IMG/VR virus record: IMGVR_UViG_3300022666_000111
DNA length: 64,000 nt
Source of the DNA: a virus
Taxonomy: Duplodnaviria > Caudoviricetes
Reading direction: 5' to 3' (one strand)
The notes under the pieces were generated by a model. That model had not been told where the DNA came from and searched no databases. It saw only the letters and a list, made by a program, of their open reading frames with translations. The position numbers were made by a program, and so were the translations under genes. Every line of letters starts with the position of its first letter. Position 1 is the first letter of the stretch. Shown one piece after another: positions 1 through 64,000 of this stretch.

Positions 1-435
1 GAATTCACCCTCTACGTCAAACCCGCTTGCATCCGTGAGGCCCTCCCCTCCAACGCCGTATGCCTTGACATGGACGACGGTGCGCGTGTTGCCTACATAG
101 ACCGGAACTACGAGATCCGGCAAACCGTTGTCGCGACCAGGAGGTTCTGCCCCGGATTCACGTGCCCAGCAGCATCCCCCGAGATGTTCGAATTCCTCAA
201 GAAGCGCCTCGCAGAAGAGGCCCCGTGGGCCGCTGAGATGCGCCTCCTCAAACGACAAGACGGGACCTTCTTCCTCTGCGCGATCGAAGAGTAGTTGATC
301 GTGATGCTCGTATTGCGGCTGCGACCTCACGGAGCACAACGAGATGAGCGAAACCACCATGTGCGAGGACTGCTACGAAAACCGTTGATCATAAGCATCC
401 TCAAGCGTAGCAGCCACAAACCAATGAGGTGATAG

Positions 436-1248
436 ATGCAGATCAAACAAGCTCTCGAGGCACTGGGTACCTATGTTCAGCTCAAAAAGGATCTCCAGCA
501 AGCCCAAACAACGGCGGATGAGATCGCCATCAAGCTCAATGAGCATCGTGCGCAAAGTGGCCTAACGGACGAGGACGTCGAAACGTATGGGCGGGTACTC
601 AACCTTCCCGCGCGCCCTGTCATCTGTAATCACCCACAGTCACCACCAACCTTTGATGAGGCCCGCTCCAACACACGAGACATCGCACGCAAATGCATCT
701 GGCAAGCCCTCAAAAACACGGAAGACCATAGCGATAAATGGGCGTCCGTGCGTAGGATCACAGAAGTGTATGCGGACGCCATGAGGCTGGCGCAGGCCGA
801 ACCCCAAATACCGTACATTCACAGCGTGCTCGTTGATGATGAGGGGCTCTGGTTGCAAGCCTCCCAAGACGGACTCTGGGCTATGCTTCCCCCCAACAAG
901 TGCTTCACCATCAAGAGCGTTCTGACTTGGATGGTAAACCATACAGATGGCACCACTGCCCTAGACATTGGACGGGGAATGCACGTACACGTCAACCACC
1001 CCAACAGGATCCTAAAGAGGCTCCTTGCAGGCGGGTACGTCAAAGCCCAAGGGGCGACCACCGGAAGTAAACCCTTGAAAACTCACACAGGTGTCCGCAC
1101 GATTTACACTCCCAACCCAAGTCTTAGCATCCTTCATGCAGCCATGCTGAACCCCTTGACAGACGACTTGATCAAGGCACTAGCCCACTTGTTTAACCCC
1201 GTGGACATGGCTTGGCTCCGCGCCTGTGAACCTCCCGAATCCCGTTGA
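436..1248 (+). CDS. hypothetical protein, possible C-terminal winged-helix
   Basis: 270-aa ORF with GAGGTG RBS; TALDIGRGMHVHVNHPNRILKRLLAGGYV resembles a wHTH. Confidence 0.55.
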   Translation: MQIKQALEALGTYVQLKKDLQQAQTTADEIAIKLNEHRAQSGLTDEDVETYGRVLNLPARPVICNHPQSPPTFDEARSNTRDIARKCIWQALKNTEDHSDKWASVRRITEVYADAMRLAQAEPQIPYIHSVLVDDEGLWLQASQDGLWAMLPPNKCFTIKSVLTWMVNHTDGTTALDIGRGMHVHVNHPNRILKRLLAGGYVKAQGATTGSKPLKTHTGVRTIYTPNPSLSILHAAMLNPLTDDLIKALAHLFNPVDMAWLRACEPPESR

Positions 1249-1384
1249 TCCCAACCGCCCTGGCGCGTAGCTAGGGCATGACAACGGACCTCATCTACTT
1301 CGCCATCGGCATCGCCCTCGGGACCATCGCCTACCGTCTCTCGAAAGACCTCTGGTGTAGATACACCCGAAAGGCCAAGTAGCG

Positions 1385-1663
1385 ATGTCCACGTATGAAG
1401 TCACGCCCTACACCAAGGCGAAGTCCAACGCCCTAGCCGATCAAGCGCAAGCCGAGGCCGATAAGGCTCAAGAGGCCCTCAACCTTGACGCCATGTCGCC
1501 CTCCGAACTTGAAGCCGTGACGCACCCCAAGCTCAAAGCCTACGCCCGGCTCAAGATCCGCGCCATGAAGGCCCGCTACAGCGGCAACATCGCCCAAGCC
1601 GTCCTCCTCGAGGACAAGTGTGAGAAGTCCTACAAGAAGCTCCCTCCCGAGCTTAGGTGGTGA
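1385..1663 (+). CDS. hypothetical protein
   Basis: 92-aa ORF, first of a run of tightly packed + strand genes. Confidence 0.6.
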   Translation: MSTYEVTPYTKAKSNALADQAQAEADKAQEALNLDAMSPSELEAVTHPKLKAYARLKIRAMKARYSGNIAQAVLLEDKCEKSYKKLPPELRW

Positions 1664-1667
1664 CGCT

Positions 1668-1856
1668 ATGAGCATCCGAGCTACCCTCGAGCTGGCCCAA
1701 AAGCTCCGCGAGCTTATCGAGAAATCGCGCCAGGACGCCTCCCTTGTGAAGGCTGAAAAGGAAGCCTCCCTTGTGGAAGCAAAACGCAAGCTCGATGAGC
1801 CCAAGGACGCCCTTGACCAGCTAAGAGACGCCGACCTCTTCGAGGAGGACCCATGA
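1668..1856 (+). CDS. hypothetical protein with acidic C-terminal motif
   Basis: ATG at 1668 after AGGTGG; ends KDALDQLRDADLFEEDP; overlaps next gene (ATGA). Confidence 0.6.
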   Translation: MSIRATLELAQKLRELIEKSRQDASLVKAEKEASLVEAKRKLDEPKDALDQLRDADLFEEDP

Positions 1857-2287
1857 ACCCCTGCTTTCACGACCACGGCCGCGTGGGCTTCTTCAACGAG
1901 CGCAAGAACCTCAAGGTCCACCTCACCGCCGACCTACGCCCAACCAACGGACCCCAATTCTTGAACCTTCGCGAAAGCGAAGCCCGCGCCTTGGTCAACC
2001 GCGCACGCGCCCTCTACCCCAACTACGTCATCCACGTCGTATGGTCCTCCAACGTCATCATCGACAGCATAGCCTATGACTTCACACGTGAACGAGATCT
2101 GCAACTTCACCTCTTCATGAGCGACCGCTTCGGAGGCAACCTGACGCCCCCTGACTGGATGCGTGAACCCGGCGCCCCAACCGTCACACGTGAACCCGTA
2201 GCCAAGGCTCCAAGCCCACGCAAGCTGCCCCCAGAACCCAAAGAGGTTGACGCCTTCACCATGCTCATGGAGGACGACTTCCTGTGA
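1853..2287 (+). CDS. hypothetical protein, local paralog family
   Basis: shares HVvW...LxLF...PPxW pattern with the next two genes; ends DAFTMLMEDDFL. Confidence 0.7.
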   Translation: MNPCFHDHGRVGFFNERKNLKVHLTADLRPTNGPQFLNLRESEARALVNRARALYPNYVIHVVWSSNVIIDSIAYDFTRERDLQLHLFMSDRFGGNLTPPDWMREPGAPTVTREPVAKAPSPRKLPPEPKEVDAFTMLMEDDFL

Positions 2288-2922
2288 GCGCGGCGACCGT
2301 TACCTATGCCAATGACGGTTTGGTCAAGGGCACCTACGGCTACCTTGACCAAACCGGCAAAGCGTCCCCTTGCCTACGCTGGTCAAAAGAGCTGAACCCA
2401 AGACAAGCCCAAATCCGCGTCGCAGCCCTGGCCAAGAAACTCGAGTCACACGCCTGCCTTCACGTGCTGTGGCGTACACACCCCCTCTGCGACACTATGC
2501 TCACCCTGGCCTTCGTCAAAACCGCCCAACCCCAAGACGGGGATAGCCCACCTTGGACCGAAGCCATCGGCGAACCCAAAGCGTCATACCGTCACGTGAA
2601 AGGTAACCCAGCCTTCCCAGAAGGCGTCCAAGGCGACTACGCCTTCCTCGGCCCCAACGGTGGACGCTCAAGACACCTACACTGGTCCGAATCCCTTACG
2701 CCCACCAAAGCCTACCAACGCGTCGCCTTGGTCAGCGCGGAACGTACCTCGCCCGACCTTCACGTGCTGTGGCGCTACTCGCCCCTACGCCCAGGCCGCG
2801 TAGACCTCGCCTTCCTTGCCGTAACCCAAGCCCAGGAAAGCACGCTCCCACCTTGGATGCCCCGTGTCAAAAGACCCAAACGTGACTTCTTCGACATCTT
2901 GACCGAGGACGATATCCTATGA
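2284..2922 (+). CDS. hypothetical protein with two tandem copies of the paralog domain
   Basis: internal duplication (LxWSxxLxP...RVA...LHVLWR...LAF...PPW twice); ends RDFFDILTEDDIL. Confidence 0.75.
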   Translation: MSAATVTYANDGLVKGTYGYLDQTGKASPCLRWSKELNPRQAQIRVAALAKKLESHACLHVLWRTHPLCDTMLTLAFVKTAQPQDGDSPPWTEAIGEPKASYRHVKGNPAFPEGVQGDYAFLGPNGGRSRHLHWSESLTPTKAYQRVALVSAERTSPDLHVLWRYSPLRPGRVDLAFLAVTQAQESTLPPWMPRVKRPKRDFFDILTEDDIL

Positions 2923-3527
2923 GCCACCTGGTCTTCGCCAATACACGCACGCGCAGAACGCCCCCGGCCCAAACCAAAATCCAAGCCGCCTCCCTCGGCA
3001 GCTCATACGAGGCCGCTACTACCGCCGTCCTGCGCGCCGTGCGGGACAACATGGGCCAAGACTTCTACATCCCGTGGAAAGAACTACGCCGCGACGTCAT
3101 CTGGTACGAAATCCGCCGCTTCACCCGAGACGCCCCCGAAAGTAGCAGCCCCTTCCCCGACTGGTTCACTCATAAGCAAACCGTGAGCTACGAAGAAACC
3201 GATCTCAATATCCACCCCAACGGTATGCACCCCATCGTCCAAGCCGCCCCACCAGGCTATACCTTCGCCGACCACGTCCGCGCTGGAGCCGCTTGGACCA
3301 TCACCTTGAACCATACCGTCGCCATGGAACACATACGGAGAGCCGCCGAATTCGTCGCCCCTCTCAACCTCTACGTCCGCTGGATGCCTTGGCGCTGGGG
3401 CGTCCGCCTCGCCCTCTTCAAAACCGTCCAACCTATCCCCATAACGCCCCTCCCACCCTGGGCCGGAGGCGACGCCCCCACACAACGCGACTTCTTCGAC
3501 CTCTTGACCGAGGACAATACCCTGTGA
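2919..3527 (+). CDS. hypothetical protein, local paralog family
   Basis: LYVRW...LALFKTVQP...LPPW; ends RDFFDLLTEDNTL. Confidence 0.7.
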   Translation: MSHLVFANTRTRRTPPAQTKIQAASLGSSYEAATTAVLRAVRDNMGQDFYIPWKELRRDVIWYEIRRFTRDAPESSSPFPDWFTHKQTVSYEETDLNIHPNGMHPIVQAAPPGYTFADHVRAGAAWTITLNHTVAMEHIRRAAEFVAPLNLYVRWMPWRWGVRLALFKTVQPIPITPLPPWAGGDAPTQRDFFDLLTEDNTL

Positions 3528-4021
3528 GCCCACAAGGCTACGTCTTCATCGAATACAAACCTCCTCATGGAAAGCGACACGTGAAAAGCGTTACCTCGGT
3601 TCTCCGAAGCGTCATCTTCATGCTCAAGCCCCGTGTGGTGAACGTCAACCCCAAGGACGTCCCAGCCATCCGCCGCCAACGCTGGTTCGAGGTCAACACC
3701 CACAACGCTACCAACTACGGCCACGTGGGCTACGCCCTACAAACGCGAATCTACGCCAATACCACCGTCCCAAGAGGTCACGTCCACGGGGATACACGCC
3801 CTCAACCCCTAACCCAAGCCCAACGCGCCCTCCTAGAACGCGGCGTCGACGACGAAGCCCTCGCACACTACAAGAGCATCGCCCTACGCCAATGCGTCAA
3901 CCTCGGCTACGCCATACGTACACGCCCAGGAGGCTTCTACCGAACTACCCCAGCCGGTTGCCACGCCATCCAAACCTTCCCCGACGCCTACGCCAAACTC
4001 CTCTCCGGTGTAGACCTCTAA
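3524..4021 (+). CDS. hypothetical protein
   Basis: GTGA overlap with previous stop; ends DAYAKLLSGVDL. Confidence 0.6.
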   Translation: MSPQGYVFIEYKPPHGKRHVKSVTSVLRSVIFMLKPRVVNVNPKDVPAIRRQRWFEVNTHNATNYGHVGYALQTRIYANTTVPRGHVHGDTRPQPLTQAQRALLERGVDDEALAHYKSIALRQCVNLGYAIRTRPGGFYRTTPAGCHAIQTFPDAYAKLLSGVDL

Positions 4022-4022
4022 C

Positions 4023-4478
4023 ATGCCAACCCTCATCGCCGAATTCGCCTTCACCAAACAAGGCCAACACTGCATCACCCTCAACCGCCCACCCGTTACC
4101 CCTACGCCCGGTATGCACCTCAAAGCACAAACCGGCGAACAGGCAACCGTCCTCTCCGTCGAACGTATGCAGAAGGCTACAGGCCCAGGCAATAACTGGG
4201 TCCTCACCCTCACTCAACCCCTCCCAGCCAATACACCCCTAGAGGCTACACCAGCCCAACGCCCCGAAACAGGCCCTATGGCTTTCGGTTCCGACTGGCC
4301 AGGCGTCTTCATCCGAGGCGATAACGCCCTCGCCTATACCCTAGCCCTCCAAAACGCCCTCAACCAAGACCCCGACAACCTCGAACTACGCTCCCTCCTG
4401 AGCTTGCTCTCCTCCTGCCAATGCCCCGCACCCACTACCGTACACCTCAACCCCTTCACCGAATGCTTGCCCAAATGA
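4023..4478 (+). CDS. hypothetical protein
   Basis: 151-aa ORF with GGTGTAG motif 9 nt upstream. Confidence 0.6.
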   Translation: MPTLIAEFAFTKQGQHCITLNRPPVTPTPGMHLKAQTGEQATVLSVERMQKATGPGNNWVLTLTQPLPANTPLEATPAQRPETGPMAFGSDWPGVFIRGDNALAYTLALQNALNQDPDNLELRSLLSLLSSCQCPAPTTVHLNPFTECLPK

Positions 4479-4666
4479 ACTACCTCATCGTCCGTACACA
4501 CGAGAACGGCGAAGTGTCCCTCCAGTACGCCGCTACCCTACGCGACCTGGAAACCCTCGCCAACGAAGACCCCAACCCCAACAACCCCACCGTGAGCATC
4601 CAACGCTACGCCCTCCTCCCCTAACGATTCCAGTTGATCCCCCACCCCCTCACGCATGTAGCCACC

Positions 4667-5002
4667 ATGGATACAGCCAACAGCTACCGCGAAGCCCGTG
4701 CCTGCCGCAAACTCGTCGCCAACGCCTCCATCAAAATCGAAGAGGCCACTCTCGACGGTACCACCTTCAGCCTCAAAATCCGCACCACCCTGGGTGCCAT
4801 CGTCGGCTACGGCAACGTCAACCCCGACGCCTGTAACGAAGGCTGGACCCTCAACGGTAAGCCTATCCCCATGAAGGACTGGCCCGACATCGACGTCGTC
4901 ACCCCACTGACCCCCAATACTGACGGCTACTGGCACCGCCTAAGTACCCTCGTCAGCCAACTCGAAGAATGGATCAACAACCTCGTGGAACGTCAAGGCT
5001 AG
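4667..5002 (+). CDS. hypothetical protein
   Basis: ATG 33 nt after TTGATC (4634). Confidence 0.6.
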   Translation: MDTANSYREARACRKLVANASIKIEEATLDGTTFSLKIRTTLGAIVGYGNVNPDACNEGWTLNGKPIPMKDWPDIDVVTPLTPNTDGYWHRLSTLVSQLEEWINNLVERQG

Positions 5003-5077
5003 ATCCCCAGATCGCCTTTGCCTACAACCCCCACCAGCCCATCTACAATCCCCAGATCACCTTTACCTACAACCCCC
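5003..5077. repeat. imperfect 30-bp direct repeat (ATCCCCAGATCRCCTTTRCCTACAACCCCC x2)
   Basis: copies at about 5003-5032 and 5048-5077. Confidence 0.8.
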
Positions 5078-5458
5078 TCAAAACACACGGATGCTAAACA
5101 CTCGTGCGCGTCCGGTCACGATTGGCCGAAAAACGATATTGGCACAGATATTGTCTCAGAGGCCGGTAGTTTAGCTCCGATGTAGGCGTAGGAATATACG
5201 GTTGATCGTCTGCTGTGTGGGGTGTAGAAGGGGGTATGAAGCCCTACGGGAACACGCGGTATGAGAACCTGGTATGTGCCTACGGGTGCTGCTCGGGTGG
5301 GTGTGTGCACAAGGGGACGCTGGGCTACCGTGTCCCCAAGGCGGTGCGACGCCGGGCTCGCAAGCGGGCAAGGCGGGAGGGCAAGAGCTATGAGTGAGCG
5401 CCTACCGGGGGACCCTCCCCCTGACAAGATGGCTCCAACCGTGACGCCCCAGTCTGAG

Positions 5459-5953
5459 TCAGCCCTTATGTGTGGCGAGGTACTGTAGTGCTGCCTGGAA
5501 GATCTTGGGGTTCTCGCGAAGGAATCCGATGCCAGTATTGCAGGCGTTGCAAAGGAGGCCGCGTACAGCACCGGTGGTGTGGTTATGGTCGATGCACAAG
5601 CGCCCATTGGCTGGAGGGGGTTCCCCACAGATGGCGCACACGCCTCCCTGAACAAGGAGCTGGGTGTCGTACCATGCAGGGCACACGCAGCGCTTTCGAA
5701 GCCGCTGCTTTCGGCGTTGGCGTTCGGCCGGGACGTTTAGGCCCTTCAGGGGATCCCCCACCTCCTTGTGGGCTTGTAGTGCTGTGTCAGCCTCGGTCAT
5801 ACGCTCCTCGGCTTTACGCAAGCGTGCCTCGCAATAGCGGAGGCGGTTCTGGAGCTTGGAGACCTCGTCGCGCAGGGCCTTACGTGTTAGGTACTCCTGA
5901 CACCTTCCGAACATGGCACAGAGAGGGTTGGTATCAGGGAAGGGCTCACTCAT
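5459..5953 (-). CDS. recombination endonuclease VII-like nuclease
   Basis: QGGVCAICG...LCIDHNHTTGAVRGLLCNACNTGIG, the EndoVII signature. Confidence 0.85.
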   Translation of the reverse strand: MSEPFPDTNPLCAMFGRCQEYLTRKALRDEVSKLQNRLRYCEARLRKAEERMTEADTALQAHKEVGDPLKGLNVPAERQRRKQRLRKRCVCPAWYDTQLLVQGGVCAICGEPPPANGRLCIDHNHTTGAVRGLLCNACNTGIGFLRENPKIFQAALQYLATHKG

Positions 5954-6131
5954 GCTTGGCCTCCTGGTGTAACGCTGCCTCCATCTGGGTGAGCCCCTTC
6001 TCCAACAGGAGACGTAGGACACCTGAGCGGTTGACTGGAACTCCAGCACTACGCTCCCGGAGGGTAGCCTCAACCTGGTTGAGGCGCTTCAACAGCTCAG
6101 CATCCAGCCTCAGTGATATCAGTGTGATCAT
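5946..6131 (-). CDS. ribbon-helix-helix (CopG-like) DNA-binding protein
   Basis: ISLRLDAELLKRL...NRSGVLRLLLEKGL. Confidence 0.7.
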   Translation of the reverse strand: MITLISLRLDAELLKRLNQVEATLRERSAGVPVNRSGVLRLLLEKGLTQMEAALHQEAKHE

Positions 6132-6184
6132 GGTAGGCGGTGTAGCACAGAGAATACAACAGTCAAGAGAAGTCTGGAGAGATC

Positions 6185-6400
6185 ATGTCACGATTACGCC
6201 CTGTGAGTGAGCGGCCTCCTTCTGGGGAGGCGGTGTTGGTACTGACGCGGGGGTCGCCGTTGTTCTATCGGGGCATCTGGTTCGTGGATGAACGGTGGAC
6301 GGTAGAGGGTGAGCTGACCAGGGACCCTGATGTAGTCGGGTGGATCCCTATGCCTACCGTGTCGGAGGATGGGGAGGTTTGCCTCGGCCCGCAAAAGTGA
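6185..6400 (+). CDS. DUF551-like small phage protein
   Basis: PVSERPP...VLVL...VVGWIPMP. Confidence 0.6.
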   Translation: MSRLRPVSERPPSGEAVLVLTRGSPLFYRGIWFVDERWTVEGELTRDPDVVGWIPMPTVSEDGEVCLGPQK

Positions 6401-6650
6401 TGCCATGCCAGAATCGCTCGATTATCTTTTTCGAGGTTCGGCAGGCGGCTACGGGGCGTGTTGAGTATGCGCACGTTGGGCGGTCGGCAAACGCTGAAAA
6501 GGGGGAATGGGGGTCTCTTCTAAGGGGGGGTTCTGGTAGGCGGGGTCTGGATTTTTCGCCCGGCTGAATTTTGGCCCGGAAGTCAAAAATCGCCAGGGGT
6601 GATAAAGAGGCTGATGGTGGCGGCCAAGGCGGCGAGGGTAACGAGGGCGG

Positions 6651-7067
6651 CTAGGGTTGACACTTGGTGGCTTTCCGTTGGGCGTAGGTTGATTCTAGGG
6701 TGAAGCTGATCTTGTTGACGTCGGAGAGCTTAGCCCAGAAGGAGGTTGAGGCTTTGCCGTTGGGTTTGACGATCTTCCAGGTGATGGAGTCGTAGTTAGC
6801 TTCGCGGGAGGGGGCGGCCTTGGCGGTATTGCGGACGTAGACACGTGCGACCTCGAGGGTGGTACCTGCTGGGAGGGTGATGGTGGTGGTCCGGCGTTTG
6901 GCGCAAGTCTTGGGGTCGACGTAGTAGTCGCGCCAGGAGAGGGGTTGGGTGATGGCGCCTTGGAGGAGGAGGAAGCGGGCGTTGCGGCGTTCGAAGTAGG
7001 CTGTGAAGGTCCAGGGGAGGTTGAGGGTGATACGGTCACCGCAGGCTGGGATGTAGAGGGTGGTCAT
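6651..7067 (-). CDS. hypothetical protein
   Basis: 138-aa ORF with GGTGTAG motif upstream. Confidence 0.65.
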   Translation of the reverse strand: MTTLYIPACGDRITLNLPWTFTAYFERRNARFLLLQGAITQPLSWRDYYVDPKTCAKRRTTTITLPAGTTLEVARVYVRNTAKAAPSREANYDSITWKIVKPNGKASTSFWAKLSDVNKISFTLESTYAQRKATKCQP

Positions 7068-7378
7068 ACTGGGATGCTACACCGTGCGAGGGCGTCTTTG
7101 AGGACCTTGGTAGCGGTAGGGATGGCGTTGGAGTCGACGCCTTCGGCGTCTATGGTGAGGGTTGCTGATCCGTTCCAGTAGTCGATGTGGGCTTGGAGGA
7201 TGCAGACGCTGATGGGGCAGGTAGCTCTAGCGGTAGCGGTTATGAGGTCGCCGAGGGCGGCGAGGTTTTGGTAGGTCCCCTTGGCGGTGATTTCGGCGCG
7301 AACGGTGTCGAGCTTTTCTTCGGTCTTGTAGACGCGGGCGGTTTGTGTTGTGACGTTGAGGTCGAGTGAGATCTTCAT
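7064..7378 (-). CDS. hypothetical protein
   Basis: ATG 33 nt after TTGATC (7411). Confidence 0.6.
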   Translation of the reverse strand: MKISLDLNVTTQTARVYKTEEKLDTVRAEITAKGTYQNLAALGDLITATARATCPISVCILQAHIDYWNGSATLTIDAEGVDSNAIPTATKVLKDALARCSIPV

Positions 7379-7385
7379 GGGGGTA

Positions 7386-7907
7386 CTATGCGTCTGGATC
7401 GGTGGGATCAATTGGGAGGGGTTCGATTTCGAGAGGGGTTGTAGGGTTTAGGGGTGGTTCGGGTGCGGAGTGGTTGTCGTCGCGGAGCTTGTCGAAGAGG
7501 GTGGGGCCTTGGGGAGGTTCGGGGCCTTGTTGGACGAGGCGGCTTGAGATGATATCGTCGTCGGTGAGGGGCGTATCCGAAAGGCAGAGGCAGAGGTTTC
7601 TATCGGGGTCCCGGACGGTGAAGAAGAGGTTGCCGGTTTTCTGGACGACGAAGACGTCGCCGGTTCTAGCGTAGCGGAACCATTCGATGGGGCGTTCTTC
7701 GTGGCACCAGAGGTAGCGGAAGATGGGGTAGCCTATGGGGGGGACGAGGCTCCAGACGTTGCCGTAGGGTTCGTCGGGGGCGAAGAACTCAATGGAGAGG
7801 CAGCCGTTGGGTTCGAGGTCTTCGAGGATACGGGCGAGGGAGAGGGGCTTTAGTCGTGCCCACCATTGGCCTTTTCTTGGTGTGAAGTCGACGTCTGAGA
7901 TATGCAC
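7386..7907 (-). CDS. hypothetical protein
   Basis: 173-aa ORF; PTLFDKLRDD near C-terminus. Confidence 0.6.
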   Translation of the reverse strand: MHISDVDFTPRKGQWWARLKPLSLARILEDLEPNGCLSIEFFAPDEPYGNVWSLVPPIGYPIFRYLWCHEERPIEWFRYARTGDVFVVQKTGNLFFTVRDPDRNLCLCLSDTPLTDDDIISSRLVQQGPEPPQGPTLFDKLRDDNHSAPEPPLNPTTPLEIEPLPIDPTDPDA

Positions 7908-7915
7908 GTAGGGGT

Positions 7916-8599
7916 CTACACCGTGGGGAAGACCTTACCGTCGCGCAAGCGGATGGTTGTGATGACGCGGGTTTCGGTGAGCTTTTGGATTTGGCGGATG
8001 GCGCCGGGGGTAGACTTGTAGTGGTGTTTGATTTGGGCGAGGGCGTCTTTGAGGGGCGTTCCGGGGTGGGCCTTGGCGAAGTCGGTGAGGTTGATGACGG
8101 TTTGCTTGAAGGGGGTCCAAGCGCCGGATTGGCTACCGGCTGGGCAGAAGGTTTTCTGCTCTTCGTGGAGGCGCCAGCGGGCGGAGCCTGGGCGGTTGGT
8201 AGGGGAGAGGGTTTCGGTGACGTTGCGTGAGACTTCGATGAGGCCGATACCTTTCCAGACGAGGACTTCTTTGGCGAAGCGTGTCACGTCGGTTTTGCGT
8301 CGGAACGGGACGGCGACCGAGACGCGTTGGGCGTAGGGGACCCAGCGGTTGGCTTGGGAGAGGACTTCGAGGTTGAGGTTGCATTTGACCTCGATGACCC
8401 AGATGGTCATATCTTGGCGTGCGACGATGTCGGCGCGGTTGCCTAAGAAGTCGACCTCTTGGAAGACCTCCCAGCCCAGGTCTTTCAGCCAGGCGACGAC
8501 GGGGGCTGCGACGTCGGTTTCGGCGAGACGCGGCTTACGGTTGCGCCTCGACTTTGGTAGTACAGGATGACGTTTCTTGCGGGTTTTCCTTCGGACCAT
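7916..8599 (-). CDS. PD-(D/E)XK restriction-endonuclease-fold protein
   Basis: FQEV...RADIVA...WVIEVK catalytic pattern; start approximate. Confidence 0.7.
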   Translation of the reverse strand: MVRRKTRKKRHPVLPKSRRNRKPRLAETDVAAPVVAWLKDLGWEVFQEVDFLGNRADIVARQDMTIWVIEVKCNLNLEVLSQANRWVPYAQRVSVAVPFRRKTDVTRFAKEVLVWKGIGLIEVSRNVTETLSPTNRPGSARWRLHEEQKTFCPAGSQSGAWTPFKQTVINLTDFAKAHPGTPLKDALAQIKHHYKSTPGAIRQIQKLTETRVITTIRLRDGKVFPTV

Positions 8600-8684
8600 T
8601 TTGCTATTGGGGCGGCCTCTACAATGGTGTTGCCCTCGACGAGGAGGCCGAAGCAAGCGTAGGGCAAGACGACGCGCAGGAGGG

Positions 8685-8936
8685 TCAAGCGCAAGCCTCG
8701 CTCATGCGGATAGCTTCCCAGAGGGAGGGGCGTTGTTCGGGCATGAGGGCGTAGGTTTGTCCGCCGCGTGGGCCGGGCTTACTGGCTCGCACGACCTTGC
8801 CACGTTTGACGAGGCGGGTCAGCGCGGTCGATACGCAAGAGGGGTCGGCCTTGAGGCGGCGGGCCACTTGCGTAGCGGAGAGAGGGCTTTCGGTTTGAAG
8901 CTCGCGGAGGATTCTCTGTGGTAGTGTCGCCATCAT
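8685..8936 (-). CDS. winged helix-turn-helix protein (MarR-like)
   Basis: PLSATQVARRLKADPSCVSTALTRLVKRGKV. Confidence 0.75.
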   Translation of the reverse strand: MMATLPQRILRELQTESPLSATQVARRLKADPSCVSTALTRLVKRGKVVRASKPGPRGGQTYALMPEQRPSLWEAIRMSEACA

Positions 8937-9334
8937 TTGCGCTTTGGCATTGGAGGAATCGCTACCGTCGTCGCAACACCATCCCCGGTTCGCGTATAGC
9001 TAAACGACCAACGACGAGGCCGGTATTCAGACAGGACCCCTACGTAGGTCAAGGTAGTCATCCCGGCTCTATAGGAGGTTACGGTTAGGACTTCGCGTGT
9101 ATGGTAGCCGTCTTTGTTGTGTTCGAGGGGGACTTCGTAGAGCACGCGGCCTTTGGTGCGTTTGCATGGGATGCGTGTTCTTTTGCTTCCGAGGTTGGTT
9201 GTGAGGAAGACGCCGCATTCGGGGGAGGGTTTGAGCGATCCCTCGTGGAATGACGTGTCGTCGATTTCTATGACGAGGCGGCCGGGGTAGACTTCGGGGA
9301 TGATGCGGATGGGTCCGTCGAAGGAGATGAGCAT
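8933..9334 (-). CDS. hypothetical protein
   Basis: 133-aa ORF with GGTGTAG motif upstream. Confidence 0.55.
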   Translation of the reverse strand: MLISFDGPIRIIPEVYPGRLVIEIDDTSFHEGSLKPSPECGVFLTTNLGSKRTRIPCKRTKGRVLYEVPLEHNKDGYHTREVLTVTSYRAGMTTLTYVGVLSEYRPRRWSFSYTRTGDGVATTVAIPPMPKRK

Positions 9335-10211
9335 GGTGAAGAACTACACCGTAGGGCCGAAGACGATCCTGCGGTAGGTCTTGATTGCTTCGGCGGCCAT
9401 GGTTCGAAACTCGTCCTTCTCGTGCTCCTCGAGGCTATCCCAGGGGGTTCGGGGGCGTCCGGTAGCGGCCAGGTAGTCCTCGTCGGACATGCCGCCGTCT
9501 ACGCGATAGATTGCCATTGCGACGCGGTCGTTGACGCTTGGCATCAGAAGGTCTCCGTCACGATGCGGACCTCGGGCGTCGCCCGGATGGTTTCGATGTC
9601 TCTACGGGTGGTGAGGGGGTTTCGTTCACGGGGGTCGGGGCGTGGGATGCTGGCGCCTTCGGGCCAGGTTTCAAGGGGCGGGACCCTAATGGTGATGCCG
9701 TAGAAGTAGCGGATGTTCTGGTAGGCGCCGTCTTCGTCGGTTTGGATGTAGCCGTCGACGGCGACGATGGGGCCGGGAGGGCCTTTGTAGTTTGGGCCGC
9801 AGGGGTAGATGCGGGCGTCTGGGCCAAGGACGCAGAGCGTGACTTCTGCTTTTTGCATGGGGGCGATCCGAATTTCCTTGAGAGGTTGAAGGAGATGCCG
9901 GGGAGCAGGACGCCGATGGCTTGGATGGACCCTGTCCAGAAGGATGCCGGTTTGCGAAGGTCCAGGTAGTAGCTTGGCCCGTCCGGGATGACGATCTTGT
10001 AGGTCCCTTCGATAGCGGGGATCAGGGTTTCATAGCTGCCGCGCTTGGGGATCGCTTTCCAGATCGACGTCCCGTCTCCGCAGGAGACCTTTCGGAGGAC
10101 CTCTCCGCTGGTATGCGGGTCGCGGGGAAAGATCACAACGGAGAGCGTTCGATCTTTGGCAGGGTTCAGGTGGAAGTTCTCGGGGGAGATGTTTACAATC
10201 ATGCTGATCTC

Positions 10212-10904
10212 CTAGAAAAGGTCTTCGTCCATGAGCTTGTCGTAAGCGGTGTGGACGGGGTCGGCGGTCATCCGCGTTGGGGCGACGATCGCGTAGTTCC
10301 AATCGTTGTACAATTCGGGGAGGGCGACCTGGATGAATTCGGGCTCGTTATGAGGGTACGGGCTTCGGGGGAGCCCGAGCGTAACCACGGGGATACGGGC
10401 CATCCTTCCGGGGGCTTCTTCGATGGTGCTTAGGGATGCCACAATCCTGTAAGACTTGCGCATATCCGGGGGCGCCCAGATTTGACCCTCTTCGACGGTG
10501 TGGCAGAGCACGCATTCGTAGTAGAGGTGCTGCTCCTGCGGATCGTCGTAGGACGACGCGAGGTTGCGTCGTTGGAGGTTGTAGCCCTCCCCGTAATGCA
10601 CGCCGACGCCGATGCGGGGTTTCATGAGGTGGATGACGCCTTCGGAATCCCGAAGCCAGCATTCCTTCGTGATCGGCTTTCTGGGGTCAAAGCTAACGTG
10701 CCCCTCATAGACCCAGCCCCGGGCGCCTACGAGAATGAAGCCTCTCCGGAGGTCCGTATTCGAGACACGGACCTCGATGAGGTCACCAATAGGCTCGGGG
10801 CCGAGGATCTGTAGGGTAGCCTGGTCGACGGTGACGAAGTCGATGTCGTGCGACTTGTTTTGGTCGTAGATGTTGAGGATCCGGTGCCGGAGGGTCTTTC
10901 TCAC
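10212..10904 (-). CDS. hypothetical protein
   Basis: 230-aa ORF coupled to the CCA gene; ends TAYDKLMDEDLF. Confidence 0.65.
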   Translation of the reverse strand: MRKTLRHRILNIYDQNKSHDIDFVTVDQATLQILGPEPIGDLIEVRVSNTDLRRGFILVGARGWVYEGHVSFDPRKPITKECWLRDSEGVIHLMKPRIGVGVHYGEGYNLQRRNLASSYDDPQEQHLYYECVLCHTVEEGQIWAPPDMRKSYRIVASLSTIEEAPGRMARIPVVTLGLPRSPYPHNEPEFIQVALPELYNDWNYAIVAPTRMTADPVHTAYDKLMDEDLF

Positions 10905-12247
10905 GGGATCTCCTTGGCGAGGCGGAGGAGGGTTTCACGTTCGTTGAGGGAGGGGTCGTCGGTCACGGATTCGAGGAGTGCATTGAGGACGCGGCCGACG
11001 CGGGGGCCTGGGGCGATCCCGAGGGCCTCCATGACGTCGCGGCCGTTGATGACGAGGACCTTCGTGGAAGTTGGGATGGTCTCCGTCACGCTCATCCGTG
11101 CGACCCGATCGCGGAGGGCGTCGATGAGCGTCTCCTCCAGGGCGACCTTGGCGGGGCCTTTGCCGTCGATGTCTGCGTGGGCCAAGGTGCAGAAGTCGGG
11201 GACGTTGTCGAGCCCAACCTTGCGGACCCAGCGGCGGACGGCGGGGGCGCCGTGGTCAGCTTCGTAGCGGATGTAGTGGTGCCGCACGAAGTGAACGATC
11301 GCTTCCAAGTCTTCCGTGGCGAATCGCAGCCGGGTCAAGATCTCCCGCGTCATGTCAGCCCCTACGACCTCGTGGTTGTAGAAGGTTGCGTCTCCTGTCA
11401 CCGGGTGGGCCTCCTTCACGGCGGGCTTGCCGATGTCATGGAATAGGGCGGCGAAGCGCAGCAAGGGCTTCGTAGCCGGGACACGGTCAAGCGTAACCAA
11501 GGTGTGCTCCCACACGTCGAAGGCGTGGTACTTGTTCTGGGCGCACCCAAAGCTCGCCTTGAATTCCGGAATGAAGACCTCGAGCATCCCCGTCTCCGCC
11601 ATGACGCGGAAGGCGACCGAAGGCTTGACCGAGCCCTTCATGATCTTGAAGAGTTCGTCGTGGACGCGCTCGATCGAGACTTTCGAGAAGACTTCGAGGT
11701 TTGGGCGAATACCCTCGAGGGTCTCGGGTTCGATGCTGAAGCCCAGGGTTGCCGCGAATCGGGCGGCGCGCATGACGCGCAAGCCGTCCTCGTGGAACCT
11801 GCGGCGGGGGTCGCCTACGGCTCGGATGACTTTGTTTGCGATGTCGGCCATACCTCCGAAGGGGTCGACGGTTCGGTCGTCGATCGGGTCGTAGGCGATG
11901 GCGTTCATGGTGAAGTCGCGCCGGGCCAGGTCGTCTTCGATCCGGTCGAGGAAGCTCACAGCGTCGGGGCGTCGTCCGTCCGTGTAGTCCCCGTCCCCAC
12001 GGTACGTCGTCACCTCGAAACCGGTACCGTCCACGATGGCCGTCACGGTTCCATGTTGGATGCCGGTCAGGATGACACGGGGGAAAATGCGGAGCATGAC
12101 TTCTGGGCGGGCGTTGGTAGCGATGTCCCAGTCATGGGCTTCTCGGCCCATGATGAAGTCGCGGATAGCGCCACCGACCAGGAAGGCTTCGTAGCCCTCA
12201 CGGCGGAGGGTCTGGCAGATACGGAGTGCTTCGGGAGGGATTTGCAT
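10901..12247 (-). CDS. cca: CCA tRNA nucleotidyltransferase with HD domain
   Basis: LVGGAIRD, DWDIAT, DLARRDFTMNA, EDGLRVMRAARF, ALFHDIGK; ATG 33 nt after TTGATC. Confidence 0.93.
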   Translation of the reverse strand: MQIPPEALRICQTLRREGYEAFLVGGAIRDFIMGREAHDWDIATNARPEVMLRIFPRVILTGIQHGTVTAIVDGTGFEVTTYRGDGDYTDGRRPDAVSFLDRIEDDLARRDFTMNAIAYDPIDDRTVDPFGGMADIANKVIRAVGDPRRRFHEDGLRVMRAARFAATLGFSIEPETLEGIRPNLEVFSKVSIERVHDELFKIMKGSVKPSVAFRVMAETGMLEVFIPEFKASFGCAQNKYHAFDVWEHTLVTLDRVPATKPLLRFAALFHDIGKPAVKEAHPVTGDATFYNHEVVGADMTREILTRLRFATEDLEAIVHFVRHHYIRYEADHGAPAVRRWVRKVGLDNVPDFCTLAHADIDGKGPAKVALEETLIDALRDRVARMSVTETIPTSTKVLVINGRDVMEALGIAPGPRVGRVLNALLESVTDDPSLNERETLLRLAKEIP

Positions 12248-12276
12248 GGCTCTTGTATGCCGAGCCTCACGGGTGA

Positions 12277-12807
12277 TCAACCCCAATAAACGTAGAGGCC
12301 CTCTTGGAGGCTCGGGATGATCTCTGGTACACCGGCAAGGATGCAGAGGCCGACGACGCCGGGCGAGATTTGTCCGAGGGCGTAGGGATAGAGCCCGTGG
12401 GTGACCTTGTGAAAGCGGGGGCGCTGGCTGTGCCGTTCGGTCTCCTCAATCCAATCCAGCGTTGTGTCGTAGCGGAACCACGATTTGTACTCCAAGGGAT
12501 CGATGAAGAGGGTGAGCCGTTTGAGCCCGAATTCCGGATCGTGCATGACGCATTGGCTCATGCTGTGGAAGGCAGGCTTGTGCTCGGCGGCAATCGCGAT
12601 GTAGAGACTCACGTTGGAAAGCGGTGACTCCCGGGAGTAGCGTGTATCCTTGGGCGCTGGGGTAGCGGCGGCCACGGCGTCCTTGTTCTTCCGGAGCCAC
12701 TTGAGATACTTGGGAAAGTCCATGGCGTAGAGCATCTCCGAGGTCTCTTCGGAGATCTTAGCCTTTCGCGTAGCCCAGCCGATTGCCTTATGGACGCGGA
12801 TTCCCAT
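12277..12807 (-). CDS. hypothetical protein
   Basis: 176-aa ORF with GGAGGAG RBS. Confidence 0.65.
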   Translation of the reverse strand: MGIRVHKAIGWATRKAKISEETSEMLYAMDFPKYLKWLRKNKDAVAAATPAPKDTRYSRESPLSNVSLYIAIAAEHKPAFHSMSQCVMHDPEFGLKRLTLFIDPLEYKSWFRYDTTLDWIEETERHSQRPRFHKVTHGLYPYALGQISPGVVGLCILAGVPEIIPSLQEGLYVYWG

Positions 12808-13149
12808 CGATCTCCTCCTCGAGCGCTTTGGCTTGTTGGTGGTCGGTATCTCGCTCGGCGGGCCATAGCTTCTCCCAAGGCGTCTCGGCGATCGTTCGCC
12901 AGCGTTGGGCGAGCTGTGCCGGGATGATAAGGGTGCCGTTCGGGCCTGGGGTGCATCGTGAGAAGAGGAACGTCATGAAGGCGGACCACTCACGGTGGAT
13001 GAAGCGGGCGATGATTTCATTCCTCGTCGGAGGGCTCGGCATCGGGGGGTTCGGTTTCCTCGTCGCCCTTGCGGTGTTCCGGGCAACGCCAAACGTACTC
13101 ATTCTGGCCGTAGTTGTTCTCAACGTAGCCCCACCCCTGCTTGACGGCT

Positions 13150-13521
13150 TCAGCCGCATTTCTTGAGGTCTTGCGGCAGACCCAATTCGAGCATCTTACG
13201 GGCACGGGCTTTCTCCCACTCTTGAACGTCTTCCTTGTAGGTGCGGAGGCTGTTTACGTCCTCCCAGTAGACGGTTTCACGGTTTCCGAAGTCCCAAAGG
13301 ACCGGGACCCTGTTATCAAGCAGTCCCTGGGCTCTACACCAGGCGACGTGGGCTTTGACATCGGCCCTCTTGGGCTTTGCCATGGGGAAGGCTATGCTTC
13401 CGGCCCAGGCGCGGGGGTCGTCAACCGCAAGGACCCGTCCTGCCCAGGGGCGTCCCCAGCAATCAGGGTGACAAGCTGCCCAAGGCCAACGTTGCGCTCC
13501 TACGAGGGTTCCGGTCTTCAT
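13150..13521 (-). CDS. hypothetical protein
   Basis: ATG 33 nt after TTGATC (13554). Confidence 0.6.
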   Translation of the reverse strand: MKTGTLVGAQRWPWAACHPDCWGRPWAGRVLAVDDPRAWAGSIAFPMAKPKRADVKAHVAWCRAQGLLDNRVPVLWDFGNRETVYWEDVNSLRTYKEDVQEWEKARARKMLELGLPQDLKKCG

Positions 13522-13887
13522 GGGGGTACTATGCCGGAGCGGGATGTGGATCAACCGAAAGAGGCTCACTGAATCTTTCTTATGACCCAGAGGCTGTACA
13601 CCGTGCTGCATGCTACGGCGAGGCCCCCGACCCACAGCTTACCCAGGCAAGCGGCAATCGGGAAGGCTTCAAGGGCCACAAACCACGTTGCGACCATCGA
13701 GAATAGCAGCCTCATCCCGCGTCTGTTTTCCTCCGCTGCCAACCGGGCGCGTTCCTTCGGTCGCACGATGACGACGCAGTCGAAGCAATCACATGTACTG
13801 TCATGGGGGTACTTCGGCGGAGGTGGGGGTGTTTTGATTACCTCGCCCAGGTAGGGTGCTGGACTTCGGTAGGGATTCATTGACATC

Positions 13888-14370
13888 TCACGAGGCGAAG
13901 GGGTTGTCGGTGTAGCGCCAGCCGGTCTCGGTTGAGCGGCCGATGCCGCGTTCTTCGAGAAGGTCGTAAGCCTTGAAGACCATCTCCTCGTCGCGGCCGA
14001 GCCAAGCTGCGGCTTCGGGGGCTTTGAGGGAGGCGATGCCGCGTTCGCAAGCGGGGTTGATGTGTCCGCCCGCTTCGAGGATAACGTTGGCGACCGTCTC
14101 GACCGCCTTGGAGGGTGCCTTGAGGAGGAGGCAGAGGTTCTTGGCGACCGCTTCGGCCGTCCCGCGAAATTCCGCCGTAGAGTCTGCGAGGCTGGCGCTG
14201 CCAACTCTCACGAACATCTCGTTGACGCCCATGAGGTCGGCCGAAGCCTTGGGGAGTCGGTGGACGTACACGGTGCCGACCCGGGAAACCTTGATCTCGG
14301 TCCATTCGCCGATCGTGCTGCTGCGGAGGGTTTCTGCGATCTTGGTGGTGCGGGCTTCGTGTGTAGTCAT
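13888..14370 (-). CDS. hypothetical protein
   Basis: ATG 33 nt after TTGATC (14403). Confidence 0.65.
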   Translation of the reverse strand: MTTHEARTTKIAETLRSSTIGEWTEIKVSRVGTVYVHRLPKASADLMGVNEMFVRVGSASLADSTAEFRGTAEAVAKNLCLLLKAPSKAVETVANVILEAGGHINPACERGIASLKAPEAAAWLGRDEEMVFKAYDLLEERGIGRSTETGWRYTDNPFAS

Positions 14371-14434
14371 GTCCCTAGTATGCCGAGGGGTGTAGGTGAT
14401 CAACGAGATAATGCTCTTTTCATCGCTTTGAGGT

Positions 14435-15826
14435 ATGCGTCCCAGGTACTCCTATGATCGTCGCGCTCATCAACAGGATTCTCGGCTACGTCTTGCTGGT
14501 GGTATTGATCTGCTTCCAGGTGAGGATGCAATCGCTCTTCTGAAAGGATTTCCCTTGGAGGGCTTGCGCTCCAAGGACATCGCCCTTGCCACGTACCTCT
14601 TCGACACATCGGCGGGGGAGCACCCTGGGATCGCCGACTTCCGTGACAAGCTCGCGGAAGAGTACGCCTCACGGTTTGCGGATTGGCTGGGCTACGTCTT
14701 CTTGAACCGCGCCAACAAGACGCAATCCTCCAAGGCCATGAAGGCTCTGGAGGACGCTTTGGGGGATTGGGTCGAGAGCCTTCCGAACATGCTCTCGGGG
14801 CGCCCTGAGCCTCTCACGAAGTCCATCCCCGAAGAGGCCGCGCGATTCTTGGTCTTGGACAAGATCGACGCGATCGGCGAGAAGATCTTCAAGGTCGTCC
14901 GCATGGAGTACATGAAAGCGGGATCCGGGGAGCGTAACGCCAACCTCGAGGCGCTTCCGATCACGTATGACCGTGGGCGCGCGGAGTACGTCATCCCCAA
15001 GAGCGCCTTGACCTTTGCCAACCGCGCGAAGCTGCGCGACCTTGGGTTCGACTTCGACGGCGCGGTTTGGCATACCAAGACCCTTGACCAGCGGGCCTTA
15101 GATGAGCTGCCCTCCGCAGGAGCTGCCATTCAGCGAGGGACGGTCAAGCCGGTCACACCATCCCTCGACGCACACGATTGGTTCTTCAACGAATGGCTCC
15201 CGTCGAACATCAGCCGCTTCTCGAAGATCTTCACGGACTTCGGCCGGGGGCAGGGCGTCCCTTACGAATTCAAGTTCGTGGTTCAAGGAGACGACGTCAC
15301 GGTTAACTTCGAACGGAACATCACGACGGTCGCGGCGGCTATCCAAGAGCTTCGTGCGCGCTACGGTAAGGCCGGAGATCGTGAGGGATGGATGGGCGCG
15401 GTAGAATGCTACGACATGCTCAAGCGAGCCCACGGACGGGCAGCTATCGCGGCCGTTGACCGCGCCAACGACCTTCAGCACAGCCACGGGTCCATGATCG
15501 AACACTTCCCGCCCGACGTCCGTGACTGGTATCCAGCCTTCCTCGATTTCAAGTTCTCGGCATCGCAGATCCAGATTGCCCGGTCGATCCAAGACCAGGA
15601 CCTCAAGGAGCTGGCCTTGGCGATCGTCACGACACCTGACCCCAAGGATCGCTATCGCCCGTCTCAGACGGATACGAGAACGGTTCGTGGGCTTGCCATG
15701 GAGGTCGCGGCGCAGCCAGGCAAGGCAGGCAAGAAGAAGCGCCTCCAGATCACCCGTAAGCTCTACCCCGACATGTACGACGATGTCGTGAAGGAGCTGG
15801 AGTCTCGGGGGCTCAGCCTCACCTAA
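14435..15826 (+). CDS. hypothetical protein
   Basis: 463-aa ORF with GC3-rich codon usage. Confidence 0.8.
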   Translation: MRPRYSYDRRAHQQDSRLRLAGGIDLLPGEDAIALLKGFPLEGLRSKDIALATYLFDTSAGEHPGIADFRDKLAEEYASRFADWLGYVFLNRANKTQSSKAMKALEDALGDWVESLPNMLSGRPEPLTKSIPEEAARFLVLDKIDAIGEKIFKVVRMEYMKAGSGERNANLEALPITYDRGRAEYVIPKSALTFANRAKLRDLGFDFDGAVWHTKTLDQRALDELPSAGAAIQRGTVKPVTPSLDAHDWFFNEWLPSNISRFSKIFTDFGRGQGVPYEFKFVVQGDDVTVNFERNITTVAAAIQELRARYGKAGDREGWMGAVECYDMLKRAHGRAAIAAVDRANDLQHSHGSMIEHFPPDVRDWYPAFLDFKFSASQIQIARSIQDQDLKELALAIVTTPDPKDRYRPSQTDTRTVRGLAMEVAAQPGKAGKKKRLQITRKLYPDMYDDVVKELESRGLSLT

Positions 15827-16065
15827 GCGATCGGGGTGAGCCGGATAGGCGTGTGCATATCCGGAACGATCGCGGTTTCTCCTACCTCGTTGTCCCTTGC
15901 AAGCCGGAACTTCCGTCCGTAGCGAACGCTCACGGGATTGTGGGCGTTGTCATACTCTCGGATGACTTCGATGTAGGTTCCGGGAAACGATCGCTCGAAG
16001 TAACGGATGACGTTGGGCATGTTGCCAAGGGGGCTGCCATGGAAGGATTCGCGACGGTGTAGGGG

Positions 16066-16755
16066 GTGGGCATGAAGGTTAAGCGAATTCCGGGCATTAC
16101 GATCGAGGTTGAAAGCACGGAGGGGCTGTCGGCCCAAGAAGTGATCCTCGACCAGAACTACTACCCTTGGCACATTCGTAAGCTGGACCACGGGTCCGGA
16201 GTCATTCGGATTGAGCCCGCCCGATCTGACACGCCACCTGACGATCCTCGGGAGATCTATCTCTATGAGGGTGCGGCTAGGCGGGCGCGATTCGCGCGTC
16301 TCGTTGAGTACATGGCGCACATCGAAGCGCTTGACTTGGAGATCATGGAGGTCCAATTGGGGAGGGGCACAGCCCTCGAGATCCCAGAGGGTGTCAAGAT
16401 CCCAACCCAAGAGCACGGCACGGTCAACCCGGAATTTGTTGTGCTTGTAACGCGGTACGGCGATAGCAAGGGCACCCGCATTCAATGGGGGCCGCTTCCG
16501 CTCTATGCGCTCACGACGCCCTCACGCTGGCCCTTCAAGGCGATCCTCCGGTCGTCCAAGAGGGACGTCTGCATTGACATCAGCCCCGGGGGCTTTGATG
16601 TTCATGACGACGCCTTCCACACGTATTGCAAGACCATCCACGACGCGCTTGCGCTTGCGGGCACCGTCATTGAATCGGGCTGGGAGAATGCCCTCCGGAC
16701 CTTCTCGAAAGAGGTCCGGATCGGCTTCTTCGATGAGTTCCAGGTCCGGGGCTAG
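16066..16755 (+). CDS. hypothetical protein
   Basis: 229-aa ORF with GGTGTAG motif upstream. Confidence 0.6.
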   Translation: MGMKVKRIPGITIEVESTEGLSAQEVILDQNYYPWHIRKLDHGSGVIRIEPARSDTPPDDPREIYLYEGAARRARFARLVEYMAHIEALDLEIMEVQLGRGTALEIPEGVKIPTQEHGTVNPEFVVLVTRYGDSKGTRIQWGPLPLYALTTPSRWPFKAILRSSKRDVCIDISPGGFDVHDDAFHTYCKTIHDALALAGTVIESGWENALRTFSKEVRIGFFDEFQVRG

Positions 16756-17357
16756 TCAATCGCGCAGTACTGATGGTACTTGATCCCCTCGGCTCGGATC
16801 GCTTCAAGAAGCTCGTAGAAGCGCATCCCCTTGATCGCAGCCTCGTTAGCTTGGACCCAGCGGTAAAGCGCCGGGATGCTCTTCTTGCCGCCCGAGATGG
16901 CCGGGATAGCCGTGGGGACGTTGTGATGGTCAGTGACGTCCCGGATGGTGAAGTCACTGTAGGAAGCCTCTAGGTAGAGTCGCTCCGTGTGGATCTTGAT
17001 CGTCTTGAATCCAGCCGGTGTCACCTCGATCCCCTTGACGTATTGAACCTCGACCGTAGCGTTGAAGAGCTTTGACTGTTCATTGGCGATGTCGATCATC
17101 TTCGCCATGTCCGCCCCTCGGTTCGCCCACATGACGAATTCAAGGGCGTTGCTCTCCATGGGGTTAAGTCGGCTGCGGAAGTTGTAGACCGTGACGATGC
17201 CGACCGTCTTGCCCCGCTTGCCTGCGTTGGCCAGCTCGGTGACCTTGATGCTGTCGGCGTAGCGATGGATCCGCCAGCCTTTGACTTCCTTGGTCTCGCC
17301 CATGCGAAAGTCTTCGGGGTCGTGGCGGTTGTCATTGGAGGCTTCGATGTTCATCAT
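16752..17357 (-). CDS. hypothetical protein
   Basis: ATG 33 nt after TTGATC (17390). Confidence 0.7.
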   Translation of the reverse strand: MMNIEASNDNRHDPEDFRMGETKEVKGWRIHRYADSIKVTELANAGKRGKTVGIVTVYNFRSRLNPMESNALEFVMWANRGADMAKMIDIANEQSKLFNATVEVQYVKGIEVTPAGFKTIKIHTERLYLEASYSDFTIRDVTDHHNVPTAIPAISGGKKSIPALYRWVQANEAAIKGMRFYELLEAIRAEGIKYHQYCAID

Positions 17358-18193
17358 GCCCCTAGTATGCCGGAGGGTCTAAGGGATCAACGTCATTTGC
17401 CAGGATGCTCAAACATCCCGCGAAGGGTCCAGCCTGTCATGAAGGCTCCGAATTCGAAGTCCGAGCTGATGACGACGTTGTAGATCGTGGGGCGCCTATC
17501 CCAAAGGTTGACATCGATCCGGAACTTCCTGGCTACGCCCTCGGTTCCACGCCATTCCTTGAACCAGGCGTTGAAGTCATCGGGAGTGTCGTCCTCCTCG
17601 ATGGTAATCGTGACGATTGAGAACGGCGCGCCCCTGTATTCGAGTGTGGTGGTGCCGCTAACCAACATGGCTGTCCCTTTCGATCCCGGCTCGAAAGGCC
17701 AGGAAGGTTGTTTTGCCCGTCGTGACGGTGATAGTCTTGCCCTCGTCGAGGTCTTTGGGGTTGGTGAGAAAGAGGCTCATCCCGGAAGCCTTGACCATAC
17801 GCTCGAGGCGGCGCACGGCTGCTTCCGGTGTTGTGCAGACTTTCTTGTCGATGAGGGTGTAGCCCTCGAGATGTAAGGCTATGTAGAGCATCTCAAATCT
17901 CCATGACGTAGGGCTCACCGCGCGAATTGAGCGGGAGCACGAAGGATCGGGCCATCTTGACGTCGTTGACCTCAAAGGTCTCTACCCCGGTAAGAGGCGA
18001 GGGTGACGTAGTTCGCGTTCCTGTAGCGAAGGCGTAGGGCCTTCCGACCGTGTAGATCGTCTGGGCGCCGGGGGCGTGGACCACCTTGAGGATGACGCAA
18101 TCCGAGAAGGGCTCCATTGTCCCATCTGCATTGACCATCCTGACGATCATCCCGGATTCAAGAACCTGGTTTGTGATGTGTGCTTCAGGCATT

Positions 18194-18508
18194 TCAGACC
18201 TCTTCTCCTGCAAAGCCCGCGATTTGTTCGTAGCCAGATCCGCCGTGGGTCGCGCATGAGCCCGGCCCGCTCCAGCGGTCGTGGCTGTTCGAGCTGATGG
18301 TGCGGACCTTTCGGGGCACCCCGCGCTCACCGACCGTGAGGCCCTGCTTGCGCGCCTCTTGGATGACGGCGTAGGTCGCGCATCCGATGTCCTTGGCGAT
18401 CTCGTCCAAGGAAGCCCAAGGCGCTGTCGTCTCGTCGTCGCCCAGGAGGTCTTCGACGAGGTTGGTGACGGCTTCGGCGATCAGGGTAGCGAGGGTGGCG
18501 TTAATCAT
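18194..18508 (-). CDS. hypothetical protein, possible HTH
   Basis: SLDEIAKDIGCATYAV; ATG 33 nt after TTGATC (18541). Confidence 0.55.
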   Translation of the reverse strand: MINATLATLIAEAVTNLVEDLLGDDETTAPWASLDEIAKDIGCATYAVIQEARKQGLTVGERGVPRKVRTISSNSHDRWSGPGSCATHGGSGYEQIAGFAGEEV

Positions 18509-18592
18509 GCCCCTGGTATGCCGCTGCCTGGTGTGGATCAACAGGTTTCTTTTCTGTTGATCGGTCGGTCGCCCGAGCATACCAGGGGCATG
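18506..18592. promoter_or_regulatory. divergent pair of TTGATC-N14-GCATAC promoters
   Basis: back-to-back copies, each ending GCATACCAGGGGC-ATG. Confidence 0.7.
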
Positions 18593-19495
18593 AAGACCAC
18601 CTACCAAAAGCAAACCGCCGAAGAACGCAACGCCAAGATCGATGCCGCTAAGGCCGCCCTGGTTGAGGGTCTCCAAAGCATCCAGACCAGTGAGGATTGG
18701 ACGCGCCTCTTGGATAGTATGGCCCGGCGAGGAAAGTTCAGCCCCGCGCGGTTCAGCTTCCGCAACCAGATCCTGGTTGCCAGCCAGCGTGACGGCGCGG
18801 ACGCGGTTGCTACTTTCAATAGGTGGAAGGGCATCGGCCGCTTCGTCAAGAAGGGTGAGAAGGGGATTGCGATCCTTCAGCCGAACGTGTGGAAGCGCAC
18901 CGAGAAGAACGCCAAGGGTGAAGACGAGCAAGTCAGCGGGATCTACTTCAAGATCCTCTACGTGTTCGCATACGACCAGACCGAAGGCGCCGAGCCCCCC
19001 GATGGAGTCCTCAACGTAAGCCTCCCCGAGGTCAACGGCTCCGCCCCCTTGGCCGAGCTTGTGAAAATGGCAAAGAGCCTGGACGCCGTGAGCGGGGTTG
19101 AGATCCGCGACCGCGCCAAGCATGACCCCTCAGACGCCCTTGGCTGGTTCCAGCCGACCACCAAGGAGATCGTCGTCATGGACAACGGTCGATCCGAAGC
19201 CGCGAAGTTCCAGACTTTGGTTCACGAGGTCGCGCACGCGATCCTCCACGGCAAGGACGAGGACGGCTACCACAGCCGACCGGAGAAGGAAGTCGAGGCA
19301 GAGAGCACGGCTTACATCGTGTGCCGAGCCCTCGGTGTAGACACCAGCAGCTTCAGCTTCACCTACGTCCAGCATTGGGCGCACGGGGATACCAAGCTGG
19401 TCGAGCAATGCGGCACCCGGATCGCTCGAGCGGCCTCCAAGATCCTTGAGGCTTTCGAAGGAACGGTTGCAGCCGAGGAAGAAGAGGCAGCGTGA
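18590..19495 (+). CDS. ArdC-like ssDNA-binding domain plus zincin metallopeptidase domain
   Basis: FSFRNQILV...ATFNRWK.IGRFVKKGEKGIAILQP; LVHEVAH...KEVEAESTAY. Confidence 0.85.
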   Translation: MKTTYQKQTAEERNAKIDAAKAALVEGLQSIQTSEDWTRLLDSMARRGKFSPARFSFRNQILVASQRDGADAVATFNRWKGIGRFVKKGEKGIAILQPNVWKRTEKNAKGEDEQVSGIYFKILYVFAYDQTEGAEPPDGVLNVSLPEVNGSAPLAELVKMAKSLDAVSGVEIRDRAKHDPSDALGWFQPTTKEIVVMDNGRSEAAKFQTLVHEVAHAILHGKDEDGYHSRPEKEVEAESTAYIVCRALGVDTSSFSFTYVQHWAHGDTKLVEQCGTRIARAASKILEAFEGTVAAEEEEAA

Positions 19496-19547
19496 GAAAA
19501 GATGGAGGGGCGGGTTGATCGAAGCCCGCCCCTGGAGTAGTTGAGCC

Positions 19548-19787
19548 ATGATCAAGACCAGACGTGAACCCAAGGACCAGGGAGGCCCTCCCTACGAGTG
19601 CTGCTGCTTTTGCCGTACCCCTACGCCTTACTGGACGGTAGGGCTAGGTCGCAAGGGAGGGGAGCAGGTAGCGTGTTGCCAGGAATGCGCCAAGACGCGG
19701 GAGCCCTCTGAGGTCCCGACGAAGAGGGAGTGGTGTGACAAGGAACGCGCGATCTACAAGCGAGAGCATCCCCATGCCCCGCGCTAA
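19548..19787 (+). CDS. small Cys-rich (Zn-binding) protein
   Basis: CxxC pairs; ATG 33 nt after TTGATC (19515). Confidence 0.55.
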   Translation: MIKTRREPKDQGGPPYECCCFCRTPTPYWTVGLGRKGGEQVACCQECAKTREPSEVPTKREWCDKERAIYKREHPHAPR

Positions 19788-20357
19788 ACGCCCCCGATTT
19801 GCGTGCTCTGTGTGCGCGGGTAAGAACCTCGTCTACTGCCCGGCTTGCGGAGGGAGCGGTCGGGCAAGCTGCCACCGATGTCAATCCCCGATCTTTGTAG
19901 GGGATTGGGTTGCGCTGGAGACGCTCAAGACTCCAGGATGTGTCATCCGGGTCTTCTTCTGCCTTGAGTGCTCCAAGGAGATTGGCCTACACGTTGGGCC
20001 AAGCATTCGGAGGGTCGCATGATATTCACTTTGATCGTGCTTGGGGTAGCCATCGCCGTCGTCGTGGCGGACTTGGTAGAGCTGCCGCTCTTGAGGCGAC
20101 GTCAACAACCCTTGGTGGTCTCGGACAAAGCAGGGCGTCCCAAAATTCCGCGTTAGCCTTGTCGAAGTCTCGACAGGCTTCCAAATAGACCCGCCACAAG
20201 ACCTTGGCCTGCCTCGGTAGGCCACGCTTCAAAAGGCGCCGCTCGCGCCGGTTACGCGCCAGAGGCTTATTGGTGTCGAAGACGGGGGCGTAGTTCGTGT
20301 AGAGCGTCGTGTCCGTGTCTTGCCTATTGCCCCAAGTAGCGGTCGTCGTTCCGTAGC

Positions 20358-20729
20358 TCAAGCGTCATCCTCCTCAAGAAGGTTCCAGGCGTCTTTGGGC
20401 TTAGGCATATCTGCTGCTGCCTGTTCAAGCTGAGCAAGGATCTCAAGATCAATCTCGTACGCGATCTGCTGGGCTGCCGTGAGCGGTCTTGGAGGCGGGG
20501 GCGGTGGCTCGGGTCGCATCCGAAAGGGCTCCTCATCCTTGAGGCGATCGAAGATGTCGGAGTCGTCTCGGATGAAGCTGAACAGGACCGGGAAGACGGA
20601 TGTGCACCAGGCGGTTGCGTCACCCTCAAGGAAGACGTGCTCAGCGTCCACGGAAACGACCGTAGCCTCGGGAGGACGCCCCTCGGGGTACTTGCGGAGC
20701 CAGACTTGCCCTGGGCGCACGTCAGTCAT
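20358..20729 (-). CDS. hypothetical protein with GxxW small domain
   Basis: RPGQVW; DIFDRLKDEE and KDAWNLLEEDDA motifs. Confidence 0.6.
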   Translation of the reverse strand: MTDVRPGQVWLRKYPEGRPPEATVVSVDAEHVFLEGDATAWCTSVFPVLFSFIRDDSDIFDRLKDEEPFRMRPEPPPPPPRPLTAAQQIAYEIDLEILAQLEQAAADMPKPKDAWNLLEEDDA

Positions 20730-21672
20730 CGTCATCCATGAGGCGGTCGAAGATGTCACGGGGTTCTACCGTAGGCTGCGGCGGTGCGATCCGTTGGAAG
20801 CCGACAAGCGGGACCTGTGTGAAGGGCGCCGCTCCCGGTGGACGCTCTATCGGGGTCTCCTCAAAGCGGTTCGTCTCCCCATTGTAGGCCATGACGATCT
20901 CAGCTCCGTCGAGAGCGGCCCACCCTAACGCCGTGTAGCGACACACGATTCCAAGCTCGTTGATGCGCGCACGCTGCCCGAGGCGCGGCTGAGTGAATGA
21001 CCACGCCCCTCTCCAGAAGGTCACAATATCGTCAGGGTGGTCATACCAGGCGCCGGACGGGTTGCCGCTTACAATGTAAGTGACCCCCTCAGATGGTTCA
21101 GGTGGGGGATCGTCCCGGAACGCGGAGACTTGGAGGGTGGTGCATTGTCCCGGCTCATGGGGCTCAAAGCAGATGGGACATAGCTGCATCTGAACGCTGG
21201 TCCCCATCGAGACGCCGTGGACTTGACCACGCTGGATCTGGTCTCGGATCTCGCGAGGGACCTCAAGGGTCACGTCGCCGAAAGGCGTGGTGGCGCGCAC
21301 GACGTCCTCAATGGTGAACCTATCAAGGAAGTTGTGGAGCTGGTACGAGATGGTTGTCGCACGGTCGTCATTGTCGGCTCTTCTGATTGTGATAGTGCTC
21401 CCGTCGTCTCTGTCGACAACCACGAGGGTGTCATCCGTGTTGCTGCGAAATTGACGCCCTGTTAGCTGGGCCAGGTAGCTGTACCAGAAGAAGAACTCCT
21501 CAAGCGGGATGATCCAGTGTCGATCCGGGGTCGCCCCGAATTGCATGATCGTGACGTTCGTATCACTCCGGGCTAGAATCAAGGCGACTGCTGGAGTGTC
21601 TTGTGCGGCGATGACTCGGGTTGCTGTGTTGAGAATCCAGCGTTCACCGATCTGCGGGTCACGTACCGGCAT
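20722..21672 (-). CDS. multidomain protein with DUF2793-like segment
   Basis: PPPEPSEGVTYIVSGNPSGAWYDH...GAWSFTQPRLG resembles DUF2793; ends RDIFDRLMDDDD. Confidence 0.65.
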   Translation of the reverse strand: MPVRDPQIGERWILNTATRVIAAQDTPAVALILARSDTNVTIMQFGATPDRHWIIPLEEFFFWYSYLAQLTGRQFRSNTDDTLVVVDRDDGSTITIRRADNDDRATTISYQLHNFLDRFTIEDVVRATTPFGDVTLEVPREIRDQIQRGQVHGVSMGTSVQMQLCPICFEPHEPGQCTTLQVSAFRDDPPPEPSEGVTYIVSGNPSGAWYDHPDDIVTFWRGAWSFTQPRLGQRARINELGIVCRYTALGWAALDGAEIVMAYNGETNRFEETPIERPPGAAPFTQVPLVGFQRIAPPQPTVEPRDIFDRLMDDDD

Positions 21673-23208
21673 TTAGTCCCCCCACCCAAACGGGTCCTCG
21701 TTAGCAAGTCGTTCGAATGCGTCCTTTCGCTCCACACGCTTCCACGTGCCGCCCTCAAGAAATGCCCTGGCGGAGGCTTGCACACGGATGCCGTTTGAAT
21801 CCTCGAGGGTGGCTATGCCCAGAGCAGGGTCAAGGAGGGCGACCGTGTAGCTCACTCCCTTTTGGTCAATCCACTCTTCACCCACGTGGCATTCAAGAGG
21901 AATCACGCGTTCTTCAACTTGCGTGTAGTTACGCCACAAGTCTGGGATCAGCATCCGTAAGATGTGCCCGTCAGCGTTACGGACGGCCACGTGGCGCATC
22001 CCTTCGACGACGTCCGAATCGGTGATGACCACGAGGGCTCCATTGCCTCGGCACACCCAAATGCTTCCGATTGGCGGGGCAGCTTCCTCGTCGAACCGGA
22101 TGTAGTCACGCACGAAGGCCATGAGCGGGATGGTCCCCGGGGTTCCAGCCTCGTCCGTGACGTTGACTTGACAAGGGGCGCCCAAGCCTTGACCGTGCCC
22201 GTTCACTGTGATGAAGGAGCCGTCCGATCGGGGGTTCCTCCACATAGAGCCGCTTGGTGGCGCCACGTCGGCGATAGGCCGGAAGCCACGCTCGAAGTCC
22301 TCCTGGGTGACGACGATCCTTTCCGAACCTACGTGGTGCCCTACGCGGTCAAGGATACGCCCGGAGCCTCCGAAGGAATGATGCGCATAGGCGACGTAGT
22401 CCGTGAGGCGAATGAATTGATCGCCTTGAGGCATGGTGATGTTCGTCGTATTGGCAGCGACGATCGTTACGGGGCCTGGGCTGACTATGACGGGGAGCCC
22501 AGCGAACATACGCCCGCCGCCATGAACGGTCCCTCTTGTGACGAGCGTACGCATCCCCCCGCTATCATGCAGGGGGATCTGGCTGTTATCCAAGACGACA
22601 AGGTTGCACGTGGATTCGTCCATGCGAACGAAGGTAGCGTTGCGGCCGTTGACCCGTAGGCGACGGCGCGCTTGGGAGACGGCGTCCCCCATACGCTGCA
22701 TCGGGACTGAGCTATCAAGGGTCTGCCATTGGGCCTGGCATTGGGGGCACGTTGAGCGGACGCCCTCAAGGTGTGATCCGCAAGACGGGCAAGAAGAAAG
22801 GTTCGGTCCTGGAGGGAACTCCTCCCGAGAGGCAGCAGCGGCTATGCCCGGGATCACCGTTGACGTGGGATCGTCCCCGGGGAAGTACGTAGGCTGGTTG
22901 ATGGAGATGTGCCGGTGACAGACCCTCCGTATGACGCCCTGAACGGACTGCCGCAAGAAGGAGACCTCTTGGCAGCCTTGTGCTTCACAGAGCTGGATCT
23001 CTCCTTCTTGGGGTATGGGCGTGATTCGCGCGAGCCGCCACATGTGAAGCATGGACCGGATGGGCATACTTGTGCTGCGGCCCGTTTGTGAAATAAGAAG
23101 AGCAGTGTCACCGTCCGAGGATATCGCGGCGACACAACCGAGCATCGTGTTACCCTCGAACGATTGTGTACTCCAGACCTCACCACGGACAGGGTTATCA
23201 GCAGGCAT
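21673..23208 (-). CDS. multidomain protein with repeated GxxW beta-domains and Zn fingers
   Basis: RGEVW, SGSMW, IGSIW and VGEEW repeats; CxxC pairs. Confidence 0.7.
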   Translation of the reverse strand: MPADNPVRGEVWSTQSFEGNTMLGCVAAISSDGDTALLISQTGRSTSMPIRSMLHMWRLARITPIPQEGEIQLCEAQGCQEVSFLRQSVQGVIRRVCHRHISINQPTYFPGDDPTSTVIPGIAAAASREEFPPGPNLSSCPSCGSHLEGVRSTCPQCQAQWQTLDSSVPMQRMGDAVSQARRRLRVNGRNATFVRMDESTCNLVVLDNSQIPLHDSGGMRTLVTRGTVHGGGRMFAGLPVIVSPGPVTIVAANTTNITMPQGDQFIRLTDYVAYAHHSFGGSGRILDRVGHHVGSERIVVTQEDFERGFRPIADVAPPSGSMWRNPRSDGSFITVNGHGQGLGAPCQVNVTDEAGTPGTIPLMAFVRDYIRFDEEAAPPIGSIWVCRGNGALVVITDSDVVEGMRHVAVRNADGHILRMLIPDLWRNYTQVEERVIPLECHVGEEWIDQKGVSYTVALLDPALGIATLEDSNGIRVQASARAFLEGGTWKRVERKDAFERLANEDPFGWGD

Positions 23209-23242
23209 GAGGGGTTCTACACCGTTGGTGTAGGGGCTGAAC

Positions 23243-23644
23243 ATGAAGATTCTAGTGACCGGCTCACGAGAATGGTGTGACGAGGCTCTCGTGGCCAAGG
23301 TGCTCGCCAAGTACCCCAAGGGGACGATCCTCGTCCATGGTGATGCGCATGGGGCTGACCGTATCGCCGCCAAGGTCGGCAGAAAGCTCGGCTTCGATGT
23401 CCGACCCTACCCGGCTAACTGGGACGCCTATGGCAATGCCGCAGGACGCTTGCGCAATCAGGAGATGCTCGACAAGGAGGGTCCATTCGACGAAGCCCTT
23501 GCCTTTCATGACGACCCCAACCTGGGAAAGGGCACCTTTGATATGGTCATCCGGCTCAAACGCGCCAAGACCTCAACCAGAGTATTCTCGCACGCGTTCC
23601 CCGAAGGAAAACTTCTCGACGAGGTTGACAGCTCTCCGGTGTAG
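23243..23644 (+). CDS. SLOG superfamily protein (DUF2493/YspA-like)
   Basis: ILVTGSR, LVHGDAHGAD, YGNAAGRLRNQEML, KGTFDM. Confidence 0.85.
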   Translation: MKILVTGSREWCDEALVAKVLAKYPKGTILVHGDAHGADRIAAKVGRKLGFDVRPYPANWDAYGNAAGRLRNQEMLDKEGPFDEALAFHDDPNLGKGTFDMVIRLKRAKTSTRVFSHAFPEGKLLDEVDSSPV

Positions 23645-23761
23645 GGTTACGGTGAGGCAACCACCATGATGCACTTCTGGTAAATACGCGGTCCACCGAT
23701 CTCCCAGTCATTTTCCACCATGACTGTACGGTGTCTTTTAGTAAATGACAGGAGATCGAAG

Positions 23762-24139
23762 ATGACAACACGTAAGCAAGCAATTCTCAAGATCCGCGAA
23801 ACACTCAAGCTCCACGTTGCCGCCGCCCACGAGGCGCGTCGCCGCATCCAAGAGAAGAAGATGGAGCCCTCGAGCCCTGCCCGGGGAGCTGCCCTCATGA
23901 ACCTCTGGGGTGAGAAGCGCTACGCCCAATCCGATCGGCGTGACTGCTGCCTCGCTCTTGCGTACCTCCGGGGGCGCTCCTACGCCGCTTGTGAGCGCGC
24001 GCACGGGTCGAAGCCCTACGCTGGGGCCGTCGCGAGCCTTCTCAAGGAGGCTGGGATCCTTGTGACCAAGGAGATGGTTCAAGCCTGGGTTGACGGCGCA
24101 GCGCCCGCCATGCCCGCAACCGAAGAGGTGGCTGCATGA
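23762..24139 (+). CDS. hypothetical protein
   Basis: AGGAG RBS; LALAYLRGRSYAACE. Confidence 0.6.
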   Translation: MTTRKQAILKIRETLKLHVAAAHEARRRIQEKKMEPSSPARGAALMNLWGEKRYAQSDRRDCCLALAYLRGRSYAACERAHGSKPYAGAVASLLKEAGILVTKEMVQAWVDGAAPAMPATEEVAA

Positions 24140-24576
24140 GGACCATCTCTGAAACGAAGACCGTCCCGGCCGAGGACGTCACGATCACGACCTACGGATG
24201 CGACGAGTGTGAATTCGTCGCAGACCACAAGGAGCAGGTCGAGAGGCACTTTGCCGAGACGCACGCTTGCCGCAAAGAGGCGGAGGTTGGGAACAGCACG
24301 CTCCGTTGGTTCAAGACGGAAGAGGACGCCAAGGTCTGGCTTCGACGGAACGAGGATTGGTACCGCGTCCAAGAGGTCACGTGGGAAGGCCCGGGTTGGT
24401 ATGCGTCGGAGACGTGGTCGGAGCCCTGCCCCAAGGGTTGCTGCACCGACCATTGCATCCGGCTCTACCCTGCGGAGTCCAAGGTGAACAACGCGGTCTA
24501 CGAGGCGCGGGAGATCATGCAGCAAGTCGCTGTGCTCCGAAAATTCCTCAAGGAGAACGGCGATGCGCCCGGATGA
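24136..24576 (+). CDS. hypothetical protein with C2H2-like Zn finger
   Basis: CDEC...HFAETH. Confidence 0.55.
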   Translation: MRTISETKTVPAEDVTITTYGCDECEFVADHKEQVERHFAETHACRKEAEVGNSTLRWFKTEEDAKVWLRRNEDWYRVQEVTWEGPGWYASETWSEPCPKGCCTDHCIRLYPAESKVNNAVYEAREIMQQVAVLRKFLKENGDAPG

Positions 24577-24892
24577 CAAGCTCTATCTCGTGACCCGGGC
24601 GGACCTCGCGCCCGGGGCGCAGGCGGTCCAAGCAGCTCACGCGCTCCAGCAATTCAACGTGGAGCACCCTGACACTGCGCGGGCTTGGCATACGGAGAGC
24701 AACTACCTCGCCCTGCTCTCCGTTCCAAACGAGGCGCGGCTTGCGGAGGTTCTTCGAAAGGCAAAAAGGCGGGGGCTTGAAGCCTCCGCCTTTCGGGAGC
24801 CAGACTTTGGGGATGCTCTTACGGCTATCGCAATCGCTCCGGGGGAGGATGCCCGCGCTATCACACGGTCCCTCCCCCTCGCCCTTGCTTAG
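24563..24892 (+). CDS. peptidyl-tRNA hydrolase 2 (PTH2)-like protein
   Basis: KLYLVTRADLAPGAQAVQAAHA...FREPD...TAIAIAP...LPL. Confidence 0.75.
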   Translation: MRPDDKLYLVTRADLAPGAQAVQAAHALQQFNVEHPDTARAWHTESNYLALLSVPNEARLAEVLRKAKRRGLEASAFREPDFGDALTAIAIAPGEDARAITRSLPLALA

Positions 24893-25350
24893 AAGTCTCG
24901 GCGGCTAACGCCGTAGTAGCGGTAGGCGTCGCGGCTGAAGTCGGCGGCGTCGGCTTCTTCATAGCGCGCGTCGCTCTGGGCGTCGCCGATCACCTTGGCA
25001 TTGACCAAGGTGAGGTACTCGGCCAAGGGGGCGACGTTGTAGTTCTCAAGCCAAACCGTGAGGTCGTCATCGTCGTCGGCAATCAGGATCTCGGTATCCG
25101 TGAATTCGCAGTCAACATCGTCGTCGACGATGTTCATGGTCGCCTTGATGCATTCGCTAATCACGATCGTGCAGGTCCCTCGGTACTCGGTCACAGTGTA
25201 GCGGCGGCCGTCTTCGTCGGCTTCTTCGCGGCTCTCCGCTTCCATCTTGGTGATTTCGAAGTGAAGGGCGTCCGTATCGATGCCTTCCGCGCGGAGGGCC
25301 TTGGCGAGGTTTTCGATCTTGGCGGTGCGGCTGGCGTTGGTGTTCATCAT
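24889..25350 (-). CDS. hypothetical protein
   Basis: ATG 33 nt after TTGATC (25383). Confidence 0.6.
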   Translation of the reverse strand: MMNTNASRTAKIENLAKALRAEGIDTDALHFEITKMEAESREEADEDGRRYTVTEYRGTCTIVISECIKATMNIVDDDVDCEFTDTEILIADDDDDLTVWLENYNVAPLAEYLTLVNAKVIGDAQSDARYEEADAADFSRDAYRYYGVSRRDF

Positions 25351-25435
25351 GGTGGGTTAATGCCGGAGCCTTCTTACGATCAACGGAAATCGTCATCGGT
25401 TTGACTCGAACCCAGAATGGTGCTACGTTCCGGGT

Positions 25436-26119
25436 ATGAGTTACTTTTGCGACGATGCTGAGTTCACACGGCTGGCGGCCCTTAGCCGGTCTCCTTCAAG
25501 TCTTGTTCGCCTGTTGGGTCGGGCGGTCGGGGGGAATAATGTCGAGCTGGTCAAAAGAGAAGCGGCCAGGCTTGGGCTTGACACGTCCCATTGGAACGGG
25601 GCTGGGAGGGTCCTTCCGAAAGTTGGATCCTCCCAAGTGCTGATCGAAAATGGCGTACATGCTACAAGTGTCGTCAAACGGGTTGTGCTTCGAGAGCGCC
25701 TGATCCCCTACACGTGCGCCCTTTGTGGACGTGACCCAGAGTGGAATGGGCGCCCCTTAGTTCTTCGGTTAGATCACGTGAACGGCGTACGCACGGATCA
25801 CAGGATCACCAATTTGCGCTTCCTGTGTCCCAACTGCGATTCCCAAACGGAGACCTATTGTGGTGGGAACCGGCGCATCTACAAGGATCACAAGAGGTGC
25901 TCTTGCGGTGCCGTGATCCAACGTCGAAGCACGGCTTGCAAGTCGTGCTCGGTTAAGGCTCGAAACCAGCCCCCAAAGGCGGAGTGGCCCCCGGATGCAG
26001 AGCTTCTAAGGCGTGTCCGGGAGTCATCTTTCTTGGCGGTTGCACGTGCGCTCGGTGTATCAGACAATGCAGTACGGAAGCACATGCGGGCTCGTCACCT
26101 AGTGGTCGAAGGTAGCTGA
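25436..26119 (+). CDS. HNH homing endonuclease with C-terminal HTH
   Basis: LRLDHVNGVRTDHRITNLRFLCPNCDSQT; VARALGVSDNAVRK. Confidence 0.9.
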   Translation: MSYFCDDAEFTRLAALSRSPSSLVRLLGRAVGGNNVELVKREAARLGLDTSHWNGAGRVLPKVGSSQVLIENGVHATSVVKRVVLRERLIPYTCALCGRDPEWNGRPLVLRLDHVNGVRTDHRITNLRFLCPNCDSQTETYCGGNRRIYKDHKRCSCGAVIQRRSTACKSCSVKARNQPPKAEWPPDAELLRRVRESSFLAVARALGVSDNAVRKHMRARHLVVEGS

Positions 26120-26179
26120 TTTTAACCCAGCCGCAGGGTAATACCGCCAACGAGGGTTCGAATCCCTCCGAGCCCACCA
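26088..26179 (+). tRNA. class II tRNA with UUA anticodon (putative ochre suppressor, Tyr-like)
   Basis: GGGCTCG/CGAGCCC acceptor, GCTGA-TTTTAAC-CCAGC arm, long variable arm, TTCGAAT T-loop, ACCA. Confidence 0.6.
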
Positions 26180-26191
26180 CATGAGATGTCC

Positions 26192-26233
26192 AAGAACCGC
26201 GCGTCGCGGGTTCAACTCCTGCCGAGGGCACCA
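26192..26233 (+). pseudogene. orphan tRNA 3' half
   Basis: GCGGG-TTCAACT-CCTGC-CGAGGGC-ACCA with no 5' half. Confidence 0.7.
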
Positions 26234-26643
26234 TGCCGACACCCGTCACAGTAGGTAGCCTCTGGGAGAATCCACACTTCCCAGGCGTGGTCTACGAGGT
26301 AATCGATACAACCGAAGAGGACATGTACGGGTACCCTTACATCACGATCCGAAACAACGGGAGGGTGTCGGCCGTAGACGCTACACAATTCCGGGAGGAC
26401 TTCGCTCCCATTGAGGATGAGATGGCACGGGAAGAGCAGACGGCGTTCGATAGGCTCATGGCGGACGACATCTTGCCCGAGCCCACGGGCAAGGATGCTG
26501 GGCTGGTCTCCAGCGTCACGGTCGAGACGGTCGGGAGTCATGACGTTGTGCGGGTTTGGAACCGAGGCGGGTTGGCGGGGATGCTGACGGTCTGCAAGGG
26601 GGACGGCGATGCCTTGCGTCAGAGGTTGCTTGGCAGATCCTGA
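26233..26643 (+). CDS. hypothetical protein with GxxW domain
   Basis: VGSLW; internal TAFDRLMADDIL. Confidence 0.6.
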   Translation: MPTPVTVGSLWENPHFPGVVYEVIDTTEEDMYGYPYITIRNNGRVSAVDATQFREDFAPIEDEMAREEQTAFDRLMADDILPEPTGKDAGLVSSVTVETVGSHDVVRVWNRGGLAGMLTVCKGDGDALRQRLLGRS

Positions 26644-26853
26644 CGCCGTGTGCGCCCGGTGTGGGGCAGCCGAGGGCATTCAGCTTGAGGATGCCAGGAC
26701 GGAGTATGCTCAACCCGAGCCTGACTTCTTCGACCACCTCATAGGGGAGCCTCCTCCGGATCCGAATGCGCCCGTCCCCTTGTGTCGGGCTTGCGCTGAG
26801 GAGCACCATGAATTCTGGGATGCAATGTGGCAGGACTACTATGAGGGTAGGCT

Positions 26854-27138
26854 CTAGGCCGAGATGACCTTGACGTGCTTGGCGTTGACCGAGGTATCGA
26901 TCTTGTTGCTCACGCTGTAGACCGTCCAGAAGCCGGTCTCGGGCTCATACTTCCCAAGGCTCATCTCGCCCTTCAAGAAGGCCACCCCGAATTTGGTCTT
27001 GACGATCTTGGTCACTTGAACCAAGGCCCAGCCGTTCCAGTGGTTTTTGTACTGGGGGTACGCTGCGTGGGCTGCCTCGGCCTTGGCTTTGATGGTGCTC
27101 TTGATGTTGGCGTTGTGGGTGGCTTCGAGGTTCATCAT
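26854..27138 (-). CDS. hypothetical protein
   Basis: ATG 33 nt after TTGATC (27171). Confidence 0.65.
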   Translation of the reverse strand: MMNLEATHNANIKSTIKAKAEAAHAAYPQYKNHWNGWALVQVTKIVKTKFGVAFLKGEMSLGKYEPETGFWTVYSVSNKIDTSVNAKHVKVISA

Positions 27139-27173
27139 GCCCCTAGTATGCTGGGGGCTGGCAGCGATCAACC

Positions 27174-28490
27174 TCAATTCGCATTGAGAAGGATCTCGGC
27201 GACGTTTGACCAGAGGCGCTCAATCTCGCTGACATGCGCCTTGGTGCCGTCGCCGCTCCCCGAGGTCTTGTGGGCAAGCTCGTGGATGAGGACTTGGAGC
27301 GCTTGCTTCTGTGTGTCCAGAGCCTTCTTGGCAAGGAGGATGCGGCCGTCCTTGCACATCCCGTGGATGTCAGGGTCGCGGAAATCCGTGACGTCGATGT
27401 CGGCCAAGCCGATCGCTTCCCCCGCCTGCTCAAGAAGAGCGATGGCCCGCTTGAGGTGTGTTTGCGCATCGAGGCTCAAGGCGTGCCAGCCGTAGATCAC
27501 GGTCGCCTCGTTCCGGAGCTTCTCCTTGATGACGTCCGTGGTCCCCATGATGCTCCGTAGGATTGCACCCAGGGGCTTGTTCACGACGATGCCTTGCTTG
27601 CCGAGGTGGCCGATCTCAGCAGACTCCGCGAGGTTGGATACGGGGACGGCGTCTTGACCGTGCCGGGAGATGAAGGCGGAGGTGACTTGCTGCCGAAGTT
27701 CTCGGTCCATGAAGCCCGCCGCGTATTCATCGATCCCGCTCAAGTCACGGGCTGAATCCTCAAGCATGGCCGTGAAGTTCTCGAATAGGTCGGGGCGGCG
27801 GTTGACGGCTTCCTGCCAAATGGCGCGGATGCGGTAGTTGAGGTCCCAGGATTCAACCATACGCCGGTCGCGGTCAAGGTCAGCCTCATTGAGGTTGTAG
27901 CCGTAGGCCAAGTCGGGCATGTACTGAACAAAGATGCCTCGGACGAAGACGCGGCCCTTGTTCTCGGGGTTGATGAGGATCGTGCCGTTGCCGGTTTGGA
28001 CCGTGGTGCCTTCGTCCTCGAGGAAGAGGAAGTTTTTCCGCATCAGCTTCCAATCCTCGCGGCTGATGTCGTCAATCTCGATCGAGACGCGGTTGTAGGT
28101 GTTCTGGAGCGTGCGGGTCTTGAAGACCAGGACCGGCTCGTTGAAGGTTTCGGAATTCTCGATGACGGGGATCCAGGATTCGCCCCCGGTGACGATACGG
28201 ACGGCGTGCCCCGCGCGAACAAGGGCAAGGACGCCGAGCTTGAGGCCCTCTCCGAATTTGCCGATGAGGTCGGCGCGGCCAACCTTGGTGGTCTGACCGA
28301 GGAGGAGGTCCCGCTTGTCGAGGGTTGAGCCCTCATTGGTGATAACGACCTTGCCGCCTTGGTAGGCCACGGACATCGGGGCATTGTGCTCCACCTCTGC
28401 GTCGCGGGCGTTTTGAATCAGCTCGCGCAACCCCTCATAAGCTCCCCAGGTAGGTAGGTATGTCACTTTGATTGTTAGCTCGATACGCAT
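27174..28490 (-). CDS. GHKL-type ATPase with C-terminal HExxH motif
   Basis: LRELIQNARD, IGKFGEGLKLG; LIHELAH. Confidence 0.8.
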   Translation of the reverse strand: MRIELTIKVTYLPTWGAYEGLRELIQNARDAEVEHNAPMSVAYQGGKVVITNEGSTLDKRDLLLGQTTKVGRADLIGKFGEGLKLGVLALVRAGHAVRIVTGGESWIPVIENSETFNEPVLVFKTRTLQNTYNRVSIEIDDISREDWKLMRKNFLFLEDEGTTVQTGNGTILINPENKGRVFVRGIFVQYMPDLAYGYNLNEADLDRDRRMVESWDLNYRIRAIWQEAVNRRPDLFENFTAMLEDSARDLSGIDEYAAGFMDRELRQQVTSAFISRHGQDAVPVSNLAESAEIGHLGKQGIVVNKPLGAILRSIMGTTDVIKEKLRNEATVIYGWHALSLDAQTHLKRAIALLEQAGEAIGLADIDVTDFRDPDIHGMCKDGRILLAKKALDTQKQALQVLIHELAHKTSGSGDGTKAHVSEIERLWSNVAEILLNAN

Positions 28491-28956
28491 TGGTTCATGT
28501 CTCCGAGAGGTTTCTCTTCCGGGGCTGGTATGCCGGTGGGGTAGAGGGATCAACGTATTTGGGGTGGGGAAATGAATTTGACCGTGAAATCAGATGCTGT
28601 CTTGGCGATCATTGATGCAGAGGTATTGGGACCGAGGGCACCCAGAAAACCGTTGATCACGGAGCCCGTCCGGCATGTTGGGCACATGGAGAGCATCGAC
28701 TTCCAAATCGCAAGAATGGCCCAGGCTTTTGACCTTGGAATCAGCGACGAAGTCGCTGTGAGCATCCTGGCTAAGGATGACATCACGGGGGCCGCCGCCT
28801 TCTACATCATCCAGGCTGCGCACCTGCTATCAAACGATCGCGGGTGAATTCCCTGGCGCCAAGGTTCGGAACGGTGTAGGTAATGCCCGTGCCGTAACTT
28901 TGGCCCACACGGGCATGCTGGCAACACTTGGCGGCTTCGGCCGCATGGAGGATCAA

Positions 28957-30540
28957 ATGGCAAGCAAGATTCTGTTCCCAGGGGCGAAGCCGTCTGTTCA
29001 GGCGGCGGACACGGTCAACGAGGCGGGTGGGGCGGCGTACCAGATGACGCCAAAGATGGCCCTGGCTCAATTGGCGGTGACGGGGTGCCTGTCCAATACG
29101 TACTACGTGTCGGACAAGATGCAGCTCGAGGCCGTCTTGAACGCAGCCGTCGCGTGCGATCCGGAGTACGTTGCGAAGGTGGCGCTCTACGCACACGAGA
29201 AGGGCTTCATGAAGGACATGCCTGCGGTTCTTGCGGCCTACCTGGCTGCGATGAATGGGGCGCTCCTCGAGCCCATCTTCCCGCGTGTCATCAACAACGG
29301 CAAGATGCTCCGCAACTTCGTCCAGGTCATCCGGTCTGGCGCGTTGGGGCGCAAGAGCTTCGGAACGCGTCCGAAGAGGATGATCCAGAGCTGGTTCGAG
29401 AGCCGTAAGGACGGCGTGGTCTTCACGAACTCCACGGGTAACGATCCGTCGATGGCGGACGTTATCAAGCTCATCCGGCCGGTTCCGGGGACGGTGGAGC
29501 GTTCGGCGCTCTATGCCTACCTGCTTGGGAAGGACAAGTTCAAGTTCCAGGGGCAGGAGCTGGTGACGTCGGAGCATGTTCCGGAAGAGGTCAAGAGCTT
29601 CCTGGCATTCAAGGCGGACCCGGCCAAGGTTGCTGTCCCGGAGAAGGGTGTCCCCTTCGAGATGCTCGTCGGTGTTGAGGGCATCACGGAGAAGGGCTGG
29701 AAGCAGCTTGCGGAGAGGGCTACGTGGACGCAGCTCCGTATGAACCTCAACACGTTCCTGCGTCACGGGGTCTTCTCGGACAAGAGGCTCACCAAGAAGC
29801 TGGCCGACAAGCTCGGATCGGCGGAAGAGGTTGCGAAGGCACACTGCTTCCCCTACCAGCTCCTGGCGGCCTACAAGAACGTGGGTACGGAGATGCCCAC
29901 GGAGATCACCCTGGCGTTGCAGGACGCCTTGGAGGCTGCTACCAAGAACATCCCGGTGTTCGCGGGTTCGGTCGTGATTTGCCCGGACGTTTCGGGCTCC
30001 ATGTCAGCCTACGTCACGGGACGTCAGGGCAGCAAGACGCCTTCGAAGGTCACCTGCATTGACGTTGCAGCCTTGGTTGCAGCGAGCGTCTTGAGGACCA
30101 ACCAGACTGCGAGGGTCATCCCCTTCGAGCAGAGCGTGGTTGGCGTCAAGGTCAATCCTCGCGATTCGGTCATGACGAACGCGCAGAAGCTTTCGTCCAT
30201 CGGCGGAGGCGGGACCAACTGCTCGGCGCCCCTGGCCTTGCTCAACAAGGAGAACGCCGCGCCGGATGTGGTCATCTTCATCTCGGACTACGAGTCATGG
30301 GTTGATCGTGAGTACGGGCACGGTACTGGGATGCTCACGGAGTGGCAGCAGATCGTCAAGCGTAACCCCAAGGCCAAGCTGATCTGCATCGACGTGACGC
30401 CTTCGTCCACGCACCAGGTCCCAAGTCGTCCTGGGATCCTTCAGGTCGGCGGGTTCTCGGACGAGGTCTTCAACGTCATCGGGGCCTTCGTCTCCGGCGA
30501 CGCCTCGAGTTGGGTTGCCTCGATCGAATCCTACAAATAG
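28957..30540 (+). CDS. Ro60/Rsr TROVE-vWA RNA-binding protein
   Basis: NEAGGAAY, LAQLAVTGC, MKDMPA, MLRNFVQ, LRMNLNTFLRHG, FPYQL, vWA DVSGSM, GGGTNC, SDYESW. Confidence 0.93.
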   Translation: MASKILFPGAKPSVQAADTVNEAGGAAYQMTPKMALAQLAVTGCLSNTYYVSDKMQLEAVLNAAVACDPEYVAKVALYAHEKGFMKDMPAVLAAYLAAMNGALLEPIFPRVINNGKMLRNFVQVIRSGALGRKSFGTRPKRMIQSWFESRKDGVVFTNSTGNDPSMADVIKLIRPVPGTVERSALYAYLLGKDKFKFQGQELVTSEHVPEEVKSFLAFKADPAKVAVPEKGVPFEMLVGVEGITEKGWKQLAERATWTQLRMNLNTFLRHGVFSDKRLTKKLADKLGSAEEVAKAHCFPYQLLAAYKNVGTEMPTEITLALQDALEAATKNIPVFAGSVVICPDVSGSMSAYVTGRQGSKTPSKVTCIDVAALVAASVLRTNQTARVIPFEQSVVGVKVNPRDSVMTNAQKLSSIGGGGTNCSAPLALLNKENAAPDVVIFISDYESWVDREYGHGTGMLTEWQQIVKRNPKAKLICIDVTPSSTHQVPSRPGILQVGGFSDEVFNVIGAFVSGDASSWVASIESYK

Positions 30541-30610
30541 CCCGCCCTCGTCGGGGTAGTTGTTGATCATGCAGCTACCCCGGCATACATCCCCCAGAAA
30601 GGTAATCCCC

Positions 30611-30949
30611 ATGAACGTGCATCAGCAGCATCTGGACAAGTGTATCCGTGAATCAGTACCGACCGCATTGGAACATGTCGGTATGGCCGAGGTGGCGGAG
30701 AAGTTCCGAACGCTCCCCGCCATGACGGATGCCTACCGCGTTGAGAAGGCACAAGCGATGCTCGGTGCGGTCCTCCCAGAGCTTTGGGAGGCGGGGAAGG
30801 GATTGGAGAACGTGATTGAGGCCGGTTCGAAAGAGGTTGTCGTTGAGACCTTGAAGTACCGGAACGGGCTCCGGACGGCCAGAGCCCTGGTCGAGGCTGC
30901 CCGAAGCGCAACGAAACAAGCCCTCCGTGGAGGGCTTATCCTGAATTGA
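30611..30949 (+). CDS. hypothetical protein
   Basis: downstream of TTGATC promoter motif (30563). Confidence 0.55.
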   Translation: MNVHQQHLDKCIRESVPTALEHVGMAEVAEKFRTLPAMTDAYRVEKAQAMLGAVLPELWEAGKGLENVIEAGSKEVVVETLKYRNGLRTARALVEAARSATKQALRGGLILN

Positions 30950-30956
30950 GGTTGAT

Positions 30957-31214
30957 ATGGCGACGGTCTACAAGATCCGGGACAAGGCAACGGGGCTTTT
31001 CTCAACGGGAGGCTACAACCCAACCTTCGAGAAGAAGGGCAAGGAGTGGAAGGCGTTACAGCACGTCCGTAGCCACCTGACGCAGCTATCGGCTAGCTGG
31101 ATCGGCCCCAAGAAAGCCATCCCGCCCTCTTGGGAGATCGTGGAGTACGAGGTCGTCAAGACGGAAGTAGGGGTCCTCCCCGCTCTGCCCTACCGGAAAG
31201 AGAGAACGCGATGA
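30957..31214 (+). CDS. hypothetical protein
   Basis: 85-aa ORF with GAGGT RBS. Confidence 0.65.
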   Translation: MATVYKIRDKATGLFSTGGYNPTFEKKGKEWKALQHVRSHLTQLSASWIGPKKAIPPSWEIVEYEVVKTEVGVLPALPYRKERTR

Positions 31215-32308
31215 CATTCGAATGGAACATGCCTCCAGGGGCGCTCCCCTGGGTGAAAGACCGGACCTTCTACCTTACGCGCCACGGATCGCACGCCTAT
31301 GGCACGAACCTCCCGACATCCGATATGGACATCCGGGGGATCTGCATCGCGCCCAAGGAGTACTACCTCGGCTACGACCTTCACTTCGATCAGACGTCGT
31401 CGGCGACAACCTCTGACGACGTGGCCCCGGACTTCGTCATCTTCGAGCTTCGCAAGTTCATGAAGCTCGCGGCGGTTTGCAATCCGAACGCCTTGGAGAT
31501 CATCTTCACGGATCCTTCGGATCACCTGTTCGTGACGGCGACATCGAAGCGGCTTTTTGAATGCCGCGACATGTTCCTCTCGCGTTTGGCCTTGAGAACG
31601 TTCTCGGGGTATGCCGCGTCGCAGATGCGGCGGATTGAGGGGCACTACCGATGGCTCAAGAATCCTCCAACCAAGAAGCCGGAGCGATCGGACTTTGAAT
31701 TGCCGCCCCAACCGGAGATCCCAACGGAGCAATTGGAGGCCGTCAACGCCGGGATCCAGAAGAAGCTCGACCAATGGAACATGAATTTCCTCCAAGACCT
31801 TGAGCCCGCCTACCGGATCGAGATCAAGGAGGCCATGTTCGAGATGCTCACCGAGATGCAGATCCACATGGACGACTTGTGGAAGGGCGCGGCGAGGTCC
31901 TTCGGTTTCGACGAGAACTTCATCGAGTATCTCAAGCGGGAGCGTCAATTCACGGCGAAGGCCCGGGAGTGGAAGAAGTATCAGAAGTGGCTCAAGGAGC
32001 GAAACCCTGCGCGGGCCGCCTTGGAGGCAAAGTGGGGCTACGATACGAAGCACGCCATGCACCTCATCCGGCTCTTGCGAATGTGCCGGGAGATCCTAAC
32101 GGAGGGCGTCTTGCGGGTACGGCGCCCAGACGCGGCCGAGCTTCTTGAGGTGCGTAACGGCGCCTGGAGCTACGAGAGCCTCGTTGCTTGGGCAAACCAG
32201 CAAAACTACGAGCTTGCCCAGATCGTTCTAACCAGCCCTCTTCCCGCAAGGCCGGACAACCGTGCTCTTGACTCCCTCTGCATTGAGCTTGTCTCTTCGG
32301 CCCTTTAG
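31211..32308 (+). CDS. Pol-beta superfamily nucleotidyltransferase (RlaP-like, RNA repair)
   Basis: GSHAYGTNLPTSDMDIRG, NPNALE, GYDTKHAMHLIRLL. Confidence 0.88.
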   Translation: MTFEWNMPPGALPWVKDRTFYLTRHGSHAYGTNLPTSDMDIRGICIAPKEYYLGYDLHFDQTSSATTSDDVAPDFVIFELRKFMKLAAVCNPNALEIIFTDPSDHLFVTATSKRLFECRDMFLSRLALRTFSGYAASQMRRIEGHYRWLKNPPTKKPERSDFELPPQPEIPTEQLEAVNAGIQKKLDQWNMNFLQDLEPAYRIEIKEAMFEMLTEMQIHMDDLWKGAARSFGFDENFIEYLKRERQFTAKAREWKKYQKWLKERNPARAALEAKWGYDTKHAMHLIRLLRMCREILTEGVLRVRRPDAAELLEVRNGAWSYESLVAWANQQNYELAQIVLTSPLPARPDNRALDSLCIELVSSAL

Positions 32309-32342
32309 CTAATAGCCCTCTTGTGTGGTGTATTGATCTAGA

Positions 32343-32894
32343 ATGCAACCACACACTGGCCGCCTAGACGTTATCGCTGGATGTATGTTCGCGGGCAAGA
32401 CCCGCTCACTGATCTCCAAGGTCCTTGCGCTCAAGGAAGCAGGCGTTGACGTCCGGGTCTTGAAACCTGAAAACGATACGCGCTACAGCGCAACCGAGAT
32501 CGTCTCCCATGACGGCGCCCGCATCCCTGCGGAGATAGTCCGTTTGGATGGAACGCCCTGGCCTACCGATGCCAAGGTGATCGCTCTCGACGAGGCGCAA
32601 TTCTTGACCCTTGACGCTGTGCCGGTCATCGCGAAGGCGGTGCATGACGGCGCGCATGTGATCCTTGCTGGCTTGGATCTCACGTCAAAGGGTGAACCCT
32701 TCGGCCCCATGCCTGCCTTCTTGGCGCTTGCGGATGAGGTCAAGAAGCTCCGGGCACGATGTGCTGTTTGTGGATGTGAGGGCGCGAACAGGTCATACCG
32801 GATTGTGGCTAGCAGTCAGACTGTACTTGTGGGGGGAGCTGAAGCATACGAACCGAGATGCCTATCCTGCCTTGACGGAGTAGAGGATGTCTGA
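32343..32894 (+). CDS. tdk: thymidine kinase
   Basis: GCMFAGKT, IALDEAQF, AGLD...PF, GGAEAYEPRC. Confidence 0.93.
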   Translation: MQPHTGRLDVIAGCMFAGKTRSLISKVLALKEAGVDVRVLKPENDTRYSATEIVSHDGARIPAEIVRLDGTPWPTDAKVIALDEAQFLTLDAVPVIAKAVHDGAHVILAGLDLTSKGEPFGPMPAFLALADEVKKLRARCAVCGCEGANRSYRIVASSQTVLVGGAEAYEPRCLSCLDGVEDV

Positions 32895-33462
32895 CTGGAC
32901 GAAGATCGTTGAGTCCCTGGCTTCTGGATTGTTGACGGGTGGCGCCACGGCCCTCGCCACGGTCTTCGCCACCTTTCGGGACATCAGGAACAGGCTAGCC
33001 ATCCTTGAGGAGAGGCTCGGGTCGCCCCCGCACAACACTGCTCCTGCTACGGGTCTCTTCCACACGGTATGGATCCTTGACACGACGCTGGCTCGGCTTC
33101 GGAAGGAAATCGACTCTTGGGAGGACGATCCCCCGGCGTGGCTGACGCGCCTTGTCGCCCGCGCAGGGCGGTCAGGGTCGGTCAACATGGAGATTCAGCA
33201 GGAGTACGAGGAGCGGTTGAACAGCCGCCTTCGTAGCTTTCAAGAACGCATCGATCGTATGGACGATCGACTTCGAGAAGAGCCTCGAGCCGGAATAAGC
33301 CGGGCAGAGGTAGACGCAGAACAGAAGCGAATCCTTGAGGAGGTCGCTATGTTAAGGGATGCACAGGCAGCGACGAACATGCTCCTTCGAGGGGTGCTAA
33401 CCGCGATGGACATCATTGACAACAAAGAGACGGCACGTCCGCCCAAGAGAGGTGGCCAATGA
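32887..33462 (+). CDS. membrane-anchored coiled-coil hypothetical protein
   Basis: N-terminal hydrophobic segment followed by heptad-rich region. Confidence 0.6.
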   Translation: MSDWTKIVESLASGLLTGGATALATVFATFRDIRNRLAILEERLGSPPHNTAPATGLFHTVWILDTTLARLRKEIDSWEDDPPAWLTRLVARAGRSGSVNMEIQQEYEERLNSRLRSFQERIDRMDDRLREEPRAGISRAEVDAEQKRILEEVAMLRDAQAATNMLLRGVLTAMDIIDNKETARPPKRGGQ

Positions 33463-33659
33463 GCGACCCCATTGCGGACGCCCTGCATGAGGTTGTTGAG
33501 GAAACGCAGGAGACGGTGAGGTTACTCACCGTCTTTCACGATGCTGTCTTGGACCGGCAAAGGACGCAATCAAGCATCCGTGTGCTCCCTGCGCGTGTCG
33601 AGGTCGTACAAAGCCCCATCCAAATCCCGATGGCCCTTGCGGCCAAGGGATAGCAGCCC

Positions 33660-34157
33660 TCAATACGTCGAAGTCGTGGTGCATCGGCTGCACCAGGCGG
33701 GGCAATAGCTTCCGGGCGAGATGATACACTCGGCGGGGTTGGGCTGTTGCGTCCCTGGAGGCGTTCCCCCTCCTCCGGAATTCAGGAGGCAATAGCAGTC
33801 ACACTCCCACTGGGTGTATTCGCTTGGATCGGGCTCAGGGCCTCCCGTGCTGCATGTTGACACGGGCTGTACCGTGGAGGACACGTAGTCACATTGGGGC
33901 GATGATGCGTAGGTTCGGTTCGCAAGACGGTCTTGAGACGCACAAGCGCTCGTGCAGATCTGGCGAACACCCCCCTCGGTTCCGTTGCGGATGTAGCAGT
34001 TGTAGTTGTCACAATAGCCGGTGCCGTCGTACACGACGCCGATATGGGTTCGGAGAGCCGCTTGGGCCGTCCCAATACTCTCCTCCTGGGCTTCCCCCGT
34101 GTCAGCCGAGCAACCAACCAAGGCAACAGCAATCAATGCAAGTAGAGCTAGTCTCAT
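33660..34157 (-). CDS. Cys-rich lipoprotein (myxobacteria-like)
   Basis: lipobox LVGC, EESIGTAQAAL, multiple Cys. Confidence 0.7.
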   Translation of the reverse strand: MRLALLALIAVALVGCSADTGEAQEESIGTAQAALRTHIGVVYDGTGYCDNYNCYIRNGTEGGVRQICTSACASQDRLANRTYASSPQCDYVSSTVQPVSTCSTGGPEPDPSEYTQWECDCYCLLNSGGGGTPPGTQQPNPAECIISPGSYCPAWCSRCTTTSTY

Positions 34158-34169
34158 GTTCAGGTCCTT

Positions 34170-34799
34170 TCAGGTTTCGTCTTTGAGGTGGTCGAAGAAG
34201 TCAGGTGGCGGTCTGAGGTCTGATTCGTCCGGCGCGTTATCTGTGAAGATCCCTGCCATTGCGTCGAGACGCTGTCGTGTAGTGTCACCAATGTCCCCGG
34301 GCCGTGGCCGAATGCGCACGCGAGGACCAGAAACCGCGTTGGGCGGATCCACGAGAGCTGTCTCGAAGGGGCCTCGAGGCGGGGCAGGGCGTCGGGGCGC
34401 TACCGGGCGCGTCCTTGGACCATCATCGTCCGGGCGCCTTGCCGTCCTGGCTGTACCGAAGCGCATCTCGTTCATGGTAACGTTGGCGTCCGACCGCTCT
34501 CGTGCCCAGGCCCGCCATGTGTCGATGTCAAACTCACGCAATCCGTCGCGGCTCCTAAAGCCGTAGATGCGTTCGGAGTCATGTCTGACGTAGCACCTAT
34601 CGTTTTCAAGCTGCCTCAGCCTTCGGGCGTCGAAGACGTAGAGAAGGCGGATGAGGAAGGACGTGTCAATGACAAGGGCGAAGCCTTGAGAGCCTCCGTT
34701 GAGATAATCCACATAACCGGAGAGGGTGGGGAAGTCGCGATCGGCATCGATCGCGAAGTCAATGTTGTGGAGAGTCGCAAGCTCAACGACGATGGGCAT
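34170..34799 (-). CDS. hypothetical protein
   Basis: 209-aa ORF; ends PDFFDHLKDET. Confidence 0.65.
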   Translation of the reverse strand: MPIVVELATLHNIDFAIDADRDFPTLSGYVDYLNGGSQGFALVIDTSFLIRLLYVFDARRLRQLENDRCYVRHDSERIYGFRSRDGLREFDIDTWRAWARERSDANVTMNEMRFGTARTARRPDDDGPRTRPVAPRRPAPPRGPFETALVDPPNAVSGPRVRIRPRPGDIGDTTRQRLDAMAGIFTDNAPDESDLRPPPDFFDHLKDET

Positions 34800-34807
34800 A
34801 GCCTCAG

Positions 34808-37800
34808 CTACACCGAACGTCCCGGCTTTTGAACGATGATCTGGTTGGCGGTCCCGGTAAGGATTCCAAAGATGCCTCCCCCGGCGCGATTCCTTGTCGG
34901 GGTGATGCCGCCGTACCTGGTGATGTAGATGGGCTGGCCTGGAAGGGCACCATTGATGGTGGAGGCGAAGGTGTGAAGGCCCCCGGGCAAGGTTATGACC
35001 CGGCTGTCTCCTCGGCTTCCACCGGATTGGAGGAAACCAATGAAGCCCGGACGGGTGTCGCTGAAGGTGTACAGCGAGAACCTCAAGTAGTCCTTGCCCC
35101 CGGTCTCACGACAGGATTGCAGCATCCCGTAGAAGTAGTCTGTGATCCGGAATGGGAGCATGTAGTGCTGGGGCGCCGTTCCCAAGGGGATCGAATAGAA
35201 TGCCGGAGCCCCTACGGACATCCCCATAGCCAAGGACAACCCGCCTTGAGCCGAGACACGCCCGTAACCGATAGACATGGCGTTTCCATAGGATGCCATG
35301 GAATATGTCACGATGAAGGTGTCCGGCCCAATGCCCCGGAGCGTCATGTGCTGAAGAGAAGCTCCCCAAGAGGTGGACACGCCACCATTGATGACCTTCG
35401 TGTTATGCGTGAAGGACCCCTGGTAGTTCACGTCCTCGTCACCGTGTTGCACGTGAATGAGGTAGGCGTAGTCCGTGAAGCCTGCCCGGGTTCCGGTGAT
35501 GATGTGAGCAGCGCTGCCGCCCGCAAGGAAGTCTCCCGTGCCGTAGAGGTTCGAGGTCAAAACGTAGCCGGGGGTTCCTCCGTAATCGTTGTAGGCGTCA
35601 ACGCGGGCTTCGGTTTCGGTCGCGGCTCCGGCATAGTACCATTGAAGTTCTGTCGAGCTACCTGCGGACACCTGGCCGCTGAGAACACGACGCTCATTGT
35701 ATCCGAATGTCGCCCAGATGTTGCCGCCGCTGCCCCCTGAGCTTCGCATGATGATCTGACCTATATTGGCCGCCGCCATGCTTGTGAGTGTCACAGGGCT
35801 CCCGTGTAGCGTCAGCGTTGGGCCGCCTGATCCCATATAGAGATCGCCCCATTGGGAGAGCCCTGTATTGGATGATGAGTCAGCCCAGGCAAGGACGAAG
35901 CCTCCTTGTTGCGGGTAACCTACCATGTAGTTGACCAGCCCGGTTCCGACGACGGCCGTCGATCGGAACGTCGTCACAGACGTCGCTGTGATGGTCGTCC
36001 CTGAAACCGTAAGGCCGAGGATGTAGCCTCGGCCCGTTGTCGGGTTGGCCCAGGCAACGATGCCACCAACGTAGGTGTCATTGTAGTTTGAGCACTTCGT
36101 GCAGGAGACGTAAGCAACCTCATTGGAGGCGCCATCCACATCGATGTCAACGGCGGTTCCGACCGTGACGCCCGTCCCCGGGGTGTACTTAATGGCCCGG
36201 AGGCGGAGGTAGATGGTGCCGCTGACGTTGACGCGATAGGCCACCAAGTAGAGATCGGACAATAGCGCGCAAGCGTCGTAGGCATACGGCTGCGTAGGCC
36301 CGCCCGTCCAATTGGTAGCGTTCTCGAGGGCAACCGAATGCTCGTAGACGGAATTCTTGACGGGGTAAGCCCGGAGACCAGGGCTTGCGCTATCGCGGCT
36401 CTCGTCAAGGTACATGGCATTGTCTGTGCTGGCTGACTCGCCAAGCGTCACGGTCATCTGGTTGGGCGTCGTTGGAACCCAGGCGACCGAGCTTGAGCTG
36501 TATTGCAGAAGTTGCCCGTCCGTAGGCACCGATGCGGAGACGCTCCGGTTTTGGATCCGGATGACGGTCTGACTCGTTGAGGATCCTGAAAGGTCCCCGC
36601 CTGCTGTGAACCCCCCGCTAGAGGGTGTTTGGGGCTCCCATCTCCAATAAGTCGAATTCCAAGTGAGTACCTGCCCATTCAACGGCATGCTGTTTCGGAC
36701 GGGGTAACCACGAAGAGCTGTGACTTGCGGGTAGGGGTAAGTTCCTGTCAGATCCCCGTAAAGCCCTGACGTCTCCCAGGCAGCACTCGTGCTATTGTAG
36801 TAGAGCAGCGCGCCGTTGGTTGGGGTGGCTGTTGGGAGGTCGTGCCCAGCAAGCTGCCAGACGTCTGCATAGCTCAGGTAGTAGGGGTACGTGATGGGCG
36901 TCTGGGAATAGATTCCCAAGGGCAGGTTGATGTAGTTGACGCTTGCGTAGGACCCAGAATACCCCGCTGCGTAGAGATAACCAGCCGGGGAGGACGCCAT
37001 GAAATACGGAACGTGGTTCGTGGGGGCGTCGTAGTAGCCGTAGTAGGTATTGGTTGCGGGATCGATCTGGCCGATCCTGTAGTTCCACCCACCGTCCGAG
37101 ACGAAGATGGCATCGGCACCCAGAACGTCTTGGCCGACTTCGCAAACGAATGGTTGCGTGATCGCCCCATACGTCATAGGAATGTCAACCCACGTCAGGT
37201 CCCCTGGGTTGACGCGGGCAACGGTGCAGATGGAACTCCAATCCCAACGGGTAACCCAGATCGATCCAAGGGCATAGATCGCGGAAGTGACGTTTGAGCT
37301 ATCCGAAGGGGTCCATGTCCCCACCAGCGTCAAGTATGACGTCTCGACCTGATTGACGGCGTTATCCCATCCACGCGCAAGCCACAAAGAACCTGTCCCG
37401 TAACGGATGAGGGTTGAAGCGTCCGTCTTCGCATCCGTGTCCGGGGTGCCTGTGAAGGTGGGTTGTCCGAGACAACTTGCTAGGATGAATTTGTGGATGC
37501 GGGGATTGGCCCCGGCCGTGACGTAGGCGTAGATTCCCCCGGACCCATCAATGCACACACTCAGGACGGTGGCATCGCTGTAACACCACCCCGCGATCGT
37601 CATGTCGCTCTTGTTGATGATCGCGATGTGATTCCCCGTGTACGTTGCGACATAGAGGTAGTTGTCGTCCCAAGCCATGTCCGCGTTGGAGTACAGCGTG
37701 GGGAAGTCCGTCACGGTGTCGTACTTGGCGACATAAGTCCAGCCGGTTCCTGTTCCGTCGTCGTGGAACTTCCAGATGGTCGTAGCCTCACCGGAAGCAA

Positions 37801-38602
37801 GCTCGGCTCCCGGAGCGCCATCCATCACGTAGATGTCCGACCCATCAACGTGGATCACGTAAGGGTATCTGTAGTAGGACTTTCGCTTGATCTGGACGTA
37901 GTGGTTGTCCGCCGCCAAGGCGGGGTCCATACTCTCGATCCCGCGAATGAAGCTCACGACCTGGTCGGTGGCATCTCCAGTGAGATCGCCCCCTGGGGTG
38001 AAGCTCCCGCTGATGGTTGTGGGCGTCCACATGGACCCGTCCCACACATAGGTTTGACCCGTGGCGGGATCCGTTGCCGATAGGGGGCGTCCACGAAGAC
38101 CTGTGACAACTTGGCTCGTAGACGTTCCGGAAAGGTCGCCGCCCGCTGTGAAGCCACCTCCCGAGGGGCGTCGAATTGCGGGATTGATGATGGCTGCCCA
38201 TCCGAACTCCTGGTTGCCCTCTACGGTTTCTTGGGCTGACCCTACACGCAAGCCATCGGCCGTTGGGACGTAGACCGAGAACGTCGTAGTGACGATGGGG
38301 ACGCCTGCTCGATAGGCTCTCGATTCGAAGAGTACGGATCGCCCGAGGCTTGCGGTCGTGGTGAACGTGACCTCGGTGGTGGGGCTTGTAACCTGGTGAG
38401 AGGTTGGGTTGACGTCGGTCAGGATGGGTGAAGAGCTTAGCTCATCGGTGCCCAGCACGCGGAGATACCAGGTATCGACATCGGTGGCGTCCGCCAATCG
38501 AATGGCGATCGTTTCGGACGCAGAGATGTTCACGCCAGTGAGGGTGGACGACCACGTGCCGGACGGTCCGTTACGGACCTCGCAAATTGGAGAGGTTGCC
38601 AT
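34808..38602 (-). CDS. large virion/tail-fibre-like protein with beta-propeller-like region
   Basis: 1264 aa, Gly/Thr/Ser-rich; repeated GGFTAGGDLSG...V..I.G and GQvLxWxxxxW motifs. Confidence 0.65.
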   Translation of the reverse strand: MATSPICEVRNGPSGTWSSTLTGVNISASETIAIRLADATDVDTWYLRVLGTDELSSSPILTDVNPTSHQVTSPTTEVTFTTTASLGRSVLFESRAYRAGVPIVTTTFSVYVPTADGLRVGSAQETVEGNQEFGWAAIINPAIRRPSGGGFTAGGDLSGTSTSQVVTGLRGRPLSATDPATGQTYVWDGSMWTPTTISGSFTPGGDLTGDATDQVVSFIRGIESMDPALAADNHYVQIKRKSYYRYPYVIHVDGSDIYVMDGAPGAELASGEATTIWKFHDDGTGTGWTYVAKYDTVTDFPTLYSNADMAWDDNYLYVATYTGNHIAIINKSDMTIAGWCYSDATVLSVCIDGSGGIYAYVTAGANPRIHKFILASCLGQPTFTGTPDTDAKTDASTLIRYGTGSLWLARGWDNAVNQVETSYLTLVGTWTPSDSSNVTSAIYALGSIWVTRWDWSSICTVARVNPGDLTWVDIPMTYGAITQPFVCEVGQDVLGADAIFVSDGGWNYRIGQIDPATNTYYGYYDAPTNHVPYFMASSPAGYLYAAGYSGSYASVNYINLPLGIYSQTPITYPYYLSYADVWQLAGHDLPTATPTNGALLYYNSTSAAWETSGLYGDLTGTYPYPQVTALRGYPVRNSMPLNGQVLTWNSTYWRWEPQTPSSGGFTAGGDLSGSSTSQTVIRIQNRSVSASVPTDGQLLQYSSSSVAWVPTTPNQMTVTLGESASTDNAMYLDESRDSASPGLRAYPVKNSVYEHSVALENATNWTGGPTQPYAYDACALLSDLYLVAYRVNVSGTIYLRLRAIKYTPGTGVTVGTAVDIDVDGASNEVAYVSCTKCSNYNDTYVGGIVAWANPTTGRGYILGLTVSGTTITATSVTTFRSTAVVGTGLVNYMVGYPQQGGFVLAWADSSSNTGLSQWGDLYMGSGGPTLTLHGSPVTLTSMAAANIGQIIMRSSGGSGGNIWATFGYNERRVLSGQVSAGSSTELQWYYAGAATETEARVDAYNDYGGTPGYVLTSNLYGTGDFLAGGSAAHIITGTRAGFTDYAYLIHVQHGDEDVNYQGSFTHNTKVINGGVSTSWGASLQHMTLRGIGPDTFIVTYSMASYGNAMSIGYGRVSAQGGLSLAMGMSVGAPAFYSIPLGTAPQHYMLPFRITDYFYGMLQSCRETGGKDYLRFSLYTFSDTRPGFIGFLQSGGSRGDSRVITLPGGLHTFASTINGALPGQPIYITRYGGITPTRNRAGGGIFGILTGTANQIIVQKPGRSV

Positions 38603-38605
38603 CGA

Positions 38606-38932
38606 TTACTCGCACTTGTGCTTGCGGGCCTCTTCGATCTGATCGCAAGAGGTGACCTTCAAGACGCACTTGGGGTTGAGCCAGACGCCGTTATCCTGCA
38701 TCTTGCGGTAAGCCGCCTCGCAGGTGGTGTTGGGGACGTCTTTCGGCCCAGGCACGTCCGAATCGTAGACGTCGTTGCCTTCCTCACACTTGAGCGCCTT
38801 GAGGTGTTGGCACATGGCCCCCAACAAGTCACTATCCGCCGCAGGCACAACCCGAGGCGTCGGCGCGGGGTTGCTTGCGGGGCAAGCGGTCAGAAGGAGG
38901 AGCGCTGCGATGGCTAGAATTTGGGTCTTCAC
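38606..38932 (-). CDS. lipoprotein
   Basis: signal peptide with lipobox LTAC. Confidence 0.65.
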   Translation of the reverse strand: MKTQILAIAALLLLTACPASNPAPTPRVVPAADSDLLGAMCQHLKALKCEEGNDVYDSDVPGPKDVPNTTCEAAYRKMQDNGVWLNPKCVLKVTSCDQIEEARKHKCE

Positions 38933-38987
38933 GACAAGGGGCTGGGGATAAAAGGACGCGCACTTCTTCCTTTGCCCACCCCTGGGT

Positions 38988-39797
38988 ATGACCAGCATCG
39001 AATCGTACCTCAAGTTCAAGTCAGACCCCCCGGCTGAACCCGGGAAGCCGGACTTCAGCTTCACCGCGAAGCTCCTCCCAACCTTGACCGCCGCGCATGA
39101 GGGGGACGTTGACCTACGCCCCTACTGCACGGAGTCGAACCAATACCAGGTCGGCTCCTGCGCCGGTAACGCCACGGCCGACGCCACGGAAATCCTTGAC
39201 GCCCTTGAAGCCGAAGCCAAGGGCCTCCCGGTCAACCCCGTCCAGCTTTCACGAATGTTCGTCTACACGCTGTCACGGAGCCTCCAAGACGAGGACGGTG
39301 ACGGGGATAACGACGTCGATCGTGACAAGGGGACGTACATTCGCCTCTGCATGGACGTCTTGACACGATTCGGCATCTGCACGGAAGCCGTGTGGCCTTA
39401 CGATCCGTCGAAGGTCTATGACCTCCCGTCGATCAAGGCGATGCGGCAAGCGGCGGGGCATCGCATCCGGGGCTACTTCCGGATCGACGAGACGGGCGAG
39501 GCTCGCCTCGAGGCTATCAAAGCGGCCCTTCGCGCCAAGCACCCGGTGGTCTTTGGGACCCGTGTAGGCCAGGCGTTCATGGAGGTCCGTGACCTCACTC
39601 CTCAAGGAATCCCTACGGATGACCTTGGGGGACACGCCATGATCATCGTCGGCTACCTCGAGGGGCTTGGCTTCATCGTCAAGAACTCCTGGGGCCGGGC
39701 TTGGGGAGAGAATGGCTTCTGCATCATGAGCCCTGAGTACGTCATGTGGGATAACACCCACGACATTTGGGTTCCAACCAAGGGATCGGGATTCTGA
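38988..39797 (+). CDS. papain-like cysteine peptidase (C1A)
   Basis: QYQVGSCAGNA, GGHAMIIVGY, KNSWG. Confidence 0.9.
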   Translation: MTSIESYLKFKSDPPAEPGKPDFSFTAKLLPTLTAAHEGDVDLRPYCTESNQYQVGSCAGNATADATEILDALEAEAKGLPVNPVQLSRMFVYTLSRSLQDEDGDGDNDVDRDKGTYIRLCMDVLTRFGICTEAVWPYDPSKVYDLPSIKAMRQAAGHRIRGYFRIDETGEARLEAIKAALRAKHPVVFGTRVGQAFMEVRDLTPQGIPTDDLGGHAMIIVGYLEGLGFIVKNSWGRAWGENGFCIMSPEYVMWDNTHDIWVPTKGSGF

Positions 39798-39798
39798 G

Positions 39799-41244
39799 AT
39801 GACTACCCTCATCTACGATGATAGCAAGGACGCCTACGTTGACCCTGAAACCGATGAGGCCCTTCCAAACGGACCCGCCGAGCATGGGCTGGTCTGGCGC
39901 GTTGCGGCACGCTACCTCAAACGGGCGGGGTACTTCAACGTAGGCGACTACTTGCTAATGGGTGATCCCTCACACTTTACTTGTGTGGAAGGTAGAGCAT
40001 GCCATGCAAGCACAAGAACTGTAAAAGGCCAATACACCACAACGGGTTATGCCGAGAACACGCCCAAACGGGGTCCGCACGTGTTCGGCAGTTTGGAAAG
40101 ACACCTGCCGATGCAAAGTGTACCGTATGTGGAAGCGCATACTTTGCCAAAGGGCTGTGCCGCAAACACTACAAGGCCCAGTGGAGACACGGCGACCCTA
40201 AAGTACAACTCAAAGAACCCAACGGATCTGGCTGTATTAAAAGAGGATACCGCTACGTCCGTAAGGATGGGAGAAACACTCTTGAGCACCGATATGTCAT
40301 GGAACAGCAGCTCGGAAGACGAATCCGACGCGATGAAGTTGTCCACCACATCAACGGTATCAAGCATGACAACCGACCAGAGAACCTTGAGCTGTGGATT
40401 ACAAGACACCCCCCAGGTCAGCGTGTTGAAGACCACGTTAAGTGGGCACGCGACATTCTCAAGCTATACGGAGAGATGTTCCCTGAGTGAACGTGTTGCG
40501 GCTAGGTTTCTCCGTACTTCCGGATTCTTCAACGTGGGCGACTACGTGTGGATGGGGAAGTACAAGAACAAGCTGGGACAGATCACAGCCTTCGGGGCGG
40601 ATGAGAAGGGCAACCCCACGGTCACGATCCGACCGGTGCCTCAAGGGCGGAAGCAAGACAAGACCTTCAGCCTCTTCAAGGTCTGGAAGGTCCGGCCGGA
40701 ACAGCTTGAGGAGCTACGGGCCAAGGCCAAAATCGCCGCAGGGACCCCTAGAGGCTGGGAGCATCGTAAAGAGCAAGACGAGCGCGCCAAGAACAACATT
40801 CCACGTGAGTATTGGCTCACCTGGGAGAAGCTCAAGGGCAAATTCAGGGGCACGCCGGATCAGCGGGCCGAGCAATTCATGGAGTACCTTGAGGAGCACC
40901 CTGGTGAGGATGACGAGATCGCGCAGCAGTACGCCGATCGCGAGGTCGCCAAATTGAAGCGCGAACAACAAGACCAAGCCCGGAAAGAGCGCGTTTGCGA
41001 GAAGGACCAGGACAAGTACGAAGAGGCTTGGTACAAGGAGCAAGAGCGGGCCACCAAGGAGAGGGCCAAGCTCAAGCAATTGAAGGAGAAGGCTGATTCA
41101 GCCTGTCGCGCGTGCCCAACCTGTCATTACGATGACGATCCCAAGCCAGCCAAGGACGACTTCGATGACGTTCCCTTCGCGGCGTCCTGCCATACGGCAG
41201 CCATGGCGAAACGTGTAGCGAATCGCCACAAGGCCCGGTCTTGA
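39799..41244 (+). CDS. hypothetical protein interrupted by an HNH insertion, frame remains open
   Basis: duplicated RVAARxLxxxGxFNVGDYxxMG flanks the insertion. Confidence 0.55.
   Translation: MTTLIYDDSKDAYVDPETDEALPNGPAEHGLVWRVAARYLKRAGYFNVGDYLLMGDPSHFTCVEGRACHASTRTVKGQYTTTGYAENTPKRGPHVFGSLERHLPMQSVPYVEAHTLPKGCAANTTRPSGDTATLKYNSKNPTDLAVLKEDTATSVRMGETLLSTDMSWNSSSEDESDAMKLSTTSTVSSMTTDQRTLSCGLQDTPQVSVLKTTLSGHATFSSYTERCSLSERVAARFLRTSGFFNVGDYVWMGKYKNKLGQITAFGADEKGNPTVTIRPVPQGRKQDKTFSLFKVWKVRPEQLEELRAKAKIAAGTPRGWEHRKEQDERAKNNIPREYWLTWEKLKGKFRGTPDQRAEQFMEYLEEHPGEDDEIAQQYADREVAKLKREQQDQARKERVCEKDQDKYEEAWYKEQERATKERAKLKQLKEKADSACRACPTCHYDDDPKPAKDDFDDVPFAASCHTAAMAKRVANRHKARS
39999..40490 (+). CDS. 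HNH homing endonuclease nested in an alternative frame
   Basis: EHRYVME..LGR...EVVHHINGIKHDNRPENLELW. Confidence 0.9.
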   Translation: MPCKHKNCKRPIHHNGLCREHAQTGSARVRQFGKTPADAKCTVCGSAYFAKGLCRKHYKAQWRHGDPKVQLKEPNGSGCIKRGYRYVRKDGRNTLEHRYVMEQQLGRRIRRDEVVHHINGIKHDNRPENLELWITRHPPGQRVEDHVKWARDILKLYGEMFPE

Positions 41245-41264
41245 TCGGTGTAGGGAGCATCAGC

Positions 41265-41588
41265 ATGACAGCACTAGAAGAAGCAAAGAGCGCCCCGGAG
41301 ATCGCGGCGTTCGTTCGGACATTCAACAACCGCATCTCACCAGAGATCGCGGTTGGGCAGACTTGGGTTCGGTTCACGCCCCCGGTCCAAGCCGACTTCG
41401 ATTCCCTCAAGACGGACCCCCGCTTCTTGCCCTTCACTCGTGTGGGTGCCCTTGGGGTGGTAACGGAGACCCTTGCCAAGTCCGTGACGTTTCGGATCGG
41501 GGGCGACTCCGTGATGTTCGACACGGAGGTGTTCCGAGAGGTCTTCGTCAGGGCCGTGCCTGAAAGTCAGTGGAAGACACAAGATTAG
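41265..41588 (+). CDS. hypothetical protein with GxxW domain
   Basis: IAVGQTW; GGTGTAG motif upstream. Confidence 0.55.
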   Translation: MTALEEAKSAPEIAAFVRTFNNRISPEIAVGQTWVRFTPPVQADFDSLKTDPRFLPFTRVGALGVVTETLAKSVTFRIGGDSVMFDTEVFREVFVRAVPESQWKTQD

Positions 41589-41599
41589 GAGCAGATCAG

Positions 41600-42190
41600 A
41601 TGGGTGGTATTCTCACCGGCCCGGCAATTGTCGAGGCGGTTCAGAAAGGCAAGATCTTCATTGAGGGCTTCGACCCTAACCACGTCAACCCAGCAAGCTA
41701 CGACCTGACCCTTGGGGATAGCGTCGCGGTCTACAACAACGTGGTTCATTGGAGCGAGGCGGGTAACGATGGGCGCTGGATGCTGCCCTATGCGGACAAC
41801 ACGCTTGACGCGTCGGTCCCCAATGACATCAAGACCTTCAAGATCGATCCCGAGATCGGCTGGGTCTTGAAGCCCGGAATCGGCTACCTCATGCACACAA
41901 AGGAGCGCGTTCGGACGGATCACTACGTCCCCGTCCTTGATGGCAAGTCGACGATCGGGCGCCTCTTCATCCAGGTTCACGTCACGGCCGGTTATGGCGA
42001 CCCCGGCTTCGACGGGCAGTACACCCTTGAGGTCGTCGTGACGCACCCCATCAGGGTCTTTCCCGGGATGCGCTTTTGCCAGATCCGGTTCCACACGGCC
42101 CACGGGCGCATCAAGCTCTACGAGGGGCGCTACCGTGGTGATCGTGCCTTGGGAGCCGTCCCGGCAGAAACTTCTGGACTAAAACATTGA
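41600..42190 (+). CDS. dcd: dCTP deaminase
   Basis: NPASYDLTLG, GKSTIGRL, AGYGDPGFDGQYTLE, PGMRFCQI. Confidence 0.9.
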   Translation: MGGILTGPAIVEAVQKGKIFIEGFDPNHVNPASYDLTLGDSVAVYNNVVHWSEAGNDGRWMLPYADNTLDASVPNDIKTFKIDPEIGWVLKPGIGYLMHTKERVRTDHYVPVLDGKSTIGRLFIQVHVTAGYGDPGFDGQYTLEVVVTHPIRVFPGMRFCQIRFHTAHGRIKLYEGRYRGDRALGAVPAETSGLKH

Positions 42191-42218
42191 TCGCGAGGAG
42201 GTAACGGCATAGCTAGAA

Positions 42219-42409
42219 CGTCGAAGGCTTAGACCCCCCATAGCTCAAGCGGTGTCAATAGCCGCAACAGCAAGGGAAAAGGCCGCCCCTGATGGCGCCG
42301 TCAGGACGGCAAGCGAAGGAAGGCCAACCGAGCACCCAAGCTGTAAAGCGCCCGCCTCTACAACGGGAGTTCCGGGACGAAGCCCGGTGGGGGCTCTAAG
42401 CCTTCGACG
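42219..42409 (+). ncRNA. structured RNA closed by a 22-bp terminal helix (ncRNA or 5' leader)
   Basis: CGTCGAAGGCTTAGACCCCCCA pairs with TGGGGGCTCTAAGCCTTCGACG (1 mismatch); internal hairpins; starts at the +1 predicted from TTGATC 42187. Confidence 0.65.
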
Positions 42410-42618
42410 GAGATAGCCATGAACAACGCCGAAGCCGAACGCGCATTTCATCAAGTTCAAAACCACCTCGGACACAGGTACCCCGCCCTCATGAAGCTCA
42501 TCGTAGCCCATGCGGACGCGGAAGTTGTCCGGGACCTCTACGCCTTGGTTCGGGACGTAGCGTCGGCAGCCCAGAAAAGCCGCCTTCACACGGCAATGTG
42601 CCGAGGAGCTTGGGTACG

Positions 42619-43110
42619 ATGATGCTGGACCCCTTCTACGGTGTCGGGGCACAAGCCCGCGCGATCTTCGCCTTGCTTGCCACCCTCGATCCAGACTTCG
42701 CGACCTTCAAAAAGGGCCAGTACCAGGTCAAGATAAGCACCTGGGTTTGGTACAACGGGCGGGAGAAGGGCATTTGCGTCACGGTTCAGAAAGACTTCAC
42801 CTCCCCGTGCCTCAACCTCACCTTCGGAGAGCATCGCTCAAGCGATAACATCTTCGTGGATTGGTGGGTGACTACGCGGCCCATCTACAACGGCCCCAAG
42901 GTTTCGGACTACCCAGAGGTAGCCTACAAGGCCCGTGAATTCTTCGGCTGCGACAACGTCTACGCGGCGTCTCGACACATCTACGACCTCATGGCGAGCT
43001 TCTACACGCTGGGGGCCGACGAGTTCCTCGAGAAGGCTGGGCGGAAGATCGATGAGATAGTCTCCCCCGAAATCGCGGACGCCTGGGATCACCTTCGAGG
43101 TATGGGTTGA
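42619..43110 (+). CDS. hypothetical protein
   Basis: about 163 aa; ends DAWDHLRGMG. Confidence 0.6.
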   Translation: MMLDPFYGVGAQARAIFALLATLDPDFATFKKGQYQVKISTWVWYNGREKGICVTVQKDFTSPCLNLTFGEHRSSDNIFVDWWVTTRPIYNGPKVSDYPEVAYKAREFFGCDNVYAASRHIYDLMASFYTLGADEFLEKAGRKIDEIVSPEIADAWDHLRGMG

Positions 43111-43139
43111 TCGAGCTTCGCCTCCGGCATAGGAACGAC

Positions 43140-43787
43140 ATGGCAAACATACAGAAAATCCGAGTCGCCGATTATCTCAACGAAGGTCGCCAGGGTATCG
43201 CCGCCGTCGAGCGTTACGAGATCTCGAAAGAGGCTTCAGCGTTCACGTCCATGCGCGCCATGCAGCACCCTGACGAGTACATCGCCCCCGGGGTCTACAC
43301 GCGCCTCATGGTCAAGGGGCAGCTCATGATGAGTGACACTCAGATGGAGAAGGACACGAATCTGCGCTTCGTCCACGGAGCGTCCGGTGAGGTCCTCATC
43401 GCGGGGCTTGGCCTTGGGCTCGTCATCCAGGCCATCATGGACAAGCCGGGGGTTACGCACGTCACGGTCGTCGAGAAGTACCAAGACGTCATTGACCTCG
43501 TCGGGCCGACCATGAAGGCGCTCTACGGTGACAAGCTCACGATCATCCTCGCGGATATCTTCGAGTGGAAGCCTGAGCGGGGCAAGAAGTACGACACGAT
43601 CTACTTTGACATTTGGGCGAGCCAGAGCACGGACACCCTCAAGGAGATCGCCCGTCTTCACCAACGGTTCGGCGGTAGGCTGGCTTCCAACGGATGGCTT
43701 GACTCCTGGCGCCGGGCGGAGCTTCAAGCCCGTAAAAGGCGCGAGGCGCGTCAAGGCCGAGGGCTCGGCTTCGGTTGGAGGCGCTAA
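43140..43787 (+). CDS. class I SAM-dependent methyltransferase (spermidine-synthase-like fold)
   Basis: VLIAGLGLG, VTVVE, YDTIYFDIW; ATG 33 nt after TTGATC (43107). Confidence 0.8.
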   Translation: MANIQKIRVADYLNEGRQGIAAVERYEISKEASAFTSMRAMQHPDEYIAPGVYTRLMVKGQLMMSDTQMEKDTNLRFVHGASGEVLIAGLGLGLVIQAIMDKPGVTHVTVVEKYQDVIDLVGPTMKALYGDKLTIILADIFEWKPERGKKYDTIYFDIWASQSTDTLKEIARLHQRFGGRLASNGWLDSWRRAELQARKRREARQGRGLGFGWRR

Positions 43788-44085
43788 GCCTGGGGGAGGG
43801 GGCGGGGGCGGGCGATCCCGGTATCCAAGAGGGCGTAGACGAAGAGGTGGGCTATGCCCTCGTCCGGGAGGCTTTCGGGGTTGTGGAGGTTGATGACGAC
43901 CTTACGGCTGAAGGCCAGCTCGTCGATAAGGAGGTCGATCGCGTCACGGGCGGAGATATCCCCCATCTCGTCCGCCATAGCTTGAACGATCTCCAAGGGG
44001 TCGCCTCTGTAGACCGCAGGCTCTGGAACCGAGGGGATCCAGATGGCCTGTGGCAGCCTTTGCGTTGTGTCGACAATCGCGTCCA

Positions 44086-44415
44086 TTAGCTCACCGCAGT
44101 TGCAGGGAAATGCGTAGGGGGAAGCTGACGCTTCCACGGAGGGCGGTTCTTGACGGCCTTCCAGACGAGAGGGAGCGCCCCGGTGGTCTCAACGGTCAAC
44201 CGTTGCCTTGGGGCGCCCGACGTAGCGTCAATGGAGGCTTGCGTGACCCTGACGTCGCCTCTCACCTCAAGGACCTCTGTGCGCCCGTTGTTGCGACGCT
44301 GAAGGCGTAGGTTGAGGGTGATCCGGTCACCAATCCGAAGGGAGCCAGGGAGGGTCATGATAACCGAGGGGCAGCCCTTCACGTCTTGAAATTCGAGAAC
44401 CGTTCCTAGCATCAC
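44086..44415 (-). CDS. hypothetical protein
   Basis: 109-aa ORF with plausible composition. Confidence 0.5.
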   Translation of the reverse strand: MMLGTVLEFQDVKGCPSVIMTLPGSLRIGDRITLNLRLQRRNNGRTEVLEVRGDVRVTQASIDATSGAPRQRLTVETTGALPLVWKAVKNRPPWKRQLPPTHFPATAVS

Positions 44416-45350
44416 CCAGGGGTTTCTATCGAAACAACCGGGCAGACGAATTCCCTTGTATGCTTTACCCAGGAGGTGTAGACCACCGTCAGACCCAACC
44501 CGAGGGTCTCAAGGTTGCCAGACTCCTTGTTCCGTGAACCGAGGTCCCACATTGCTCCGAATGATGGACACACCTTCGAAAAGTCCGCTGATTGAGACAA
44601 GACGCGGGTCAAGCTCTCTTGAGCTATCGCCGAGAGGCGATCGTCTTGTGTGCCAGTCTGACCTCTTCTGTGAAGATCGAGCTACCCTTCCCAGAAAGTC
44701 AGCGATGAGCCCCACGGAAGGGATTCCGGAGAGGTGCTCAGGCCAAGTAGGTGTAGGTCAAGGTGATCCCAATACTCTCTTGACCCTTGATCCTCAGATC
44801 AATGTTCTCTCCTCATCCAGGATGATCCTTGATCTCTCGATCATGAAACGCTTCCGAAGCTCAATCCCCCAATACAACTCGAAGATTTCGAGTAACAGCA
44901 GCGAGTGTTCCGGTAAACGTAGCGATAACAGCAACCCACAACCCAAAGGTTCCGACAATCGTAACGAGTACAGCAAGCGTAGCTGATACGAAGACGATCA
45001 CAGTGAGTGTAGTGACGACGGTAGCGTAGGAAGCAAGAGAGATCCCTTGGGGGAGGATTCCCCCTCCTGGGTAGCGTTAGGTAGGATTGCGTCCCCCTAT
45101 GTGGGAGGGTGGTGGGTGACCTTTACCTTGAGGTTGTGGTCCTCTTGGATTCGACCATGACGGATTCGAATCTGCCTAGATTCCACGGTATTTGGCGGGC
45201 GATGTGGCGTCGCTTTTTTGTTGATCCGACCAGGGCCTCGTGGTAAGAGGTGCGTGCTTGCTCGGACTCTCGGGCAGCGCTTTCAAAAATCGGGTTGATC
45301 CCTACCGGCCTCCGGCATGTATCACCCAAGCCACCCACGAGGGATATACA

Positions 45351-46109
45351 ATGAATCAGACCGCGTTTGTCGTGCCCGCGAACTACAACGATCTCGTCCG
45401 TGATTTCGGCGCCTTTGTCTCGAAGGTTGTTCAGCGTTACAACAACGTGCCCCGACATTCAGCGGATTTGCTTCAAGACGTATGGATGCACCTCATAGCG
45501 AGCGACGTCTTGGCGAAGTTCTGGGCCAACCTTCAGAAGCCGCCACGGACGTTGACTGGCCTCCAGGCGGCAGAGTATTGCAACGTCAGCTTCAAGAACT
45601 TCAAGACCAACATTTGGCGGAGGACTTGGGGCCGCGATAAGGGTTGGTGGGTACCCCTCCCGATCAAGGGCTACTACACGAAACCGGATGCGCTCTACAA
45701 GACGGAGGAGATCATCAAGCTCCGCGAGTCAGGCGTCTTCCAGACGTGTCTTAGCGATACCCTCCCGGAGCTTCCCGGGGGAGCTTGTGTTGCGACGCGC
45801 GGGCGGTTCGAGTCATACCTTACGACCTGCATCCACAACCATTTCGCGAATTTCTGCCGGACGCGTGAGCGTCGGGATCAGGACGTGTACTTGGCGCCTC
45901 GTGAGGACGGGTCGGCTTGGGAGTCACATCTTCATGACTGCGACGGGGTAGCGCCGGACGAGGTTGCGGACCTGAGCCGGGCGCTCAACAAGCTGGGCGA
46001 CACGGGGCGCGACGTCCTTCGCCTCTTGGAGGATGGTTACACGCTAACGGAAGCCTGCCAGCGCTTGGACCTCTCGATCAACAGCCTCCGCCTGGTCGCC
46101 CAAGGCTAG
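45351..46109 (+). CDS. ECF-like sigma-70 family factor with inserted HTH
   Basis: region 2 SADLLQDVWMHL and FESYLTTCIHNHFANFCR; region 4 LNKL...LLEDGYTLTEACQRLDLS. Confidence 0.7.
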   Translation: MNQTAFVVPANYNDLVRDFGAFVSKVVQRYNNVPRHSADLLQDVWMHLIASDVLAKFWANLQKPPRTLTGLQAAEYCNVSFKNFKTNIWRRTWGRDKGWWVPLPIKGYYTKPDALYKTEEIIKLRESGVFQTCLSDTLPELPGGACVATRGRFESYLTTCIHNHFANFCRTRERRDQDVYLAPREDGSAWESHLHDCDGVAPDEVADLSRALNKLGDTGRDVLRLLEDGYTLTEACQRLDLSINSLRLVAQG

Positions 46110-46135
46110 GTTCTTTTGATACCCCGTCCTCCAGT

Positions 46136-46963
46136 GTGAACCGCATAGCCAATCTCATCCAATCCGCCGACAAGCAACGCCGTCTCCTCTGGGCGTCGCT
46201 TCCATTTCAGACCCGTATGGCCGAGCTTCTTTTCCGGATCGCCTTCGATCCGGCTGAGACCTTTGGCAGGATGGTCTACACGGTCTTCCTACAACGGCAC
46301 GTCAAGGGGCTCCCCCCGGTCAAAGGCGTCCCAGCCGAGACCTACGACGTGACCAAGGCCCCCGGCCGCATGGCGCCTCCTGGCTACGGCAAGGACTTCG
46401 GATCGAAGGTTTGGGGCTCCATGGTTTCGAAGTACAAGAGTCAGGACATTGTGCAGGAAGCGATGCAGGACGTCATGTTCTCGCTCTCGTCGAGGCCGGA
46501 TCGCCTTGAGGAGGGCGCGCCGCTTTCAAAGGCGCAGGGCTACGTCATGACGATGGTCTCCAATGCGTGCCTCATGGCGTACCGTAGTCGAAAGCGTCGT
46601 CCCGGCGACTATGGCGAGGACTCCCCCAGCGGCGGCGGTGATGATGACGCCCCTCGCGTTGACCTTGCGGATCCGGATTCGCTTTCCGAGGTTGTTGAAT
46701 GGCTCAACGAGGAGTCACGCGGCAAGATCATGCCTGCCATCATGCGTGACCTCGCCAAGATTCCAGGGGCCGTTCCCTACGTCGAAGCGGTCCTTGAGCA
46801 TGGCTACACGGACAACGAGATCGTCGGTGACTACCGTACCGGGAAGCCCGCAAAGGATCCCTGGTTTCAAGAGCACCCGATGACGGTTCAGAACTTCGGC
46901 ACCAACATCAAGCCAAAGATCCGCAAGGTTTTCCTCAAGTACGAGGATATGCTGCGTAGCTAG
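46136..46963 (+). CDS. divergent sigma-70-like protein
   Basis: DIVQEAMQDVMFSL...GYVMTMVSNACLMAYRSRKRR; EHGYTDNEI. Confidence 0.55.
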   Translation: MNRIANLIQSADKQRRLLWASLPFQTRMAELLFRIAFDPAETFGRMVYTVFLQRHVKGLPPVKGVPAETYDVTKAPGRMAPPGYGKDFGSKVWGSMVSKYKSQDIVQEAMQDVMFSLSSRPDRLEEGAPLSKAQGYVMTMVSNACLMAYRSRKRRPGDYGEDSPSGGGDDDAPRVDLADPDSLSEVVEWLNEESRGKIMPAIMRDLAKIPGAVPYVEAVLEHGYTDNEIVGDYRTGKPAKDPWFQEHPMTVQNFGTNIKPKIRKVFLKYEDMLRS

Positions 46964-46991
46964 TTCCCGCGTCTTGGTGTAGGTTAGGGGC

Positions 46992-48212
46992 ATGTCTATT
47001 GCCAACCTAATCCACCTGGGCGATTGCCTCGAATACCTGAAATCCCTTCCAGACAACAGCATCGACGCTATCGTGAGCGACCCTCCGTACGGACTTGGTA
47101 CGCGGGAGCCCACGGGCGAAGACATCGACCGCTACCTTGCGGGTGAAGCTGGCCTGAATACAGGCGGCGACTTCATGGGGCACGGTTGGGAGATCCCAAG
47201 CGTCCCAACCTTTCGCGAATGCTTCCGCGTCTTGAAGCCGGGGCGTCACATCTGCTGCTTTGCCGGGACCCGGACCTTTGACCTCATGGCTTGCGGGATG
47301 CTCGCGGCAGGGTTCATCGAGGACGGCGGCCTTGCCCAGAGGTTCGGCCTTCCTATCCTACAGTGGATCCACGGGCAGGGGTTTCCGAAGAGCCTCGATA
47401 TCGCTAAGGCAATCGACAAGCACCTCGGGATCAAGCGTGAAGTCCTTGGGGAGCGGACGGTTATTCAAGGCGGCGGGACGAGCCTTGAGCTTCGGGCCGG
47501 GGAGCGCCGGGAGGTTCAGGTTCAGATCACGTCGGCAACGAGCCCCGAGGCCAAGAAGTGGGAGGGGTGGGGGACGGCTTTGAAGCCTGCCTGGGAGCCG
47601 ATCATCTGCTTGCGTAAGCCGGGTCCAATGCCAGAAGATCTGGTGGCGCCGCGATGGTCGTTCCGTTATTGCCCGAAGATCACTGCGTCGGAAGCGGACG
47701 CGGGTCTCCTGAAAAGCTCCTTCGATCCCAACGAGATCATCGAGAAGAACACGCATCCCACGCGCAAGCCTCTCAAGATCATGGAGTGGATCATCGGGCT
47801 TGCGAGCCGTGAGGATGACATTGTCCTCGACCCGTATTGCGGGAGCGGCACGACATGTGTTGCGTCGATCCTCTTGGGGCGACAATACATTGGATGTGAG
47901 CTGAACCCTGAATTCCACAAGATCGCCTCCGCCCGCGTCAAGCATGCCCTTCAGCAGACCACGGCTGAGCAGCGCAAGCTCTTCCGCCTCATGGAGGGGA
48001 CAGACGATAACGAGACCGAAGACCTGCCTCCGATGCAATCCGAAGTCTTGGTAGCACCGCCTTCGCCCAAGCCAGCGAAGGCCCCCAAGGCAAAGCCCGA
48101 AGCGAAGCCAGAGATCGTGGTTTCCCCGGTTGCCAAGTCAGAGCCTCCGGTTGCCACGGCGCCCCCGGCTGAGCCGAGCCTCTTTGACCTCATGATGGAG
48201 GAGGGGACTTGA
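46992..48212 (+). CDS. DNA N6-A/N4-C methyltransferase (beta class)
   Basis: SDPPY, HPTRKP, VLDPYCGSGTT. Confidence 0.92.
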   Translation: MSIANLIHLGDCLEYLKSLPDNSIDAIVSDPPYGLGTREPTGEDIDRYLAGEAGLNTGGDFMGHGWEIPSVPTFRECFRVLKPGRHICCFAGTRTFDLMACGMLAAGFIEDGGLAQRFGLPILQWIHGQGFPKSLDIAKAIDKHLGIKREVLGERTVIQGGGTSLELRAGERREVQVQITSATSPEAKKWEGWGTALKPAWEPIICLRKPGPMPEDLVAPRWSFRYCPKITASEADAGLLKSSFDPNEIIEKNTHPTRKPLKIMEWIIGLASREDDIVLDPYCGSGTTCVASILLGRQYIGCELNPEFHKIASARVKHALQQTTAEQRKLFRLMEGTDDNETEDLPPMQSEVLVAPPSPKPAKAPKAKPEAKPEIVVSPVAKSEPPVATAPPAEPSLFDLMMEEGT

Positions 48213-49609
48213 TGGAGACCAACGTCATCCTACAAGGAGATTGCCTCGAGGTTCTCAAGACCCTTCCAGACAACTCCGTCGATTCCATTGTGACCGATCC
48301 CCCGGCCGGGATTGAGTTCCTCGGCAAGGATTGGGACAGCTTCAAGCAGGGGCGCCTCGCGAACTACGCAGGGCCTCCTGGGGGCAACGTCAAGCCTCTT
48401 GGAGAGGTTCGTGGCTGGCAAGCATCGCTGCCCAAGATCAGCCAAAGCGCCAATCGGAAGTGCCTCTCTTGCGGGCAGTACAAGTTCAGCCGAACGCCTT
48501 GTACCTGCAAGGTCCCTGATTGGGAGCCTGACTCGAGCGTCCGCGATACCTTCGTCGCCTTCATGCGGGCCGTCTTCACCGAGGCCCTCCGCGTCTTGAA
48601 GCCCGGGGGTCACGCCGTCATCTGGGCCATCCCCCGAACCAGCCATTGGACCGCCTGGGCCGTCGAGGCCGCTGGATTCGAGATTCGTGACGCGGTCTAC
48701 CACATCTTCGCGACAGGGTTTCCCAAGAACTTCAACGTAGCGAAGGCCATCGATGGGATGCTCTTGGGGGAGGCTGCGCCCAAGGACTACCTGGGGTCGG
48801 AGATTGCGAAGCGTTGGGAGGGGTGGGGGACGGCTTTGAAGCCAGCGGTTGAGGTTTGGTGGCTAGCCCGAAAGCCTCTGGCGCAGACGGTGGCCAAGAG
48901 CGTTGTGGAGTTCGGAACGGGGGCGTTGAACATCGACGGTTGCCGTGTTGGGGATCATCAGAATGAAACCCCCGGGGGCTTCTCGAGGATCAATGCTGCG
49001 AACGCGGCTCAAGGCTACCGGCCGAGCGACTACGTCCATGAGGACCCGATGCCCAATCCGAGCGCTCCGGGGCGTTGGCCGCCGAACCTCGCGATTACGC
49101 ACGCAGCGGATTGTGAAGAGGGCCGTTGTGTTGACGATTGCCCTCTCGTCATTTTGGACAAGCAAGCCGGTCGGGGCGTCTCCAAGGAGCAGCTCCCGAG
49201 CTTCTTCTTCGTTCCCAAGCCGGGGCGCGGGGAGAAGGAGTACGGTTTGGACGATCTTCCGGTCAAGGTCATCGGCACGCTTGGCGGCGGGGGCGAGGGT
49301 GCCAACGATCCTGTGAGTCAGCGGTTCACGAAGTTTGCCCGCAACACGCATCCGACCCCAAAGCCCACGACGCTCATGCGGCACCTTGTGCGTCTCGTGA
49401 CGCCTCCTGGAGGTGTAGTCCTTGATCCGTTTGCTGGTAGTGGCACGACTTGCCTTGCGGCGATTGAGGAATCTATGAACTTCGTCGGCATTGAACGTGA
49501 GGACGAGTATATCGCCATTGCTCGCGCCCGGGTCAAGGCTGTGCGTGAGGCCAAGGAATCCGAGGACAACCAGCGCGACCTCTTCGCGCTTGCTATGGAG
49601 GAATCATGA
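48209..49609 (+). CDS. DNA N6-A/N4-C methyltransferase (beta class, DPPA variant)
   Basis: TDPPAG, HPTPKP, VLDPFAGSGTT. Confidence 0.9.
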   Translation: MMETNVILQGDCLEVLKTLPDNSVDSIVTDPPAGIEFLGKDWDSFKQGRLANYAGPPGGNVKPLGEVRGWQASLPKISQSANRKCLSCGQYKFSRTPCTCKVPDWEPDSSVRDTFVAFMRAVFTEALRVLKPGGHAVIWAIPRTSHWTAWAVEAAGFEIRDAVYHIFATGFPKNFNVAKAIDGMLLGEAAPKDYLGSEIAKRWEGWGTALKPAVEVWWLARKPLAQTVAKSVVEFGTGALNIDGCRVGDHQNETPGGFSRINAANAAQGYRPSDYVHEDPMPNPSAPGRWPPNLAITHAADCEEGRCVDDCPLVILDKQAGRGVSKEQLPSFFFVPKPGRGEKEYGLDDLPVKVIGTLGGGGEGANDPVSQRFTKFARNTHPTPKPTTLMRHLVRLVTPPGGVVLDPFAGSGTTCLAAIEESMNFVGIEREDEYIAIARARVKAVREAKESEDNQRDLFALAMEES

Positions 49610-50409
49610 ACGATGACATTCGCGCGGTTCTTGAAGGCCGCGCTATGTGGTGCGTAGTCACCGCAGAGTCTTTGTCGGTCTTGTCCGATTTACCAGACGG
49701 TGCTGCTGACCACATCATCACTGATCCTCCCTATGACGCGCACACGCATGAGAACGCTTCGACTTGGACGAGCGCTACCGGGTGTGCCGTACACATTGAC
49801 ATCGACTTCCCTCCCCTTTCACCTGAGACCGTTGTGGAGTCATTTCTGCGCGTGTCACGCCGGTGGACCCTTGCCTTCTGCTCGTTCGAGATGCTTGGGG
49901 GCTACATCGATGCGGCGGGCAAGGCGTGGATCCGTTGTGGGATCTATCGTCGAACCAACGGGGCACCTCAATTCACGGGGGATCGCCCGGCTCAAGCCGC
50001 CGAGGCTGTAGCGATCCTGCACAACCTCAAGGTCAAAAAGCGGTGGAACGGCGGTGGGCGGTGGGCCTTCTGGGAGAGCCCCGTAGAGAAGGCGGAGCGG
50101 TATCATCCGACGCAGAAGCCCTTGCCTCTTATGATGCAGCTCATTTCGCAATTCACGGATGTGGGGGAGGTCATCTTGGACCCCTTCTGCGGGGCAGGGA
50201 CGACGGGGGTTGCTGCGGTTCGTCAAGGGCGGCGGTTCATTGGGGTTGAGCTTCAGGAGAAGTATGCCGAATCGGCTCGTAAGCGGATCGCGCGAGCGGA
50301 GGAGGAGTACAAGGACGAGGTTGAGCAGAGGCGTCTCTTCGAGGCAGCCATGGCAGCCTCAGAGGAATTTCAACGAGATCTCTACAGCTTGGTCATGTCG
50401 GAGGAATAG
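49606..50409 (+). CDS. DNA N6-A/N4-C methyltransferase (beta class)
   Basis: TDPPY, HPTQKP, ILDPFCGAGTT. Confidence 0.92.
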   Translation: MNDDIRAVLEGRAMWCVVTAESLSVLSDLPDGAADHIITDPPYDAHTHENASTWTSATGCAVHIDIDFPPLSPETVVESFLRVSRRWTLAFCSFEMLGGYIDAAGKAWIRCGIYRRTNGAPQFTGDRPAQAAEAVAILHNLKVKKRWNGGGRWAFWESPVEKAERYHPTQKPLPLMMQLISQFTDVGEVILDPFCGAGTTGVAAVRQGRRFIGVELQEKYAESARKRIARAEEEYKDEVEQRRLFEAAMAASEEFQRDLYSLVMSEE

Positions 50410-50973
50410 ATGGCTGGTAGCCTTCTCACGCAGTCCCTTGTTCGGTTCGTCAATCCGGACGTCCCTGGGTTCCAGGTACCGTTCAACATGCTCGTCAATG
50501 GCGTCAAGTGGTCCTTGGCCACAGACCGTAGCTGTGTGGTTGCCGTCAAGGGGTGGGGGGACTACAAGCAACCCGTCTGGGAGGAGTCACGGCAAGCAAA
50601 TCGCATCGAGGTCTTCACGGCCTACTTGAATGCGACGGTCCCCGAGGGCGCTATCTCGGTGCCCTTGGTGGACCTCGTTACTTGGGCGACGCAGCCGTGC
50701 GAGAACAACTACGTCATTGGGAGGGTCCTTGGCTTGCCGATGGATACACGACGGCTGGCGAAGATCCTCCAAGACCTTCCATTCAAGACGGTTCACATTT
50801 GGGATGCCTCCGAAGTAACGAAAGTCATGTGCCTCGGGATCAGCGCCGGTGGCGGAAGCTGGAAGGCTTTTCTAGCAGGATTTCCTCTCGACGAGGAAGG
50901 TGACACGGCGGATGTCGAAGACTTCGATCCGACGTGTCAGCAGGATATCTTTTCGATCGCGATGTCTAGTTGA
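50410..50973 (+). CDS. hypothetical protein
   Basis: 187-aa ORF with GGAGG RBS; ends QDIFSIAMSS. Confidence 0.65.
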   Translation: MAGSLLTQSLVRFVNPDVPGFQVPFNMLVNGVKWSLATDRSCVVAVKGWGDYKQPVWEESRQANRIEVFTAYLNATVPEGAISVPLVDLVTWATQPCENNYVIGRVLGLPMDTRRLAKILQDLPFKTVHIWDASEVTKVMCLGISAGGGSWKAFLAGFPLDEEGDTADVEDFDPTCQQDIFSIAMSS

Positions 50974-51256
50974 TGAAGTCGTCATCGGCGACGATCCGCC
51001 GCGCCTCTTTGACCAACGCCAGCTTCTCTTGCTTCGTGAGCTTCTTGATAGCTGCCTCACGGCGCAACGCCGTTGACTTGTCCCCGAACATCTCCGCATA
51101 GACGACCTTCCATGGACGCCCCGATCGCGTAGCCTTGGCGCCGCCTACAAGCTCTCCGTTGTGCTGCCTCACGCGTCGGACCAGGTTCGTCGTTGTCCCC
51201 GTGTAGAAGCGCCCGTGCGCGCTTTGGAGGATGTAGACCGACCAGATGCCTACCAT
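50966..51256 (-). CDS. GIY-YIG nuclease (SLX1/YhbQ-like)
   Basis: VYILQ...FYTGTT..LVRRVRQHNG...GAKAT..GRPW. Confidence 0.88.
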   Translation of the reverse strand: MVGIWSVYILQSAHGRFYTGTTTNLVRRVRQHNGELVGGAKATRSGRPWKVVYAEMFGDKSTALRREAAIKKLTKQEKLALVKEARRIVADDDFIN

Positions 51257-51858
51257 GTAAGGTCCCCCTCGAGCTTCTTTTGACGCAATGTGGCTATGAT
51301 GTGGGGGCCTCGTGCAATGGAAGCGTAGAGGCCCCCCGCCCAGCGCTTGCGATCGTAGTCGTTCTGGTCGAGGAGAGCGCGTTGACGGCGTGTCTCGATG
51401 TTCTTGGCGGCGGATGCCTTCATGGCGTCGCGATGCTCTCCCCAGTATGGTGCGTGGGACATGACCCACACGGAGTAATCGACGAAGCCCTCCTCGTAGA
51501 AGGGATCGCCTTCGGGGAAATGCGCAAGGGATGCGTGGGTTAGCTCGTGCGTGAGCTTCTCGAGGATCATGCCGGGCTTACCGTCAACGACGGAGGAAAG
51601 CGCGATCCGTCCGTTTGAAGCGAAGGACGCGTTGGCCCCTGCTGAATGAAAGCCATCCGGCATGAATTCGATCTCTTCAAGGGGTTCGGTCTGGTAGTGC
51701 CCAAGCGCCTCCCGGACGAAGGCATAGCAACGGGGCGCCCAGGCTTCGACGAAGGCGTTGCTTTCAGGGCTTAGGCAACGGCAAATGAAGCGCTTTGGCG
51801 CGGGGTTGGCGGCGAAGGACGCGCGCCGGAGGTCATGGAGGGCTTGCTTGGGGAACAT
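51250..51858 (-). CDS. zincin-like metalloprotein
   Basis: LTHELTH...EEGFVDY. Confidence 0.65.
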   Translation of the reverse strand: MFPKQALHDLRRASFAANPAPKRFICRCLSPESNAFVEAWAPRCYAFVREALGHYQTEPLEEIEFMPDGFHSAGANASFASNGRIALSSVVDGKPGMILEKLTHELTHASLAHFPEGDPFYEEGFVDYSVWVMSHAPYWGEHRDAMKASAAKNIETRRQRALLDQNDYDRKRWAGGLYASIARGPHIIATLRQKKLEGDLTW

Positions 51859-52209
51859 CAACCAAGCCTACGGCAAAAGTACAAACGCGGAGCCCTATAA
51901 AGAGGCTGGATCTCAGAAATCGACATGGTCGTGAATATTTCTTCTTGCTCATGCGTCTGGCATGGTGTAGACGTGAGAGAGTCATGAAACGCGAACACCA
52001 GACAACCTGCTCAACCATGCGACGCGAAGCGTTGCAGCAAGGCGCCGCTTGGCTCCTTACGGGCGGAGCATATCTGGATTCGCATGTCAGCCCCACCTCC
52101 ATTAAGTTCGAAAATCCGGAGGTGGGAGCATAGGGCGGCAATAGCGAGACTGATTAACGCGAAAGCCGCCCGGGAACGAGGCGGCTTTCTTGCTTTTAGG
52201 AGATCTGGC

Positions 52210-52581
52210 TTGGGAAAGAAGACGCACTACTTGACGCAAATCGATCCTGTTACATCAACCGGATCTTGTGCATCATGCGGTGCAGACGTACCTATACGCT
52301 TCCGTAGAAGCACTGGGCGTTGGGTGTGTCAAGGGCAGGATAAGCGAACAAGCCACAAGGAAAGCTCCTGGACTGCAACCAGGGCACAACTTGCGGCAGA
52401 CCAGGGCAACCAGTGTGCTATCTGCGGAAAGGATCGACCACTAGTTCTTGATCACTGCCATAAGACCGGAAAGATCCGGGCAGCCTTGTGTGGCGCCTGT
52501 AACTCGGGTCTTGGTATGTTTCAAGACGACCCAGATGTTCTGTGTAAAGCCCTGGCGTATGTACTGAAGCACAAGGATTAG
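52210..52581 (+). CDS. endonuclease VII-like nuclease
   Basis: QGNQCAICG..LVLDHCHKTGKIRAALCGACNSGLG; start approximate. Confidence 0.85.
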   Translation: MGKKTHYLTQIDPVTSTGSCASCGADVPIRFRRSTGRWVCQGQDKRTSHKESSWTATRAQLAADQGNQCAICGKDRPLVLDHCHKTGKIRAALCGACNSGLGMFQDDPDVLCKALAYVLKHKD

Positions 52582-52586
52582 GTTTT

Positions 52587-52672
52587 GGGGTACTAGCCCG
52601 TTATGGAGACGGTTCGCGCTGTAAACGCGACGGCCCTTGAGGTCCAGCAGGGTTCGATTCCCTGGTGCCCCA
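52587..52672 (+). tRNA. tRNA-Tyr(GUA)
   Basis: cloverleaf; TCGCG-CTGTAAA-CGCGA; long variable arm. Confidence 0.85.
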
Positions 52673-52739
52673 CTAGAAGGACGGTGTAGTGATGAACGCA
52701 AGGTTGAAACGCACGGGTTGCAAGCCCTGTCTCAAGCAA

Positions 52740-52811
52740 GGGAGGTTGGCGTCAAGGTGACGCAGCGGGCTTTTAACCCGAGAGAGGCCGGTTCGATTCC
52801 GGTGCCTCCCA
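52740..52811 (+). tRNA. tRNA-Lys(UUU)
   Basis: cloverleaf; loop CTTTTAA. Confidence 0.85.
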
Positions 52812-52858
52812 CGAGTTCAGGGTCAAGACGGCCAAGGATCGCAACAGTAGGCGTTATC

Positions 52859-52932
52859 GGGATCGTAGCACAACTGGTTGTGCAAGCGGCTCTTAACCGC
52901 GAGGTTGGCGGGTTCAAATCCCCCCGATCCCA
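52859..52932 (+). tRNA. tRNA-Lys(CUU)
   Basis: cloverleaf; loop CTCTTAA. Confidence 0.85.
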
Positions 52933-53038
52933 CTAGGAAAGGATGAAGATGTCAACGTATCCAGGTAGCAATGGCGGCAAGTGGCAGTAGGTTTAGAATC
53001 CCCTTGATGGTTCTAAGCCAGGGTAGCACACTGGCTGA

Positions 53039-53479
53039 ATGAAGACGTGTACGGCTTGCGGCAGATCCAAGGTAGAGAGCGAGTTCAGTCGAAATAGGAC
53101 CAAAAAGGACGGGCTGCAATGCCGGTGTAAGGAATGCAGTAGATCGGTCGCCAAGGACCACTACACGAACAACACGAACTACTACAAGGAAAGGAACAAG
53201 ACCGCGCGAAAGAGACTGCTGGACACGGTGCAACAGATCAAGGATCGCCCTTGCCAGGATTGTGGTGGCAGCTTCCCTCCCTATGTGATGGATTTTGACC
53301 ATCGAGATGGTACAACCAAGACGGGTGGTATAGCATCCCTCGTCAAGCATCTTGGGTCGATACAGCAGGTTCTTCTGGAGGTGTCCAAATGTGATGTCGT
53401 GTGCGCCAACTGCCACCGTATCCGGACACATGCGCGACTTTCGGGAGCTTGTACGAAATCGTCAAAGCGTTTCAAGTAA
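53039..53479 (+). CDS. HNH-type endonuclease with N-terminal Zn finger
   Basis: CTACG...CKEC; MDFDH...KCDVVCANCHRIRT. Confidence 0.85.
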   Translation: MKTCTACGRSKVESEFSRNRTKKDGLQCRCKECSRSVAKDHYTNNTNYYKERNKTARKRLLDTVQQIKDRPCQDCGGSFPPYVMDFDHRDGTTKTGGIASLVKHLGSIQQVLLEVSKCDVVCANCHRIRTHARLSGACTKSSKRFK

Positions 53480-53480
53480 T

Positions 53481-53551
53481 TGAGGCATCGTCCAATGGTA
53501 GGACACCCGGCTCTGACCCGGTGAATTTAGGTTCAACTCCTTATGCCTCAG
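53481..53551 (+). tRNA. tRNA-Gln(CUG)
   Basis: cloverleaf; loop CTCTGAC. Confidence 0.85.
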
Positions 53552-53777
53552 CCGAGCCTCGCAAGAGGCACGATCCTTGACAATCCGACAGGACTTTGGG
53601 TCGCTTGACCACGGCGAGGTGATGCTCGTCGAAACGCGCCTCCTCCATTCGAGTGGATTTCGTACACGGGGGAGAATCGCAGGCCAAGAAGCCCTCTCCT
53701 GATGTCCATGTAGTAAAGCGCGGGGGTAACGCCCCGCGTTGCATCAAACGGGGACCCCTTGCGGGGTCCCCACCTAT

Positions 53778-53849
53778 TCCTGGGTCGCTCAATGGTAGAG
53801 CATGCGGCTGTTAACCGCACATGTGGGGGTTCGATTCCCTCCCCAGGAG
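53778..53849 (+). tRNA. tRNA-Asn(GUU)
   Basis: cloverleaf; loop CTGTTAA. Confidence 0.9.
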
Positions 53850-53934
53850 CCGCAGCCTCGGCTGGTATTGCGTAAGCGTACCCTGTGGCTGCCCTTTCTT
53901 GTTGATCCTCGTCAACCACCGGCATAGGAGGGAC

Positions 53935-54102
53935 ATGCGTACCTACGTATCATGCAACTGCCGCTACTGTCGACGCTGCTCCACTGCGGTCCGCCGCATC
54001 CACAAGGATATGGCCCACCGCGCGATGCGCCGGGCTTCCAAGGAGGCGATTCGCAAGGGCACGGACGCGCCCTTGAGCGTCGCGACGGGCTACAAGGATT
54101 GA
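53935..54102 (+). CDS. small basic Cys-rich protein
   Basis: ATG 33 nt after TTGATC (53902). Confidence 0.55.
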   Translation: MRTYVSCNCRYCRRCSTAVRRIHKDMAHRAMRRASKEAIRKGTDAPLSVATGYKD

Positions 54103-54106
54103 AGGC

Positions 54107-54209
54107 GTAGGCCGCCTCATAGAGCCTCCTCACGGGCTCAAACCAAACGGGTAAGGATTGAGCCTCTGAACCCGGGAGGGACGTGAGAGGGCACTATGAG
54201 GCGGTCTGC
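54107..54209 (+). ncRNA. unknown structured RNA
   Basis: GGCCGCCTCATAG/CTATGAGGCGGTC and CTCACG/CGTGAG helices plus GGCTCAA/TTGAGCC hairpin. Confidence 0.55.
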
Positions 54210-54215
54210 AAACAT

Positions 54216-54288
54216 GCTGATGATGCTCGTAAGGACGAGCGCCGCATTCGTAAAGCGGACCAAGCGGGTTCGATTCCCGCCATCAGCT
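54216..54288 (+). tRNA. tRNA-Thr(CGU)
   Basis: cloverleaf; loop TTCGTAA. Confidence 0.85.
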
Positions 54289-54290
54289 CC

Positions 54291-54392
54291 GGTCGAATGA
54301 CCCTCGGGATTACACTATCCAAACCAGGCACGGGGGTTTAGTCACCCTCAAGCGGTGAAAATCCGCGCCAATCTCGGGACATCTTGTCGACC
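54291..54392 (+). ncRNA. Y-RNA-like element Y1
   Basis: GGTCGA-ATG...GGGATTACAC...AATCTCGGG...CTTG-TCGACC. Confidence 0.75.
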
Positions 54393-54396
54393 CTAC

Positions 54397-54468
54397 GGCC
54401 TTGTCTGCTAACGGTAGGCAACTAGGTTCTCACCCTAGAAATGCCGGGTTCAACTCCCGCCAAGGTCA
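54397..54468 (+). tRNA. tRNA-Glu(CUC)
   Basis: cloverleaf; loop TTCTCAC. Confidence 0.8.
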
Positions 54469-54470
54469 CC

Positions 54471-54543
54471 GACGCCGAATGCAGGTAGGAGTACATTCGA
54501 TTCGTACTCGACAAACCCTCTTACCGTCCCACTTGACGGCGTC
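54471..54543 (+). ncRNA. Y-RNA-like element Y2 (anticodon stem-loop cargo)
   Basis: GACGCCG-AATG...GGAGTACAT-TCGA[TTCGTAC]TCGA...CTTGA-CGGCGTC. Confidence 0.75.
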
Positions 54544-54548
54544 TATTT

Positions 54549-54619
54549 GGTTCTGTCGGCTAACAGTAAGCCATCCTCCCGGAGGGAGGGGAATGCAGGT
54601 TCATCTCCTGCCGGAGCCC
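54549..54619 (+). tRNA. atypical or pseudo tRNA
   Basis: cloverleaf with non-canonical anticodon loop CCGGAGG and T-loop TTCATCT. Confidence 0.45.
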
Positions 54620-54623
54620 CCAT

Positions 54624-54694
54624 GGTCCCATCGACTAGCGGTAGGTCACCACCCTTTCAAGGTGTGAACACGGGTTCGATTCCCGTTGGGATCG
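54624..54694 (+). tRNA. tRNA-Glu(UUC)
   Basis: cloverleaf; loop CTTTCAA. Confidence 0.9.
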
Positions 54695-54698
54695 CTAT

Positions 54699-54774
54699 GC
54701 CAGAGAAGCTCAAGCGGTAGAGCGACGGTCTGAAAAGCCGTGCGTAGTGGGTTCGACTCCCACCTCTGGCACCA
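54699..54774 (+). tRNA. tRNA-Phe(GAA)
   Basis: cloverleaf; loop CTGAAAA; encoded CCA. Confidence 0.9.
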
Positions 54775-54775
54775 A

Positions 54776-54915
54776 GTATCGAATGCGGTAGGGACTACAC
54801 GTCTCCCGCCACCCGCCCTTGAGGTCGCCTTCGAGGTCGGATGGGGAGATGCGTGAGCTACCCGGTTCCAACCCGGGCCAGCAGCGACATTGTCTTGGCC
54901 ACGTCTTGTCGATAC
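54776..54915 (+). ncRNA. Y-RNA-like element Y3
   Basis: GTATCGA-ATG...GGGACTACAC...GTCTT...CTTG-TCGATAC. Confidence 0.75.
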
Positions 54916-54919
54916 TCTT

Positions 54920-54991
54920 AGGTGCGTCATCCAACGGCTAGGATGCTGGTTTCCAACTCCAGTCATGAGGGTTCAAATCCTTCCGCGCCTG
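54920..54991 (+). tRNA. tRNA-Trp(CCA)
   Basis: cloverleaf; loop TTCCAAC. Confidence 0.75.
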
Positions 54992-54992
54992 C

Positions 54993-55144
54993 TGCGACGA
55001 ATGCTTGTGAGGATTACATTCCCTTCTAAGGACGTGGACCCTGTTCGAATCAGGGCTGGGGCACCAAGGCGCAAGCCTAGCAACATGCCTCGGAGGTGTA
55101 CTGGCTGCACACGAAAACAGTCTTCGCGCCTCTTTGTCGTCGCA
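54993..55144 (+). ncRNA. Y-RNA-like element Y4 (permuted tRNA-Arg(UCU) cargo)
   Basis: TGCGACGA-ATG...CTTCTAA, T-arm, CTGGGGC-ACCA, linker, GCCTCGG, D-arm...TTTG-TCGTCGCA. Confidence 0.8.
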
Positions 55145-55149
55145 ACAAC

Positions 55150-55377
55150 TTCACCGAATGCCTTGAGGGTCTACACTCAAATGAGGCCGGTTTCGTTCAA
55201 GAGCTGGTGCTATGTTGGTGGCACCGAGTCAACACGCAGTAGCTTTGACTCCCAGAGGGTGGGCTTAGAGGCAGCCATCCCTTAAAGAAAGCGTAGCAGC
55301 TCACTGGGATAGCCAGACGTGAAGGCCGCTCTTGGCCGGACTGGTTTAACACTGACTCTCGCACATTTGTCGGTGGA
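55150..55377 (+). ncRNA. Y-RNA-like element Y5 carrying a 23S rRNA L11-binding domain mimic
   Basis: TTCACCGA-ATG...GAGGGTC-TACAC...GACTCTC...TTTG-TCGGTGGA. Confidence 0.75.
55251..55308 (+). other. 58-nt mimic of 23S rRNA H43/H44 (nt 1051-1108)
   Basis: CCCAGAGGGTGGGCTTAGAGGCAGCCATCCCTTAAAGAAAGCGTAGCAGCTCACTGGG. Confidence 0.88.
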
Positions 55378-55411
55378 AAGGGCCAACCTCCCAACAAGGG
55401 CAGGCCCACAT

Positions 55412-55487
55412 CGGGGTGATGGCTTGTTGGTAAGCCGCCAGTTTTGGGTACTGGAACTTGGGGGTTCGACTCCCCCCATCCCGACCA
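55412..55487 (+). tRNA. tRNA-Pro(UGG)
   Basis: cloverleaf; loop TTTGGGT; encoded CCA. Confidence 0.85.
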
Positions 55488-55491
55488 TCAT

Positions 55492-55566
55492 CAGGGTGTG
55501 GCTCAGCCTGGCAAGAGCGCCACGTTGGGGACGTGGAGATCGGCGGTTCAAATCCGCCCATCCTGA
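55492..55566 (+). tRNA. tRNA-Pro(GGG)
   Basis: cloverleaf; loop TTGGGGA. Confidence 0.9.
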
Positions 55567-55628
55567 CTACGGTTGGTTCACCGACCACTTTCTCATTGAT
55601 CAGTCCTGGGACGCGGCATACTAGGATC

Positions 55629-56027
55629 ATGGAAAGCATCAAGACTACCGTAACCAACCTCACCAACGACCTCATCGCCAACGTATCCAAGGCGGACACC
55701 CGCGATTGGTACGAGGATAAGCCCTCTTGGGAAGAGATGATGTCCTTGCGCGACCGGCTCTACATTGAATCCGACTCGGTCGAAGCCACAAGAAAGTATC
55801 TCGAGGCATCCATAGTAAACCTTGAGGATCTCGACGGTATGGATCCCCTCGCGGATCTCTTGTGTCAAGCGCACGCCTTGGCCCCCTCCCTTGCGGATAT
55901 GGTTGTCACGATCAAGGCGACCCTGACGCTACTTGCGGCTGAAATCGACGCGATCGAAGACGCTATGGAGACCGTTCGCAAGGCTTACGCGCACCTTCCC
56001 GAGGGTGCAGGTTCCGATACCAACTAA
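55629..56027 (+). CDS. hypothetical protein
   Basis: ATG 33 nt after TTGATC (55596). Confidence 0.6.
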   Translation: MESIKTTVTNLTNDLIANVSKADTRDWYEDKPSWEEMMSLRDRLYIESDSVEATRKYLEASIVNLEDLDGMDPLADLLCQAHALAPSLADMVVTIKATLTLLAAEIDAIEDAMETVRKAYAHLPEGAGSDTN

Positions 56028-56055
56028 CGGTCAAATGGTGTAGATTCCCCTCACC

Positions 56056-56385
56056 ATGGGAATCTACACCAACGCCATCCGCGCTTTAAGGCGCGGCAAG
56101 ACCGTCGAAGTCGAAGTCACCAGCAGCAACCTCGCCCCCAGATTTCCCCAAGGAACCAAGCTGACTCTCTTCCCCCCGAAGGAGACGACGGTCTTCTCCG
56201 TTGGGGACGTCCTTCTCTACCGTGACGGTGACCGCGATAGGCTTCTCTTCGTGAAGGCCGTCTCGGTTGGACGGTTGAAGCTAGGCACCACCACGAAGAA
56301 CCTCGAGGGCTGGGCGGCGCGATCAAGTGTTTTGGGGTATGCGAATCTCGTCGTTCTAGACGGTGACGGTAGCAAGATCAAGTGA
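56056..56385 (+). CDS. S24/S26 peptidase-like fold protein, probably inactive
   Basis: VEVTSSNLAPRF...SVGDVLLY...EGW....VLG. Confidence 0.45.
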   Translation: MGIYTNAIRALRRGKTVEVEVTSSNLAPRFPQGTKLTLFPPKETTVFSVGDVLLYRDGDRDRLLFVKAVSVGRLKLGTTTKNLEGWAARSSVLGYANLVVLDGDGSKIK

Positions 56386-56634
56386 TCCCTTTGGGCCTTC
56401 GATGACGCCGTCCTCGTTGACGGGCCAACCCTTTTGAAGCGCAAGGCGAAGGATCTCGGTGAGGTCACCTCGCTTGGCGACCATCTTGTCGGCGATGTCC
56501 TTGGCTACGCCTCCGCTTACGCCGACGCCTCGGATGAGTTCCATGATTCGATTGCGCTTGGTCTCGGGCTTCTCCTTGTAGAGGGATGCCGCATAGCGCC
56601 GAGCGACTCGTTTTGCTATGGCATTCGTGTCCAT
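56356..56634 (-). CDS. hypothetical protein with N-terminal RVARRY motif
   Basis: 92-aa ORF. Confidence 0.6.
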   Translation of the reverse strand: MDTNAIAKRVARRYAASLYKEKPETKRNRIMELIRGVGVSGGVAKDIADKMVAKRGDLTEILRLALQKGWPVNEDGVIEGPKGSLDLATVTV

Positions 56635-56680
56635 GACATTTCCTGCCCATAAGGGCTTTCTCCTTCTAGATGAGGATCAG

Positions 56681-57190
56681 ATGAAAATCACCGGCTACAA
56701 GCTCCGTGAGGCAATCAAGCAGCAAGAGCTGCTGCGGGACACAGCAGCCAGCATGTTCGATGACACCCTCAAGGTCTTCCCCGGGGAGACCAAGTCGGCT
56801 CCGCAGGACGTTGTCAAGGCGTTTCTTGTTGCCGAGACCAACGTAGCAAAGCTCCAGACCGCGCAGATGCGGTTCAACCTGGCCGTCAAGGTTGACATCC
56901 TCGGTGAGAAGATGAGCCTGGCCGAGGCGATCAAGCGGGTTGGCGGGCAAGGCCGCGTCGAGAAGATGTGGCGGTCAGCGGCGAACAGCAAGCGCAAGGA
57001 CCGCTACGGCTACGACGACGATGAGCTTGACCCCACCAAGGTGCGGTCGACCCTGACGATCACTCCGGATGCCGCCGTGAAGCTCGCCTCTTCGGCCGGT
57101 CGTGTTGCTGGCGCCTACCGGGCAGCCATCGCAACGGCCAACGCCCAAGAGGTTGACATTGAAGACGTGACCCCCGAGCTTTTCGAGTAA
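56681..57190 (+). CDS. hypothetical helical protein
   Basis: GAGGA RBS; KMSLAEAIK. Confidence 0.7.
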   Translation: MKITGYKLREAIKQQELLRDTAASMFDDTLKVFPGETKSAPQDVVKAFLVAETNVAKLQTAQMRFNLAVKVDILGEKMSLAEAIKRVGGQGRVEKMWRSAANSKRKDRYGYDDDELDPTKVRSTLTITPDAAVKLASSAGRVAGAYRAAIATANAQEVDIEDVTPELFE

Positions 57191-57434
57191 GGGGTCCAAG
57201 ACTTGGCGGGCTACCCCGCCGCACGGCTTGTCCGTGAAAGAGGCTCCGGCCTCGGTAGCACGATCAGGGTGCATAACCAATTAGGCTAGAGATAGCCTGG
57301 AACGACATTACAACGATGACGATCCCCTACTTCTTCTCGGAAGCTCTTGGGTCGATTGCTTGGCGCCGGGGCGGAAACCTCGGGGGCAACGTTGTCGTAC
57401 AGTCACTCCTTGCTCCTGTTGCCCTGATCATCAT

Positions 57435-57519
57435 GCGGACGTGGCGTAACTAGGCAGCCGCGACAGGTTGAGGGCCTGTTGGGAGAAATCCCGTGGAGGT
57501 TCAATTCCTCTCGTCCGCA
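57435..57519 (+). tRNA. tRNA-Leu(GAG)
   Basis: class II cloverleaf; loop TTGAGGG. Confidence 0.9.
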
Positions 57520-57522
57520 CTA

Positions 57523-57585
57523 CCTCGAATGCTTGTTGGGAGTACATTTGCGAACATGACCCTCTCAACGAATCCCTTGTCGAGG
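57523..57585 (+). ncRNA. Y-RNA-like element Y6 (minimal)
   Basis: CCTCGA-ATG...GTTGGGAG-TACAT...CTCTCAAC...CTTG-TCGAGG. Confidence 0.75.
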
Positions 57586-57592
57586 CTAACTT

Positions 57593-57677
57593 GCGGTCGT
57601 GGCGTAATGGCAGCCGCGCCAGACTCAGGCTCTGGTGGGGTTAAAACCCCGTGGAGGTTCAATTCCTCTCGACCGCA
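57593..57677 (+). tRNA. tRNA-Leu(CAG)
   Basis: class II cloverleaf; loop CTCAGGC. Confidence 0.9.
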
Positions 57678-57682
57678 CTAGT

Positions 57683-57766
57683 GTACTGGTGGTGGAATGG
57701 TAGACACGCACCGTAGAAGGTGTGCCGCTTGCAACGGCTTTGGGGGTTCAACTCCCCTCCAGTATT
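57683..57766 (+). tRNA. tRNA-Leu(UAG)-like with shortened anticodon loop
   Basis: Leu-type D-arm and variable arm; GCACC-GTAGAA-GGTGT. Confidence 0.55.
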
Positions 57767-57773
57767 CAGAGAC

Positions 57774-57848
57774 CGGCCGGTCATCCAACGGTAAAGATAC
57801 GTGCCTGATAAGCACGGCATGGTGGTTCAACTCCACTCCGGCCGACCA
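57774..57848 (+). tRNA. tRNA-Ile(GAU)
   Basis: cloverleaf; loop CTGATAA; encoded CCA. Confidence 0.85.
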
Positions 57849-58004
57849 ATCGCAGATGAATGCAGGGACTACATTTGGAAAACCCGTGCCCTAACGGGCG
57901 GGCAGGTTCGAATCCTGTCGGATCGGCGCAAGCTGGTCCGTGGCGGAGCTGGCAGACGCGCGGGTGCCGCAAGGCATGCTGTCTCTCAAATCCCTTGCTG
58001 CGAT
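57849..58004 (+). ncRNA. Y-RNA-like element Y7 (permuted tRNA-Ser(GGA) cargo)
   Basis: ATCGCAG...GAATG...GGGACTACAT-TTGGAAA-ACCCG, variable arm, T-arm, capped acceptor, D-arm, CGGGT...CTTG-CTGCGAT. Confidence 0.85.
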
Positions 58005-58029
58005 TTTCCTTTGTTGGGACGCTTAGGGT

Positions 58030-58860
58030 ATGGCTTTCCCGAATGCGATCCCCGAGCGTGAGCAGTACATCCTCCAGCAGGTCCAAGCGGGTAACTTCGA
58101 AGCCCGATGGTCTTCGATCGTTTCAACCGCAGGGGACCACACGGCCGTCTTCATCGTCATGGCGGATGCCCTCAAGGTTGACGGCGTCCGGGTCAACGTT
58201 TCAGCCAGGCTGGAACAACAGATCGCGGACGTCCTCAACGCCTCGCTCTTGACGCCGAAGCTCGCCGACCTCATTTGGGCACAGCGCCTTGTCGACGTTG
58301 CCCCCAAGCCTCGAGCGATCACGTCCTCAACTCAAGCCATGCTGGCTCAAAGCCAAGCCTTGGACGCCGCCGTAGCGGGGCAGGACGGGCTTGTTTGCAC
58401 GGTAGGGAAGCATTGGGTCATTGACAAAGACCTCGCGGCTCATCCGGGCAAGGCGGAGAACTACGGCTGGCACTTCCACGGCTCGAGCTTTCAAGGGATC
58501 ACCGGAGAGGTTTGCGCCTCCCTCATGAAGGGTCCCAACGGCGCCTACGTCCGGCTCATCCAAGGACGCGGGTGGGCGCATGATATGAGCCACGTTGACT
58601 ACAGCCAGAATTGCGTGCTTGTCGCCAAGCAATGCTGGGTTGACGGCGCTTTGATGAACCTCTCGGACGTCTTGACCAACCCCGACCTTGCCGCCCTGGC
58701 AAGCCACAACGGGGTCACGACGATCCTTCGGCAGCCCGGGGTCGACACACTTGAATCCATCGAGTACGACCTCGTAGCCTTCCCCGAGGGCCTTGCGCTC
58801 TCGTCACCCCCTGACGGATTCCCGCAATGGGTTCTGGACCTTCTCGGCACTTCATGTTGA
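58030..58860 (+). CDS. hypothetical protein
   Basis: 276-aa ORF with GC3-rich codon usage. Confidence 0.75.
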   Translation: MAFPNAIPEREQYILQQVQAGNFEARWSSIVSTAGDHTAVFIVMADALKVDGVRVNVSARLEQQIADVLNASLLTPKLADLIWAQRLVDVAPKPRAITSSTQAMLAQSQALDAAVAGQDGLVCTVGKHWVIDKDLAAHPGKAENYGWHFHGSSFQGITGEVCASLMKGPNGAYVRLIQGRGWAHDMSHVDYSQNCVLVAKQCWVDGALMNLSDVLTNPDLAALASHNGVTTILRQPGVDTLESIEYDLVAFPEGLALSSPPDGFPQWVLDLLGTSC

Positions 58861-58894
58861 CCGTAGCCTAGTGGTAAGGCGCCTTGACTTTGAA
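58857..58894 (+). pseudogene. tRNA-Gln(UUG) 5' half
   Basis: TTGACCG acceptor strand, D-arm, CTTGA-CTTTGAA, then truncated. Confidence 0.7.
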
Positions 58895-58918
58895 CCATGC
58901 CCGTGCCACTCTTCGTTC

Positions 58919-59425
58919 ATGCATCAACGTTATACGCGGGCGCGTCTTGAAGAGGCTGTGGCTCAAAGCACTTGTTGGGCTGACGTTTGCAGGTACTTCG
59001 GTAGGGCACAATCCGGAGGATCCCGAAACCACATTCAGCGGCGTGTCCGTGAGGAGAACATCTCAACGTGCCATTTTGTTGGGGACGGGCGCGGAATGCA
59101 TTGGGCTAAAGGGGTAGCTCCGCCGAATCGTAAGGCAGCGAAAGACCTTTTGTGCCGTGACGTGGGAAGGAAACGCCCCCCACAAGCCCAACGGCTTCGA
59201 CGCGCCTTGACGGAGCTGGGTGTTCCCTATATCTGCTCGAAGTGCGGTAGCCCACCCATGTGGCAAGGTACCCCTTTACTGTTACAGATTGATCACCGAA
59301 ACGGTAACCGTACGGACAATCGTCCTGAAAATCTTCGGTTCATGTGCCCTAATTGTCATTCTCAAACGGACAACTGGGGCCGAAAAAGTACTTGTGGTGG
59401 CGGTAGCTCAAAGGAAGAGCTTTAG
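58919..59425 (+). CDS. HNH homing endonuclease
   Basis: LQIDHRNGNRTDNRPENLRFMCPNCHSQT; paralog of 25436..26119. Confidence 0.9.
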   Translation: MHQRYTRARLEEAVAQSTCWADVCRYFGRAQSGGSRNHIQRRVREENISTCHFVGDGRGMHWAKGVAPPNRKAAKDLLCRDVGRKRPPQAQRLRRALTELGVPYICSKCGSPPMWQGTPLLLQIDHRNGNRTDNRPENLRFMCPNCHSQTDNWGRKSTCGGGSSKEEL

Positions 59426-59467
59426 GTTGTGGCCCTAAAGATGGGAGTTCGATTCTCCTCCGTCACA
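59397..59467 (+). tRNA. tRNA-His(GUG)
   Basis: cloverleaf; loop TTGTGGC; overlaps the HNH 3' end. Confidence 0.8.
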
Positions 59468-59492
59468 CCGGGTTCGATTCCCGTCGGTCGAC
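59468..59492 (+). pseudogene. tRNA-Gln 3' fragment
   Basis: T-arm plus CGGTCGA, complementary to TTGACCG at 58857. Confidence 0.65.
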
Positions 59493-59525
59493 CCTATCGT
59501 TCTTCTTAAGCAATCCCTTCTGAAG

Positions 59526-59598
59526 GCCCTCGTAGTTCAGCGGACAGAACTCCCCTCTCCTAAAGGGGGTGCCAGAGGTTCGACTCCTCTCGAGGGCG
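59526..59598 (+). tRNA. tRNA-Arg(CCU)
   Basis: cloverleaf; loop CTCCTAA. Confidence 0.9.
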
Positions 59599-59641
59599 CC
59601 TAAAGCGCCTCACGGAGGTTCGAATCCTCCTGGGGGTGCCA
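59599..59641 (+). pseudogene. orphan tRNA 3' half (Arg-like)
   Basis: CCTAA...GGAGG-TTCGAAT-CCTCC-TGGGGGT-GCCA. Confidence 0.65.
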
Positions 59642-59659
59642 TCCGGTGTAGAGATACAT

Positions 59660-59899
59660 GCCCCTGCTGCCGGACGGAACCGGCGTCGGAAAACGGAACC
59701 GAAGGCTTAAACGCTATGGCATGACGAAAGTCGACAAGTAGGGTACGGTTGCGGATGCACCGAACAACGCCTCCCCTGGTAACAGGGTGGACCTAGCCGC
59801 AAATTGCCGTTGTAGGGAAGCGCGTTTACCAACCGAACGTCGAGCCCCTGGTAATGCTTGGGTTCATGACTTGTGCGGGTTCGACTCCCGCCAGGGGCG
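59660..59899 (+). ncRNA. 240-nt RNA with tRNA-like ends and a large internal domain
   Basis: GCCCCTG/CAGGGGC acceptor, D-like hairpin, perfect T-arm GCGGG-TTCGACT-CCCGC. Confidence 0.65.
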
Positions 59900-59921
59900 C
59901 TATCCGGTGTAGACGATCGGC

Positions 59922-60350
59922 ATGCCCATTTACTCAAACTTCGACTTGATGCTTCGAGACATGGTGGGCTACATCCGAACCACGGGGACGGAGATTCTTG
60001 CTTCGGACGATCCCAGGCGACAGCTTATCGGTTTCACCGCTTTGATTGGCGAATACCGATGGGAGATTCCGATGCACGCCATGATGGGGACAACGTCCTT
60101 GGACACCAGTGTGCTTCGAACTTCCGCTGGTCGGATGGCTTTGATTCACGCCTTGGCGGTTCAGGCGCGTGAGGGTGTAATACCTGATGCCTCTTACGTG
60201 AGCCCACATGAGCAGTTCCAACGAACGTGGAATGCTAACGCAGCTCCCCTTCAGCTTGACATTGACACCCCAGAGGAAGAGAAGCCCGCTGAGGAGTCTG
60301 GTCGGACGGCATTTGATAGGCTTCTCGACGACGATAACATGGAGCCATAG
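59922..60350 (+). CDS. hypothetical protein
   Basis: GGTGTAG motif upstream; ends TAFDRLLDDDNMEP. Confidence 0.65.
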   Translation: MPIYSNFDLMLRDMVGYIRTTGTEILASDDPRRQLIGFTALIGEYRWEIPMHAMMGTTSLDTSVLRTSAGRMALIHALAVQAREGVIPDASYVSPHEQFQRTWNANAAPLQLDIDTPEEEKPAEESGRTAFDRLLDDDNMEP

Positions 60351-60417
60351 GGGAGAGGCTGTCCCCGTCTGCCTGTCACGCAGAAGATCGCGGGTTCAAA
60401 TCCCGTTGGTTCCGCCA
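60341..60417 (+). tRNA. tRNA-Asp(GUC)
   Basis: cloverleaf; loop CTGTCAC; encoded CCA. Confidence 0.85.
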
Positions 60418-60551
60418 CGATGAATGCTGCTGGGATTACACTATCCACCCTGGATGTCGCGGGTTCAAGTCCCGTCGCTCGGCCTAGCCGGGTGTGGACC
60501 AGATGGTAGGTCGCCAGGCCAAAACGAATCTCTGCGCGTCTTGTCATCGTG
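60416..60551 (+). ncRNA. Y-RNA-like element Y8 (permuted tRNA cargo, UCC/Gly-like)
   Basis: CACGATGA-ATG...GGGATTACAC-TATCCAC-CCTGG, T-arm, CGCTCGG/CCGGGTG, D-arm, CCAGG...CTTG-TCATCGTG. Confidence 0.85.
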
Positions 60552-60556
60552 ACTAT

Positions 60557-60628
60557 AGAGGTGTACGCATCTGGTGAGGCGATCCGGCTGTCTACCGGAC
60601 GAGGCGGGTTCGATTCCCGTCACCTCTG
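60557..60628 (+). tRNA. tRNA-Asp(GUC)
   Basis: cloverleaf; loop CTGTCTA. Confidence 0.8.
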
Positions 60629-60630
60629 CC

Positions 60631-60765
60631 GACGAATGATCGGTGGACTACACTACCAAGGGGTTCCAACCCCGGCGCCTTGTGGGGGCAGATCCCACCG
60701 TGTTCTGCTTGCGGAGCACGACCGGCATTTAGAAGGGCGCCATACGTCTACCAACCCTTGTCGTC
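60631..60765 (+). ncRNA. Y-RNA-like element Y9
   Basis: GACGA-ATG...GGTGGAC-TACAC...GTCTACC...CTTG-TCGTC. Confidence 0.75.
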
Positions 60766-60771
60766 ACGGTT

Positions 60772-60845
60772 TGCGGAGTGGAGCAGTCTGGCAGCTCGTC
60801 AGCCCCATAAGCTGAAGGTCGGTGGTTCGAATCCACCCTCCGCTT
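60772..60845 (+). tRNA. tRNA-Met(CAU), initiator-like
   Basis: unpaired 1:72, GGAGCAGTCTGGCAGCTC D-arm, loop CCCATAA. Confidence 0.8.
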
Positions 60846-60847
60846 CT

Positions 60848-61342
60848 ATGCTTGCCTGCGTCGATGTTCACTACTTGCCGAACGACGAAGCTCGGGCAGC
60901 CTGCATCATCTTTCCGGATCCTGCAACCGACGTTGTTGCTTGGTCCGGCACGGTGATGGTTCAAGGCGTCGCCCCGTACGTCCCGGGGGCCTTCTATCAG
61001 CGAGAGCTGCCTTGCCTCAAGGCGATCCTCGCGAGGGCACCGGACTTCGATACGATCTTCGTGGATAGCTACGTCAACCTCGGCTCCAAGCCTGGGATGG
61101 GGCAGTACTTGTACGACCTCTATGGGGGCCGCATCGCGGTCATAGGGGTCGCCAAGACGCTCTTCGCGGGCGCACCCTCAGCGGTTGTATCACGCAACGG
61201 GGCGAGCCCCTTGTATGTGACGGCCGCTGGAAAATCCCTTGCGGAGGCTGTGCGAATTGTGACGAGTATGCACGGTCCCTACCGCCTTCCGACACTTCTC
61301 AAGCGCGTTGACTCCCTGTGTCGCGGGCTTGGGCAACCGTAG
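60848..61342 (+). CDS. endonuclease V-like protein
   Basis: CVDVHY, PYVPGAFYQRELP, VDSY, IGVAK, HGPYRLPTLLKRVD. Confidence 0.85.
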   Translation: MLACVDVHYLPNDEARAACIIFPDPATDVVAWSGTVMVQGVAPYVPGAFYQRELPCLKAILARAPDFDTIFVDSYVNLGSKPGMGQYLYDLYGGRIAVIGVAKTLFAGAPSAVVSRNGASPLYVTAAGKSLAEAVRIVTSMHGPYRLPTLLKRVDSLCRGLGQP

Positions 61343-61581
61343 GAGATCACCATGCTGTTCTGGAGGTACACTCCACCCTAGCCTCCTTTCTACCAAGAAA
61401 GGAGGTGCCCATGTGCAAATGGTGTGAACGGGCATCTGAGCTACTTGGTCGGCCCTACATGTGCCGACCTTGCTGGCGTCGGATGTACCGCAACAAGAAG
61501 CGGGCAAAGTGACGACTTGGCCGGTGTGCGCACAACCCTGGCCACCAAGAACATAGCAACGAGGCGCACTTCGTTGCTCAT

Positions 61582-61656
61582 GGGGCCTTAGCTCACTTGG
61601 GAGAGCACAAGACTGGCAGTCTTGGGAAGGGGGTTCGAATCCCCCAGGCTCCACCA
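61582..61656 (+). tRNA. tRNA-Ala(GGC)
   Basis: G3:U70 pair; loop CTGGCAG; encoded CCA. Confidence 0.9.
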
Positions 61657-61679
61657 TCTCCTTGTAATTGCGTCTGGTT

Positions 61680-62438
61680 ATGCACAACGTCCAGCGTTAC
61701 GGATGGCAACCGGACATCCCAGATTCGCGTGACCGGCTTCACATGGTAGCACGGAGCGTCCTTCGGGCACTTCCGAATACCGTCGACCTCACCGCAGGGT
61801 TCCCTGGTGTTTATGACCAGGGGGACCTCGGGTCTTGCACCGCCAATGCTATCGGCAGCGCCGTCATCTTCGACATCATGTCCCAAGGGCTGCCCGGCTT
61901 CATGCCTTGTCGGCTTCAGATCTACTACGACGAGCGCGTCATTGAGCACACGATCAAGACGGATGCTGGCGCGCAGATTCGTGACGGGATCAAGGTCATT
62001 GCGAAGAATGGTGTGGCCCCCGAAGATCTCTGGCCGTATGACATCGCCAAGTTTGCGAAGAAGCCTCCGCAGAAGGTCTACGACGCCGCGATCAAGCACA
62101 AGGCGGTTCAGTACGAGCGTGTTGCACGCACCGAGGCTCAGCTATGCGGGGCACTTGCAGGCGGACACCCTGTTGTCTTCGGATTCTCGGTCTACGATAG
62201 CTTCGAGAGCGATCGGGTGGCGAAGACGGGCATTGTCAACATGCCCAAGAAGACAGAGAGCCTACTTGGTGGGCACGCGGTTGTCGCGGTCGGGTACAAT
62301 AAGAAGACTCGGCGCTTTCTCATCCGCAATTCTTGGGGGATTGGATGGGGAAAGAAGGGGTACTTCACGATGCCGTTCGACTACCTCTTGGATTCTAACC
62401 TCTCCGATGACTTCTGGGTCATCAAGGTTGTGTCTTGA
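61680..62438 (+). CDS. papain-like cysteine peptidase (C1A)
   Basis: DQGDLGSCTANA, GGHAVVAVGY, RNSWG. Confidence 0.92.
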   Translation: MHNVQRYGWQPDIPDSRDRLHMVARSVLRALPNTVDLTAGFPGVYDQGDLGSCTANAIGSAVIFDIMSQGLPGFMPCRLQIYYDERVIEHTIKTDAGAQIRDGIKVIAKNGVAPEDLWPYDIAKFAKKPPQKVYDAAIKHKAVQYERVARTEAQLCGALAGGHPVVFGFSVYDSFESDRVAKTGIVNMPKKTESLLGGHAVVAVGYNKKTRRFLIRNSWGIGWGKKGYFTMPFDYLLDSNLSDDFWVIKVVS

Positions 62439-62469
62439 TAGCACGTGCCGGAGACACCTCCGGCAGAAT

Positions 62470-62541
62470 GGGGCTTTAGTTCACCCGGGAGAACGCGACC
62501 CTCGCACGGTCGAGAAAGGGGTTCGAATCCCCTAAGCTCCA
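62470..62541 (+). tRNA. tRNA-Ala(CGC)
   Basis: G3:U70 pair; loop CTCGCAC. Confidence 0.88.
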
Positions 62542-62545
62542 CTAT

Positions 62546-62616
62546 GGGCTTGTAGGTCAAGGGGAGACCGGCTGGTTTGCACCCAGCAAATCCGGGTTCG
62601 ATTCCCGGCTTGTCCA
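62546..62616 (+). tRNA. tRNA-Ala(UGC) with mismatched acceptor stem
   Basis: loop TTTGCAC; two U:U pairs in the acceptor. Confidence 0.7.
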
Positions 62617-62696
62617 CTGACACCTTGGTGCCGCGTCGCTTGCACGGCGACCTGTGTAAGAGCCCCCGAAGGGCCGCTTCTCGGTGTCTACTGTTT

Positions 62697-62779
62697 GGGG
62701 CCGTAGCTCACATGGCGGGAGCAACCACCGGAATGATCAACCGGGCGGAAGGGGAAAGGTTCAATTCCTTTCGGCTCCA
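62697..62779 (+). tRNA. tRNA-Ala-like with aberrant anticodon arm
   Basis: GGGGCCG/CGGCTCC-A acceptor; CCGG-AATGATCAA-CCGG. Confidence 0.55.
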
Positions 62780-63149
62780 CCGAAGATGGCCGCAAGTTCA
62801 CGGTCGGAAACGCCCACGTTGTTGGGCGCCGTAGGCTTGCCGATGTCAATTGCTTCGATCGCGCGGGCCTCTTCCTCGGAGAGCCCCATACCATCAAGCT
62901 GCTCAAAGCGCGCCTGACGACGGCAATCAAGAAACACACGGGTCGCAATCTTGCTTTGCTTGACCCCAAAGTAGCTGGATAGGAAGTGTAGGAACCGCTC
63001 GAAGTCCTCCATGAACGCGATGCATTCAGATTCTGGCGCGCCCGTTTGGATTCGAAGCTCTCTAGCTTGCTTGAGCAAACCCTTGTGCATGATAAGACCT
63101 TGCAAGTCGTTCCCTAAGTCTACACCGTCCAGGTGTAGGAGAGGTGGTC

Positions 63150-63569
63150 ATGTCGCGCATACCTAGACGCAAAAGCCGCAAAATCACTGTTGATGGCAAG
63201 CCCTATAGGTGGCTCCTTAAGGGCGGGCGGTCAAGGTATCGCGGCAACAGCGCGGCGTGTTTGACGCTTGTCGTTCAAGAGGACGCTGAGAAGCCTGGCG
63301 ACCCGATCGTCGCGGACTTCGTGTCCATGCGGCTCACGGCGGATATGGACGAGAACTACGGGCCGCCGCACAAGGCGACCTTCTCCCCCGGCGACGTCGC
63401 CAAGGCGATCCGGAAGGCCCTCCAAGAGGGTTGGGAGCCGAGCGTGTCAACGGGCAAGGTGTTCGTCTACAAGGTCGACTTCTCCTTGAGTGACTACGCC
63501 TTCGAACTTCCCAAGGAGAAGCCCCGCCCCCGGGACTACTTCGATAAGCTCCTCGGTGACTTTTTCTAG
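63150..63569 (+). CDS. hypothetical protein
   Basis: RKITVDGKPYRW...PGDVAKAIRKALQEGWEP; ends RDYFDKLLGDFF. Confidence 0.7.
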   Translation: MSRIPRRKSRKITVDGKPYRWLLKGGRSRYRGNSAACLTLVVQEDAEKPGDPIVADFVSMRLTADMDENYGPPHKATFSPGDVAKAIRKALQEGWEPSVSTGKVFVYKVDFSLSDYAFELPKEKPRPRDYFDKLLGDFF

Positions 63570-63573
63570 CAAT

Positions 63574-63645
63574 GCTGGTCTAGCCCTCGTGGGAAGGCAA
63601 CGCCATGGTAAGGCGACGAGATGGGTTCGACTCCCATGACCAGCT
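63574..63645 (+). tRNA. tRNA-Thr(GGU)
   Basis: cloverleaf; loop ATGGTAA. Confidence 0.8.
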
Positions 63646-63754
63646 CAAAGGCGGTAGGCTGTGTGCCTGCTCAGCCCGGGTAACAGCCCCGAGACATTCC
63701 GTCATCAACAGGGCTGTCGGACACGGCGCCGATCCGTGACCCTGTCGGCGACTT

Positions 63755-63826
63755 GCGGGTGTAGCCTACTGGTGAGGCATCACGTTGCCAACGTGACCCA
63801 GGTGGGTTCGATTCCCATCACCCGCT
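63755..63826 (+). tRNA. tRNA-Gly(GCC)
   Basis: cloverleaf; loop TTGCCAA. Confidence 0.9.
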
Positions 63827-64000
63827 CCGGCTTCGTCCCGTCTTAGCCTGCCCTCGAAAAGCAGGTCGCCAACCTCTCGTAAGGGATAAGGGCGCGGGGC
63901 GCGGCGAATAATGTGTCCCGTGTTTGCTCGTCCGAAGCGTAGTAGAACGGCCTACGCAGGCAGCACGGGGTTCATGCAAAGGTCAGGGACTCATCGCCGA

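Follow-up and report, generated by a model that had tools for sequence, protein, structure and literature searches.

Genomic context and scaffold of Y5

The stretch of DNA analysed here (hereafter the window; 64,000 nucleotides (nt)) is part of a 341,404-bp phage genome of about 0.6 GC, represented by IMG/VR record IMGVR_UViG_3300022666_000111. It carries 28 tRNA calls by ARAGORN, genes for a CCA-adding enzyme and an orthologue of Ro60, and several Y-RNA-like elements, one of which, Y5, holds the segment described below (Table 1). ARAGORN labels as SeC a tRNA with anticodon UCA that lies between tRNA-Ser and tRNA-Phe (54624-54695), and reports two tRNA-like genes with a two-base 'anticodon' (57683-57767 and 62697-62781). 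Unlike the other Y elements here, Y5 is preceded by a Y (Y4, ending at 55144) instead of a tRNA, and a 34-nt spacer (AAAGGGCCAACC...CCCACAUC, 55378-55411) separates it from tRNA-Pro(UGG). The neighbouring open reading frame (ORF; 55629-56027) is an orphan found in one contig only. Neither a ribosomal protein (r-protein) gene near the element nor an Rfam r-protein leader match was found. A megablast search of INPHARED with 12 kb of the window gave no match, and our first IMG/VR pattern scan did not return the window.

Table 1 Features of the Y5 locus and of the phage Ro60 gene, in window coordinates
Feature	Position	Strand	Basis or remarks
Phage Ro60 orthologue, presumed partner of the Y scaffolds	28777..30540	+	Pfam vWA_Ro60 1.7e-20, weak TROVE; phrog_850 1.5e-35
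Y5, whole Y-RNA-like element (228 nt), scaffold and cargo	55150..55377	+	Helices 1 and 2 flank the cargo; ends pair in the MFE fold
Helix 1, 5' strand TTCACCGA, overlapping candidate Ro60-binding motif ACCGAAUG	55150..55160	+	8 bp with 55370-55377
Helix 2, 5' strand TGAGGGTC, and conserved TACAC	55164..55176	+	8 bp with 55354-55361
Inner stem P3, 5' strand, carrying the cargo	55186..55204	+	Pairs with 55328-55345 (MFE and GAC-constrained folds)
Predicted side hairpin of the cargo	55206..55225	+	MFE fold
23S-like segment: H42 tip, H43 and H44 (GTPase-associated centre)	55242..55313	+	RF02541; family model R1
H43 (nt 1057-1081)	55257..55281	+	U1060 at 55260, G1061 at 55261, A1067 at 55267, G1070 at 55270
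H44 (nt 1087-1102), uninterrupted	55287..55302	+	A1088 at 55288, A1095 at 55295
Inner stem P3, 3' strand	55328..55345	+	MFE and GAC-constrained folds
3' scaffold: helix 2 3' strand GACTCTCG, CACATTTG, helix 1 3' strand TCGGTGGA	55354..55377	+	
tRNA-Pro(UGG), 34 nt downstream of Y5, likely 3' processing landmark	55412..55487	+	ARAGORN, Rfam

Y5 is built in a regular order: helix 1 (TTCACCGA/TCGGTGGA), GAATG, helix 2 (TGAGGGTC/GACTCTCG), TACAC, the cargo and CACATTTG. The same plan recurs with covarying helices in the paralogues Y1, Y3, Y4, Y6, Y8 and Y9, which also have the GAATG, TACAC and TTTG motifs in common with Y5. The terminal helix of Y5 is 8 bp long, and ACCGAAUG agrees at seven of eight positions with GNCGAAN0-1G, which has been proposed as the Rsr/Ro60 site in bacterial Y RNAs (PMC4201824), but does not make up the full motif. 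The Rfam YrlA and YrlB models gave no match on Y5 at E<=5 and weak matches on the paralogues Y8 (35.8 bits, GA 69) and Y6 (22.9 bits, GA 97). No tRNA-like domain was called within 55150-55377 by ARAGORN or Rfam; the cargo is instead rRNA-like.

A copy of the GTPase-associated centre in Y5

When all of the window was scanned with the Rfam 15 models at their gathering thresholds, 24 tRNA matches and only one other were obtained. The latter is LSU_rRNA_bacteria (RF02541) at 55242-55313 on the plus strand (62.1 bits, above the gathering score of 50 bits; E 5.8e-16). Only positions 1083-1154 of the 2925 spanned by the model are matched, and we therefore reject a 23S rRNA gene. Full-length LSU rRNA around the element was absent by Rfam and ARAGORN, the flanks consisting of the Y scaffold and tRNAs. 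The 58-nt core lies at 55251-55308, where the original prediction had placed it, and corresponds to the L11-binding domain (E. coli nt 1051-1108) of structures 1HC8 and 1MMS. The E. coli string given in that prediction is identical to nt 1051-1108 of Salmonella LT2 23S rRNA, and the ungapped identity of 47/58 claimed for the core was reproduced against this sequence. That the match ends exactly with H43/H44 and has no flanking rRNA was right for the domain and for everything beyond the match, but the match itself extends over 72 nt and adds the H42 tip: 9 nt upstream and 5 nt downstream of the core are H42-like (GCUUUGACU and AUAGC), agreeing with the Rfam consensus at 7/9 and 3/5 positions, respectively.

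The core differs from Salmonella 23S at nt 1051, 1056, 1057, 1058, 1061, 1070, 1080, 1081, 1096, 1097 and 1108. As predicted, three pairs carry compensatory changes, namely 1051:1108 (G.U to C-G), 1057:1081 (A-U to G-C) and 1058:1080 (U-A to G-C), and with these the window copy has standard pairs at all 16 positions checked (the Rfam consensus pairs plus 1090:1101). The 1082:1086 pair is present. A1067 (55267) and A1095 (55295), which the prediction had listed as kept, are indeed unchanged, as are U1060, A1088, G1071 and C1072, the set together comprising tertiary and uL11-contact bases.

The minimum free energy fold predicted for the isolated 58-mer consists of the closing stem, H43 and H44. 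In the fold predicted for full-length Y5, a 7-bp hairpin (about 55226-55251) beats the GTPase-associated centre (GAC) closing stem by about 11 kcal/mol in a nearest-neighbour calculation that ignores GAC tertiary, Mg2+ and protein stabilisation. The GAC module is modelled as mounted on the P3 stem (55186-55204/55328-55345) and short H42-like pairs.

Comparison with cellular 23S rRNA

For comparison with real 23S rRNA, we scanned one genome per species for the G1070 variant, obtaining over 120 genes, of which 119 cores were compared. In this sample, drawn largely from bacteria and skewed towards G1070 (G1061 is the consensus in archaea), the best match to the phage core was 51/58, and all 119 cores differed from it at 7 or more of 58 positions. 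A1056 occurred in 3 of the 119 and G1061 in 1, with neither G1096 nor G1057:C1081 found in any. On these comparisons, the window copy is not a recent copy of any sampled 23S. Over nt 1056-1103, a Pacearchaeota 23S is 44/48 identical to the window copy and a phage homologue, L134 (see below), 45/48, so that no donor can be named by identity alone.

A family of split GAC RNAs in phages

Searches of IMG/VR revealed that at least 150 phage loci carry a GAC core split by an insert of 59-336 nt between nt 1090 and 1091 (split-GAC RNAs; examples are L134 and the IMG/VR loci L137-L329), and all family counts given here are lower bounds. A scan with the H43 loop and stem returned at least 83 loci, almost none of them 23S genes and about 80 with the element, and a scan anchored on the H44 side returned at least 119, mostly new, with an H43-like hairpin upstream in 100 of the 109 unique loci listed. 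Split members share a layout in which H43 and UUUAAAGAGU precede 59-336 variable nt, after which come GCGUARYAGC-ACA and a strand that complements the 5' flank. The nine closing pairs of the resulting helix, P1, are 87.5% paired, compared with 48.4 +/- 2.1% after shuffling of partners. Pair 1058:1080 occurs as G-C (35), U-A (27), A-U (20) and C-G (4), and pair 1082:1086 as U-A (47), C-G (25) and A-U (10); double changes are found in the upper H43 stem, and RNAalifold reports compensatory changes in 13/21 pairs, the insert base included. Covariation in these alignments supports every family helix.

Conservation values within the search pattern are ascertainment-biased, a bias that the H44-anchored set was made to lessen, and with this qualification the bases of the tertiary fold are close to invariant: U1060 (100/100) and C1072 are conserved at 100%, G1071 and U1066 at 99%, A1073 at 98% and A1077 at 97%. 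A1088, which pairs with U1060, is near-invariant too, at 84-94%. Among exposed loop bases, A1069 is conserved at 96%, A1067 at 86% and G1068 at 82%. Like cellular rRNA (PMC6239185), the family varies freely at position 1061.

The loci range from 0.34 to 0.65 GC. Of the first 49, 36 hold tRNA genes, nearly all on the strand of the element, and in 22 the element lies within 60 nt of a tRNA. Across the same 49 loci, no protein family recurs within +/-4 kb. No uL11 gene was found in the 49 element-bearing phage records, so any uL11 partner would be that of the host. Ro60 is encoded in 8 of the 49 records and in 4 of 16 that are near-complete, and no Y scaffold was seen at the elements of seven inspected Ro60-positive records or of L216, all of which have plain P1 helices. 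With few records encoding Ro60 and eight checked elements free of a Y scaffold, the GAC module does not generally need Ro60. L216 had been considered as a Y scaffold with H43 only and was rejected, being an ordinary split member (P1 GAACTGG/CCAGTTC). Conversely, both CM and pattern searches failed to find the LSU-like element in ten Ro60-encoding viral relatives (Ro60 42-51% identical to that of the window), and the element therefore does not simply travel with the Ro60 clade. The original prediction had counted absence from related phages against itself; homologues occur in many phages, in independent contigs and in cultured genomes.

Unannotated copies were identified in the cultured phages pf16 (host Pseudomonas), GAP32 (Cronobacter), CBB (Pectobacterium), XacN1 (Xanthomonas), UNO-G1W1, Milchi, Astolliot, Aeromonas 4_4572 and Paenibacillus Pd_22F. 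Rfam 15 has no family at split-GAC sites, and a typical split member scores only 23 bits on the Rfam LSU model, under its threshold. We found no published description of a split-GAC RNA in a search that covered few subscription journals, so that an earlier description is possible; the XacN1 paper does not mention the element. A family 17-mer searched in 401 genomes of one bacterial class (around Enterobacter mori) matched twice, which is about chance.

The inserts are variable, but each closes with a helix, after which a YUUUG-type linker leads to G1091, and one subgroup (L134, L142, L168, L169, L181 and L201) has GGCACCCCG-NANNC-NGGUAAGGCY near the insert 3' end. AGUA/GAA-type motifs are visible by eye; a sarcin-ricin loop (SRL) mimic within the inserts was considered and rejected, since the Rfam LSU models matched nothing in the two inserts examined.

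Several loci hold further features. In L151 (IMGVR_UViG_3300047563_000094; 15.8-kb contig) there are two full copies (2696-2898 and 4756-5059) and one partial copy (3898-3922). The XacN1 member (L219; AP018399.1, about 150.2-150.6 kb) fills a 360-nt gap directly downstream of an annotated 2'-5' RNA ligase gene, which hints at a link with RNA-repair functions. A bacterial RNase P RNA of class A, complete and scoring 263.7 bits (9376-9703, minus strand), lies in an array of about 36 tRNAs in L137 (IMGVR_UViG_3300027313_000002), a locus that also has a split-GAC element, and a HEARO RNA (133 bits; 11348-11572, minus strand) shares the viral contig L161 with another. Finally, L001 (IMGVR_UViG_3300016717_001053), a 4.4-kb AT-rich 'viral' contig, begins with genuine-looking 23S sequence that continues past H44 (1-170) before phage-like coding sequence, and could represent a chimera or the end of a provirus next to rRNA.

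Relationship of the window copy to the family

Among the matches listed, the window copy is the only uninterrupted one and the only one in a Y scaffold. Between the positions that correspond to 55290 and 55291, every family member analysed has an insert and the window copy has none. A1056, G1057:C1081, G1061 and G1096 are found both in the window copy and in family members, of which (n = 49) 23 have A1056, 16 have G1061, 16 have G1096 and 3 have a non-A:U pair at 1057:1081. Its H44 stem, in contrast, has A1089, A1090 and U1101 as in rRNA, whereas the family has G1089, U1090 and A1101, with the 1090:1101 pair flipped; the A1090:U1101 state of the window copy occurs in none of the 49. Judged by these diagnostic states, the window copy is a mosaic of a family-type H43 side and H44 loop with an rRNA-type H44 stem, a pattern that both insert loss and conversion against host rRNA would fit.

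A family model (R1, a CM built from 26 split members with the window and L134 left out) scores the window copy at 47.5 bits, its only significant match in the window, true split members at 63-113 bits and real 23S GACs at 40-60 bits. We rejected R1 as a membership test because real 23S GACs score like the window copy, and descent from the phage lineage thus rests on the diagnostic states, the match to L134 and the genomic context. L134, a 62-kb contig of 0.675 GC with a tRNA array, was recovered by one metagenome scan for the phage-specific H43. Its element lies between tRNA-Ala and tRNA-Pro(UGG), has a 111-nt insert between 1090 and 1091 and shares A1056, G1057:C1081, G1058:C1080, G1061, G1070 and the H44 loop GUAGCA with the window copy, with compensatory changes at 1051:1108 and 1054:1105. 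A stretch of 37 nt (55252-55288) is 97% identical between the two, with most of H43 fully identical, and tRNA-Pro(UGG) follows the element in both. No protein similarity between L134 and the window was found in 11.8 kb, and the case for L134 as an orthologous locus is weakened, the two having in common no more than the H43 stretch of 37 nt and the tRNA-Pro(UGG) that follows.

Proposed function and alternative explanations

We regard it as strongly supported that the segment is a selected mimic of the uL11-binding GAC and not a chimera, because every helix is kept, the U1060-A1088 pair is present and a phage family shows covariation in every helix, and because a single folding domain is framed precisely by complementary strands of a scaffold that recurs elsewhere in the array. 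That Y5 holds a real, selected GAC-mimic RNA module is, in our judgement, very probable.

In the explanation that we favour, Y5 would be a non-coding RNA transcribed with the phage tRNA array, its paired ends forming a Y-RNA-type scaffold that presumably docks the phage's own Ro60. The cargo would be an intact, autonomously folding copy of the GAC (H43/H44 and the H42 tip) from a large lineage of phage GAC mimics, here free of an insert and carried on a Y scaffold instead. The module would take on the GAC tertiary fold and bind free host uL11 through its U1060-A1088 surface, and uL11 could then be sequestered or, in the window phage, tethered to Ro60, away from ribosome assembly. RelA activation depends on uL11, and a plausible pay-off would be that this activation is blunted as phage tRNAs flood the cell. 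Taken as a whole chain, from scaffold and fold to uL11 capture and pay-off, we consider this explanation slightly more probable than its opposite. We infer folding in vivo, the binding of uL11 and Ro60, and the physiological pay-off. Of the functions that the original prediction proposed, namely a decoy for uL11, for RelA sensing, for thiopeptides or for defence enzymes, uL11 binding is the best founded: the C-terminal domain of uL11 reads the U1060-A1088 pair, which hydrogen-bonds Gly130-Thr131 (PMC2175356), E. coli L11 tolerates even the yeast GAR, and uL11 binds isolated 58-60-nt RNAs with altered closing stems, such changes being routine in L11-binding constructs. A RelA or stringent-response pay-off is pure conjecture on our part, and the reading as a thiopeptide sponge is weakened by the variation of A1067 in 14% of family members.

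A broader proposal, that many phage lineages deploy free-standing, trans-acting GAC copies to capture uL11 or another stalk-base ligand, with the copy here mounted on a Y scaffold, is in our view possible yet somewhat short of probable; such RNAs, co-expressed with tRNA arrays, would reprogramme translation control, for example by silencing RelA.

Two artefactual or neutral origins can be weighed against a selected module. An assembly chimera or contamination with rRNA reads might be suspected, given how abundant rRNA is in metagenomes and that only one assembly is known to contain the contig, but just 72 nt are rRNA-like, they sit exactly between complementary helix strands inside a repeated scaffold, their sequence matches none of the sampled 23S, and homologues exist in independent contigs and cultured phage genomes, all of which makes this origin hardly credible. 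It is also very improbable that host 23S sequence was captured, by recombination or by reverse transcription, and that the copy has since drifted neutrally as an inert relic. Such an origin would agree with an H44 that is the most rRNA-like part of the copy (A1089, A1090 and U1101), with the retention of part of the H42 tip and with the inability of R1 to tell the copy from real 23S. However, three pairs, all of them kept, account for 6 of the 11 changes relative to enterobacterial 23S, the copy stands 7 or more of 58 positions apart from each of the 119 sampled 23S, rare states are common to it and its phage homologues, and its ends coincide with a folding domain extended by complementary flanks.

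If the module is selected, its role might still differ from uL11 capture. The GAC fold could act without any ligand in trans, stabilising or punctuating polycistronic tRNA transcripts, as the 22/49 elements within 60 nt of a tRNA, the nearly uniform strand of the tRNAs and the highly variable inserts would suggest. We think this improbable, as a generic stable hairpin would do for that purpose, and as it leaves unexplained both the near-invariance of exposed and uL11-contacting bases across loci of 0.34 to 0.65 GC and the mounting of the module on a Ro60 scaffold in the window phage. A less remote alternative, though still an unlikely one even with all candidates pooled, is that the RNA acts as a decoy or handle not for uL11 but for another GAC ligand, which may be a translational GTPase (EF-G, EF-Tu, IF2 or RF3), RelA, the A-site tRNA elbow, an A1067-directed rRNA methyltransferase or a host defence enzyme that attacks the stalk base. 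The loop bases facing factors, tRNA and drugs (A1069, A1067 and G1068) are conserved, as noted above, and the constant link to tRNA genes would suit a tRNA- or translation-related ligand. In addition, U1061 and A1070, which form the stack on which Tsr depends (PMC2719339), are both changed to G in the window copy. On the other side, the family has no conserved protein gene alongside it. Factors normally require the SRL and the L7/L12 stalk as well for binding, and an SRL-like element was absent from the two inserts examined. We know of no nuclease or toxin that targets H43/H44, and none was found in the literature searched.

Significance and comparison with known systems

A selected, near-literal copy of a functional rRNA centre in phages would add a new class to the viral non-coding RNAs, and it points to a new phage route to the factor-binding and stringent-response hub of the ribosome. 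The split-GAC family has been unannotated until now. If the broader proposal is true, Y5 would be the first Y RNA with an rRNA-mimicking effector and would link Ro60 directly to a ribosomal protein. The effector side of bacterial Y RNAs, long puzzling, would gain a concrete and testable ligand in uL11. As the family is present in cultured, tractable phages (XacN1, GAP32, CBB, pf16, UNO-G1W1 and Aeromonas 4_4572), its biology is testable now. Split members fall under the Rfam LSU threshold and the unsplit one would be flagged as an 'rRNA fragment', which calls for a dedicated annotation model.

Compared with the GAC of 23S rRNA (E. coli nt 1051-1108), the window copy has the same helices, loops and tertiary-contact bases, but it carries A1056, G1096 and a lower H43 rich in G-C, its surface stack has G at both 1061 and 1070, and it is a 72-nt segment within a phage non-coding RNA and not part of an rRNA gene. 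With the split-GAC RNAs it shares the core, the states A1056, G1061, G1070 and G1096 and location on the tRNA strand; those RNAs differ in their 59-336-nt insert, U1090:A1101 and plain P1, and the eight checked are without a Y scaffold.

Messenger RNA leaders of r-protein genes are cis-regulatory, and the L10 leader mimics the L10(L12)4 site next to the GAC. The principle is shared, in that an extra-ribosomal RNA copies the binding site of an r-protein, but the leaders precede r-protein genes and imitate the rRNA structure loosely, whereas the window element reproduces rRNA almost to the letter, in a phage, and has no r-protein gene close by. To our knowledge, rRNA mimicry has so far been described as cis-regulatory, in r-protein mRNAs, and the known phage and bacterial Y RNAs mimic tRNA. 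Y5 resembles the characterised Y RNAs (YrlA, RF02553; YrlB, RF02565; Chen et al. 2014, PMC4201824) in a genome that encodes Ro60, in its paired ends, in a CGAAUG that is similar to GNCGAAN0-1G and in its modular build of scaffold and effector, the non-scaffold module of Y RNAs being thought to bring a partner to Ro60. It differs from them in its length (228 nt, compared with 80-130 nt), in lying 25 kb from the Ro60 gene and in an effector that mimics rRNA, not tRNA.

What the first reader, a model, noticed from the sequence alone, without database searches (positions are those of the whole stretch)
57849..58004. Complete circularly permuted tRNAs retaining anticodons as Y cargo (Ser, Arg, Gly-like)
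Seen in Y7: TTGGAAA (GGA anticodon loop), ACCCG, long Ser-type variable arm, T-arm, CGGATCG, GCGCAAGC cap, TGGTCCG, D-arm, CGGGT. This is a tRNA-Ser opened just 5' of the anticodon loop with its acceptor ends joined. Y4 (54993) does the same with a UCU anticodon and still carries ACCA. Y8 (60416) does so with TATCCAC. Known: YrlA has T-arm/acceptor/D-arm order but lacks an anticodon. Inference: these look like nicked-tRNA mimics of defined specificity and evolutionary intermediates showing repeated capture of real tRNAs into the scaffold. They could also be precursors for RNase P/Z processing and ligation.
Basis: partly seen in the sequence, partly recalled or inferred. Interest (0 to 1): 0.85.

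Follow-up and report, generated by a model that had tools for sequence, protein, structure and literature searches.

The report
Phage Y RNAs keeping tRNA anticodons
A large phage-like genome that encodes the RNA-binding ring protein Ro60 carries three small partner RNAs, each containing a whole tRNA written in rotated order with its anticodon region included; this turns out to be a common but, in the papers I could search, undescribed form of the bacterial 'Y RNAs', and the RNAs mimic the shape of tRNA rather than any one particular tRNA.

Summary
Real. Re-joined Y7, Y4 and Y8 score 119, 113 and 114 in ARAGORN (native genes 101-125; shuffles at most 94). They are YrlA-type Y RNAs: the window encodes Ro60, and Ro60 lies beside homologues in 71 of 76 bacterial loci.

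Y7 is a tRNA-Leu-type body with a Ser(GGA)-like strand that lies open in a junction; six of six parsed homologues also classify as Leu, and only 4 of 8 keep GGA in register. Y8's loop is non-canonical. Y4 is a different design: broken at 28/29, with a closed anticodon hairpin and ACCA.

That closed design is widespread: 59 of 92 homologues have it in exact tRNA register. It carries 41 different anticodons, goes with CCA retention, and occurs in Rhizobium etli and mycobacteriophage Myrna, so the published 'V stem-loop' is probably the anticodon arm. Body and anticodon do not agree (5/61, 0/16), so 'defined specificity' fails.

Best reading: Ro60-tethered, non-decoding tRNA-shape mimics, probably acting in RNA repair or counter-defence. 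No expression data. The scan noted anticodon-bearing YrlA before on other DNA.

The parts
57849..58004 (+). Y7: YrlA-type Y RNA, open-loop design, holding a complete permuted long-arm tRNA (Leu-type body, Ser(GGA)-like loop strand)
57849..57874 (+). Y7 5' scaffold: helix 1 strand 57849-57855, GAUGAAUG (variant of the GNCGAANG Ro60 motif) 57855-57862, helix 2 strand 57864-57869, YUAY, CAU
57875..57926 (+). Y7 tRNA positions 32-73: loop strand, anticodon-stem 3' strand, 15-nt variable arm, T arm, acceptor 3' strand, G73
57927..57933 (+). Y7 linker closing the acceptor: two extra pairs and a GCAA tetraloop, no CCA
   Evidence: acceptor pairing probability about 1.0
57934..57965 (+). Y7 tRNA positions 1-31: acceptor 5' strand, Leu-type D arm, anticodon-stem 5' strand
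57966..57975 (+). Y7 GNRA hairpin directly after position 31, present in 7 of 8 Y7-type RNAs
57976..58004 (+). Y7 3' scaffold (helix 2 partner 57981-57986, CUUG, helix 1 partner 57998-58004); four bases short of the consensus, so the GA of the Ro motif is unpaired
   Evidence: comparison with Y8 by eye
54993..55144 (+). Y4: closed-loop design; tRNA positions 29-76 at 55020-55066 (Arg(UCU) loop, ACCA), 20-nt linker, positions 1-28 at 55087-55113; lacks U8 and A20
60416..60551 (+). Y8: open-loop design; positions 32-73 at 60442-60483, 4-nt linker, positions 1-31 at 60488-60518; Gly-like body, non-canonical loop; Rfam YrlA 35.8 bits
57774..57848 (+). tRNA-Ile(GAU) whose ACCA end abuts Y7; three tRNA-Leu-type genes lie just upstream (57435-57767)
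28777..30540 (+). Ro60/Rsr ortholog (ORF from the first start codon; true start probably later), the inferred protein partner
   Evidence: vWA_Ro60, E 1.7e-20; 48-49% identical to Rhizobium TROVE proteins
31130..32308 (+). RlaP-family nucleotidyltransferase
   Evidence: PF10127, E 5.2e-19
10901..12286 (-). CCA-adding / poly(A) polymerase family enzyme with HD domain

Best explanation
Y7, Y4 and Y8 are non-decoding YrlA-type Y RNAs. Inferred steps: each is co-transcribed in the phage tRNA operon and freed at its 5' end when the tRNA in front is processed; its paired ends with the GAAUG/YUAY motifs dock on the phage's Ro60; the middle folds into a full L-shaped tRNA that serves as a tether or decoy for tRNA-reading proteins (tRNA-cutting defence nucleases, repair or decay enzymes). 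Shown here: two designs exist. In the closed design (Y4) a real anticodon stem-loop shape is conserved while the triplet changes freely, and CCA is often kept, so RNase P cleavage and a free CCA end are likely, as shown for M. smegmatis YrlA. In the open design (Y7, Y8) the acceptor is capped, the anticodon stem is closed by the scaffold, and the former loop is a junction strand that erodes in many homologues; this is the topology of an anticodon-nicked tRNA, but without free ends. What is selected is tRNA shape, not the identity of one tRNA species.
For: Rebuild scores against shuffles. Ro60 in the window and within 8 kb in 71/76 bacterial loci. Y8 matches Rfam YrlA over the whole model, and a closed-loop homologue passes the gathering score (L304, 73.1 against 69). 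A 3-bp/7-nt hairpin in exact register in 59/92 homologues against 0-16 for other geometries; loop has Y32 87%, U33 87%, purine 37 90%, A38 75%. 41 anticodons in 106 RNAs; 24/106 use triplets rare or absent in the real tRNA set. Body and anticodon disagree. NCCA in 25/74 closed against 2/27 open (p 0.01). Y7-type covariation. Literature: YrlA binds Rsr, is modified as tRNA, and in M. smegmatis is cut by RNase P and gains CCA (PMC4201824); a Ro60-like phage protein beside a tRNA cluster counters the ppl defence (PMC11482910).
Against: Y7 and Y4 give no Rfam YrlA match and Y8 is below the gathering score. Naked-RNA folding does not favour Y7's D and anticodon stems (model -58.7 against -63.7 kcal/mol; z -1.05). 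Each window copy carries lesions (Y7: four bases missing in helix 1, G15/G48; Y4: no U8; Y8: A33). Many homologues are related, so the counts are not independent events. In one near-identical subfamily 8 of 9 loops are exact real loops (expected 3.6, p about 0.001, chosen after the fact), a hint that identity can matter.
Confidence: 0.62

Rival explanations
1. Isotype-specific decoys: each anticodon loop is bait for a particular anticodon nuclease (or a ligand for a damage sensor such as RtcR), and the triplet turns over in an arms race while the body stays generic.
For: Nine loops on one near-identical body, 8 of them exact real loops; G36-G37 covariation as in real tRNA (6/9 against 1/39, p 4.5e-5); Y4 and Y7 loops are exact Arg(UCU) and Ser(GGA) loops; RtcB in 35/76 bacterial loci; an engineered tetraloop-capped, permuted tRNA-Leu is an RtcR ligand (PMC10159003).
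Against: On unique loops, exact matches do not exceed a column-shuffled null (12/48 against 9.8, p 0.22); A34 in 21-25% of loops; the Y7 and Y8 loops are open strands that shift register or erode in homologues; RtcR needs a 2',3'-cyclic phosphate end, which the intact RNA lacks.
Confidence: 0.18
2. Relics: these particular copies are decaying paralogues; the anticodon-like parts are left over from the tRNA that founded each lineage and serve at most as structural linkers.
For: Lesions in all three window copies; a graded series of eroded loop strands (2-7 nt) in the open design; Y1 looks like a decayed Y8; the A-rich strand of Y7 could be a three-way-junction linker.
Against: U33, purine 37 and the 7-nt loop size are kept across several phyla; the Y7 type keeps all helices through compensatory changes in 8 genomes.
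Confidence: 0.12
3. Permuted tRNA genes: RNase P, 3' trimming and the phage CCA enzyme open the acceptor; the Y handle is cut off and the break ligated (or left as a two-piece tRNA), giving decoding tRNA-Arg/Ser/Gly.
For: All positions 1-73 are present and pair; Y4 has a 7-bp acceptor, ACCA and a leader-like linker; CCA enzyme and RlaP are in the window; no long-arm Ser(GGA), Arg(UCU) or Gly(UCC) gene was called in the window; the idea was raised in 10.1101/312249.
Against: Anticodon and body disagree, so products would misread; non-ACG A34 triplets are frequent; Y7 lacks the G1-G2:C71-C72 of 46/46 Ser tRNAs and the A73 of 60/60 Leu tRNAs; Y4 lacks U8 and A20; L029 has a normal Ser(GGA) gene beside its Y7-type RNA; no RtcB in the window; the tRNA cluster runs up to the window's end, so missing genes may lie beyond it.
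Confidence: 0.06

Closest known systems
YrlA (Rfam RF02553; Chen et al. 2014, PMC4201824; structure in Wang et al. 2018, 10.1101/312249)
   Same: Order T arm, closed acceptor, D arm; GNCGAANG-like 5' motif and YUAY; paired ends; Ro60 in the same genome; present in phages.
   Different: Published as lacking the anticodon loop; the Rfam consensus has only 3 bp of anticodon stem. Here the full anticodon stem, a 7-nt loop or loop strand, and a true variable region are present. Y7 has a class II long arm. The genes lie in the tRNA cluster 24-30 kb from Ro60, not within 4 kb.
M. smegmatis / mycobacteriophage YrlA with the 'V' stem-loop (PMC4201824)
   Same: 7-bp acceptor; for Y4 also ACCA. R. etli and phage Myrna YrlA-type RNAs have a 3-bp/7-nt hairpin in anticodon register plus NCCA, and Myrna shares Y4's D stem and a similar T stem.
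   Different: The paper reads the hairpin as a variable arm; my register test reads it as the anticodon arm. I could not see its figure or supplement, nor the M. smegmatis sequence. Y7 and Y8 have no such hairpin and no CCA.
Circularly permuted tRNA genes of algae and archaea (as cited in 10.1101/312249)
   Same: 3' half encoded before the 5' half; acceptor initially closed.
   Different: Those are processed by a splicing endonuclease into decoding tRNAs; such an enzyme is not reported in bacteria (same paper), and here anticodon and body disagree.
Engineered permuted nicked tRNA-Leu(UAG) used as RtcR ligand (PMC10159003)
   Same: tRNA-Leu body, acceptor capped by a tetraloop, opened at the anticodon loop: the same design as Y7's core.
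   Different: [quoted passage not shown]

Membership tests
YrlA Y RNA | GNCGAAN0-1G motif near the 5' end | tested here: inconclusive
   Y4 matches (GACGAAUG); Y7 and Y8 have GAUGAAUG, one change from the motif. Y7 also lacks four bases of the partner strand.
YrlA Y RNA | YUAY before the tRNA-like domain | tested here: met
   CUAC in Y7, UUAC in Y4 and Y8
YrlA Y RNA | T arm, closed acceptor, D arm in permuted order with tRNA invariants | tested here: met
   (Y4 lacks U8; Y7 has G15/G48)
YrlA Y RNA | 5' and 3' ends paired in a long stem | tested here: met
YrlA Y RNA | Ro60/Rsr gene in the same genome | tested here: met
   28777-30540; 71/76 bacterial homologue loci
YrlA Y RNA | Within about 4 kb of the Ro60 gene (typical in Chen 2014, not universal) | tested here: not met
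   The elements lie 24-30 kb downstream, in the tRNA cluster, on the same strand
YrlA Y RNA | Rfam RF02553 gathering score 69 | tested here: not met
   Y8 35.8 bits; Y7 and Y4 no hit at E 10; homologue L304 passes with 73.1. Filed as a variant, not as a canonical member.
YrlA Y RNA | Binds Ro60; carries tRNA modifications | not testable with these tools
   needs pull-down and modification mapping
tRNA-Ser identity (Y7) | G1-G2:C71-C72 start, Ser-type D arm and variable arm | tested here: not met
   46/46 real Ser have G1G2:C71C72, Y7 has U1.G72; nearest D arms 15/15 Leu; positions 39-65 11/15 Leu; classifier without acceptor Leu -23.0 against Ser -31.7
tRNA-Ser identity (Y7) | G73, long variable arm, Ser anticodon loop | tested here: met
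   G73 (43/46 Ser, 0/60 Leu); loop seen 5 times in real Ser(GGA); a Ser triplet is in register in 5 of 8 Y7-type RNAs
Permuted tRNA gene (functional) | Anticodon agrees with body identity across homologues | tested here: not met
   5/61 (null 2.5) and 0/16
Permuted tRNA gene (functional) | Circular intermediate or mature ligated tRNA | not testable with these tools

The most novel reading that the evidence does not exclude
Closed-loop Y RNAs such as Y4 are matured by RNase P and the CCA enzyme into two-piece, Ro60-tethered tRNAs with an intact, fast-switching anticodon loop and a free CCA end, while open-loop ones such as Y7 and Y8 are permanent nicked-tRNA mimics; together they form an encoded panel of intact-tRNA and damaged-tRNA baits that a phage uses against tRNA-targeting defences.
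Probability: 0.2. Interest if true: 0.8.

Novelty: new variant of a known kind. Interest (0 to 1): 0.55.

Why it matters
The effector that binds the tRNA-like domain of YrlA is unknown, and the field's model has no anticodon loop. If the 'V' hairpin is the anticodon arm and is tied to CCA retention, the candidates shift towards anticodon nucleases, loop-modifying enzymes, RtcR/RtcB and the ribosome, and this can be tested in cultured strains (Rhizobium etli, Nannocystis exedens, Erythrobacter, phage Myrna). One phage carrying both closed-loop and open-loop designs offers a natural comparison. The Y7 type is also a natural version of the nicked-tRNA mimic that was engineered for RtcR work.

Tried and rejected
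Ser identity for Y7: rejected.
Re-permutation of Y1, Y3, Y9: no tRNA above threshold.
Alanine charging as in tmRNA: G3.U70 occurs in 23/53 bacterial closed-loop RNAs against 11/810 real non-Ala tRNAs, but it co-occurs with CCA only at the chance rate (8/74) and relatedness may explain it; kept as a lead only.
A pattern that selected on the Ser-like loop was too loose and gave mostly unrelated hits; a pattern on the GNRA hairpin gave one known locus and one false hit.
RtcB in the window: no tblastn hit.
Myxococcus phage Mx1 has the closest Ro60 among cultured phages (46%), but my scaffold pattern found no such array in 41.7 kb around it.
No whole genome is held, and sequence beyond 64000 was not recovered.
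The Chen 2014 supplement and three Wolin-lab reviews are not held, so prior mention of an anticodon arm there cannot be excluded.

Full report
CONTEXT. The window holds a cluster of 27 called tRNA genes at 52587-63828 plus one at 26088, a Ro60 ortholog (28777-30540), an RlaP nucleotidyltransferase and a CCA-adding-family enzyme. Together with thymidine kinase and dCTP deaminase this looks like a large phage; that is inference, as no genome record is held. Eight elements match the pattern GAATG..GGA-N-TACA and a ninth, with a variant motif, is seen by eye at 55150; most lie directly behind a tRNA 3' end. These motifs correspond to the GNCGAAN0-1G and YUAY motifs of YrlA (PMC4201824). Y8 aligns to the whole Rfam YrlA model at 35.8 bits, below the cut-off of 69, with the anticodon region as an insertion.

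THE OBSERVATION. Joining 57934-57965 to 57875-57926 gives a cloverleaf that ARAGORN accepts at its default threshold; the same holds for Y4 and Y8. A blind search over all re-joinings gives 119.4, 113.2 and 114.3, within the range of the native genes (100.6-124.8). No shuffle of 60 per element exceeded 94.4, and Y1, Y3 and Y9 fail. An assembly from a public run is identical over the region. The three are not alike. Y7 and Y8 are broken at 31/32, so the loop is an open strand. Y4 is broken at 28/29 and has a closed anticodon hairpin and ACCA. For Y8 the blind optimum reads a different triplet, and its loop (A33) occurs in none of 854 real tRNAs.

IDENTITY OF Y7. I trained an isotype classifier on 854 real tRNAs from the fetched loci (leave-one-out 82%; Leu 71/76, Ser 43/47). 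Without the acceptor, Y7 scores Leu -23.0, Tyr -30.6, Ser -31.7; with it, Tyr and Leu lead and Ser is not in the top five. Its D arm is nearest to Leu in 15 of 15 cases, positions 39-65 in 11 of 15, and it lacks the G1-G2:C71-C72 found in 46/46 Ser tRNAs. Only G73 and the loop sequence are Ser-like. Seven further Y7-type RNAs were found in viral and metagenome contigs. The six that parsed all classify as Leu, and four of the seven directly follow a tRNA whose 3' end looks like tRNA-Leu (by eye). Helix 1, the anticodon stem, the variable arm and the T stem show compensatory changes (15 of 30 pairs; MAFFT mis-registers the acceptor, which pairs in each sequence). In register the triplet is GGA in 4 of 8, and UGA, UGG, UGC and GCA once each; the 31:39 pair forms in only 3 of 8. 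Seven of eight have a GNRA hairpin right after position 31. Inference: the strand is an inherited, Ser-like, A-rich junction strand on a Leu-derived body, not a stable specificity mark.

THE WIDER FAMILY. Pattern scans found the same scaffold with permuted cores in phage contigs and in genomes of Sphingomonadales, Myxococcota, Planctomycetota, Verrucomicrobiota and Acidobacteriota. Ro60 lies within the 8-kb piece in 71/76 bacterial loci and RtcB in 35/76. Two designs emerge. Closed design: among 92 RNAs with room for it, 59 have a 3-bp stem and 7-nt loop exactly where tRNA numbering puts the anticodon arm, against 0-16 for 39 other geometries; the loop composition mirrors real loops at 32, 33, 37 and 38, and G36 goes with G37. 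An independent finder gives 106 such RNAs with 41 triplets, 24 of them with triplets rare or absent in the real set. Open design: 4-5 bp of anticodon stem, a strand of 2-7 nt, and an acceptor that is often capped by a short loop. NCCA follows the acceptor in 25/74 closed against 2/27 open RNAs, with the same trend in phages and in bacteria. Body class predicts the anticodon in 5/61 and 0/16. These counts are sequences, not independent events.

COMPARISON WITH PRINT. Wang et al. state that YrlA lacks the anticodon loop and already speculate that some YrlA might be processed like permuted tRNAs (10.1101/312249). [quoted passage not shown] The first Y RNA behind the TROVE gene of R. etli, a species in their figure, has a 3-bp hairpin with a 7-nt Asn-like loop in anticodon register, a 7-bp acceptor and UCCA. 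The mycobacteriophage Myrna RNA has the same design with ACCA and Y4's D stem. A closed-loop homologue passes Rfam's cut-off. I infer that the 'V' hairpin is the anticodon arm. I found no paper that says so, but three reviews were not available. Other agents of this scan reached the same view on other DNA; my note of it predates that look-up, and their notes are not independent support.

MECHANISM. Shown: sequence, register, covariation, association with Ro60, lack of isotype agreement. From print: YrlA binds Rsr, is treated as tRNA by modifying enzymes, and associates with PNPase (PMC4201824); nicked tRNAs are RtcR ligands (PMC10159003); a phage Ro60-like protein counters a defence system (PMC11482910); RlaP and CCA enzymes are predicted RNA-repair tools of jumbo phages (PMC7824862). 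Inferred: release from the tRNA operon, binding to the phage Ro60, display of an L-shaped tRNA as tether or bait; opening by RNase P only for Y4. Odds: shape mimic 0.62, isotype-specific decoy 0.18, relic 0.12, decoding permuted tRNA 0.06. Y7's tRNA fold is 5 kcal/mol above the predicted minimum, so its D and anticodon stems rest on covariation and conservation, not on energy. All three copies carry lesions, so partial decay in this genome is possible.

VERDICT. It is a new variant of a known kind, interest 0.55: it revises a stated property of YrlA and makes the effector question testable, but it is widespread rather than special to this phage, the scan has met it before, and the claimed Ser/Arg/Gly specificity does not hold.

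Noticed in passing
window:55242-55313: A fragment matching the L11-binding region of 23S rRNA (Rfam LSU, 62.1 bits, model 1083-1154) sits as cargo inside the Y scaffold that starts at about 55150.
   Followed up: no
window:54290-54392: Y1 begins like Y8 after the scaffold (same TATCCA start, similar stem strand), but no permuted tRNA can be rebuilt; it may be a decayed paralogue.
   Followed up: partly
window:59599-59641: An orphan tRNA 3' half (CCU-type loop start, T arm, acceptor strand, CCA) directly behind tRNA-Arg(CCU).
   Followed up: no
window:59660-59899: An RNA with tRNA-like ends (acceptor, D-like hairpin, T arm) enclosing about 180 nt in place of the anticodon arm.
   Followed up: no
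window:26088-26179: A tRNA gene with anticodon UUA (ochre stop) outside the cluster, overlapping the end of an ORF.
   Followed up: no
window:54549-54695: ARAGORN's Ser(gga) and SeC(tca) calls look mis-registered; by eye they read as Arg(CCG)-like and Glu(UUC).
   Followed up: no
bacterial loci L292-L411: G3.U70, the alanine determinant, occurs in 23/53 closed-loop Y RNAs against 11/810 real non-Ala tRNAs, without coupling to CCA.
   Followed up: partly
L238:691-840 and L243:1875-2025: Y RNAs with a Leu-type body, long arm and a Leu(UAG)-type loop, broken at about 29/30 (by eye): a case where body and anticodon do agree.
   Followed up: no
L293, L299, L301, L302, L304, L305, L309, L325, L327, L331, L382, L387, L395, L401, L402: Fifteen near-identical Y RNA bodies carry nine different anticodon loops, eight of them exact real loops.
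   Followed up: yes
L413 (Myxococcus phage Mx1, OR576727.2): Cultured phage with the closest Ro60 (46%), a tRNA cluster, tmRNA, peptidyl-tRNA hydrolase and an annotated RNA ligase, but no match to this scaffold pattern except one candidate near record position 59102.
   Followed up: partly
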